From Eledone cirrhosa (taxonomy: Eukaryota): DNA of 64,000 bases. The stretch is from assembly GCA_964016885.1 (NCBI GenBank), contig OZ024741.1, positions 413,292,001 through 413,356,000 of the forward strand, read 5' to 3'. Numbering within the stretch: the first letter of the stretch is position 1; each line of letters starts with the position of its first letter. A program made the position numbers and the translations under genes. Under the pieces are notes generated by a model. It searched no databases. It had not been told where the DNA came from and saw only the letters and a program-made list of their open reading frames with translations. Below are positions 1 through 64,000 of the stretch, in pieces.

Positions 1-192
1 ACTTCCCTGACATTTGTGTATTATTCTATGTACTATACATACACCTTTGACGAGTTGTAGTGCACCTGAGCACTTTACACAATAATTTCATTATTATTAT
101 TATTATATATAATATATATATATATATGATATATATATATATATATAATATATATATATATAATATATATAATATATATATTTATATATATA

Positions 193-447
193 TCATCATC
201 ATCATCATCATCGTTTAATGTCCATGTTCCACGCTTGCATGGGTTTGGACGGGAGTTTTCTCACTTGAGGCAAGAGTGGTTGTCTTGTTCGCATAGGACT
301 GTCTGGCGGGTTTTCTACAGCTGGATGCCCTTCCTAACACCAACCACATTTACAGTGTGGGGCTGGGAGGTTTTTACCGTGTTGCCTACACGGCCACATT
401 ACAGCGTGGACTGTGTGTTTTTTTGTCGTGACACCTACACGATCTCA
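193..447 (-). mobile_element. RTE family A 3' UTR and (GAT)n tail, severely 5'-truncated
   Basis: Matches the sequence following the RTE ORF stop at 10444 and 17242 (GGAAGGGCATCCAGCTGTAGAAA motif, terminal ACCCATGCAAGCGTGGAAC, (GAT)n); (TA)n on both sides. Confidence 0.85.
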
Positions 448-787
448 TATATATATATATAGTGGTAGAACACTGGAAGGTAATATCCATACTGGTAGAG
501 CACTCAGTCCATGGGACGTGTTAGGTAGATGTGGTTACACAACAGTTAGTTCACGATACCGAGAACAATTGTTTCACCTTAGCGGATCCTCAGCTCGTAA
601 TGGGCATGGTTATATGGAACAGGAACGACAACCGTACGAGCGCGCATGTGCAGAAACCTGTCACCTCACACAGGCAATGCTAAAATGCGAGCGAGAGGTG
701 TAAGGGAGATAACTGCGAAAGTCCAAAAAGTTTTTAGTTGATGAGAAAATTATGATGTTGTAATTCAATCTGGAGCTTTGTAGTTAT

Positions 788-847
788 GTCCCACCCTTGC
801 AAGCAGGGAAAAGCGGACGTAAAATGATGATGATGATGATGATGATG
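788..847 (+). mobile_element. Isolated RTE family B-type / SINE terminal tail
   Basis: ACCCTTGCAAGCAGGGAAAAGCGGACGTAAAA(TGA)n, identical to the end of the RTE at ~5592-5639. Confidence 0.75.
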
Positions 848-1203
848 TAAGAGGTGTTTCGAAACGTGTGGAAAACGTGTGAAGAATTCATTTCTCGTGT
901 TTAGGCAATCACTATTGCATAATCTCTTTAGAATATTTATTCACTCATCAATACATAGTCCACAACGGATTTCCCCTTGCGTAGTGAAGGCTTTCCATTG
1001 AATGGAGTAGTCTATACTTGAGTCCTTGAGTGACTATACATGACACGCGAGTTTCGTGGATGAACATCTGTCTGGGTACCTAAAGGTCGACTGGTGGTTC
1101 AGGAAACGTTCCTTAAATCACCCTCCACCATGCCCACATATATATATATATAAATAAAAATAACAGGAGGCTGGACTGGTGTAAATCCTTGAAAGGTTTA
1201 TTT

Positions 1204-1259
1204 TACTATGATCATTTCAATGACCGGGTTCCATCTGAATCCGGTGATATCATCAGGTA
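1204..1259 (-). ncRNA. Minimal type I hammerhead ribozyme (probable PLE pLTR fragment)
   Basis: Minus strand: tac-CTGATGA-t-atcaccgg..ccggtcat-t-GAAA-tgatca-TA-gta; complete core, palindromic stem III, weak 3-bp stem I. Confidence 0.6.
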
Positions 1260-1604
1260 TTTGAAATATAACAAAGGAATATGTATATGTAAAAACCATG
1301 GGTCCGAAAAATCAGAGACAGAGAGGACGACTGACCAACTAGCTGTCTTCACCTCGGCCAGTCGCCATCAAAGTGATGGCAACTCGATCTGCTAATGACC
1401 ATCTGGTGAGGGGGCGAAGGCTTATAATGTACTACCACTCTCCGTCAAAGAATAAAAAATAAAAAAGGGGAAGAAAGAAAGAAAGAGAGAAGAAAAAAAA
1501 GAAAAAAAGGAAGAAGTCAGCGTAGGAGTCACACTACAGTCAAGCTAGAAAACGCCGCGAAAAACGTTATTCTAAAGAATCAATATTTTAACAAAGGCAT
1601 ATAT

Positions 1605-1787
1605 AATTGTTTCTACTTTAGGCACAACACCAGCAATTACCCAGTGCATTACTGGTACTTTATTTTATCGACCCCGTAAGGATGAAAGGCAAAGTCAACC
1701 TCGGTGGGATTTGAATTCAGATCGTAAAGGGACGTAACTATGGTGGAAAGCATGGCGTCCGACCCTCTACCAATACTGCCAATCCAC
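1605..1787 (-). mobile_element. tRNA-derived SINE (family 1)
   Basis: A-box-like TGGCAGTATTGG, B-box-like AATTCAAATCC, central GCCTTTCATCCTTACGGGGTCGATAAAATAAAGTACCAG; second copy at 18378-18560. Confidence 0.8.
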
Positions 1788-2243
1788 AATGGGTGTCTGC
1801 ATGGTCTAATGTGTGAACAGAAACTTGGAACGTTAAACTTATGTTACGAATTATAGGATGAAATTAAATTAAAAAATAATAAATTGAAAATTGGAAAATA
1901 AATAAACAAAATATTTAATGAACTTACAGAGAGAGTCTTATATGAAAAAGTTAATCTCGATAAGATATCAGGGTGAGATAAAGATTAAATCCTTCGAATG
2001 TGAATCCCAGCCAGCACCTCCTAACCACGTGTCAGCCAGTTTCGAGTGGTATTGTCCAGTGAAAGAAATGGAAATTAATTTTTCCGAGCACTTTAGGAAC
2101 GTAGCTACACTAGGCCCCAGGTGTGCTAGCGGGAAGTCTACAATTTTGATAGGCCATCGTCAATACCAAACGAATACTATTAATTCACACATGAGGGGTT
2201 TATTTACGTGCCAGTAGAGGCATGATACAGCTAACTAACCTAA

Positions 2244-2244
<1 letters not shown>

Positions 2245-2308
<64 letters not shown>

Positions 2309-2345
2309 TTATATATATATATATAATATATTTATTATATATATA
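2245..2345. repeat. (TA)n microsatellite flanking an RTE insertion
   Basis: Direct inspection. Confidence 0.95.
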
Positions 2346-3348
2346 TCATCATCATCATCATTTTACGTCCGCTTTTCCCGTTCTGACTCTAGCTACTGTA
2401 CTTTCAGAGCAGCCTCCACCGCTGCTGATTTTGTAACCCATGTAACGGAAGGTGTCCACTATATCTATAGAACCATCTGGGCAATAGAAGGAGCTAGTAT
2501 CCTGTGGGCACTTGCTACTACTTATTGCACCAGAGCACCGGCCACATATAAAATCTATGTTCTTAGTTAGCTTACTTGAGATCCCACTACATCTTTTATG
2601 CACCCATACTTTGCATTTGGGACATAAAATGGAGTTTCTACCTACTCCTTTCCTATACACTGAGCATGGCCATTTCCCAGAGGGGACCAGTGCCCTATTT
2701 TCCTTCCTACATACTAGAACTTTAGTCTTAGACAAGTTAATTTTAATGTCTTTTGATTTTAGGCCATGCTTCCATGTTTGGAATTTCTACTCTAGTTCAA
2801 CCATTGATTCAGCTATGAGCGTTAGATCATCTGCGTATAGGAGTTCCCATGGGCAGCCAGTCTTGAACTCCTCTGTTATAGCCTGAAGGGCAATAATAAA
2901 TAGGAGGGAACTAAGGACAGAGCCCTGATAACACCAACTGTTACGCTAAATTCTTCACTATATTCGTTGTTAATTCTAACCTTGCTGACTGTTTCTTTAT
3001 ACATGGCTTGTATAGCTCTCACAAGCCATTCATCAACACCTAGTTTTCTAAGAGCCCACCATATAATGGAGCGGGGGACTAAGTCAAAGGCTTTCTCCAA
3101 GTCAACAAAAGCTAAGTATAGGGGTTTACTTTTAGCTAGGTACTTTTCCTGTAGTTGTCATACAAGGAAAAGAGCGTCAGTGGTACTTTTACCTGACACA
3201 AACCCAAACTGCATTTCATCTAGATCAATTCGCTCTCTGATTAGTTGAGCTATAACTTTTTATGTGACCTTCATGGCCTAGTCAATTAATTTAATGCCTC
3301 TATAGTTTCCTCTATCTAGGGCATCTCCTTTACCCTTGTAGCAGTTAA
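2346..3348 (-). mobile_element. RTE family A-like RT fragment (decayed) fused to a family B-type tail
   Basis: Collinear with 10942-11912; translations [14 protein letters not shown] and KWPCSV..C..C..H..C; frameshifts; ORF sequence jumps from VARVRT into GGGAAAAGCGGACGTAAAA(TGA)n. Confidence 0.9.
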
Positions 3349-5639
3349 TCAGGCGAGCACATAAGCCAGATTGACTTCTTACTAGTTAGGCAGCGGGACA
3401 GGCAGATGGTGTCAAATGCCAAGGCATACCTTGGGGAAGAATGTACCCCACAGCATAGGTTAGTCGTTAGTGATATCTCAGTAAGCAAGAGATGAAATGA
3501 GACATACAGGAAGGTGTGGAGAAGAAAGGTCTGGAAGCTAAAAGACCTTTCACTAAAATACAAATTTAGGAAAGCCCTTCAAGATGTGTATGACGAAAAA
3601 GAAGACGATTTAGAGACGTATGACATAGATAATAATTGAATTTCTTACGTAACAACTTACTGCAGGCTACTGATGAAACTTGTGACAGAGAGTGACTTTG
3701 TGGTGGAACAGCACAGTAGATAGGGCCATTAGAGACAAAAGACTAGCATGTGTACTAGACGTCAGGTGTACTTAGCACGCAGGGAGGTTGAGACTAGGAG
3801 GTTTGCCAATGTTCTGCGACAGGAAGATCAGAGGCGTGCGGTGTTTCACATTGCAAGTCAGTATGTCAATGCAAATCAGGATGTTGTTGCAGATAAATGT
3901 GTCGGGAATTATACTGGTGTACTTAGTCTCACGAATGATCAGAAAAAGGAGACCTGGAAATGTCATTATGAGAGACTGATGAATGTAGAGAACAAATGGG
4001 AGAGAGAGAAATTACCCTCAGTAGATCCGACAGAGGGACCAGCTATTGAGATTGACGAATACAGGGTCCAAGAGGCGATTAAGGAAATGAAAAATGGTAA
4101 GGCTGCTGGACCATTGGGGATAGTTGCTGAGATGCTGAAGGCATCAGGGGACGTAGGCACTAAACTGGTTGCACGCATCATCAATCAGGCTATATATGGT
4201 GGTGTCATACCCAAAGACTGGTGCAGCAGTATTCTCATAAATTGCTACAAAGGTAAAGGGGATGCTCTGGAGAGGAGAAATTATAGGGGTATAAAACTGA
4301 TGGATCAGGTTATGAAAGTGGCAGAAAGGATATTAGCTCAACTAATTAGAGAAAGGGTCAAACTAGATGAGATGCAGTTTGGTTTTGTGCCTGGGAAAAG
4401 TACAACAGATGCCCTCTTCTTGGTGAGACAATTACAAGAGACGTTCTTAGAGGAGAATAAGCCACTATACTTAGCTTTTGTTGACCTAGAGAAGGCCTTT
4501 GATAGGGTACCCCGATCTGTCATCTGGTGGTCCATAAGGAAACTAGGTGTTGAGGAATGGCTCGTGAGGACAGTGCAAACTTTGTACAGAGGTGCTGTCA
4601 GTAAAGTCAGGTTAGGAATGGAGTTTAGTGAGGAATTCCAGATACAAGTAGGAGTACATCAAGGTTCAGTCCTCAGCCCGTTCTTGTTCATTATAGTCCT
4701 CCAAGCCATAACAGAGGAGTATAAGACTGGCTGTCCATGGGAACTTCTCTATGCTGACGATCTGGTTCTTATAGCAGAATCAGTAGAGGAGCTAGAGAAT
4801 AAATTCTGGCTATGGAAACAGCAGTTGGAAGCAAGAGGACTGAGAGTGAACCTAGCTAAGACAAAAGTGTTGATGAGTAGAAAAGAGGACAAAACTCTAA
4901 TTCCGTCAGGGAAATGGCCATGTTCGGTATGCAGAAAAGGAACTGGCATAAATTCTATAAAATGCACACAATGCAGATCCTGGGTACACAAGAGATGTAG
5001 TGGCATAGCAGGCAAACTGACAGGTAGGGAGAAATACGTATGCAGTAGATGTACAGGGAAATTAGACAGTAGAAGTCGCATTGATAGACACATTTTTCAA
5101 ATGCAGGCATGTGCTAAAGAAGTGCTGGGATAGCTTCCGGTACCTAGGAGATCAGATTAGCATGGGAGGAGGGGGGGGGGTTCCAGGAATAAGGACGGGT
5201 TGGAAGAAGTTTAGGGAGCTGCTTCCTCTGCTGACGAAGAAGGGTTTCTCTCTGCGTACGAAAGGCCGGTTATATGATGCCTGTGTGAGGAGCACGATGC
5301 TGCATGGTAGTGAGACATGAATGTGTTGAGAGAGAAATTGTGTCTGAGAGGGATAGAATGTAGTGTGCGAGAGAGGAGACTGAGGTGGTATGCACATGTG
5401 ATGCGCATGGAGGATGACCGATGGGTGAAGAAGTGCCAGGAAATGCCAGTTGAAGGAAGACGTGTAGAGGTAGACCACGAAAAACATGGGCGGAGGTGGT
5501 GAGAACAGACCTCAGATCGCTGAAGCTCACGGTCGAGATGACAAAGGACCGTGACAAGTAGAGAGATGCTGTGTTGAATAAGACCCGTCCTACCCTTGCA
5601 AGCAGGGAAAAGCGGACGTAAAATGATGATGATGATGAT
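3349..5639 (+). mobile_element. RTE family B LINE, 5'-truncated and decayed (end of APE, RT, PHD finger, tail)
   Basis: ORF 3748-5133 has [34 protein letters not shown] and a C4HC3 finger; stops and frameshifts elsewhere; (GAT)n tail then (TA)n. Confidence 0.93.
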
Positions 5640-5692
5640 TATATATATATATATATTATATATATATAATATATATATTATATATATATATA

Positions 5693-6002
5693 TCATCATC
5701 ATCATCATCATCAACGTTTAACGTCCGTGTTCCACGCTTGCATGGGTTTGGACGGGGGTTTTCCCACTTGAGGCAAGAGTGATTGTCTTGCTCGCATAGG
5801 ACTGTCTGGCGGGTTTTCTACAGCTGGATGCCCTTCCTAACACCAACCACATTTACAGTGTGGGGCTGGGAGGTTTTTACCGTGTTGCCTACACGGCCAC
5901 ATTACAGCGTGGACTGTGTGTTTTTTGTCGTGACACCTACACGATCTCATTTGTTTCGGCCTGGATGTTGTGACACCAACATAACTTTACATTGAAAGGG
6001 GC
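5693..6002 (-). mobile_element. RTE family A 3' UTR and tail
   Basis: Matches the family A 3' UTR; (CAT)n at 5693-5712. Confidence 0.9.
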
Positions 6003-6810
6003 AGATAAGATAATAGACGTAAATAGAGTGAACGACAGAATAATTAAAATAAGACTTGTCCTCAATAGAACTACGGTGACAGTAATATCTGCGTACGCAC
6101 CCCAATCCGGACTGCCCGGCGCTATAAAAGACAGATTCTATGAGACACTGATGCTCGCTACCTCCCAAATAACCGACAGTGACTATATAATTATTGCAGG
6201 CGACCTAAATGGTCACGTTGGACAACATTGTGACGGCTATGACGGAATCCATGGAGGCTATGGGTTCGGTACTAGAAATGAGGAAGGCTCCAGAATCTTG
6301 GAATTCTGTGACGCAAATAACCTAACTATCTGTAACACTAACTTCAAAAAACGAGACAATCACTTGATCACCTATAGATCGGGGGAACACACAAGCCAGG
6401 TAGATTATATCCTTACCAGAAGACGTGACAGAGTGTCTGTTGTTAACACTAAATCCCTCCTCCATGAAGAATGCACCTCCCAACATAGACTGATATTTAG
6501 CGACCTCATAGTCAGGACGAGACGTACTAGACAGCAGAAGAGGACTATCCTCAGGAGAAAAGTATGGAAGCTAAAGGACTCCATAGCCAGAAATAAATTT
6601 CAAAGCATATTACTTGATGCTTTCGACAGTAAGGAAGAGCAATTAGAGTCGTATAATATAGAGGAACAGTGGGAATTCCTGAAAGCAAACCTGCTGACGG
6701 CGGCAGACGAAGTCTGTGGCTGGAGCAGGCCTGTAGGTAGGAGGAGAGTAACATGGTGGTGGAACAGTAAGGTGGAGGAGTCAATTAAGGCCAAAAAGCA
6801 GGCTTGGAAA
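6003..6810 (+). mobile_element. RTE family A APE endonuclease fragment, inverted relative to the adjacent tail
   Basis: ISAYAPQ, IAGDLNGHVG, SQVDYIL, SQHRLI motifs; downstream half near-identical to the start of the 10444-12897 ORF. Confidence 0.92.
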
Positions 6811-6865
6811 TATAAATATATATATATATATAATATATATATTATATATATATATAATATATATA

Positions 6866-7764
6866 CAAGGTGTGTCAGAAAAGTTCTAGGACTGATGTCA
6901 CAAAAAATTTATTTCAAACCCAAACTTCACACTAAGAGTTTTCTCATTCAAACTAATCCCCCTGGAGTCTAATGCACTTTTCCATCCATTTCTGCCTCGC
7001 GTGCATGCACTCCTGGAAGGATTCTTCTGGGATCCTCTGCAGTTCCGTTGTCACGGCCTTTTTGATGGCGTCCACGTCTTCAAAACGGGTCCCCTCCGGG
7101 TCGTACTCAAAGATCCATGACTCATCACCGGTGATGACTGTCCCTAGCATGTCTGGTTCGGTTTCAAGACGCTCGAGGATGTCCTGGCACACTTGCATGC
7201 GTCGACCCTTCTGGTCATCATTCAGCAGTTTTAGCACCGTCTTCGTGCAGACTTTCCGCATGTCAAAATCTTCAGTGAGAATCTTCCAGACGCTGTCCCG
7301 ATTCATGTCCAGCTCATTTGCCATCAGTTGAACAGTCAGCCGATGATCGCTACGCACCATCTGCCTGACGCGCTCAACGTTGTCCTCAGTCCTGGTTGTT
7401 GAGGGCCTTCCGCTCCTGGGATCATCTTCCATGTCCTCGCGTCCTTCTTTAAACCTCTTGCACCACTCAAAAACACATGAGCGTGACATCGTCTCATCTC
7501 CATACACTTGCTGCAGCAGAGTTTTCCTCAACCGTACCAGAAGCTTCAAGTTTATACATTGCTCTGTGCTCATTGCTTGACGACCTGAAACAGAGGACAT
7601 GTATATAAAATTATGAAGAAAAAAGTTTGATCGCTGCAGAGAGCTAAAATTACAGTTACATACTCCAGGGGGATTACTTTGAAGGAGAAAACTTTTAGTG
7701 TGAAGTTCGGGTTTGAAATAAATCTTTTGTGACATCAGTCCTGGAACTTTTCTGACACACCTCG
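6866..7764 (-). mobile_element. Mariner (Tc1/mariner) element, internally deleted, ~100-bp terminal inverted repeats
   Basis: TA-flanked C(A/G)AGGTGTGTCAGAAAAGTT termini; TIRs ~6866-6969 and ~7661-7764. Confidence 0.93.
6953..7573 (-). pseudogene. Mariner transposase relic lacking most of the catalytic domain
   Basis: DDPRSGRPST linker, HTH region, ITGDESWIFEYDPE joined directly to the C-terminal RFEDVDAI..CIRLQGD; second and third catalytic Asp motifs absent. Confidence 0.9.
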
Positions 7765-7790
7765 TATATATATATATATATATATATATA

Positions 7791-8130
7791 TAACCACAGT
7801 AAGTAAGGTACTCAATACATAGCAGAGTATAAAAGTTTTAATATAGATGAGATTCTATAGGACTAGAACTGTTTCATTCATTAGAAATCATCAGGAATCT
7901 GGGGATCAAAAAATAAAAATGGTATTTATAGGTCTCTACAAGTGGTAGGAGAGGGTGGGGAGTGGGATGGGTGTAGGTCATTGGTTGGTAGAAAAGGGAA
8001 TTCATTAAAAGCTAATTCTACAAAGCTATAGTTTATTTTTATTTATTTATGTTTTTGGAGTAACAAGGGCAGACAGAATTCTATAAACAGGTTCCGGATG
8101 GCATACCATTCCTTGTCATTAAGTTTCTCT
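7791..8130 (-). repeat. PLE 3' pseudo-LTR
   Basis: Near-identical to 16187-16530; abuts (TA)n. Confidence 0.88.
7850..7900 (-). ncRNA. Type I hammerhead ribozyme in 3' pLTR (stem III mismatch, AUA site)
   Basis: agattc-CTGATGA-tttctaatgaat-GAAA-cag-ttctagtc-cta-TA-gaatct. Confidence 0.8.
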
Positions 8131-8394
8131 TAAGCTAACAGATGTCTATAAGATCAGTGGGGGTCAGTCATGGTCGATAGAATTAAAGAAAAGGGAGATT
8201 CTTTAAAAGCTAAAGTCATTAAGGTTCTACTAAGTGACAAAGGTCTACAGAATTCTGTAGACAGATTCAAAATACTGAGTGCATATCTGACAATTATCTT
8301 CGAACTTCTCTTAAACTAATCAACTATATGCCAAAAATCAACAGACACATTCACAAAAAAACATACTCACTCACACACTCACGCGCAACCATAA

Positions 8395-8474
8395 ACACAC
8401 ACACACATACACATATACACACATAAAAACACACACACATATATATAAATATATTTATATACATACATATACAT

Positions 8475-8521
<47 letters not shown>

Positions 8522-8708
8522 TATATATACATACACACACACATACATATATATACACACACACACATATATACACATATAAATACACTCACACACATAC
8601 ATACAAACACAAATATACATGTGTATACATATACACACAAATACATATAGATATATATACATATATATACACAGATATATACATATATATATATATTAAT
8701 ATATATAT

Positions 8709-8757
<49 letters not shown>

Positions 8758-8798
8758 AACAAATATATACATATACATACACACACACACACATACAT

Positions 8799-8843
<45 letters not shown>

Positions 8844-8878
8844 TATACACATATATAAGGAAAAAGCACCATACATAC

Positions 8879-8926
<48 letters not shown>

Positions 8927-9019
8927 GGAGAGAGAGAGATACACCATTCATACATATATTCATATATATATACACATACACACATATACATATATACACA
9001 TATATATACACACACATAT

Positions 9020-9064
<45 letters not shown>

Positions 9065-9149
9065 TATACACACACACACACATATACATACACATATACA
9101 CACACACATACACATACATACATATATACACAAATACATACACACATAT

Positions 9150-9200
<51 letters not shown>

Positions 9201-9210
9201 TACATATATA
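8395..9210. repeat. Mosaic (CA)n/(TA)n tract
   Basis: Direct inspection. Confidence 0.95.
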
Positions 9211-9630
9211 TCATCATCATCATCATCATCATCAGGTTTAGCGTCCGTGTTCCACGCTTGCATGGGTTTGGACGGGGGTTTTCCCACTTGAGGCAAGAGT
9301 GGTTGTCTTGCTCGCATAGGACTGTCTGGCGGGTTTTCTACAGTTGGATGCCCTTCCTAACACCAACCACATTTACAGTGTGGGGCTGGGAGGTTTTTAC
9401 CGTGTTGCCAACACGGCCACATTACAGCGTGGACTGTCTGGCGGGTTTTCTACAGCTGGATGCCTTTCCTAACACCAACCACATTTACAGTGTGGGGCTG
9501 GGAGGTTTTTACCGTGTTGCCTACACGGCCACATTTACAGCGTGGACTGTGTGTTTTTTGTCGTGACACCTACACGATCTCATTTGTTTCGGCCTGGATG
9601 TTGTGGGACCAACATAACTTTACATTGAAA
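9211..9630 (-). mobile_element. RTE family A 3' UTR-only copy with internal ~120-bp duplication
   Basis: (CAT)n tail, two GGATGCC(C/T)TTCC modules; ends at TACATTGAAA. Confidence 0.9.
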
Positions 9631-9653
9631 TATACACACATATACATACATAT

Positions 9654-9698
<45 letters not shown>

Positions 9699-9728
9699 CA
9701 ATCATACATACAAACATACATATACACA

Positions 9729-9795
<67 letters not shown>

Positions 9796-9881
9796 TCATC
9801 ATCATCATCATCATCAGGTTTAGCGTCCGTGTTCCATATATATATATACATACAATCATACATACAAACATACATATACAC

Positions 9882-9934
<53 letters not shown>

Positions 9935-9937
<3 letters not shown>

Positions 9938-12894
9938 TCATCATCATCATCATCATCAGGTTTAGCGTCCGTGTTCCACGCTTGCATGGGTTTGGACGGG
10001 GGTTTTCCCACTTGAGGCAAGAGTGGTTGTCTTGCTCGCATAGGACTGTCTGGCGGGTTTTCTACAGTTGGATGCCCTTCCTAACACCAACCACATTTAC
10101 AGTGTGGGGCTGGGAGGTTTTTACCGTGTTGCCTACACGGCCACATTACAGCATGGAGTGTCTGGCGGGTTTTCTACAGCTGGATGCCCTTCCTAACACC
10201 AACCACATTTACAGTGTGGGGCTGGGAGGTTTTTACCGTGTTGCCTACACGGCCACATTTACAGCGTGGACTGTGTGTTTTTTTGTCGTGACACCTACAC
10301 GATCTCATTTGTTTCGGCCTGGATGTTGTGGGACCAACATAACTGTACATTGAAAGGGGCGGTGTGGATGGGGTGGAGGTGGTGGGACGGGGGGGTGTTT
10401 TGATAGAGATGCCTACTGACTGTAGTAGGTTTTTACTTTGTATTTAGGTAAGGCGGGTCTTCTCTATTACTGAGTACCGCCAAAGGTCTCGGTCCAGTGA
10501 CATTGTCTTGGAGAGGTGTAAGCGTGTGAGGTCGGAATTTATCAGCTCGTCCCAGGTTTTTCTGGGTCTGCCTACTCCGTGGCTACCGTCTATCTTTATT
10601 GCCCTGCACTTTGTTATACAGTTGTCGTCTTTCATGCGCATCACGTGACCGTACCAACGTAGCCTTCTCTCGAGTAAACAACATCTGATCCCTCTTATTT
10701 CTAATTTTTTCCTTAGTTCGTTTATGCTTTGCCGTTCACGTATATTACTATTGCACATCCAGCGGAGCATGCAAGCTTCGTTCCTCTCTAGTCTGCGTAT
10801 ATCCTCTGCACACAATGCCCAGGTCTCACTGCCATGCAGCATTGCTGTTCGTATGCAGGCATCGTATAACCTGCCTTTCATTTTTAGGGAGAACCCTCTA
10901 GCGGCTAATAGTGGTATAAGCTCTCTGAACTTTTTCCATCCAGTTCTGACTCTAGCTACTGTACTTTCAGAGCACCCTCCCCCACTGCTGATTTTGTCAC
11001 CCAGGTAACGGAAGCTGTCCACTATTTCTATAGAACCCTCTGCGCAATTGAAGGAGCTAGTATTTTGTGGGCACTTGCTGCTACTTATTGCACCAGAGCA
11101 CCGGCCACATGTAAAATCTATGTTCTTAGTTAGCTTACCTGTGATCCCACTACATCTTTTATGCACCCATACTTTGCATTTGGGACATAAAATGGAGTTT
11201 CTACCTACGCCTTTCCTACACACTGAGCATGGCCATTTCCCAGATGGGACTGCCGCCATATTTTCTTTCCTACAAACTAGAACTTTTGTCTTAGCCAGGT
11301 TAATTTTAAGGCCTTTTGATTCTAGGCCGTGCTTCCATGTTTGGAATTTCTTCTCTAGTTCGGTCATTGATTCAGCTATGAGCATTAGATCATCTGCGTA
11401 TAGGAGTTCCCATGGGCAGCCGGTCTTGAACTCCTCTGTTATAGCCTGAAGGGCAATAATAAATAGTAGGGGGCTAAGAACAGAGCCCTGATGGACACCA
11501 ACTTTTACGCTAAACTCTTCACTATATTCGTTGTTAATTCTAACCTTACTGACTGTTTCTTTATACATGGCTTGTATAGCTCTCACAAGCCATTCGTCAA
11601 CACCTAGTTTTCTAAGAGACCACCAGATAATGGAACGGGGGACTCTGTCGAAGGCTTTCTCCAAGTCGACGAAAGCTAAGTATAGGGGTTTACTTTTAGC
11701 TAGGTACTTCTCCTGTAGTTGTCGTACAATGAAAAGAGCGTCTGTGGTACTTTTGCCTGACACAAACCCGAACTGCATTTCATCTAGATCAATTCTCTCT
11801 CTGATTAGTTGCGCTATTACTTTTTCCGTGACCTTCATGACCTGGTCGATTAATTTAATGCCTCTATAGTTACTCCTATCTAGGGCATCTCCTTTTCCCT
11901 TATAGCAGTTAACGATGATGCTGCTACGCCAGTCCTTCGGAACAACCCCATTCTGTACGACTTGGTTAACTATCCGGGTGACCATGGTGTGTCCCACCGA
12001 ACCAGATGCCTTCAGCATCTCATCAACTATTTCCGAAGGACCAGCCGCCTTACCCGTCTTCATATCTTTGATTGCCTTGCTTATTGTACTACCCTGGACT
12101 AACACTGCTGGTCCCTCTATTGGGTCGATGTGGGGGAGACTGTCTTTTTCCCATTTGTTCTCCTCATTTAGAAGCCTTTCGTAGTGACACTTCCAAGCTA
12201 CCTTCTTATCAGCGTCGGTGATGGCAAGTATGCCATCATCGTTAAGCACACACTTCTCCCCGACAATATCACGGTTTTCCTTGACACATTGCCTGGCAAT
12301 CCTGAACACCTCACGTTTTTGGTCCTCACGTTGTAGAACATGCTTGAACTTTCTTTCCTCTGCTTCCCTTCTTGCGAAGTACACTTGTCTCCTAGCTTCC
12401 CTCCTGGCTACCTGATAGTCTTCTCTACTTCCCCCATCCCGCCATGCTTTCCAAGCCTGCTTTTTGGCCTTAATTGACTCCTCCACCTTACTGTTCCACC
12501 ACCATGTTACTCTCCTCCTACCTACAGGCCTGCTCCAGCCACAGACTTCGTCTGCCGCCGTCAGCAGGTTTGCTCTCAGGAATTCCCACTGTTCCTCTAT
12601 ATTATACGACTCTAATTGCTCTTCCTTACTGTCGAAAGCGTCAAGTAATATGCTTTGAAATTTATTTCTGGCTATGGGGTCCTTTAGCTTCCATATTTTT
12701 CTCCTGAGGATAGTCCTCTTCTGCTGTCTAGTACGTCTCGTCCTGACTATGAGGTCGCTAATTATCAGTCTATGTTGGGAGGTGAATTCTTCATGGGGGA
12801 GGGATTTAGTGTTAACAACAGACACTCTGTCACGTCTTCTGGTAAGGATATAATCTACCTGGCTTGTGTGTTCCCCCGATCTATAGGTGATTAA

Positions 12895-12897
<3 letters not shown>
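9935..12897 (-). mobile_element. RTE family A LINE, 5'-truncated, young
   Basis: Uninterrupted ORF from the APE C-terminus to the stop, ~500-nt 3' UTR, (GAT)n tail, (TA)n on both sides. Confidence 0.96.
10444..12897 (-). CDS. RTE ORF (partial APE, reverse transcriptase, PHD-type finger, C-terminal domain); no start codon
   Basis: [38 protein letters not shown]4HC3, [22 protein letters not shown]; the N-terminal part of the tracked 947-aa ORF is microsatellite read-through. Confidence 0.92.
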
Positions 12898-13795
<898 letters not shown>

Positions 13796-13971
13796 TAAAT
13801 AGGTACTCAATAAATATACGCATATACGCAGGCACATAAAAACACCTCTACAGGCAGAAAATGTAGATACGAAAGAGGTACTCACATAACCATAGTGGCC
13901 GTATTTCAGGTTGAGGAGGGGTGGGGGTAGGGTGGGGAGGAGGTATAGGGGCCAATAGCGGGAGGTCGTTT

Positions 13972-16211
13972 TTAGCCATCGGGCTTTAACACTGGCTTAA
14001 AGTGTTTGAAAGTTGCAAAGTTCTTGTGCATGCAGTTCGGGCAGTGTTCAGAGAGTTTGTTCAGTAGCGGGCCCTTGGCGAATAAAATTTCGTAGCTCTC
14101 TGAAATACAAAGGTCGCAGCCCTTGTGTCCTCCGTTGTAAGAGCGCGCTTCTGGAGTATTTTCCATTTAAGCGTGAAGGGGGTGGAGTTCCTTTTGAGGT
14201 CCCAAACGTAGGAGGCGAGTGTTGTCTGATTTGATTTATCCGGTCTTCTGAAGGAGTGGGTATGGGCATACCAACGGGTCTTAAAGTTGTTGGAGGTCAT
14301 GCCGATGTAAGTTTTTTTGCAATCCTCGGTGCCTGAGATGACATCGCATTTGTATACGATGTCATTTGTGAGGCATTTGTTTTTAAGTGGGCATGCTTCC
14401 TTATTTAGGCAATTACATAGAGCCCCAGTCCAGGGATTGGTTTCGGAGGTGGTTGGCTTATTTAATTTTTTAGAATTGTGGTTGGCTATATTCCTAGCTA
14501 GGTTAGGTGTGGTGGAGTAAGACAGTCTTGTTGTGTTCTTATTAAAGATGGTGTGGTACCTATGTTGTATGGGGAAGTGTAATTTCAGTAAAGTGAAGAA
14601 AATCCTAGCTATCGGAGTAGATACCTCTCTATTGAAGGGAGGGTTGTACCAGCTAATCTGCCTATGTCTATTCCTCCTCTGCAATCTTGCGGTGGTTTCT
14701 AGGTAAGTTATCTTATCTTTAAATCCGCTACGGGCGAGGGCGTCATTGTAGTAGGAGGCAGATGCATTAAAAATATCTTTGTTGGCGGAGAGGCCAGATA
14801 TTCTAATAGAGACGCTTTTTACTAGGTTATCAGTGATGTTTTGGGGGTGGTTTGAATTAACATTAATATATTTAAGGGACTCGTTAGGTCTGTGGTACGG
14901 GTAATAGAGGGAAGTATCTAGGTCGAGAGTGACATCTAAGAAGTTGGCCCTAGTCAAATTAGAATCTATAGTTATACTAAATCCTAAATTAGAGAAGAAA
15001 GAGCTTAAGTTTTTCCGAAACCCATCGGTGGTTCTGGGGTTAACCTTATGCAGGGCGAAGAGGCCGTCGTCTCGGTATAAACCTCCCGTTAGGCCGGTAA
15101 AGAGGTTCTTCAGGTTATGTAGGATGTACAGGCCCACAAGGTCGCTAATTTCAGCCGAGTCACTCGCCCCCATGCTAACGTCAAATGGGGTCTGAGATTT
15201 CTTGTTGATCCAGTAAGATCCATTGTGGTATAGAAAGGTCTTACGAGCGTGGAGGATAACAACTTGCTCAGCATCGGTAATGGTGGTAAAATTCCTGGCA
15301 AAGTTAATTGCGTCCTTCAGAAGGGGCTCCGAGATAGAGGCATAGTAGTTTTCTATGTCGAGTTGCAGGAAGCGAGTGTGGTGTTTATCGGGTAATTTTT
15401 GGAACCATGATATTGCCTCAGATGTTCTGCTCCAGAGTGGAAGTGGTGAGGCTGCCCGCAATGATGGTAGAACTCTATCCAGGATCTTCTTACTGATAGA
15501 GCCGATGTCAGAACGAGTGGGGTTGATAAGTCTGACTGATGGTTTGTTGAGGAAATTTCCCTTATGGTCCTTCAGGGTAAAGTGCGGGGTCTTTACCCTT
15601 AAAGGTTCGGTTCGGTCATGTAATTTAAGGGACTTGGCGATTTCTTTTCCGGCCGCGTTTGTCTCAGTCAGTGCCCTCTCTATTACCTTTTTGTAGGTGG
15701 TCGTGATGGTATTTTTTGCCAGCTTATTGTAGGTCTGTGGGTCTACCTCATAAACGTTTTTGGTTTTATCGGAGGAGACATAAAGATTAGGGGATTTTTT
15801 TATATTCCGTAATTCGGCATTTAAGTAGGCCTGGAATGGTGTGGTGGCTCTACGGAATTTAATATCCTTGATCATCTTGAAGAGGTCTTCTTCAAATGGT
15901 TGGAGTAGGCTGTTGGTGGGTGGTGTCTTATTCGTTTTGAAGCCGAACTTCTCATCATTGGTAGATGCTACATCAGGGTTGTCGAGGAAGAAGGCCCTCC
16001 ATCTAATTCGCTTGATGAACTCGTCGGTACGTCTGATGAGTGTTTTTAAGTATAGTTTCCTTGGAGGGATAGGGATGTTCTTCAAGGAAATATCAAGGTC
16101 GAGTTTGGTCAGCATGGTTTCTTGATGATGGTTATAAGGGGCACAGAGAGTGCTAAAATGTACGTTATTCCGGGTTGAATCGGAGGTAACCACAGTAAGT
16201 AAGGTATTCAA
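13972..16211 (-). pseudogene. PLE polyprotein (RT plus C-terminal GIY-YIG endonuclease), one frameshift near 14150
   Basis: RT motifs LDIENYYASI, MGASDSAEISDL, LYRDDGL, NFLDVTL; linker CNCLNKEAC; IVYKC..TYIGMT..FKTRWYAH; C-terminus CDLC..CMHK continues in the 13972-14166 frame. Confidence 0.93.
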
Positions 16212-16526
16212 TACATAGCAGAGTATAAAAGTTTTAATATAGATGAGATTCTACAGGACTAGAACTGTTTCATTCATTAGAAATCATCAGGAATCTGGGT
16301 ATCAAAAAATAAAAATGGTATTTATAGGTCTCTACAAGTGGTAGGAGAGGGTGGGGAGTGGGATGGGTGTAGGTCATTGGTTGATAGAAAAGGGAATTCA
16401 TTAAAAGCTAATTCTACAAAGCTATAGTTTAGTTTATTTTTATTTATTTATGTTTTTAGAGTAACAAGGGCAGACAGAATTCTATAAACAGGTTCCGGAT
16501 GGCATACCATTCCTTGTCATTAAGTT

Positions 16527-16530
<4 letters not shown>
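16187..16530 (-). repeat. PLE 5' pseudo-LTR
   Basis: Direct repeat of 7791-8130, overlapping the ORF start. Confidence 0.88.
16246..16296 (-). ncRNA. Type I hammerhead ribozyme in 5' pLTR (GUA site)
   Basis: agattc-CTGATGA-tttctaatgaat-GAAA-cag-ttctagtc-ctg-TA-gaatct; all core residues and three stems present. Confidence 0.88.
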
Positions 16531-16560
<30 letters not shown>

Positions 16561-16562
<2 letters not shown>

Positions 16563-17642
16563 ACATAGATTTTACATGTGGCCGGTGCTCCAGTGCAATA
16601 AGTAGCAGCAAGTGCCCACAAAATACTAGCTCTTTCAATTGCGCAGAGGGTTCTATAGAAATAGTGGACAGTTTCCGTTACCTGGGTGATAAAATCAGCA
16701 GTGGGGGAGGGTGCTCTGAAAGTACAGTAGCTAGAGTCAGAACTGGTTGGAAAAAGTTCAGAGAGCTTATACCACTATTAGCTGCTAAAGGGTTCTCCCT
16801 AAAAATGAAAGGCAGGTTGTACGATGCCTGCATACGAACAGCAATGTTGCATGGCAGTGAGACCTGGACATTGTGTGCAGAGGATATACGCAGACTAGAG
16901 AGGAACGAAGCTTGCATGCTCCGCTGGATGTGTAACAGTAATATACGTGAACGGCAAAGCATAAACGAACTAAGGAAAAAATTAGAAATAAGAGGGATCA
17001 GATGTTGTTTACTCGAGAGAAGGCTACGTTGGTATGGACACGTGATGCGCATGAAAGTCGATAGCTGTATAACAAAGTGCAGGGCAATAAAGATAGACGG
17101 TAGCCACGGAATAGGCAGACCTAGAAAAACCTGGGACGAGCTGATAAACTCCGACCTCACACACTTACACCTCTCCAAGACAATGTCACTGGACCGAGAC
17201 CTTTGGCGGTACTCAGTAACAGAGAAGACCCGCCTTACCTAAATACATAGTAAAACCTACTAGTCAGTAGGCATCTCTAACAAAATACCCCCCCCCCCCG
17301 TCCCACCACCCCCACCCCATCCACACCACCCCGTTCTATGTAAAGTTATGTTGGTGCCACACCATCCAGGCCGAAGCAAATGAGATCGTGTAGGTGTCAC
17401 GACAAAAAAACACACAGTCCACGCTGTAATGTGGCCGTGTAGGCAACACGGTAAAAACCTCCCAGACCCACACTGTAAATGTGGTTGGTGTTAGGAAAGG
17501 CATCCAACTGTAGAAAACCTGCCAGACAGTCCTATGCGAGCAAGACAATCACTCTTGCCTCAAGTGGGACTACACCCGTCCAAACCCATGCAAGCGTGGA
17601 ACACGGACGTTAAACGTTGATGATGATGATGATGATGATGAT

Positions 17643-17644
<2 letters not shown>
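16561..17644 (+). mobile_element. RTE family A 3' fragment
   Basis: ORF end [15 protein letters not shown], 3' UTR, (GAT)n; (TA)n on both sides. Confidence 0.95.
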
Positions 17645-17679
<35 letters not shown>

Positions 17680-18377
17680 TAATCTATTTTCTAAACTGCT
17701 TTTCTCTTTATCTCTTTCACTCTATTTGTCTATCTGTTTGTAGATCCATCCATCTATCTATCTATCTCTTACTATCTCCCCAATCTCTCTCGCTCTGTCT
17801 CTTTATATATATATATATATCATATAAATATTACTACCTATATATCTGTCTGTCTACTTATCTATCCTTCTATCTATCATCAACTTAACTAGAGTCAGTT
17901 TCCAGGACTTTCTGACAAGAAACTAGGCTATAATATTGTTAGTCAAATGCAATTGTCCTTAAAATGAAATAAAACAGAAATAAAACAAATAATTCTTCTT
18001 TTAAATAGAAGTGAAAGCTGACTCAGGCTTTTACATACTGTTTACATTAAATTTTCCAAAGTCACATGTATACACACACGCACACATACATACATGTTTG
18101 TATATATATATGTATGAGAGAGAGAGAGATGAGAGAGATATATATATACAAACATATACATGCAGTGAATCATGTCCTCACTAAATAGTTCTATCTTATG
18201 CTTTATGTAAATCTGGATATATTTAAATAATTCTTTCATTTAGGTTAAACTTTTGGGGTTTTTATGAAAGTTTATAACCCAACAAACCATCAAACCTACA
18301 AACCAACAAACCATCAAACCATCACTGTTGTTTTACCTGTTTCCTTGGTTTTGGTTCTTCTCAGTATATCTATTTAT

Positions 18378-18560
18378 TGGCAATAATCGGTAGAGCGTCG
18401 GACGCCATGCTTTGTGGCATTGAGTTACGGCCCTTTACATTCTGAGTTCAAATCCCGCCAAGGTTACTTTTGCCTTTCATCATTACGGGGTCAATAAAAT
18501 AAAGTACCAGTAATGCACTGGTGTCAATTGCTGGCCTTGTGCCAAATATAGAAACGATTA
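18378..18560 (+). mobile_element. tRNA-derived SINE (family 1)
   Basis: TGGCAATAATCGG A box, GAGTTCAAATCC B box; homologous to 1605-1787. Confidence 0.8.
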
Positions 18561-18596
18561 TGTGTGTATATATATATATATATAGATATAGATATA

Positions 18597-18751
18597 TCAT
18601 CATCATCACTATTCAACGTTCATTTATCCATGCTAGTATGGGCTAGACAAGTTGTCCTATTGTGAGCAATGCTAGGTCAAATGACCATGTTTTGCTCATA
18701 CAGAACTGATTTTGCCTTGGTTTTTACAGCTGGATGCCCTTCCTAACCCTA
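18597..18751 (-). mobile_element. RTE family C-type 3' end anchoring the 48-bp array
   Basis: (CAT)n, tail and GCTGGATGCCCTTCCTAAC motif collinear with 46639-46800. Confidence 0.85.
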
Positions 18752-21700
18752 ACCACTTTACAGTGTTGACTGGGTGTTTTTTTTTGTAGTGACACCTACA
18801 CGACCACTTTACAGTGTGGGCTGGGTGTTTTTTGTAGAGACACCTACACAACCACTTTATAGTGTGGGCTGAGTGTTTTTTGTAGAGACACCTACACAAC
18901 CACTTTATAGTGTGGGCTGGGTGTTTTTTGTAGAGACACCTACACAACCACTTTATGGTGTGGGCTGGGTGTTTTTTGTAGTGACACCTACACAACCACT
19001 TTATGGTGTGGGCTGGGTGTTTTTTGTAATGACACTTACACAACCACTTTATGGTGTGGGCTGGGTGTTTTTTGTAGTGACACCTACATGACCACTTTAT
19101 AGTGTGGGCTGGGTGTTTTTTGTAGAGACACCTACACAACCACTTTATAGTGTGGGCTGGGTGTTTTTTGTAGAGACACCTACACGACCACTTTACAGTG
19201 TGGGCTGGGTGTTTTTTGTAGAGACACCTACACAACCACTTTATAGTGTGGGCTGAGTGTTTTTTGTAGAGACACCTACACAACCACTTTATAGTGTGGG
19301 CTGGGTGTTTTTTGTAGAGACACCTACACAACCACTTTATGGTGTGGGCTGGGTGTTTTTTGTAGTGACACCTACACAACCACTTTATGGTGTGGGCTGG
19401 GTGTTTTTTGTAGAGACACCTACACAACCACTTTATGGTGTGGGCTGGGTGTTTTTTGTAGTGACACCTACATGACCACTTTATAGTGTGGGCTGGGTGT
19501 TTTTTGTAGAGACACCTACACAACCACTTTATAGTGTGGGCTGGGTGTTTTTTGTAGAGACACCTACACGACCACTTTACAGTGTGGGCTGGGTGTTTTT
19601 TGTAGAGACACCTACACAACCACTTTATAGTGTGGGCTGGGTGTTTTTTGTAGAGACACCTACACAACCACTTTATGGTGTGGGCTGGGTGTTTTTTGTA
19701 GTGACACCTACATGACCACTTTATAGTGTGGGCTGGGTGTTTTTTGTAGAGACACCTACACAACCACTTTATAGTGTGGGCTGGGTGTTTTTTGTAGAGA
19801 CACCTACACGACCACTTTACAGTGTGGGCTGGGTGTTTTTTGTAGAGACACCTACACAACCACTTTATAGTGTGGGCTGGGTGTTTTTTGTAGTGACACC
19901 TACACAACCACTTTATAGTGTGGGCTGGGTGTTTTTTGTAGAGACACCTACACAACCACTTTATAGTGTGGGCTGGGTGTTTTTTGTAGTGACACCTACA
20001 CGACCACTTTATAGTGTGGGCTGGGTGTTTTTTGTAGAGACACCTACACAACCACTTTATAGTGTGGGCTGGGTGTTTTTTGTAGTGACACCTACACAAC
20101 CACTTTATAGTGTGGGCTGGGTGTTTTTTGTAGAGACACCTACACAACCACTTTATAGTGTGGGCTGGGTGTTTTTTGTAGAGACACCTACACGACCACT
20201 TTACAGTGTGGGCTGGGTGTTTTTTGTAGAGACACCTACACAACCACTTTATAGTGTGGGCTGGGTGTTTTTTGTAGTGACACCTACACAACCACTTTAT
20301 AGTGTGGGCTGGGTGTTTTTTGTAGAGACACCTACACAACCACTTTATAGTGTGGGCTGGGTGTTTTTTGTAGAGACACCTACACAACCACTTTACAGTG
20401 TTGACTGGGTGTTTTTTGTAGTGACACCTACACAACCACTTTATAGTGTGGGCTGGGTGTTTTTTGTAGTGATACCTACACAACCACTTTATAGTGTGGG
20501 CTGGGGGTTTTTTGTAGAGACACCTACGCAACCACTTTATAGTGTGGGCTGGGTGTTTTTTGTAGTGACACCTACACAACCACTTTACAGTGTTGACTGG
20601 GTGTTTTTTGTAGAGACACCTACACAACCACTTTATAGTGTGGGCTGGGTGTTTTTTATAGTGACACCTACACGACCACTTTACAGTGTGGGCTGGGTGT
20701 TTTTTGTAGTGACACTTACACAACCACTTTACAGTGTGGGCTGGGTGTTTTTTGTAGTGACACCTACACAACCACTTTACAGTGTGGGCTGGGTGTTTTT
20801 TGTAGTGACACCTACACAACCACTTTACAGTGTTGACTGGGTGTTTTTTGTAGTGACACCTACACAACCACTTTACAGTGTGGGCTGGGTGTTTTTTGTA
20901 GTGACACCTACACAACCACTTTACAGTGTGGGCTGGGTGTTTTTTGTAGTGACACCTACACAACCACTTTACAGTGTTGACTGGGTGTTTTTTGTAATGA
21001 CACTTACACAACCACTTTATAGTGTGGACTGGGTGTTTTTTGTAGAGACACCTACACAACCACTTTACAGTGTGGGCTGGGTGTTTTTTGTAGAGACACC
21101 TACACAACCACTTTACAGTGTGGGCTGGGTGTTTTTTGTAGAGACACCTACACAACCACTTTATAGTGTGGGCTGGGTGTTTTTTGTAGTGACACCTACA
21201 CAACCACTTTATAGTGTGGGCTGGGTGTTTTTTGTAGAGACACCTACACAACCACTTTACAGTGTGGGCTGGGTGTTTTTTGTAGAGACACCTACACAAC
21301 CACTTTATAGTGTGGACTGGGTGTTTTTTGTAGTGATACCTACACAACCACTTTATAGTGTTGACTGGGTGTTTTTTGTAGAGACACCTACACAACCACT
21401 TTATAGTGTGGGCTGGGTGTTTTTTGTAGTGACACCTACACAACCACTTTACAGTGTGGGCTGGGTGTTTTTTGTAGTGACACCTACACAACCACTTTAC
21501 AGTGTGGGCTGGGTGTTTTTTGTAGTGACACCTACACAACCACTTTACAGTGTTGACTGGGTGTTTTTTGTAATGACACTTACACAACCACTTTATAGTG
21601 TGGACTGGGTGTTTTTTGTAGAGACACCTACACAACCACTTTACAGTGTGGGCTGGGTGTTTTTTGTAGAGACACCTACACAACCACTTTACAGTGTGGG

Positions 21701-24700
21701 CTGGGTGTTTTTTGTAGAGACACCTACACAACCACTTTATAGTGTGGGCTGGGTGTTTTTTGTAGTGACACCTACACAACCACTTTACAGTGTTGACTGG
21801 GTGTTTTTTGTAGAGACACCTACACAACCACTTTACAGTGTGGGCTGGGTGTTTTTTGTAGAGACACCTACACAACCACTTTATAGTGTGGGCTGGGTGT
21901 TTTTTGTAGAGACACCTACACAACCACTTTATAGTGTGGACTGGGTGTTTTTTGTAGTGACACCTACACAACCACTTTACAGTGTGGGCTGGGTGTTTTT
22001 TGTAGTGACACCTACACAACCACTTTACAGTGTTGACTGGGTGTTTTTTGTAATGACACTTACACAACCACTTTACAGTGTGGACTGGGTGTTTTTTGTA
22101 GAGACACCTACACAACCACTTTACAGTGTGGGCTGGGTGTTTTTTGTAGAGACACCTACACAACCACTTTACAGTGTGGGCTGGGTGTTTTTTGTAGAGA
22201 CACCTACACAACCACTTTATAGTGTGGGCTGGGTGTTTTTTGTAGTGACACCTACACAACCACTTTATAGTGTGGGCTGGGTGTTTTTTGTAGAGACACC
22301 TACACAACCACTTTACAGTGTGGGCTGGGTGTTTTTTGTAGAGACACCTACACAACCACTTTATAGTGTGGACTGGGTGTTTTTTGTAGTGATACCTACA
22401 CAACCACTTTATAGTGTTGACTGGGTGTTTTTTGTAGAGACACCTACACAACCACTTTATAGTGTGGGCTGGGTGTTTTTTGTAGTGACACCTACACAAC
22501 CACTTTACAGTGTGGGCTGGGTGTTTTTTGTAGTGACACCTACACAACCACTTTACAGTGTTGACTGGGTGGTTTTTGTAATGACACTTACACAACCACT
22601 TTATAGTGTGGACTGGGTGTTTTTTGTAGAGACACCTACACAACCACTTTACAGTGTGGGCTGGGTGTTTTTTGTAGAGACACCTACACAACCACTTTAC
22701 AGTGTGGGCTGGGTGTTTTATGTAGAGACACCTACACAACCACTTTATAGTGTGGGCTGGGTGTTTTTTGTAGTGACACCTACACAACCACTTTACAGTG
22801 TTGACTGGGTGTTTTTTGTAGAGACACCTACACAACCACTTTACAGTGTGGGCTGGGTGTTTTTTGTAGAGACACCTACACAACCACTTTATAGTGTGGG
22901 CTGGGTGTTTTTTGTAGAGACACCTACACAACCACTTTATAGTGTGGACTGGGTGTTTTTTGTAGTGATACCTACACAACCACTTTATAGTGTTGACTGG
23001 GTGTTTTTTGTAGAGACACCTACACAACCACTTTATAGTGTGGGCTGGGTGTTTTTTGTAGTGACACCTACACAACCACTTTACAGTGTGGGCTGGGTGT
23101 TTTTTGTAGAGACACCTACACAACCACTTTATAGTGTGGGCTGGGTGTTTTTTGTAGTGACACCTACACAACCACTTTATAGTGTGGGCTGGGTGTTTTT
23201 TGTAGTGACACCTACACAACCACTTTACAGTGTGGGCTGGGTGTTTTTTGTAGAGACACCTACACAACCACTTTATAGTGTGGGCTGGGTGTTTTTTGTA
23301 GTGACACCTACACAACCACTTTACAGTGTGGGCTGGGTGTTTTTTGTAGAGACACCTACACAACCACTTTATAGTGTGGGCTGGGTGTTTTTTGTAGAGA
23401 CACCTACACAACCACTTTACAGTGTTGACTGGGTGTTTTTTGTAGAGACACCTACACAACCACTTTATAGTGTGGGCTGGGTGTTTTTTGTAGTGACACC
23501 TACACAACCACTTTATAGTGTGGGCTGGGTGTTTTTTGTAGAGACACCTACACAACCACTTTATAGTGTGGGCTGGGTGTTTTTTGTAGTGACACCTACA
23601 CAACCACTTTACAGTGTGGGCTGGGTGTTTTTTGTAGAGACACCTACACAACCACTTTATAGTGTGGGCTGGGTGTTTTTTGTAGTGACACCTACACAAC
23701 CACTTTACAGTGTGGGCTGGGTGTTTTTTGTAGAGACACTTACACAACCACTTTATAGTGTGGGCTGGGTGTTTTTTGTAGTGACACCTACACAACCACT
23801 TTACAGTGTGGGCTGGGTGTTTTTTGTAGAGACACCTACACAACCACTTTATAGTGTGGGCTGGGTGTTTTTTGTAGAGACACCTACACAACCACTTTAC
23901 AGTGTTGACTGGGTGTTTTTTGTAGAGACACCTACACAACCACTTTATAGTGTGGGCTGGGTGTTTTTTGTAGTGACACCTACACAACCACTTTATAGTG
24001 TGGGCTGGGTGTTTTTTGTAGAGACACCTACACAACCACTTTATAGTGTGGGCTGGGTGTTTTTTGTAGTGACACCTACACAACCACTTTACAGTGTTGA
24101 CTGGGTGTTTTTTGTAGAGACACCTACACAACCACTTTATAGTGTGGGCTGGGTGTTTTTTATAGTGACACCTACACGACCACTTTACAGTGTGGGCTGG
24201 GTGTTTTTTGTACTGACACCTACACAACCACTTTACAGTGTTGACTGGGTGTTTTTTGTAGTGACACCTACACAACCACTTTACAGTGTGGGCTGGGTGT
24301 TTTTTGTAGTGACACCTACACAACCACTTTACAGTGTGGGCTGGGTGTTTTTTGTAGTGACACCTACACAACCACTTTACAGTGTTGACTGGGTGTTTTT
24401 TGTAGAGACACCTACACAACCACTTTACAGTGTGGGCTGGGTGTTTTTTGTAGAGACACCTACACAACCACTTTACAGTGTGGGCTGGGTGTTTTTTGTA
24501 GAGACACCTACACAACCACTTTATAGTGTGGGCTGGGTGTTTTTTGTAGTGACACCTACACAACCACTTTACAGTGTTGACTGGGTGTTTTTTGTAGAGA
24601 CACCTACACAACCACTTTATAGTGTGGACTGGGTGTTTTTTGTAGTGATACCTACACAATCACTTTACAGTGTGGGCTGGGTGTTTTTTGTAGAGACACC

Positions 24701-27700
24701 TACACAACCACTTTACAGTGTGGGCTGGGTGTTTTTTGTAGAGACACCTACACAACCACTTTATAGTGTGGGCTGGGTGTTTTTTGTAGTGACACCTACA
24801 CAACCCCTTTACAGTGTTGACTGGGTGTTTTTTGTAGTGACACCTACACAACCACTTTACAGTGTGGGCTGGGTGTTTTTTGTAGAGACACCTACACAAC
24901 CACTTTATAGTGTGGGCTGGGTGTTTTTTGTAGAGACACCTACACAACCACTTTATAGTATGGGCTGGGTGTTTTTTGTAGAGACACCTACACAACCACT
25001 TTACAGTGTGGGCTGGGTGTTTTTTGTAGAGACACCTACACAACCACTTTACAGTGTGGGCTGGGTGTTTTTTGTAGAGACACCTACACAACTACTTTAT
25101 AGTGTGGGCTGGGTGTTTTTTGTAGTGACACCTACACAACCACTTTATAGTGTGGGCTGGGTGTTTTTTGTAGAGACACCTACACAACCACTTTACAGTG
25201 TGGGCTGGGTGTTTTTTGTAGAGACACCTACACAACCACTTTACAGTGTTGACTGGGTGTTTTTTGTAATGACACTTACACAACCACTTTATAGTGTGGG
25301 CTGGGTGTTTTTTGTAGAGACACCTACACAACCACTTTACAGTGTGGGTTGGGTGTTTTTTGTAGAGACACCTACACAACCACTTTATAGTGTGGGCTGG
25401 GTGTTTTTTGTAGAGACACCTACACAACCACTTTATAGTATGGGCTGGGTGTTTTTTGTAGAGACACTTACACAACCACTTTACAGTGTGGGCTGGGTGT
25501 TTTTTGTAGAGACACCTACACAACCACTTTACAGTGTGGGCTGGGTGTTTTTTGTAGAGACACCTACACAACCACTTTATAGTGTGGGCTGGGTGTTTTT
25601 TGTAGTGACACCTACACAACCACTTTATAGTGTGGGCTGGGTGTTTTTTGTAGAGACACCTACACAACCACTTTACAGTGTGGGCTGGGTGTTTTTTGTA
25701 GAGACACCTACACAACCACTTTATAGTGTGGACTGGGTGTTTTTTGTAGTGATACCTACACAACCACTTTATAGTGTTGACTGGGTGTTTTTTGTAGAGA
25801 CACCTACACAACCACTTTATAGTGTGGGCTGGGTGTTTTTTGTAGTGACACCTACACAACCACTTTACAGTGTGGGCTGGGTGTTTTTTGTAGTGACACC
25901 TACACAACCACTTTACAGTGTGGGCTGGGTGTTTTTTGTAGTGACACCTACACAACCACTTTACAGTGTTGACTGGGTGTTTTTTGTAATGACACTTACA
26001 CAACCACTTTATAGTGTGGACTGGGTGTTTTTTGTAGAGACACCTACACAACCACTTTACAGTGTGGGCTGGGTGTTTTTTGTAGAGACACCTACACAAC
26101 CACTTTACAGTGTGGGCTGGGTGTTTTTTGTAGAGACACCTACACAACCACTTTATAGTGTGGGCTGGGTGTTTTTTGTAGTGACACCTACACAACCACT
26201 TTACAGTGTTGACTGGGTGTTTTTTGTAGAGACACCTACACAACCACTTTACAGTGTGGGCTGGGTGTTTTTTGTAGAGACACCTACACAACCACTTTAC
26301 AGTGTGGGCTGGGTGTTTTTTGTAGAGACACCTACACAACCACTTTATAGTGTGGGCTGGGTGTTTTTTGTAGTGACACCTACACAACCACTTTATAGTG
26401 TGGGCTGGGTGTTTTTTGTAGAGACACCTACACAACCACTTTACAGTGTGGGCTGGGTGTTTTTTGTAGAGACACCTACACAACCACTTTATAGTGTGGA
26501 CTGGGTGTTTTTTGTAGTGATACCTACACAACCACTTTATAGTGTTGACTGGGTGTTTTTTGTAGAGACACCTACACAACCACTTTATAGTGTGGGCTGG
26601 GTGTTTTTTGTAGTGACACCTACACAACCACTTTACAGTGTGGGCTGGGTGTTTTTTGTAGTGACACCTACACAACCACTTTACAGTGTGGGCTGGGTGT
26701 TTTTTGTAGTGACACCTACACAACCACTTTACAGTGTTGACTGGGTGTTTTTTGTAATGACACTTACACAACCACTTTATAGTGTGGACTGGGTGTTTTT
26801 TGTAGAGACACCTACACAACCACTTTACAGTGTGGGCTGGGTGTTTTTTGTAGAGACACCTACACAACCACTTTACAGTGTGGGCTGGGTGTTTTTTGTA
26901 GAGACACCTACACAACCACTTTATAGTGTGGGCTGGGTGTTTTTTGTAGTGACACCTACACAACCACTTTACAGTGTTGACTGGGTGTTTTTTGTAGAGA
27001 CACCTACACAACCACTTTACAGTGTGGGCTGGGTGTTTTTTGTAGAGACACCTACACAACCACTTTATAGTGTGGGCTGGGTGTTTTTTGTAGAGACACC
27101 TACACAACCACTTTATAGTGTGGACTGGGTGTTTTTTGTAGTGATACCTACACAACCACTTTATAGTGTTGACTGGGTGTTTTTTGTAGAGACACCTACA
27201 CAACCACTTTATAGTGTGGGCTGGGTGTTTTTTGTATTGACACCTACACAACCACTTTACAGTGTGGGCTGGGTGTTTTTTGTAGAGACACCTACACAAC
27301 CACTTTATAGTGTGGGCTGGGTGTTTTTTGTAGTGACACCTACACAACCACTTTACAGTGTGGGCTGGGTGTTTTTTGTAGAGACACCTACACAACCACT
27401 TTATAGTGTGGGCTGGGTGTTTTTTGTAGTGACACCTACACAACCACTTTACAGTGTGGGCTGGGTGTTTTTTGTAGAGACACCTACACAACCACTTTAT
27501 AGTGTGGGCTGGGTGTTTTTTGTAGAGACACCTACACAACCACTTTACAGTGTTGACTGGGTGTTTTTTGTAGAGACACCTACACAACCACTTTATAGTG
27601 TGGGCTGGGTGTTTTTTGTAGTGACACATACACAACCACTTTATAGTGTGGGCTGGGTGTTTTTTGTAGAGACACCTACACAACCACTTTATAGTGTGGG

Positions 27701-30700
27701 CTGGGTGTTTTTTGTAGTGACACCTACACAACCACTTTACAGTGTGGGCTGGGTGTTTTTTGTAGAGACACCTACACAACCACTTTATAGTGTGGGCTGG
27801 GTGTCTTTTGTAGTGACACCTACACAACCACTTTACAGTGTGGGCTGGGTGTTTTTTGTAGAGACACCTACACAACCACTTTATAGTGTGGGCTGGGTGT
27901 TTTTTGTAGTGACACCTACACAACCACTTTACAGTGTGGGCTGGGTGTTTTTTGTAGAGACACCTACACAACCACTTTATAGTGTGGGCTGGGTGTTTTT
28001 TGTAGAGACACCTACACAACCACTTTACAGTGTTGACTGGGTGTTTTTTGTAGAGACACCTACACAACCACTTTATAGTGTGGGCTGGGTGTTTTTTGTA
28101 GTGACACCTACACAACCACTTTATAGTGTGGGCTGGGTGTTTTTTGTAGAGACACCTACACAACCACTTTATAGTGTGGGCTGGGTGTTTTTTGTAGTGA
28201 CACCTACACAACCACTTTACAGTGTTGACTGGGTGTTTTTTGTAGAGACACCTACACAACCACTTTATAGTGTGGGCTGGGTGTTTTTTATAGTGACACT
28301 TACACGACCACTTTACAGTGTGGGCTGGGTGTTTTTTGTAGTGACACTTACACAACCACTTTACAGTGTGGGCTGGGTGTTTTTTGTAGTGACACCTACA
28401 CAACCACTTTACAGTGTGGGCTGGGTGTTTTTTGTAGTGACACCTACATAACCACTTTACAGTGTTGACTGGGTGTTTTTGGTAGTGACACCTACACAAC
28501 CACTTTACAGTGTGGGCTGGGTGTTTTTTGTAGTGACACCTACACAACCACTTTACAGTGTGGGCTGGGTGTTTTTTGTAGTGACACCTACACAACCACT
28601 TTACAGTGTTGACTGGGTGTTTTTTGTAGAGACACCTACACAACCACTTTACAGTGTGGGCTGGGTGTTTTTTGTAGAGACACCTACACAACCACTTTAC
28701 AGTGTGGGCTGGGTGTTTTTTGTAGAGACACCTACACAACCACTTTATAGTGTGGGCTGGGTGTTTTTTGTAGTGACACCTACACAACCACTTTACAGTG
28801 TTGACTGGGTGTTTTTTGTAGAGACACCTACACAACCACTTTATAGTGTGGACTGGGTGTTTTTTGTAGTGATACCTACACAACCACTTTACAGTGTGGG
28901 CTGGGTGTTTTTTGTAGAGACACCTACACAACCACTTTACAGTGTGGGCTGGGTGTTTTTTGTAGAGACACCTACACAACCACTTTATAGTGTGGGCTGG
29001 GTGTTTTTTGTAGTGACACCTACACAACCCCTTTACAGTGTTGACTGGGTGTTTTTTGTAGTGACACCTACACAACCACTTTACAGTGTGGGCTGGGTGT
29101 TTTTTGTAGTGACACCTACACAACCACTTTACAGTGTGGGCTGGGTGTTTTTTGTAGTGACACCTACACAACCACTTTATAGTGTGGGCTGGGTGTTTTT
29201 TGTAGTGACACCTACACAACCACTTTACAGTGTGGGCTGGGTGTTTTTTGTAGAGACACCTACACAACCACTTTATAGTGTGGGCTGGGTGTTTTTTGTA
29301 GTGACACCTACACAACCACTTTACAGTGTGGGCTGGGTGTTTTTTGTAGAGACACCTACACAACCACTTTATAGTGTGGGCTGGGTGTTTTTTGTAGAGA
29401 CACCTACACAACCACTTTACAGTGTTGACTGGGTGTTTTTTGTAGAGACACCTACACAACCACTTTATAGTGTGGGCTGGGTGTTTTTTGTAGTGACACA
29501 TACACAACCACTTTATAGTGTGGGCTGGGTGTTTTTTGTAGAGACACCTACACAACCACTTTATAGTGTGGGCTGGGTGTTTTTTGTAGTGACACCTACA
29601 CAACCACTTTACAGTGTGGGCTGGGTGTTTTTTGTAGAGACACCTACACAACCACTTTATAGTGTGGGCTGGGTGTCTTTTGTAGTGACACCTACACAAC
29701 CACTTTACAGTGTGGGCTGGGTGTTTTTTGTAGAGACACCTACACAACCACTTTATAGTGTGGGCTGGGTGTTTTTTGTAGTGACACCTACACAACCACT
29801 TTACAGTGTGGGCTGGGTGTTTTTTGTAGAGACACCTACACAACCACTTTATAGTGTGGGCTGGGTGTTTTTTGTAGAGACACCTACACAACCACTTTAC
29901 AGTGTTGACTGGGTGTTTTTTGTAGAGACACCTACACAACCACTTTATAGTGTGGGCTGGGTGTTTTTTGTAGTGACACCTACACAACCACTTTATAGTG
30001 TGGGCTGGGTGTTTTTTGTAGAGACACCTACACAACCACTTTATAGTGTGGGCTGGGTGTTTTTTGTAGTGACACCTACACAACCACTTTACAGTGTTGA
30101 CTGGGTGTTTTTTGTAGAGACACCTACACAACCACTTTATAGTGTGGGCTGGGTGTTTTTTATAGTGACACTTACACGACCACTTTACAGTGTGGGCTGG
30201 GTGTTTTTTGTAGTGACACTTACACAACCACTTTACAGTGTGGGCTGGGTGTTTTTTGTAGTGACACCTACACAACCACTTTACAGTGTGGGCTGGGTGT
30301 TTTTTGTAGTGACACCTACATAACCACTTTACAGTGTTGACTGGGTGTTTTTGGTAGTGACACCTACACAACCACTTTACAGTGTGGGCTGGGTGTTTTT
30401 TGTAGTGACACCTACACAACCACTTTACAGTGTGGGCTGGGTGTTTTTTGTAGTGACACCTACACAACCACTTTACAGTGTTGACTGGGTGTTTTTTGTA
30501 GAGACACCTACACAACCACTTTACAGTGTGGGCTGGGTGTTTTTTGTAGAGACACCTACACAACCACTTTACAGTGTGGGCTGGGTGTTTTTTGTAGAGA
30601 CACCTACACAACCACTTTATAGTGTGGGCTGGGTGTTTTTTGTAGTGACACCTACACAACCACTTTACAGTGTTGACTGGGTGTTTTTTGTAGAGACACC

Positions 30701-33700
30701 TACACAACCACTTTATAGTGTGGACTGGGTGTTTTTTGTAGTGATACCTACACAACCACTTTACAGTGTGGGCTGGGTGTTTTTTGTAGAGACACCTACA
30801 CAACCACTTTACAGTGTGGGCTGGGTGTTTTTTGTAGAGACACCTACACAACCACTTTATAGTGTGGGCTGGGTGTTTTTTGTAGTGACACCTACACAAC
30901 CCCTTTACAGTGTTGACTGGGTGTTTTTTGTAGTGACACCTACACAACCACTTTACAGTGTGGGCTGGGTGTTTTTTGTAGTGACACCTACACAACCACT
31001 TTACAGTGTGGGCTGGGTGTTTTTTGTAGTGACACCTACACAACCACTTTACAGTGTTGACTGGGTGTTTTTTGTAATGACACTTACACAACCACTTTAT
31101 AGTGTGGGCTGGGTGTTTTTTGTATGGAGACACCTACACAACCACTTTACAGTGTGGGCTGGGTGTTTTTTGTAGTGACACCTACACAACCACTTTACAG
31201 TGTTGACTGGGTGTTTTTTGTAATGACACTTACACAACCACTTTATAGTGTGGGCTGGGTGTTTTTTGTAGTGACACCTACACAACCACTTTACAGTGTG
31301 GGCTGGGTGTTTTTTGTAGTGACACCTACACAACCACTTTACAGTGTGGGCTGGGTGTTTTTTGTAGTGACACCTACACAACCACTTTACAGTGTTGACT
31401 GGGTGTTTTTTGTAGAGACACCTACACAACCACTTTACAGTGTGGGCTGGGTGTTTTTTGTAGAGACACCTACACAACCACTTTACAGTGTGGGCTGGGT
31501 GTTTTTTGTAGAGACACCTACACAACCACTTTATAGTGTGGGCTGGGTGTTTTTTGTAGTGACACCTACATAACCCCTTTACAGTGTTGACTGGGTGTTT
31601 TTTGTAGTGACACCTACACAACCACTTTACAGTGTGGGCTGGGTGTTTTTTGTAGTGACACCTACACAACCACTTTACAGTGTGGGCTGGGTGTTTTTTG
31701 TAGTGACACCTACACAACCACTTTACAGTGTTGACTGGGTGTTTTTTGTAATGACACTTACACAACCACTCTATAGTGTGGGCTGGGTGTTTTTTGTATG
31801 GAGACACCTACACAACCACTTTACAGTGTGGGCTGGGTGTTTTTTGTAGTGACACCTACACAACCACTTTACAGTGTTGACTGGGTGTTTTTTGTAATGA
31901 CACTTACACAACCACTTTATAGTGTGGGCTGGGTGTTTTTTGTAGAGACACCTACACAACCACTTTACAGTGTGGGCTGGGTGTTTTTTGTAGAGACACC
32001 TACACAACCACTTTATAGTGTGGGCTGGGTGTTTTTTGTAGAGACACCTACACAACCACTTTATAGTGTTGACTGGGTGTTTTTTGTAGAGACACCTACA
32101 CAACCACTTTACAGTGTGGGCTGGGTGTATTTTGTAGAGACACCTACATAACCACTTTATAGTGTGGGCTGGGTGTTTTTTGTACAGACACCTACACAAC
32201 CACTTTATAGTGTTGACTGGGTGTTTTTTGTAGAGACACCTACACAACCACTTTAGAGTGTGGGCTGGGTGTTTTTTGTAGAGACACCTACACAAGCACT
32301 TTACAGTGTGGGCTGGGTGTTTTTTGTAGAGACACCTACACAAGCACTTTACAGTGTGGGCTGGGTGTTTTTTGTAGAGACACCTACACAACCACTTTAC
32401 AGTGTGGGCTGGGTGTTTTTTGTAGTGACACCTACACAACCACTTTATAGTGTGGGCTGGGTGTTTTTTGTAGAGACACCTACACAACCACTTTATAGTG
32501 TGGGCTGGGTGTTTTTTGTAGTGACACCTACACAACCACTTTATAGTGTGGGCTGGGTGTTTTTTGTAGTGACACCTACACAACCACTTTACAGTGTGGG
32601 CTGGGTGTTTTTTGTAGTGACACCTACACAACCACTTTACAGTGTTGACTGGGTGTTTTTTTAGGTGACACCTACACAACCACTTTACAGTGTTGACTGG
32701 GTGTTTTTTGTAGAGACACCTACACAACCACTTTACAGTGTGGGCTGGGTGTTTTTTGTAGAGACACCTACACAACCACTTTATAGTGTGGGCTGGGTGT
32801 TTTTTGTAGAGACACCTACACAACCACTTTATAGTGTGGACTGGGTGTTTTTTGTAGTGATACCTACACAACCACTTTATAGTGTTGACTGGGTGTTTTT
32901 TTGTAGAGACACCTACACAAACACTTTACAGTGTGGGCTGGGTTTTTTTTTGTAGAGACACCTACACAACCACTTTATAGTGTGGGCTGGGTGTTTTTTG
33001 TAGTGACACCTACACAACCACTTTATAGTGTGGGCTGGGTTTTTTTTTGTAGAGACACCTACACAACCACATTATAGTGTGGGCTGGGTGTTTTTTGTAG
33101 TGACACCTACACAACCACTTTATAGTGTGGGCTGGGTGTTTTTTGTAGTGACACCTACACAACCACTTTATAGTGTGGGCTGGGTGTTTTTTGTAGAGAC
33201 ACCTACACAACCACTTTACAGTGTTGACTGGGTGTTTTTTGTAGAGACACCTACACAACCACTTTATAGTGTGGGCTGGGTGTTTTTTGTAGAGACTCCT
33301 ACACAACCACTTTACAGTGTGGGCTGGGTGTTTTTTGTAGTGACACCTACACAACCACTTTACAGTGTTGACTGGGTGTTTTTTGAGGTGACACCTACAC
33401 AACCACTTTACAGTGTGGGCTGGGTGTTTTTTGTAGAGACACCTACACAACCACTTTATAGTGTGGGCTGGGTGTTTTTTGTAGAGACACCTACACAACC
33501 ACTTTATAGTGTGGGCTGGGTGTTTTTTGTAGAGACACCTACACAACCACTTTACAGTGTGAGCTGGGTTTTTTTTTGTAGAGACACCTACACAACCACT
33601 TTATAGTGTGGGCTGGGTGTTTTTTGTAGTGACACCTACACAACCACTTTATAGTGTGGGCTGGGTGTTTTTTGTAGTGACACCTACACAACCACTTTAT

Positions 33701-34530
33701 AGTGTGGGCTGGGTGTTTTTTGTAGAGACACCTACACAACCACTTTACAGTGTTGACTGGGTGTTTTTTGTAGAGACACCTACACAACCACTTTATAGTG
33801 TGGGCTGGGTGCTTTTTGTAGAGACACCTACACAACCACTTTACAGTGTGGGCTGGGTGTTTTTTGTAGAGACACCTACACAACCACTTTATAGTGTGGG
33901 CTGGGTGTTTTTTGTAGAGACACCTACACAACCACTTTACAGTGTGGGCTGGGTGTTTTTTGTAGTGACACCTACACAACCACTTTACAGTGTTGACTGG
34001 GTGTTTTTTGAGGTGACACCTACACAACCACTTTACAGTGTTGACTGGGTGTTTTTTGTAGAGACACCTACACAACCACTTTACAGTGTGGGCTGGGTGT
34101 TTTTTGTAGAGACACCTACACAACCACTTTATAGTGTGGACTGGGTGTTTTTTGTAGTGATACCTACACAACCACTTTATAGTGTTGACTGGGTGTTTTT
34201 TTGTAGAGACACCTACACAAACACTTTACAGTGTGGGCTGGGTGTTTTTTGTAGAGACACCTACACAACCACTTTATAGTGTGGGCTGGGTGTTTTTTGT
34301 AGAGACACCTACACAACCACTTTATAGTGTGGACTGGGTGTTTTTTGTAGAGACACCTACACAACCACTTTATACTGTGGACTGGGTGTTTTTTGTAGTG
34401 ATACCTACACAACCACTTTATAGTGTTGACTGGGTGTTTTTTGTAGAGACACCTACACAACCACTTTACAGTGTGGGCTGGGTGTTTTTTGTAGAGACAC
34501 CTACACAACCACTTTATAGTGTGGACTGGG
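18752..34530. repeat. 48-bp tandem array, ~329 units, with higher-order repeats
   Basis: Unit ACCACTTTA(T/C)AGTGT(GG/TG)(G/A)CTGGGTGTTTTTTGTAG(A/T)GACACCTACACA; exact 48-bp phase to ~31120, scattered indels after. Confidence 0.99.
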
Positions 34531-34611
34531 TACTTTTGTGGGAAAGAGTGTGGGGATTAACTACATCAAACATTAAACTAATATGTTTCTTCATTGTATT
34601 GTGTTGATATT

Positions 34612-34850
34612 GTGGACATGTGGTTAGAATGTCTCAGGAAAGAATCCCTGGACAGATTTTACAGGCAAAACCAGCTGGCAGGAGACCCAGGGGTAGACTC
34701 CGAGCAAGATGGTTAGATAACATCTATAACATCGGCTGGTCTTGGGGATCCAGCTGGATCAGTTGGAGATGCTGGCTTCTGACAAGACCCACTGGAAGCA
34801 GTGTTTCAGGACTCTGTCCTCACAACCCTCTCAGGAATAAGTGGGTGAAG
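34612..34850 (+). mobile_element. Old RTE-clade C-terminal fragment (different family)
   Basis: GHVVRMSQERIPGQILQAKPAGRRPRGRLRARWLD resembles the RTE C-terminal GH..RM..GRP..RW signature. Confidence 0.7.
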
Positions 34851-35217
34851 AAGTTTGTACTATGTTGTTTGCTTTGTTGTCTCTCTTTACTTTTAGCATG
34901 CCTATGTATACATATATGCATATTCGGAACACTGCAGCAGATTGGAACTGCAGAAAGTGATGCATCGGTCCAGTATCTCAATTATCTTACTCCACAAAGT
35001 CATCTTCCTCACTGATTAAAGTATGTGTCCACTCTAACCAGCTGGATTTTAATTTTAATAATACAAGCTTAATTGATTATTGAGTGATTGAAGAAATGAC
35101 CAAAGCTGTGTCCATTCTATTGGACTCTTAATTATATATATACATATACATATATATATATATATATATATAGATAGATAAATATACACGGGTGTGTATG
35201 ATTGTGTATAGAAGATT

Positions 35218-35605
35218 ATATTAATAAGAGGAATTCCAACTTTGTCTGATTTACTCGTTTTATTTACAATCCTTTAAAATTTATAATGGTATTATAATGA
35301 AATAGTATGATAGAATATTAAATTCTAAGTGTTAATTGAACAAGTACTTTCATGCTTTCGCAATCTTCAGGTTCATAATATGTGGTGACAGTCAAGTTTG
35401 CAAATTTCAACTGTGAAAATTGCAAACTTGACTGTCACCACATATTATGAACCTGAAGATTGCGAAAGCATGAAAGTACTTGTTCAATTAACACTTAGAA
35501 TTTAATATTCTATCATACTATTTCATTATAATACCATTATAAATTTTAAAGGATTGTAAATAAAACGAGTAAATCAGACAAAGTTGGAATTCCTCTTATT
35601 AATAT
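35218..35605. repeat. Fold-back inverted repeat (~186-bp arms, 16-nt spacer) of a PLE-like 3' end
   Basis: 35218-35403 is the reverse complement of 35420-35605. Confidence 0.95.
35448..35486 (+). ncRNA. Minimal hammerhead ribozyme (mirror copy on - strand at 35337-35375)
   Basis: tgaac-CTGAAGA-t-tgc-gaaa-gca-t-GAAA-gtac-TT-gttca; palindromic stem III AGTACT. Confidence 0.8.
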
Positions 35606-35640
35606 ATATATATACACACACATACACACAGGTGTATGTA

Positions 35641-36270
35641 TCTAAACTTTAATAAAGGAAGGTTTGCAGGACTGCATACAGTTTATTTTTTTTTATCCCG
35701 TTAGTAAAATAAGTTGGATTACTTTGAATAAATAATGAATGAATATTACATAATTTATCTACTAAATTTCGTAAACAAAAATAATTTCGTAAAAATAAAT
35801 AATTTAAAATTGACTTCTTTTCAAAGTTACACTTCCGGTATATCGTTGCCACCACCACCACTTCAACTACCATATATATAGAAAGAGAGAGTGTGTGATG
35901 TCAACACCTCCGGTATATCGTTGCCACCACCACCACCACTTCAACTACCATATATATATATATATAGAAAGAGAGTGTGTGATGTCAATACTTCCAGTGG
36001 CGATCACTTAGATAAGCATACTAATTTTCTGTCACTAATTTTCTCCTAATGCAGTTTATATATAATATTGTCTTTTTTTAATGTATCATGGATTACTTTA
36101 CTGATTACATAAGACATTGTAACACAGTCTCTCGTCAATTTCTGTGTATATTGTCAATTACGATTTTATGTGATGTATTATATCTACATGTATATATACT
36201 TGCGTATAATATCAATATACACACTACACATGCTAGCAGAAAACCACCCGAAGGGTGTTCTTTCTGCTAG
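35641..36270 (+). mobile_element. Non-autonomous Helitron (family H1)
   Basis: A|TCTAAACTTTAATAAAG 5' end; 3' hairpin and CTAG|T; no TSD; homologous to 45697-46178. Confidence 0.8.
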
Positions 36271-36595
36271 TATATATAAAGGGACAAAAGGTAACAGCAT
36301 AAATGGAGCAATAAAAGTTTGTCATGTTCTTTTATTCACTTGTTCTGTCTCATCCAGTAGATGTTGCTTCAGGGTCCCAGCAGACAGAATTGAAAAGGCT
36401 TTACTCCATCTTGATCCCAGTAACTAGGGACATGTTTCAGGGAACCAGGACCCCAGATAAGTCCTTAGATATGTGTTCAATGATCTATGATACCAGAGGT
36501 TTCTACTGTTATAGGTTTGTCAAGAAGCCAGTCCTCATTCAGGTGTCATTCTTGTGGGTGATTAACTTCGTTTGAATCACATCAAGTAGGGCTGT

Positions 36596-36811
36596 GGTTC
36601 AGGGACCCAGGACACAAGAACTCTCCCCTGTTATAAGTTCAAGGACCCAGGACACCAAATGTCTCCCCTAAGTTCAAGGACCCAGGACACCAGAAGTCTC
36701 CCCTGTTATAAGTTCAAGGACCCAGGACACCAGAAGTTTCCCCTGTTATAAGTTCAAGGACCCAGGACACCAGACATCTCCACTGATATAGGTTCAAGGA
36801 CCCAGGATACC
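36596..36811. repeat. 40-bp minisatellite, ~5.5 copies
   Basis: AGTTCAAGGACCCAGGACACCAGAAGTCTCCCCTGTTATA. Confidence 0.92.
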
Positions 36812-36986
36812 TTAAAACATTCTATATAGCTGTGATGAGATTTAACAGAGTAAGATTGAATCAATATATTGCTTAAAGCCAAACTGTACGACATACATTG
36901 TTCCACTCCAGCAGCTTCTCTCTAGCTGTTTACATTATTAACAACTCTCTTTAAACATGGCTGACCAACAGTGCTGCTGTAATATA

Positions 36987-38875
36987 GGTGGTTGTGGTGG
37001 TGGTGGTGGTGGTGGTGGTAGTGGGGGTGGTAGCAGTGGTGGTGTTGTGGTGGTAGTTGTGGTGCTGTGGTAGTAGTGGTGGTTGTGATAGTGGTGGTGG
37101 TGGTGGTGATAGTGGTGGTGGTGGTATTGCTGGTTGTTTGTGGGGGAGTTAATAGCTATTGCTGTACAATTGGTGTGGTGGTGGTTGTGCAGTAGTGTGG
37201 TGTTGTTGATGGTGGTGTTGGTGGTGATGTAGTGGTGGTGTTGGTGTTGTAGTGGCGGTGTTGGTGATGTGATGTAGTGGTGGTGGTGGTGGTGGTGATA
37301 CAGTGGTGGTGTTGGTGGTGTGATGCAGTGGTGGTGGTGGTGGTGTTGTAGTGGCAGTGTTGGTGATGTAGTGCTGGTGTTGATGGTGTTGTAGTGGTGG
37401 TGTGATGTAGTGGTGGTGGTGGTGGTGTTGTAGTGGTGGTGATACAGTGGTGGTGTTGGTGGTGTGATGTAGTGGTGGTGGTGGTGTTGTAGTGGCGGTG
37501 TTGGTGGTGTGATGTAGTGGTGGTGGTGGTGGTGGTGATACAGTGGTGGTGTTGGTGGTGTGATGTAGTGGTGGTGGTGGTAATGTAGTGGCGGTGTTAG
37601 TGGTGTGATGTAGTGCTGGTGTTGGTGGTGTTGTAGTGGTGGTGTGATGTAGTGGTGGTGGTGTTGTAGTGGCGGTGTTGGTGGTGGTGATGTAGTGGTG
37701 GTGGGTGTTGGTGGTGATGGTGGTGATGTAGTGGTGTTGGTGGTGGTGATGTAGTGGTGGTGGAGGTGATGTAGTGGTGGTGGTGGTGATGTAGTGGTGG
37801 TGGTGGTGGTGATGTAGTGGCGGTGGTGGTGGTGATGTAGTGGTGGTGGTGGTGGTGGTGATATAGTGGTGGTGGTGGTGGTGGTGATGTAGTGGTGGTG
37901 TTGGTGGTGATGTAGTGGTGGTGGTGGTGGTGATACAGTAGTGGTGTTGGTGGTGATGTAGTGGCGGTGTTGGTGATGTAGTGGTGGTGTTATAGTGGTG
38001 GTGGTGGTGGTGATGTAGTGGTGGTGGTGGTGGTGATGTAGTGGTGGTGTTGGTGGCGTTATAGTGGTGGTGGTGGTGGTGATGTAGTGTTGGTGGTGAT
38101 GTAGTGGCGGTGGTGGTGGTGATGTAGTGGTGGTGGTGGTGGTGATGTAGTGGTGGTGGTGATGTAGTGGTGGTGGTGATGTAGTGGTGGTGGTGGTGGT
38201 GGTGGTGATGTAGTGGTGGTGGTCTTGGTGGTGATGTAGTGGTGTTGGTAGTGATGTAGTGGTGGTGTTGGTGGTGGTGGTGGTGGTGATGTAGTGGTGA
38301 TATAGTGGTGGTGTTGGTGGTGATGTAGTGGCGGTGTTGGTGGTGATGTAGTGGCGGTGGTGGTGGTGATGTAGTAGTGGTGTTGGTTGTGTTGGTGGTG
38401 ATATAGTGGTGGTGGTGGTGGTGGTGATGTAGTGGTGGTGTTGGTGGTGATGTAGTGGTGGTGGTGGTGTTGTAGTGGTGGTGGTGATACACTAGTGGTG
38501 TTGGTGGTGATGTAGTGGCGGTGTTGGTGATGTAGTGGTGGTGGTGGTGGTGATGTAGTGGTGGTGTTGGTGGTGGTGGTGGTGGTGATGTAGTGGTGGT
38601 GGTGGTGGTGATGTAGTGGTGGTGTTGGTGGTGTTATAGTGGTGGTGGTGGTGGTGATGTAGTGGTGGTGTTGGTGGTGATGTAGTGGCGGTGGTGGTGG
38701 TGATGTAGTGGTGGTGGTGGTGATGTAGTGGTGGTGATGTAGTGGTGGTGGTGGTGATGTAGTTGTGGTGTTGGTGGTGATGTAGTGGTGGTGTTGGTGG
38801 TGTTATAGTGGTGGTGGTGGTGGTGTTGGTGGTGGTGGTAGTTGAGTCGTAGCAGCAGCAGCATTGTAGTTGTAG
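36987..38875. repeat. Degenerate trinucleotide tract (GGT/GAT/GTA)
   Basis: Direct inspection. Confidence 0.95.
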
Positions 38876-38967
38876 TGTGTCTAACTATTTACCACATCAC
38901 TTACCATGGCAATGATATAATACACTACTGATAATAGACTCAGCTTCTCCGACACACTTCACTGCAC

Positions 38968-39925
38968 ATACCTACCTCTCTCTACCTCTCTACCTCTCTC
39001 TACCTCTCTCTACCTCTCTCCTACCTCTCTACCTACCTCTACCTCTCTACTTCTCTCTACCTCTCTACTTCTCTACCTCTCTCTCTCTACCTCTCTACCT
39101 CTCTCCTACCTCTCTACCTACCTCTACCTCTCTACCTCTCTCTACCTCTCTACCTCTCTCTCTCTCTACCTCTCTCTCTCTACCTCTCTCCTACCTCTCT
39201 ACCTACCTCTCCTACCCCTCTCTCTACCTCTCTCTCTTTACATCTCTCTCTACCTCTCTACCTACCCTTCTCTCTCTAGCTCTCTACCACTCTCTCTCTC
39301 TACCTCTCTACCCATCTCTCTCTCTACCTAACTCTCTCTCTACCTACCTCTCTCTACCTACCTCTCTCTCTCTCTACCTACCTCTCTCTTTCTACCTCTC
39401 TTTCTCTCTAGCTACCTCTCTCTCTCTACCTATCTCTCTCTCTCTCTACCTACCTCTCTCTTTCTACCTCTCTCTCTCTATACCTACCTCTCTCTACCTA
39501 CCTCTCCACTACCTCTCTCTCTATACCTACCTCTTTTGCTACCTCTCTCTCTCTACCTACCTCTCTCTCTCTACCCACCTCTCTCTCTTCCTACCTCTCT
39601 CTCTCTACCTACCTCTCTCTCTCTCTCTACCCACCCATCTCTCTACCTACCTCTCTCTCTCTACCTACCTCTCTCTCTCTACCTACCTCTCTCTCTCTAT
39701 CTACCTCTCTCTCTACCTACCTCTCTCTCTCTACCCACCTCTCTCTCTCTACCTACCTCTCTCTCTCTACCTACCTCTCTCTCTCTATCTACCTCTCTCT
39801 CTCTACCTACCTCTCTCTCTCTCTACCTACCTCTCTATCTACCTACCTCTCTCTCTCTACCTACCTCTCTCTCTCTATCTACCTCTCTCTCTCTCTCCTC
39901 ACTCTCTCACTTCACTCTCTCCCTC
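38968..39925. repeat. Polypyrimidine (CT)n/CTAC tract
   Basis: Direct inspection. Confidence 0.95.
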
Positions 39926-40216
39926 TATATACACACATATATATAGACACACACATGTAAATATATATATCACTTTAAAAACATTCATGTTTTCTCTTCA
40001 AAAACATATATTTTCTTTCTTCCTCTCGTCTTTCTATTTCTTCTTTCATCTCTCATTCTAACTTCTGATGAAGGACTAGCATCCAAAACATTCACAGTAT
40101 TTTTCTACTGCATCTGATATATATCCTCATTGTACTGTATTGTTTCACTGTGTTGTTCATCCATTTACTTTTCACACATATATATATATATCATCATCAT
40201 CATCATCATCATTGTT

Positions 40217-40242
<26 letters not shown>

Positions 40243-40248
<6 letters not shown>

Positions 40249-40336
40249 ATCTGAGGAGCTTCCAATTCCAGAGTCATGTTCAATCATTAATCGATCATTC
40301 CTCGAGCTGATCGACAGTGAAACATATGTAATGTTT
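40243..40336 (+). ncRNA. Possible hammerhead with long stem II insert
   Basis: aaacatat-CTGAGGA-gct..~55 nt..agt-GAAA-catatg-TA-atgttt; the 3' half recurs inverted at 41141-41220. Confidence 0.5.
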
Positions 40337-40388
40337 AATTAAATATATATATGATGCAACGCTGATTCTTTGTTCCCTTATATATTAA

Positions 40389-40437
<49 letters not shown>

Positions 40438-40626
40438 TGATACATTTTTGGTGTATTTTTAATTTTAATTTTTAAATTTTTAAGACATTTTATGACATTA
40501 TGTGCATCATGTATTCTGCTTTTTTTCCTATAGCGCTGGCCTCGGGACTCCCCTGCTGGTCCTTTAACCTTGTTCTGGTGACGCAGCCCGATGGAGCATG
40601 CAACTACTGATATACTCATGTTTATA

Positions 40627-40673
40627 GGCTCTGATGATTCCTGCCATGGTGTATGGATGAAACACTGTTAGCT
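40627..40673 (+). ncRNA. Minimal hammerhead ribozyme followed by AATAAA
   Basis: ggct-CTGATGA-t-tcc..gga-t-GAAA-cactg-TT-agct-aataaa. Confidence 0.7.
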
Positions 40674-40734
40674 AATAAAACAATGTATTTCTAAGTACAC
40701 TTTGGTTATTCCTATAACTATATATATATATATA

Positions 40735-41130
40735 CAAGGGCAATCCCAAAAGTAAGGTCTCCTTCCGATATTGCAGCTTTTCCCTTAAGATCCTGTGCAT
40801 GGTGCTTCAGGAAACCTCAGGAACCAAAATGTAGAGATCATCCAGAGTCATCCGCCGATCTTTACGCATGTTTTCCTCGGAAGGAGACTTTACTTTTGGG
40901 ATTGCCCTCGTATATAATAACTGCGCAAAATTCGCACTTGGCTGCGGTAGCTTCAACGGGAGTTTCATTGTCAATGGCTCCCAAGCCAAGATTGGGCATC
41001 CCAGCGAAGGGCGCGCATGCTTGTTTGAGAATGAAGGAGGCACCAATCACAACATTGTTGCCAACAGCCGTACGAATAGTTTCTCTGTGTCCCCATCGCT
41101 TTGGAGACCTTACTTTTGGGATTACCCTTG
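40735..41130 (-). mobile_element. Mariner-derived MITE with three TIR copies
   Basis: TA-flanked CAAGGG(C/T)AATCCCAAAAGTAAGGTCTCC at both ends plus an internal copy at 40883-40910; transposase remnants ETPVEATAAKCEF and RKDRRMTLDDL. Confidence 0.85.
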
Positions 41131-41275
41131 TATATATATATAGTATTAATATATAAGGGAACAAAGAATCAGTGTTGCATCATATATATATTTAATTAAA
41201 CATTACATATGTTTCACTGTATATCATCATCATCATCGTTTAACGTCCATTTTCCACGCTAGCATGGGTCTGGAT

Positions 41276-41590
41276 GGAGGCACATGGCTTATGGTTAGAG
41301 CATTGGGCTTGCAATCAAAAAGTTGTGAGTTAAATTCTCAGACCGGGTGATGTGTTGTTTCCTTGAGCAAGACACTTTATTTCACATTGCTCCAGTTTAC
41401 TCAGCTGTAGAAATGAGATGATAGGACTGGGGTCCCTATCATTCCACTGCAAAGTGGTCGTGGAGGTGCCACGGCAAAAAAGCACCCAGCACTCACTGTA
41501 AATGAGGTTGGAGTTAGAAAGGGCATCCAGCTGTAGAAATCAAGCCAGAATCAGTTCCTGTCGAACCCTTGCAAGCAGGAAAAAACGGAC
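41276..41590 (+). mobile_element. tRNA-headed SINE (family 2) with RTE-type 3' half
   Basis: TGGCTTATGG A box, GAGTTAAATTC B box, TCCTTGAGCAAGACACTT central domain, GGGCATCCAGCTGTAGAAA motif, ACCCTTGCAAGCAGG tail. Confidence 0.85.
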
Positions 41591-41668
41591 ATATTGTCTA
41601 TATGCTTCAGCTTCAGCGTGAACCCGTGGGAAGTCGGGTCTTCTGTATTACTGTGTCACGCAAGAAGT

Positions 41669-41702
<34 letters not shown>

Positions 41703-41703
41703 A

Positions 41704-41890
41704 GTTATTCCGGGTTGAATCGGAGGTAACCACAGTAAGTAAGGTACTCAATACATAGCAGAGTATAAAAGTTTTAATATAGAAGAGCTTCTACAGGACT
41801 AGAACTGTTTCATTCGTGAGAAATCATCAGGCTGATGATTTCTCACGAATGAAACAGTTCTAGTCCTGTAGAAGCTCTTCTATATTAAAA
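41704..41890. mobile_element. PLE pLTR 3' fragment folded back at the hammerhead core
   Basis: Same family as 16165-16290; arms 41772-41830 and 41832-41890 meet at CATCAG-G-CTGATG. Confidence 0.92.
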
Positions 41891-42041
41891 AAAAAAATAT
41901 ATATATATATAATCATCATCATCATCATTGTATGTCTGCTTTTCCCTTTGCATGCAAGGAATATATATTGAGTGCTTTGTGACTGCCTCAAACAATTCGA
42001 CTGGTATCTGCTATATTGCAGCTACAACTTCGATTTATACC

Positions 42042-42077
<36 letters not shown>

Positions 42078-42611
42078 GTTAATATAAATTAATATATATG
42101 ATAAACACTAATACCAACATATAGGTGTTTGTATTGTAAATGACTAGGTTAGCTAGATTGAAAAATACTAATTACAGTAATACAGTTTGCCTGTCTCAAT
42201 TTAAAATAATAAATCAATAAAAACAAACCATATTGGCAAATGGCCGTGGTACTTGGACAAATTTAAATTTCAAAACCAAACCTATTCCGTAGATAAGTTT
42301 AAACTTTGAAATCCAAATAAGTTTCGATAAATGAAAAAGTGAAAAAATGAAAAAATACCACAATCAGATCTCCTCAGCAAGTACCCTGAAAAATTGGTAT
42401 GTTTCACTTCAAAATATTTAAAAAGACGGATCAACGCACGAGGTTTTTCAGTGTCTAGCTGCCGCATACTCGTGCTGCTAGAAATAACAACCGTATATAT
42501 ATATATATATACATATATCAGATAGGGTGTATATATCAGTTCAAATCTAGCTGTCGAAACAGCCGGATCTCAACTGTTGGGGTCCTGAATATTTTTCATA
42601 TATATATAAAA

Positions 42612-42775
42612 GGAATCAAATGCTGTGTGCAGGAGGACATGTGATGCATATGAAGGATGACAGCTGCATAAAAAGGTGCAGAGCACTGAAAGTTGACGGA
42701 AGTCTTAGAATGGGGAGACCCAAGAAGACCTGGGACGAGGTAATAAAAACGGACCTTGCCCAATTGCACCTCTGG
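42612..42775 (+). mobile_element. RTE family C-like C-terminal fragment
   Basis: GHVMHMKDDSCIKRCRALKVDG..GRPKKTWDEVIK. Confidence 0.85.
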
Positions 42776-42922
42776 ACGATATCATTTTTGTGCAACATAA
42801 CTTCAGAGATGCAGATATTAAATCTGCAATGTTTAGAAAGTCACACAATATCAGCAGATAGTTATGTAACTGGGCCAGATGCACTTCTTCAGCAGGCTGC
42901 CCAAGTCATAAATATATAAATA

Positions 42923-43794
42923 CTAGCAGCTGATCCCGGTTGCACCCGGGGCCACTTTTTATTAAGTTAATAATTCGAAAAATATTATTGAAAATTTATT
43001 ATAAAGAAGCAGTTTCATGAAAAAAAAATAGAAATATGCACTTGGGGCTGGACGGCGTACAATGAGAAGTGGAGCGACGTGAAAAGCGTTGTTTATTAAC
43101 AGCGAAATAACAATGTCGATGATATGCAATTTGAAAAATACTACTTACTGTTAGTGGTGGTTAACATGTATTAGAATTAAAATAAAAACACGCGTCCCTT
43201 CTTCGCAATTTAAGGGTTTTATTTCTTTTGATGGAAAACAGTGACCGTACTGCAGAATCGATTTCATAAAACGGTACTGTGAAAATGAAACATACTGTAG
43301 AAGGCAACAGTTTATTAATCTGCATTTTCAAACTTGCATATCATCGACATTGCTATTTCGCTGTTAATAAACAACGCTTTTCACGTCGTCCCACTTCTCA
43401 TTGTACGCCGTCCAGCCCCAAGTGCATATTTCTATTTTTTTTTTCCGAAACTGCTTCTTTATAATAAACTTTCAATAATATTTTTCAAATTATTGGTACT
43501 GTATGTTAACAGCGAAAGAACGTTGATGAGTTTAAAAATTTGTATGAAATTGTAAATAACTCATCCAAGTATTAGAACGGGGAAATAACTCACCGAACGC
43601 GATAGTAAATAGACCGTTTGGGTGTCCCAGGGACCACATTTTTCAAGTTAGAGATTTGAAACCTCATCTATTTGCTTCCTTGGCACTTTTTACATAGGTG
43701 TGTAAATTTTCATGTCCGTCCGACCACGTCTACTACCATTTAACCGTGCACATCTGAATTTCAACCACTACCCATTTCACAAATATATATTAGA
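42923..43794 (-). mobile_element. Non-autonomous Helitron (family H2) with internal inverted repeat
   Basis: Minus strand A|TCTAATATATAT start; CCCGG-gtgcaa-CCGGG hairpin 8 nt before CTAG|T. Confidence 0.82.
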
Positions 43795-44050
43795 TATATA
43801 AGGTATATGTACTTATTATCTATGTTCTGTGACACTATTACAATATTGATTACATCTTGGATGTATGTGTTCTTATGTTTGGGAATTGTACAAACACATC
43901 ATCATCATTGTTGTTTTATGTCTGCTTTCCCTGCCAGAACTTTAAACCTTCTTGACATATCTCAACAAAGTTGATTACATGCACATACACATACAAACAA
44001 ATATATACACACACATACACATACAAACAAATATATACACACATATACAC

Positions 44051-44379
44051 TTAGTGGTTAGAGCATTGGCCTTGCAATCGAAAGGTTGTGAGTTCAATTC
44101 TCAGACCGGGTGATGTGTTGTTTCCTTGAGCAAGACACTTTATTTCACATTGCTCCAGTTTACTCAGCTGTAAAAATGAGATGATAGGACTTGGGTCCCT
44201 ATCATTCCACTGTAAAGTGGACGTGGAGGTGCCACGGAAAAAAAAAGCACCCAGCACTCACTGCAAATTAGGTTGGTGTTAGTAAGGGCATCCAGCTGTA
44301 GAAATCAAGCCAGAATCAGTTCCTGTCCCACCCTTGCAAGCAGGGAAAAGCGGACGTAAAATGATGATGATGATGATGA
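44051..44379 (+). mobile_element. SINE family 2 copy
   Basis: Collinear with 41276-41590; (GAT)n tail. Confidence 0.88.
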
Positions 44380-44731
44380 TACACATACGAACAAATATAT
44401 ACACACATATACACATACGAACAAATATATACACACATATACACATACGAACAAATATATACACACTTATACACATACGTAGAAATATATACACACATAT
44501 ACACATAAGAACAAATATATACACACATATACACATACGAACGAATATATACACACATATACACATTCAAAGAAATATATACACACATATACACATACGA
44601 ACAAATATATACACACATATACACATACGAACAAATATATACACACATATACACATACGAACAAATATATACACACATATACACATACCAACAAATATAT
44701 ACACACATATACACATACCAACAAATATATA
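44380..44731. repeat. 30-bp minisatellite, ~11.5 copies
   Basis: ACACATACGAACAAATATATACACACATAT. Confidence 0.95.
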
Positions 44732-44988
44732 CATCATCATCATTTCATCATCATTTTACATCAGCTTTTCCCTGCTTGCAAGGGTGTGACGGGAACTGAT
44801 TCTGGCTTGATTTCTACAGCTGGATGCCCTTCCTAACACCAACCTCATTTACAGTGAGTGCTGGGTGCTTTTTTTCTGTGGTATCTACACGTCCACTTTG
44901 CAGTGGAATGTTCTATCATCTCATTTCTACAGCTGAGTAAACTGGAGCAATGTGAAATAAAGTGTCCTGCTCAAGGAAACAACATACT
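44732..44988 (-). mobile_element. SINE family 2 copy, 5'-truncated
   Basis: Reverse complement of ~44115-44379. Confidence 0.85.
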
Positions 44989-45001
44989 TATAATAAATGA
45001 A

Positions 45002-45065
<64 letters not shown>

Positions 45066-45069
<4 letters not shown>

Positions 45070-45380
45070 CACCCTTTCTCCGTAAAATTATGTTGGTACC
45101 ACAACATCCAGTCCAAAATAAATAAGGTTGTGTAGGTGTCACGACAAAAAAACACAGTCCACGCTGTAATGTGGCCGTGTAGGTAACACGGTAAAACCTC
45201 CCAGTCCACACTGTAAACATGGTTGGTGTTAGGAAGGGCATCCAGCCATAGAAAAGCTGTCAGATAGTCCTATATGAGCAAGACACGGTCACCCAACCAA
45301 TCTTGCCTCAAGTGGGACAACTCCCGTCTAACCCATGTTAGTGTGGAAGATGAACGTTAAACGATGATGATGATAATGAT
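45066..45380 (+). mobile_element. Older RTE family A-like 3' UTR copy (a further tail fragment follows at ~45385-45555)
   Basis: Two 48-bp-like subunits, GGAAGGGCATCC motif, tail and (GAT)n. Confidence 0.8.
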
Positions 45381-45653
45381 ATAAATGTGGTTGGTGTTAG
45401 GAAGTGCATCCAGCTGTAAAGTACCCGGCCACATTCATAGTCCTCACCGGAGCAAGGTGTAACATGGCGAACCATGGCTGGACTTGCCTCTCGGCATGGA
45501 CGACCCGCCTAACCCATGCAAGCATGGAAAAATTGACGCTAAACAGAAATGATGATATATATATGTGTGTGTGTGTGTATCCATATATGTATATAAATAT
45601 GTATGTGTGTATATTTATAGATATATATGTGTATGTGCGTATCTATCTATCTA

Positions 45654-45685
<32 letters not shown>

Positions 45686-45696
45686 AGCAGCTGAAA

Positions 45697-46178
45697 TCTA
45701 AACTATAATAAAGTAAAGAGTGCGGGGCTGCACCCAGAATATATTTTTTATCCTGTTTGTAAAATAAGTTGGATTACTTTGAATAAATAATGAATGAATA
45801 TTACATAATTTATTTACTAAATTTCGTGGCTGTTCATTAAATATATTTTATTACTTATTTAAAGATTCACTTCTTTAAAATGTTCAAATATCAACACTTC
45901 CGGTTAGCGATCGCTTAAATAAACATTCATATATTTCCGTCACTAATTTTCTCCTAATGCAGTTTATATATAATATCAAGTTTTTTTAATGTATCATGGA
46001 TTACGTTACTGATTACATAAGACAGTGTAATGCAGTCTTCATTCAATTTTTGTGTATATTGTCAATTACGATTTAATTTGATGTATTATATCTACATACA
46101 TATATACTTGCGTATAATATCAATATGCACACTTCACATGCTAGCAGAAAACCACCCGAAGGGTGGTTTTTCTGCTAG
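45697..46178 (+). mobile_element. Non-autonomous Helitron (family H1)
   Basis: A|TCTAAACTATAATAAAG ... CTAGCAGAAAACCACCC-GAA-GGGTGGTTTTTCTGCTAG|T. Confidence 0.82.
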
Positions 46179-46638
46179 TGTATGATAAAGCTATGTTTGT
46201 ATATACACAGACTAGAGTATATAACTTTATATAATTTGATAAATGTATATGAGTAAATAACGCCTAGATTCCTTATTTTCTTGTGGTTGTGTAAATATTA
46301 AACATACTTTCTGATGAAAACCTAACTAGATTTGGTTGGAAAATCATTTCATCATATTTATCACTTTTGGTTTTTCACTAAACATGGAAATACGTATATT
46401 AGGCATGTTTACATGTCTGTATACTATAAATGTGTAAACTTATATTTACACATTTATGCAATTTCAGTAACTTCCATTTTGTATATATACAGATATAACT
46501 TTACCATATACATATATATATCATCATCATCATTATCACCACATGTTTATTTTTCCATGCTAACATGGGTTAGACGAGTTGGCCAGGTCAGGTGACAATG
46601 TCTTATACAGATATGTGTCTGGTTTGGTTTCTACAGTT

Positions 46639-47742
46639 CATCATCATCATCATCACCGTTTTACGTCCGTTCTTCCACGCTAGCATGGGTTAGACGGGTT
46701 GTCCTGTTGTGGGCAGTGTCTGGTCGGCTGACCATGCCTTGCTCATACAGGAACTGATCTGGCTTGATTTCTACAGCTGGATGCCCTTCCTAACACCAAC
46801 CTCATTTACAGTGAGTGCTGGGCGCTTTTTCGTGGCACCTACACGTCCACTTTACAGTGTGGGCTGGGTGCTTTTTTGCCGTGGCACCTCCACGACCACC
46901 TTGCGGTGGGGGGAGTGGGGGCATATTGTTTATATGCTTCAGCATGTACCCATGGGAGGTCTGGTACCCTGTATTACTGCGTGACGCCAGAAGTCACGGT
47001 CGTGTGTCATTGTCTTTGAGAGGTGTAGTTGGGTAAGGTCGGCTTTTATCACCTCATCCCAAGTCATCTTGGGTCTCCCCACTCCGCGGTTTCCATCAAC
47101 TTCTAGTGCTCTGCACCTTTTTATGCAGCTGTCATCCTTCATACGCATCGCATGTCCATACCAGCGTAACCGCCTCTCCTGCACGCAGCATTTGATTCCT
47201 CTTATGCTCAGTCTCTCTCTCAATTCCTTTATGCTTTGTCGTTCACGTATATTACTGTTACACATCCATCGGAGCATGCATGCTTCGTTTCTCTCTAATC
47301 TACGTAAGTCTTCCACCTTCAGCGCCCAGGTCTCACTACCATCCAACATCGCTGTTCGGATACACGCATCATACAGTCTGCCTTTCATTCTGAGGGAGAA
47401 GCCTTTTGCAGCTAGCAGTGGTAGTAGTTCCCTAAACTTCTTCCATCCCGTTCTTACCCTAGTTATTGTACTTTCTGAGCACCCACCTCCGTTGCTAATT
47501 CGGTCACCTAGGTAGCAGAAGCTGTCTACTGTTTCTACAGGGCTCTCCCAGAGATTGGTGGTACTTGTTTCCTGTGGCTGTTTGCTTGCTGTTTCAGCAC
47601 AGCTGCTGCATGTGAATCCTACATTCTTAATTAAGCTTCCTGAGATCCCGCTACATCTCTTGTGTACCCATTGTTTGCATTTGGGGCAGAGAATGGAGTT
47701 CCTACCTACACCTTTCCTACATACTGAGCAAGGCCATTTCCC
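46639..47742 (-). mobile_element. RTE family C 3' fragment (PHD finger to tail)
   Basis: KWPCSVC..; [34 protein letters not shown]; UTR with two subunits; (GAT)n. Confidence 0.92.
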
Positions 47743-47767
47743 TTTTTGTGTGCCCTTTCCCAGTTGT

Positions 47768-47958
47768 GTGCCCTTTCTAATACCGACCTCATTTACAATG
47801 TGGACTGGGTGCTTTTTGTCATGTCAGCTACACAACCACTTTACAGTGTGGACTGGGTGCTTTTTGTCATGCCAGCTACACAACCACTTTACAGTGTGGA
47901 CTGGGTGCTTTTTGTCATGCCAGCTACACAACCACTTTACAGTGTGGACTGGGTGCTT
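47768..47958. repeat. ~4 copies of a variant 48-bp unit in a 3' UTR fragment
   Basis: ACAACCACTTTACAGTGTGGACTGGGTGCTTTTTGTCATGCCAGCTAC preceded by a TGCCCTTTCTAATACC motif. Confidence 0.9.
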
Positions 47959-47983
47959 TTATATTTATGTGTATATATATATA

Positions 47984-48548
47984 TGTGATGCGCATGAAAG
48001 TCGATAGCTGTATAACAAAGTGCAGGGCAATAAAGATAGATGGTAGCCACGGAATAGGCAGACCTAGAAAAACCTGGGATGAGCTGATAAACTCCGACCT
48101 CACACACTTACACCTCTCCAAGACAATGTCACTGGACCGAGACCTTTGGCGGTACTCAGTAACAGAGAAGACCCGCCTTGCCAGTAGGCATCTCTAACAA
48201 AATACACCCCGTCCCGCCACCACCCCCACCCCATCCTCACCACCCCGTTCTATGTAAAGTTATGTTGGTGCCGCGCCATCCAGGCCGAAACAAATGAGAT
48301 CGTGTAGGTGTCACGACAAAAAAACACACAGTCCACGCTGTAATGTGGCCGTGTAGGCAACACGGTAAAAACCTCCCAGACCCACACTGTAAATGTGGTT
48401 GGTGTTAGGAAGGGCATCCAACTGTAGAAAACCTGCCAGACAGTCCTATGCGAGCAAGACAATCACTCTTGCCTCAAGTGGGACTACCCCCGTCCAAACC
48501 CATGCAAGCGTGGAACACGGACGTTAAACGTTGATGATGATGATGATG
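47984..48548 (+). mobile_element. RTE family A 3' fragment (a second older tail follows to ~48790)
   Basis: Nearly identical to 17042-17644 with a small deletion after EKTRL. Confidence 0.92.
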
Positions 48549-48789
48549 TTGGTATCACAGAACATCCAGTCCACACTGTAAAGTGGTTGTGTAGGAGATA
48601 TGGTAAAAAAGCTCCAGTCTACACAGTAAATGTGGTTGGCATTAGGAAGGGCATCCAGCTGTAGAAAACCAGCCAGAAACAGTTCTATACAAGCAAGACA
48701 CATCACCTGACCAATCTTGCCTCAAGTGGGACAAACCCGTCTTACCCATGCTAGCGTGGAAGATAGACGTTAAACGATGATGATGATGA

Positions 48790-48835
<46 letters not shown>

Positions 48836-48851
48836 TACACATATACATATA

Positions 48852-49187
48852 CACCTGGCATTTGCAGAATTTTCCTTAGAACCTAACTAATAATTGTTCA
48901 TGGAAACCACCTCATATTTGCGGAATCGTAAATATCTTCTGCAATGTTTTTTATGGCTTTTTTCGTGGCAATATATATTTTTTTAACACTAAATAATTAA
49001 TAACAATATTCTGTATTTGCCGGCCTATTGGACGTCCCTTCGCTTAACACGCACCTTTTTTTTAAATTATATTTTACTTTATATTTTGATGTTTATAGCT
49101 ATTTTTATGGACCACGTTTGATATTCGCGGTTTTTCACTCTTTGTGGGAGTTCTAGGAACATAACCCTCGCGAATACCGCGGGACAA

Positions 49188-49190
<3 letters not shown>
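48852..49190. mobile_element. Degenerate pogo/Tigger-like MITE
   Basis: Right end CGCGAATACCGCGGGACAACTG|TA with internal TATT(C/T)GCGG subrepeats; left TIR decayed. Confidence 0.5.
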
Positions 49191-49252
<62 letters not shown>

Positions 49253-49600
49253 TCTTTAAGTCGTTTGGAAGCCTCGACAATGCAAATGGGTAAATCTCCG
49301 GGTAACAAGATCCGGTGGTGGAGAGAGAGATGTAAGTGGGTGTACGTTGAGATGCGTGGTGTGTAAAGATGTGTAAATGTGTAGAAGAAAGAAGGGAAGA
49401 GTATAAAGGATAAAATAAAAATAACAACACAAGAGAGAGTTACCTTGGGAGAGATTTAATAGTCCCTATATATTTCGGATTCACATCCATCAACTGTATA
49501 TATATTAAAGAGTTAAACAATATTCAATGAGTAAATCAAAGAATGAGTTTTACAGTAGATTGGAAGCACTCTATGGGAAAATAATTTTCCAGAGTTATTA

Positions 49601-49900
49601 ATATTAAAATACAAATATTAATAAAATAGATGTTATTTTTATCAATTACATTTTATTATACATATTTCGGATGTACAACAGTACATCCTCATCAGACAAA
49701 ATATAATGATATATGACATACACTGATTTAATCAAGGTAGTACTACCTTGATTAAATCTTAACCATTTAACATCTCAGGGTATGTCATATTTCATTATAT
49801 TTTGTCTGATGAAGACGTACTGTTGTACATCCGAAATATGTATAATAAAATGTAATTGATAAACAGAACATCTATTTTATTAATATTTGTCTTTTAATAT
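49601..49900. repeat. Imperfect fold-back inverted repeat with an HHR in each arm and a nested 34-bp palindrome
   Basis: ~49601-49725 vs ~49776-49900; core GATTTAATCAAGGTAGT|ACTACCTTGATTAAATC at 49725-49758. Confidence 0.9.
49650..49702 (-). ncRNA. Minimal hammerhead ribozyme (mirror copy on + strand at 49799-49851)
   Basis: attttgt-CTGATGA-ggatgtac-tgtt-gtacatcc-GAAA-tatgta-TA-ataaaat. Confidence 0.8.
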
Positions 49901-49916
49901 ATATATATATATATAT

Positions 49917-49977
<61 letters not shown>

Positions 49978-50109
49978 CAAATATTAATAAAATAGATGTT
50001 CTTTTTAATCACTGATGAAGGACTATTTTTATCATATGTAACCCATGTGCAACCACTCAGTATTCATTCTTCTCATGTTTTTATATATATTCTCCCCAGC
50101 TGCGTTTGT

Positions 50110-53100
50110 CTCTCAGATATATATCTCACCTCTCTCACATATATATATATCTCACCTCTCTCTCTCACATATATATATCTCACCTCTCTCTCACACATAT
50201 ATAAATATCTCACCTCTCTCACATATATATATATCTCACCTCTCTCTCTCACGTATATATCTCACCTCTCTCTCATATATATATATCTCACCTCTCTCAC
50301 ATATATATATATCTCACCTCTCTCTCATATATATATATCTCACCTCTCTCTCTCTCACATATATATATATCTCACCTCTCTCACATATATATATATCTCA
50401 CCTCTCTCTCTCACATACATATATATCTCACCTCTCTCTCTCACATATATATATATCTCACCTCTCTCACATATATATCTATCTCACCTCTCTCTCTCAT
50501 ATATATATCTCACCTCTCTCTCTCACATACATATATATATCTCACCTCTCTCTCATATATATATATCTCACCTCTCTCTCTCTCATATATATATATATCT
50601 CACCTCTCTCACATATATATCTCACCTCTCTCTCTCTCATATATATATATCTCACCTCTCTCTCTCACATATATATATATCTCACCTCTCTCACATATAT
50701 ATCTATCTCACCTCTCTCTCTCATATATATATCTCACCTCTCTCTCTCACATACATATATATATCTCACCTCTCTCACATATATATCTCACCTCTCTCTC
50801 TCTCATATATATATATCTCACCTCTCTCTCTCATATATATATATCTCACCTCTCTCACATACATATATATATCACCTCTCTCCCTCACATATATATATAT
50901 CTCACCTCTCTCACATATATATATATCTCACCTCTATCACATATATATATATCTCACCTCTCTCTCTCACATATATATATATCTCACGTCTCTCACATAC
51001 ATATATATATCACCTCTCTCTCTCACATATATATATATCTCACCTCTCTCACATATATATCTCACCTCTCTCTCTCTCATATATATATATCTCACCTCTC
51101 TCTCATATATATATATCTCACCTCTCTCACATATATATATATCTCACCTGTCTCTCACGTATATATATATCTCACCTCTCTCTCACATATATATATATCT
51201 CACCTCTCTCTCTCATATATATATATATCTCACCTCTCTCACATATATATATATCTCACCACTCTCTCACATATATATATCTCACCTCTCTCTCTCACAT
51301 ATATATATATCTCACCTCTCTCTCACATATATATATACCTCACCACTCTCTCTCATATATATATCTCACCTCTCTCTCACATATATATATATCTCACCTC
51401 TCTCTCTATACATATATATCTCACCTCTCTCTCTCACATATATATATCTCACCTCTCTCTCTCATATATATATATCTCACCTCTCTCTCACATATATATA
51501 TATCTCACCTCTCTCTCTCATATATATATCTCACCTCTCTCTCGATACATATATATCTCACCTCTCTCTCTCACATATATATATCTCACCTCTCTCTCTC
51601 ATATATATATATATCTCACCTCTCTCTCACATATATATATATCTCACCTCTCTCTCTCATATATATATCTCAACTCTCTCACACATATATATATCTCACC
51701 TCTCTCTCTCACACATATATATATATCTCACCTCTCTCACATATATATATATCTCACCTCTCTCTCTCATATATATATCTCACCTCTCTCTCACATATAT
51801 ATATCTCACCTCTCTCTCACACATATATATATCTCACCTCTCTCTCATATATATATATCTCACCTCTCTCACACATATATATATCTCACCTCTCTCACAT
51901 ATATATATATCTCACCTCTCTCTCTCATATATATATATCCCACCTCTCTCTCTCACATATATATATATCTCACCTCTCTCTCATATATATATATATCTGT
52001 TGTTTACTCGATATCTGTTGTTTACTCGAGAGAAGGCTACGTTGGTACGGTCACGTGATGCGCATGAAAGACGACAGCTGTATAACAAAGTGCAGGGCAA
52101 TAAAGATAGACGGTAGCCACGGAGTAGGCAGACCCAGAAAAACATGGGACGAGCTGATAAATTCCGACCTCACACGCTTACACCTCTCCAAGACAATGTC
52201 ACTGGACCGAGACCTTTGGCGGTACTCAGTAATAGAGAAGACCCGCCTTACCTAAATACAAAGTAAAAACCTACTACAGTCAGTAGGCACCTCTATCAAA
52301 ACACACCCCCGACCCACCACCTCCACCCCACCCACACCGCCCCTTTCAATGTAAAGTTATGTTGGTCCCACAACATCCAGGCCGAAACAAATGAGATCGT
52401 GTAGGTGTCACGACAAAAAACACACAGTCCACGCTGTAAATGTGGCCGTGTAGGCAACACGGTAAAAACCTCCCAGCCCCACACTGTAAATGTGGTTGGT
52501 GTTAGGAAGGGCATCCAGCTGTAGAAAACCCGCCAGACAGTCCACGCTGTAATGTGGCCGTGTAGGCAACACGGTAAAAACCTCCCAGCCCCACACTGTA
52601 AATGTGGTTGGTGTTAGGAAGGGCATCCAACTGTAGAAAACCCGCCAGACAGTCCTATGCGAGCAAGACAACCACTCTTGCCTCAAGTGGGAAAACCCCC
52701 GTCCAAACCCATGCAAGCGTGGAACACGGACGCTAAACCTGATGATGATGATGATGATGATGATCTCACCTCTCACTCTCACATATATATATATATTACC
52801 TCTCTCTCACATATATATATATCCCACCTCTCTCTCTCACATATATATATATCTCACCTCTCTCTCATATATATATATATCTCACCTCTCTCTCATATAT
52901 ATATCTCACCTCTCTCTCTCATATATATATATCACCTCTCTCACATATATATATATCTCACCTCTCTCTCTCATATATATATATCTCACCTCTCTCTCTC
53001 ATATATATATATATCTCACCTCTCTCTCATATATATATATCTCACCTCACTCTCTCATATATATATATCTCACCTCTCTCACATATATATATATTTCACC

Positions 53101-56100
53101 ACTCTCTCTCATATATATATCTCACCTCTCTCTCTCATATATATATATCACCTCTCTCACATATATATATATCTCACCTCTCTCTCTCATATATATATAT
53201 CTCACCTCTCTCTCTCATATATATATATATCTCACCTCTCTCTCATATATATATATCTCACCTCACTCTCTCACATATATATATTTCACCTCTCTCTCTC
53301 ATATATATATCTCACCTCTCTCTCTCATATATATATATCTCACCTCTCTCTCTCACATATATATATATTTCACCTCTCTCTCTCATATATATATATCTCA
53401 CCTCTCTCACATATATATATATCTCACCTCTCTCTCTCATATATATATCTCACCTCTCTCTCTCATATATATATATATCACCTCTCTCACATATATATAT
53501 ATCTCACCTCTCTCATATATATATATCTCACCTCTCTCACATATATATATATCTCACCTCTCTCACATATATATATATCCGACCTCTCTGACATATATAT
53601 ATATCTCACCTCTCTCACATATATATATATATCTCACCTCTCTCTCTCATATATATATCTCACCTCTCTCTCATATATATATATATCTCACCTCTCTCTC
53701 ATATATATATATCTCACCTCTCTCTCTCATATATATATCTCACCTCTCTCTCACATATATATATATCTCACCTCTCTCTCATATATATATATCTCAACTC
53801 TCTCTCTCATATATATATATATCTCACCTCTCTCTCTCATATATATATATCACCTGTCTCACATATATATATCTCACCTCTCTCTCTCATATATATATAT
53901 CTCACCTCTCTCTCTCATATATATATATATCTCACCTCTCTCTCATATATATATATCTCACCTCTCTCTCTCATATATATATCTCACCTCTCTCTCATAT
54001 ATATATATATCTCACCTCACTCTCACACATATATATATATTTCACCTCTCTCTCTCATATATATATATCTCACCTCTCTCTCTCACATATATATATATCT
54101 CACCTCTCTCTCTCATATATATATATCTCACCTCTCTCACATATATATATATCTCACCTCTCTCTCTCATATATATATCTCACCTCTCTCTCTCATATAT
54201 ATATATATCACCTCTCTCACATATATATATATCTCACCTCTCTCATATATATATATCTCACCTCTCTCACATATATATATATCTCACCTCTCTCATATAT
54301 ATATATCTCACCTCTCTCACATATATATATATCTCACCTCTCTCACATATATATATATCCCACCTCTCTGACATATATATATATCTCACCTCTCTCACAT
54401 ATATATATATATCTCACCTCTCTCTCTCATATATATATCTCACCTCTCTCTCATATATATATATATCTCACCTCTCTCTCATATATATATATCTCACCTC
54501 TCTCTCTCATATATATATCTCACCTCTCTCTCACATATATATATATCTCACCTCTCTCTCATATATATATATCTCAACTCTCTCTCTCATATATATATAT
54601 ATCTCACCTCTCTCTCTCATATATATATATCTCAACTCTCTCTCTCATATATATATATATCTCACCTCTCTCTCTCATATATATATATCTCACCTCTCTC
54701 TCTCATATATATATATATCTCACCTCTCTCTCACACATATATATATATTTGACCTCTCTCTCTCACATATATATCTCACCTCTCTCTCATATATATATAT
54801 CTCACCTCTCTCACACATATATATATCTCATCTCTCTCTCAAATATATATATCTCACCTCTCTCTCACATATATATATCTCACCTCTCTCTCTCACATAT
54901 ATATATCTCACCTCTCTCTCTCATATATATATATCTCAACTCTCTCTCTCATATATATATATATCTCACCTCTCTCTCTCATATATATATATCTCACCTC
55001 TCTCTCATATATATATCTCACCTCTCTCTCATATATATTCTCACCTCTCTCTCTCATATATATATATATCTCACCTCTCTCTCACATATATATATCTCAC
55101 CTCTCTCACATATATATATACCTCACCACTCTCTCTCATATATATATCTCACCTCTCTCTCACATATATATATCTCACCTCTCTCTCTCACATATATATA
55201 TAATTCACCTCTCTCTCACATATATATATATCTCACCTCTCTCTCTCACATATATATATATATCTCACCTCTCTCTCATATATATATATCTCACCTCTCT
55301 CTCTCTCACATATATATATATCTCACCTCTCTCACATATATATATATCTCACCTCTCTCTCTATACATATATATCTCACCTCTCTCTCTCACATATATAT
55401 ATCTCACCTCTCTCTCTCATATATCTATATCTCACCTCTCTCTCTATACATATATATCTCACCTCTCTCTCACACATATATATCTCACCTCTCTCTCTCA
55501 CATATATATATATCTCACCTCTCTCTCACATATATATATATCTCACCTCTCTCTCACATATATATATATATATCTCACCTCTCTCTCATATAAATATATC
55601 TCACCTCTCTCTCTCTCATATATATATATCTCACCTCTCTCTCTCATATATATATCTCACCTCTCTCTCTCACACATATATATATATCTCACCTCTCTCT
55701 CACATATATATATATATATATCTCACCTCTCTCTCATATAAATATATCTCACCTCTCTCTCTCATATATATATATCTCACCTCTCTCTCTCACATATATA
55801 TATATTTCACGTCTCTCTCTCATATATATATATCTCACCTCTCTCTCTCACATATATATATATCTCACCTCTCTCTCTCATATATATATATGTCACCTCT
55901 CTCACATATATATATCTATCTCACCTCTCTCTCTCATATATCTATCTCACCTTTCTCTCTCATATATATATATCTCACCTCTCTCACATATATATATATC
56001 TCACCTCTCTCACATATATATATATCCCACCTCTCTCACATATATATATATCTCACCTCTCCCACATATATATATATATCTCACCTCTCTCTCTCATATA

Positions 56101-59100
56101 TATATCTCACCTCTCTCATATATATATCTCACCTCTCTCTCTCATATATATATATCTCACCTCTCTCTCTCATATATATATATATCTCACCTCTCTCTCA
56201 TATATATATATCTCACCTCTCTCTCTCATATATATATCTCACCGCTCTCTCATATATATATATATCTCACCTCTCTCTCTCACATATATATGTATCTCAC
56301 CTCTCTCTCTCATATATATATATCACCTCTCTCTCTCACACATATATATATATCTCAACTCTCTCTCACATATATATATATCTCACCTCTCTCTCATATA
56401 AATATATCCCACCTCTCTCTCTCGTATATATATATCTCACCTCTCTCTCACATATATATATATCTCACCTCTCTCTCACACATATATATATATCTCACCT
56501 CTCTCTCTCTCATATATATATATCTCACCTCTCTCTCTCATATATATATATCTCACCTCTCTCTCTCACATATATATATATCTCACCTCTCTCTCACACA
56601 TATATATATATCTCACCTCTCTCTCTCACATATATATATATCTCACCTCTCTCTCACATATATATATCTCACCTCTCTCTCACACATATATATATATCTC
56701 ACCCCTCTCTCATATATATATATCTCACCTCTCTCTCTCACATATATATATCTCACCTCTCTCTCTCACATATATATATATCTCACCTCTCTCTCATATA
56801 TATATATCTCACCTCTCTCTCTCATATATATATCTCACCTCTCTCTCATATATATATATATCTCAGCTCTCTCTCTCACATATATATGTATCTCACCTCT
56901 CTCTCATATATATATCTCACCTCTCTCTCTCACACATATATATATATCTCAACTCTCTCTCACATATATATATATCTCACCTCTCTCTCACATATATATA
57001 TATCTCACCTCTCTCTCATATATATATATCTCACCTCTCTCTCTCATATATGTATGTCTCCCCTCTCTCACATATATATATGTCTCAGCTCTCTTTCTCA
57101 CATATATATATCTCACCTCTCTCTCCATATCTATATCTATCTCACCTCTCTCTCTCATATATATATATCTCACCTCTCTCTCTCACATATATATATATCT
57201 CACCTCTCTCTCTCACATATATATATATCTCACCTCTCTCTCTCACATATATATATATCTCTCCTCTCTCTCTCATATATATATATTTCTCACCTCTCTC
57301 TCATATATATATATCTCACCTCTCTCTCTCATATATATATATATCTCACCTCTCTCTCTCACATATATATATATCTCACCTCTCTCTCTCATATATATAT
57401 GTCACCTCTCTCTCTCACATATATATATCTCACCTCTCTCTCACATATATATCTATCTCACCTCTCTCACATATATATATCTCACCTCTCTCTCACACAT
57501 ATATATATATCTCACCTCTCTCTCTCACATATATATATATCTCACCTCTCTCTCACATATATATATCTCACCTCTCTCTCACACATATATATATACCTCA
57601 CCCCTCTCTCATATATATATATCTCACCTCTCTCTCTCACATATATATATCTCACCTCTCTCTCTCACATATATATATATCTCACCTCTCTCTCATATAT
57701 ATATATCTCACCTCTCTCTCTCATATATATATCTCACCTCTCTCTCATATATATATATATCTCACCTCTCTCTCTCACATATATATGTATCTCACCTCTC
57801 TCTCTCATATATATATCTCACCTCTCTCTCTCACACATATATATATATCTCAACTCTCTCTCACATATATATATATCTCACCTCTCTCTCACATATATAT
57901 ATATCTCACCTCTCTCTCATATATATATATCTCACCTCTCTCTCTCATATATGTATATCTCACCTCTCTCTCACATATATATATATCTCACCTCTCTCTC
58001 ATATATATATATCTCACCTCTCTCTCTCATATATATATCTCACCTCTCTCTCATATATATATATATCTCACCTCTCTCTCTCACATATATATGTATCTCA
58101 CCTCTCTCTCTCACATATATATCTCACCTCTCTCTCACATATATATATATCTCACCTCTCTCTCATATATATATATCTCACCTCTCTCTCTCATATATGT
58201 ATATCTCACCTCTCTCACATATATATATGTCTCAGCTCTCTTTCTCACATATATATATCTCACCTCTCTCTCCATATATATATCTATCTCACCTCTCTCT
58301 CTCATATATATATATCTCACCTCTCTCTCTCACATATATATATATCTCACCTCTCTCTCTCACATATATATATATATCTCACCTCTCTCTCCATATATAT
58401 ATCTATCTCACCTCTCTCTCTCATATATATATATCTCACCTCTCTCTCACATATATATCTATCTCACCTCTCTCACATATATATATATCTCACCTCTCTC
58501 TCTCATATATATATATATCTCACCTCTCTCTCTCACATATATATATATCTCACCTCTCTCTCTCATATATATATGTCACCTCTCTCTCTCACATATATAT
58601 ATCTCACCTCTCTCTCACATATATATCTATCTCACCTCTCTCACATATATATATCTCACCTCTCTCTCTCACATATATATATATCTCACCTCTCTCTCTC
58701 ACATATATCTATCCCACCTCTCTGTCACATATATATATCTCACCTCTCTCTCACATATATATATATCTCACCTCTCTCTCATATATATATATCTCACCTC
58801 TCTCTCTCACATATATATCTATCTCACCTCTCTCTCACACATATATATATATCTCACCTCTCTCTCATATGTATATATCTCACCTCTCTCTCTCACATAT
58901 ATATATCTCACCTCTCTCTCTCACATATACATATATATCTCACCTCTCTCTCATATATATATATCTCACATCTCTCTCTCATATATATATCTCACCTCTC
59001 CCACATATATATATCTCACCTCTCTCTCTCTCTCACATATATATATATCTCACCTCTCTCTCACACATATATATATATCTCACCTCTCTCTCTCACATAT

Positions 59101-61011
59101 ATATATATATCTCACCTCTCTCTCACATATATATATCTCACCTCTCTCTCATATATATATATCTCACCTCTCTCTCTCATATATGTATATCTCACCTCTC
59201 TCACTTATATATATATCTCAGCTCTCTTTCTCACATATATATATCTCACCTCTCTCTCACATATATATATATCTCACCTCTCTCTCTCACATATATATAT
59301 ATCTCACCTCTCTCTCCATATATATATCTATCTCACCTCTCTCTCTCATATATATATATCTCACCTCTCTCTCAGATATATATCTATCTCACCTCTCTCA
59401 CATATATATATATCTCACCTCTCTCTCTCACATATATATATCTCACCTCTCTCTCTCATATATATATATCTCACCACTCTCTCATATATATATATATCTC
59501 CTCTCTCTCACATATATATATATCTCACCTCTCTCTCATATATATATATCTCACCTCACTCTCTCACATATATATATATCTCACCTCTCTCTCTCACATA
59601 TATATACATTTCACCTCTCTGTCTCATATATATATCTCACCTCACTCTCTCACATATATATATATCTTACCTCTCTCTCTCACATATATATACATTTCAC
59701 CTCTCTCTCTCACATACATATATATCACCTCTCTCTCACATATATATATATCTCACCTCTCTCTCACATATATATATATCTCACCTCTCTCTCTCATATA
59801 TATATATATCTCACCTCTCTCTCTCAGATATATATATATCTCACCTCTCTCTCTCATATATATATATCTCACCTCTCTCTCATATATATATCTCACCTCT
59901 CTCTCTCATATATATATATCTCACCTCTCTCTCTCATATATATATATATCTCACCTCTCTCTCACATATATATATATATCTCACCTCTCTCTCACATATA
60001 TATATCTCACCTCTCTCTCACATATATATATCTCACCTCTTTCTCTCATATATATATATATCTCACCTCTCTCTCTCATATATATATATCTCACCTCTCT
60101 CTCACATATATATATATATATCACCTCTCTCACATATATATATCTCACCTCTCTCTCTCATATATATATCTCACCTCTCTCTCTATACATATATATCTCA
60201 CCTCTCTCTCTCACATATATATCTCACCTCTCTCACATATATATATATCTCACCTCTCTCTCTCACATATATATATATCTCACCTCTCTCTCACATATAT
60301 ATATATCTCACCTCTCTCTCTCATATATATATATCTCACCTCTCTCTCTCACATATATATATATCTCACCTCTCTCTCACATATATATCTCTCACCTCTC
60401 TCTCTCATATATATATATCTCACCTCTCTCTCACATATATCTATCTCACCTCTCTCACATATATATATCTCACCTCTCTCTCACATATATATATATCTCA
60501 CCTCTCTCTCACATATATCTATCTCACCTCTCTCACATATATATATATCTCACCTCTCTCTCTCTCGTATATCTATCTCACCTCTCTCTCACCTATATAT
60601 ATCTCACCTCTCTCTCTCATATATATATATCTCTCACCTCTCTCTCACATATATCTATCTCACCTCTCTCTCTCACATATATATATATCTCTCACCTCTC
60701 TCTCACATATATATATATCTCACCTCTCTCTCATATATATATATATCTCACCTCTCTCTCACATATATATATATCTCACCTCTCTCTCACATATATATAT
60801 ATCTCACCTCTCTCATATATATATATATATCTCACCTCTCTCTCTCATATATATATATATCACCTCTCTCACATATATATCTCACTTCTCTCACATATAT
60901 ATCTCACTTCTCTCTCTCACATATATATTTCTCACCTCTCTCTCGTATATATATATCTCACCTCTCTCTCTCAAGTTTATATATATATATCTCATCTCTC
61001 TCTGTCTCTCA

Positions 61012-61040
<29 letters not shown>
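50110..61040. repeat. Compound satellite CTCAC(CT)nCA(TA)n, variable ~22-30-bp unit
   Basis: Direct inspection; interrupted once by an RTE fragment. Confidence 0.98.
52013..52763 (+). mobile_element. RTE family A 3' fragment (duplicated-UTR subfamily) inserted in the CT/TA satellite
   Basis: [19 protein letters not shown], duplicated UTR module, CGCTAAACCT(GAT)n. Confidence 0.95.
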
Positions 61041-61042
<2 letters not shown>

Positions 61043-61480
61043 ATCTCTCTCTTATCTCTCTCCCTTTCTTCTCCCTTCCTCTCTCTCACACTCCCAGTTC
61101 TCTCTTCTCCCCCTCTCTTCAACCTCTCTCTTTCCCTCTCATCTCCCCCCTCTCTTCAACCACTCTCTCTCCCAGTCCTCCCTCTATATAGCTACAGTCA
61201 ATGTCACTACTTTGTAATATCAACTACAAACCTTCTGCATCAAGTCCTTCTCTTTATTGTTATGTGTAGTAGTAGTTGTGTATTTTGGTTTTTATTTTCT
61301 CTGTTGACGACCAGAATTACTTCATAAATAACTAATAAGCAATGTTTAGCAGCCATTTAATACTCTTTCCTTTTCTTTTGTCTCTCATCTTTCCTTTGTT
61401 TTCTATGTTTTGTGTCCTCCATGTATTTTAAATATATATGTGTGTGTATATATATATATATATATATGTGCCTGTGTGTG

Positions 61481-61572
<92 letters not shown>

Positions 61573-61664
61573 TGCATATATATATATATACTTTTTCTGC
61601 ATCTCCGCCCCCTATTATCAAAAGTCCTTCACAGATACATAAATGTATATGTACATAGATACAT

Positions 61665-61724
<60 letters not shown>

Positions 61725-62209
61725 AATCTGTAATGATATGATGACCTTCTGTTCACAAATGTTTGCGACTGTTGAGCCATTGAGCCTTAAGCAATTTTCA
61801 TTTACCAAACCAATTTTCATGCCAGCAGCACCACTGAAGTTACTTTAGTTCCATATATTTGCAACCAATTTCCTTGTGCCACATACAATGTTCCTATAAG
61901 CTACTGAAACACTAGTGTTTGGGCCTTTTACCATTCTTCTACTTCCATCACTATGTCTGAAAATAACGGTTTGTAAGCGTTTCATTAGAAACCTATTATA
62001 GTTTTACTGCATTTGTCTTCATTGCTTTGAAAATATTGTTGTTCTTGTTGCTGTTGATGGTTGTTATTGGTTGTATTACAACGATGAAAGTTAGTTTTCA
62101 AAATTAAACCATCACTGATCTGGAATAATTGTTTTTGCCAATTTTTGATCTAACTAATAGGAAGAAATTATTATTATCATTATCATCATCATCATCATCA
62201 TTATCCTTA

Positions 62210-62243
<34 letters not shown>

Positions 62244-63066
62244 CATTATAATCATCATCATCATTATTATTAGCAGTAGTATCATTAGTATTATTATGGT
62301 TGTCGTTGTTTGAAGCAACAAAATGTAATAGAACTCAACAATGCTACTAACTCCATTTAAAAAAAAAAAGAAAAAATTGAACAAATGAATGTTTGAGATA
62401 AACAGACTTTGTTTTATTTTGTTTTGTGCACCAACAACATATATTATATATCAATTTAACTGAAATATGTTTTGTTTGATTTTTACCATTGCTCTGTAAT
62501 TCCCAAGAGTAATTATTTTACAAAATACTGTTTTGAAATAGCAATCATAAATTCTAGACTAAGCAGAGAATTTCCAGAGAATTTCCAGAGAATTTCAGAG
62601 AATTCCAGAGAATTACATACAGGGTTGTTGTCGTGTTTATCAATCAATATTTTGGATAACGTCAAATACTGCAAGACACAAACAACAAAAAAAACAAAAA
62701 CACACACACACACACATATATATACACAGACACCTACACACACACATACATATATATATATACAGACATCTACACACACCTATACATATATATATATACA
62801 GATACACACGTTCATATATATATATAAACACACACATATATAGACACACACACGTATATATATACATATTCATACACAAACACACATACATATATATATA
62901 TACACATACCCACACACACACGTATATCATTATCATATATATATATACACACACATGTGTATTTTGATTTGCAAATAATAGATATACATTTTTTTGTCTA
63001 TACTCCAGAGATTACTCTGTTTTGCTACTCTGAGTTTCACAATAACTTGCTGATCACACAACCAAT

Positions 63067-63110
<44 letters not shown>

Positions 63111-63248
63111 ATGTATGTGAGTGTGTGTGTCTAGGGAGAGAGAGAGGGGCAGAGAGTGAGGAGGGAATTCCAATGTTGAGTTGGATCTAAAAGATATTAT
63201 CAGTACTGATAGAAACCCTCCTAAAACTTTAAACTAATTCCTTCCTGG

Positions 63249-63318
63249 ATGGCGAACCCAAACAAGATCAAGATACAAGTGTGTCACTGGGATTCTATTG
63301 ACAAAACCTGCAAATATG
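63249..63318 (+). CDS. Possible first coding exon (MANPNKIKIQVCHWDSIDKTCKY)
   Basis: ATG, 23 open codons, then G|GTAAGT consensus donor in non-repetitive sequence; no homology recognised. Confidence 0.2.
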
Positions 63319-63514
63319 GTAAGTGTTGTCTTTAATACCTTCCACCCTTCTCATTACATGTCTCTCGTTAATGACTTGGTTGCCTGCTATGTTAATTAAA
63401 ACTGCACTCCTTCTCCTATGACTGGTTTCTCTTCCAATTACGGCTGCTACCTCGATTTATGGCTGGGTTCTGTTCCAAACAGCCTTCGTCACACGTCAAT
63501 GAGGGCCTATCTTG

Positions 63515-63632
63515 AAAGTATGTGGCCTAGTGGGCAGTGTCTTGGACTTAGGATCATAATATCAGGGGTTTGATTCCAAGACGGGGCAGTATTGTGTGTT
63601 CAGGAGAAAACATTTGATTTCACATTGCTTTT
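63515..63632 (+). mobile_element. Degenerate tRNA-headed SINE 5' part
   Basis: TGGCCTAGTGG A box, GGTTTGATTCC B box, decayed central domain ending ATTTCACATTGCT. Confidence 0.6.
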
Positions 63633-63706
63633 CATCATAGAGCTAGGGTGCCTATCATTAGGGAGGCCAGCTGAACCTACATAGGTGTGAGCTGTGAAAT
63701 ATATGT

Positions 63707-63960
63707 ATCATCACCATCATCACCACCACTATCATCATCAACATCAACAGCATTATCATTATCATCATCACCATCAACATCATCACCATCATCATCATCA
63801 TTATCATCATCATCACCATCACCATCACTATCATCACCACCACCACCATTATCACCACCACCACCATCATCATCATCAACAACATTATCATCATCACCAC
63901 CATCATCACCATCATCATCATGACCACCACCACCATCATCATCATCAACAACATTATCAT
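63707..63960. repeat. (CAT/CAC)n degenerate trinucleotide tract
   Basis: Direct inspection. Confidence 0.95.
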
Positions 63961-64000
63961 CTACTCACCACCTACTCCTTTTCTACACACACACACACAC

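Follow-up and report, generated by a model that had tools for sequence, protein, structure and literature searches.

SVA retroposons carry a tandem repeat, their VNTR, upstream of the retroposon tail and move together with this array. In squamates, the SINE-derived satellites sSat1-3 consist of an internal retroposon segment in tandem, with a few to 1,000 units, as described in the available sections of PMC10702118. Most Lathyrus satellites, and PisTR-A of Pisum, are traced to tandem repeats in the 3' untranslated region (UTR) of Ogre elements in the accessible text of PMC7004042. Satellites from the 3' end of LINEs include the cetacean common satellite (L1), chicken HinfI (CR1) and Drosophila 18HT (HeT-A), all named in an excerpt of PMC9659126. 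The octopus RTE element with a microsatellite in its 3' UTR, as outlined in part of PMC9115989, has a different layout.

Here, we analysed a window of 64,000 nucleotides of the Eledone cirrhosa genome (the whole stretch of DNA to which the positions below refer), which lies on a 416-Mb contig at a distance of 3.0 Mb from its end and contains a long array of 48-bp units (Table 1). An initial annotation had estimated about 329 units, in agreement with TRF, which reports period 48, 328.5 copies and 94% matches over the length given in the assembly. Most likely, this array is a 48-bp UTR subrepeat of RTE-like LINEs, together with its decayed tail, that expanded in place from an old, truncated insertion with two to three units. 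Several other readings, among them spread by RNA, are weighed below against the evidence that bears on them.

Table 1. Features of the array and of related retroposons in the window.
Feature	Position	Strand	Remarks
RTE-A 3' UTR: two diverged subunits, motif, tail, (GAT)n	17389..17645	+	related family, not the array's parent
Retroposon tail joined to the last unit	18597..18750	-	contains GGAAGGGCATCC (18732-18743), a terminal hairpin with one broken pair (about 18628-18641) and (GAT)4
48-bp tandem array, 328.5 copies	18751..34531	- (element sense)	TRF; mosaic of variant units, local higher-order blocks
Perfect 1,893-bp duplication, lag 1,872 bp (39 units)	27287..31051		very recent unequal exchange or local assembly error
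Broken, unrelated retroposon ORF end adjoining the array's headless 5' end	about 34595..34855	+	three-frame translation, read by eye
SINE-like element: about 1.5 subunits, motif, the same terminal hairpin, (GAT)n	44045..44380	+	
5'-truncated RTE-C copy with tail	46640..47760	-	two subunits at 46798-46896; ORF end shares 76% identity with RTE-A
3.5-unit array of an older element	47792..47960	-	TRF; junctions by eye; tail about 46520-46638

A common unit of the array is 81-87% like the 3' UTR subrepeats of neighbouring retroposons in the window, with 39/47 and 39/48 aligned positions identical in RTE-A, 41/47 and 37/45 in RTE-C, and 39/48 in the SINE, as the initial annotation had noticed. Within the window, the truncated RTE-C copy is the closest relative of the array's subfamily. 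The label RTE for the parent LINEs follows the naming in the initial annotation and motifs that we take to be those of this clade. The RTE-A ORF matched RVT_1 at an E value of 1e-32 as well as a PHD finger, which sits directly after the RT domain in the LINE ORFs at 10444-12900 and 46939-47760; no endonuclease family matched in the RTE-A fragment scanned. A further array, first put at about four copies (47768-47958), has 3.5 copies in TRF, and its junctions, read by eye, indicate that the RTE-C insertion split the element from its tail. The stretch 46520-47960 is by eye a nested insertion of RTE-C inside the motif of this older four-unit element; the AACTG at either flank may be a target-site duplication.

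Copies of RTE-A with a 112-bp tandem UTR duplication that includes GGAAGGGCATCC lie at 9319-9550, 10038-10274 and about 52430-52640 and are a young subfamily bearing a fresh tandem seed. The junction of this duplication is matched exactly at 5,501 places in the genome, so that short UTR duplications likely spread via retrotransposition. The short to long arrays proposed to show all stages of satellite birth in the window belong to different subfamilies and do not form one lineage. The window also contains a second array of 10.9 kb (50117-61002), whose 26-28-bp unit consists of runs of CT and AT and which is broken up by an RTE-A 3' fragment at about 52000-52764. At 36987-39926, a GGT-rich array of 1.9 kb and, after it, a CT-rich one of 0.95 kb show extreme strand skew. 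By eye, about 35220-35600 forms an almost perfect palindrome, each arm being some 180 bp long. On the minus strand, a stop-free frame of 729 amino acids at 14061-16250 had no Pfam match at 1e-3; it presumably resembles a Penelope-like RT with a GIY-YIG nuclease.

The description of the subrepeat as structured did not stand up to folding analysis and is at best a weak lead. On the sense strand, one, two and three units gave z scores of -0.18, -0.26 and -0.35, which equals background, and RNAalifold returned no consensus structure for 12 aligned subunits. In a named two-hairpin structure, 65% of cells are paired versus 62% in shuffles; its first helix, weak as a lead, is 79% paired with two compensated pairs. 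The z score of -2.6 on the antisense strand likely results from G-U pairs, and an Rfam scan of 17200-19100 returned 16 weak rows, none near the gathering score.

The array splits into 313 segments (some of two or four units) of 56 types in non-periodic order, dominated by four variable sites. Blocks of 16-18 units recur at several lags, and higher-order blocks overall range from 16 to 39 units. The perfect 39-unit block is the sole suspect part of the assembly, on which the array length rests. It is very improbable that this length is an assembly expansion: the one perfect 1,893-bp duplication is what such an error could leave, and no listed contig spans the stretch examined, but the error would cover about 39 of the 329 units, and the 56 segment types in non-periodic order, the window without a single N, and sister arrays that cover all sizes and bear their own variants argue against it. 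Contigs of run X1, which may be the source sample, match two flank pieces within 17700-18900 without differences; no contig from four runs spans this interval, and summed depth there is no measure of copy number. Long frames without stop codons, reaching 2,911 codons, cross the array at 19716-28451 (plus strand) and 18696-24659 (minus strand); we regard them as a by-product of the 16-codon unit and not as genes.

Read on the minus strand, the array leads into GGAAGGGCATCC, a 150-bp LINE-type tail and (GAT)4 ending near 18597, which confirms the contiguity that had been proposed. No RTE ORF or UTR head was found at the 5' end, and the array flanks compared share no 6-20-mer as a target-site duplication. 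For the retroposon fragment at 34595-34855, any family resemblance is our presumption. The claim that the array had grown inside a retroposon 3' UTR therefore divides: the origin from a UTR subrepeat holds, and the position within a UTR at this headless locus would follow from homology and from other loci. Similarly, the proposed retention of a recognition tail is right about its attachment and wrong about its integrity, as this tail departs by 9.9% from the majority sequence of 39 relatives and has lost one pair of the terminal hairpin. The hairpin is common to LINEs and SINEs, and in 147 tails selected by the motif, a biased set, 134-143 are paired at each of the five pairs.

Units diverge from the array's own consensus by a mean of 3.6% in comparison with 8.0% for the tail, and 97% of variant instances are shared between units. 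Identical unit pairs make up 8.8%, versus 0.03% expected had the units aged independently at the tail's 8%. Low unit divergence and the excess of identical pairs suggest that array growth came after the insertion had aged.

A genome search with a ten-unit query, from which the best 39 of 1,799 candidates were taken, gave 38 other arrays, the closest being 93% identical to the query; searches overall covered the best 39-40 of 1,799-7,157 candidates each. Together with two arrays from a tail search, 40 arrays were compared, mostly of 10-200 units. The longest seen is a tailed 67-kb array of about 1,400 units in the interior of C28 (G000:C28:94409831-94477041), and 5.5 kb away lies a second one of 136 units, which has both an ORF end and a tail (94482600-94489135; loci L056, L084-L087 and L115-L117 for both). 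Given dozens of sisters and this far larger array, the 329-copy array is neither unique nor the longest. Classical satellite DNA is heterochromatic, extends over hundreds of kb or more and can be seen by FISH; the largest array found here has 67 kb.

The question raised at the outset, whether other arrays end in a tail on the same side, is answered by 31 of the 38 unit-selected arrays (from the best 39 of 1,799 candidates), which carry it at their 3' side. Including the two tail-selected arrays, the count is 33/40, that is, 32 by the tail rule plus the C28 array, whose tail was found at its end; among the 33 tails, three are incomplete and that of L052 is degraded. An upstream RTE-type ORF or UTR end is present in 11/40 arrays, ten of them tailed, and a SINE head in one; ten of the 40 sit between an RTE-type ORF end and the tail. 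Heads resemble RTE-C or RTE-A DNA at about 75-90%. Array-specific consensus sequences form 31 types among 41 arrays. These data support the derivation of the satellite unit from a retroposon 3' UTR subrepeat, and this holds genome-wide.

Since 7/40 arrays are tailless and 28/40 headless, some could have spread as DNA fragments. The tailless ones might also be expected if an older satellite, with long arrays as the ancestral state, had been captured into a retroposon UTR. Yet the tailless arrays bear a unit like that of the tailed ones, arrays are more uniform than their own tails, and subunit diversity is greater among retroposon families than among arrays, which leaves satellite capture with next to no probability.

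The size of the seed was estimated from copies selected by a tail-only query, of which 30 of the 40 best matches were taken and the 29 besides the query locus analysed. These copies have a median of 2.3 units (23 with at most 3.5, five with at least 5, two with at least 10), and hence the source elements likely carried two to three units. Among the 30 of 40 best, the closest pair of tails is 5.1% apart and the median is 8.4%; no young copy was found among these closest 30 fetched members of the array's tail subfamily. Across arrays, units were more uniform than tails diverged in 27/29, with medians of 4.2% versus 10%, where tail divergence was taken to the majority of seven neighbours, which overstates age, and where L052 was excluded because its best tail match is a neighbouring SINE.

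In the remaining two of the 29 arrays, unit divergence equals tail divergence, as would be seen had arrays of 5-20 units formed at insertion, by stutter of the reverse transcriptase or from a variable-repeat source, and been homogenised and lengthened later. The high share of tail-selected copies with at least five units (5/29) points the same way. Such an origin is nevertheless decidedly unlikely, as most variant instances (54-100% across arrays) recur in more than one unit, which requires later duplication, and the chromosome bias described below is found in long arrays, not in short copies. We consider it likely that copying at the DNA level, and not jumping, made the arrays grow where they are.

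The initial annotation had proposed that transcripts of the tailed array could seed new arrays, a prediction with which the genome-wide searches do not agree. A 37-base unit variant private to the array has 156 matches in the genome, 156/156 of which lie inside the array and none outside. Likewise, a 42-base piece of the array tail has a single match in the 3.0-Gb genome at up to two mismatches, namely its own locus, and no second copy. Pairwise comparison of 30 array tails (435 pairs) gave a median identity of 81%, with 92% for the best long pair and at most 88% for the tail of the present array, so that no near-identical pair exists in this set. Tail distance and unit distance are uncorrelated among arrays (Mantel r -0.12, p 0.92). 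Heads are present in 12/40 long arrays versus 9/22 short copies (p 0.41); they are not rarer in long arrays.

It is therefore quite unlikely that long tailed arrays give rise to new arrays through transcripts which a related, still active RTE would retrotranspose in trans. Most arrays have kept the tail, the paired hairpin is shared by LINEs and SINEs, the UTR duplication recurs in thousands of exact copies, and many arrays begin within a repeat, as truncated copies would; each of these is compatible with movement by RNA. They are set against the lack of any daughter of the 329-copy array in the searches above, the low best identity of long tails, the headless share that is not higher in long arrays, and the array locus itself, which has neither head nor promoter and a broken hairpin pair. 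Binding may add a further obstacle, in that the proteins of two zebrafish LINEs of a different clade bind their own stem-loop strictly, according to the available part of PMC4176376.

A broader version appears unlikely as well: the family UTR would be a mobile VNTR, with mid-sized tailed arrays copied via RNA, either in cis during the family's active life or in trans through the younger RTE-A, which has this hairpin too, and seeding arrays among hundreds of further loci. If this were true, satellite arrays would seed further arrays by retrotransposition. In the small share of loci examined, long arrays give no sign of moving by RNA; short seeds do move in this way.

The arrays are unevenly distributed over the chromosomes. 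Of the 38 arrays from the best 39 of 1,799 candidates, C24-C27 hold 14 in 3.5% of the genome, and C1-C4 hold 11 in 54%. In one search, 8/10 loci with at least 10 units versus 5/21 with fewer than 5 units lie on chromosomes below 60 Mb (p 0.006), a test that is without one unplaced contig and seven loci of 5-9 units and assumes C18 to be below 60 Mb. On C1-C4, 6/13 arrays are less than 12 Mb from an end, where 5.9% would be expected; relative to short copies (1/13) this end bias is not significant (p 0.07). Small chromosomes and chromosome ends usually recombine more per base, and the bias of arrays to both fits unequal exchange. A causal link with recombination rate is conjectural, because two points run the other way for the longest arrays: the 67-kb array lies inside C28, which has 136 Mb yet is numbered after the smallest chromosomes, and a section of PMC7004042 argues that arrays persist where recombination is low.

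Growth in place, our preferred reading, could proceed as follows. Retrotransposition of an active subfamily would sow thousands of short seeds of two to three units, and the present locus would have started as an old, 5'-truncated insertion of this size. DNA-level unequal exchange or slippage would then expand it in place. A minority of seeds (2/29 sampled reach at least 10 units) would grow independently of each other, favoured on small chromosomes and near ends, with the tail remaining as a boundary. We infer that the tail at this locus is a passive left-over and that the array itself is without function and has left no offspring.

The GGAAGGGCATCC motif might be the Ceph-domain or RTE 5' UTR piece of PMC5786205. 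It is absent from one text supplement of that paper, and the word 'satellite' is absent from PMC13282606. No description of the 48-bp satellite was found in the open literature, a scope outside which most subscription journals fall. The value of the satellite lies in the genome-wide series and not in the single locus. The genome constitutes a clean natural experiment with thousands of insertions of one seed, each dated by its tail, and outcomes from 2 to 1,400 units. It would make it possible to test directly in which chromosomal settings a tandem seed becomes a satellite, which PMC7004042 names as an open question. The arrays would also serve as highly variable markers.

The SVA VNTR moves with its array, whereas daughters that share tail and array, the trait of a mobile VNTR, were not found for the long arrays examined here (best long tail pair 92%). 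Monomer homology, a continuum of sizes, fixed orientation and locus-wise homogenisation are all present, as in retrotransposon satellites of the Ogre and sSat type. In the sections available of PMC10702118, sSat1-3 likewise have a longer terminal unit that runs to the element end on one side, occupy many loci with a subtelomeric tendency and are more uniform in longer arrays; their parent, however, is a tRNA SINE with a 70-290-nt unit that covers much of it, whereas here a ready-made 48-bp subrepeat of a LINE UTR is shared with a SINE. Ogre satellites, as described in PMC7004042, also start from short 3' UTR repeats that were spread by the element and became long at some loci, with all stages in one genome. 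In contrast to that plant LTR element, whose long arrays lie in primary constrictions, the present source is an animal non-LTR element and the arrays are enriched on small chromosomes. The LINE 3'-end satellites listed in the excerpt of PMC9659126 likewise take their monomer from a non-LTR element's 3' part; unlike in these, the parent's tail remains attached here, in some cases along with the ORF end, and dates the array. The route from retrotransposon UTR to satellite is already known, and the 48-bp satellite belongs to the retrotransposon-derived satellites.
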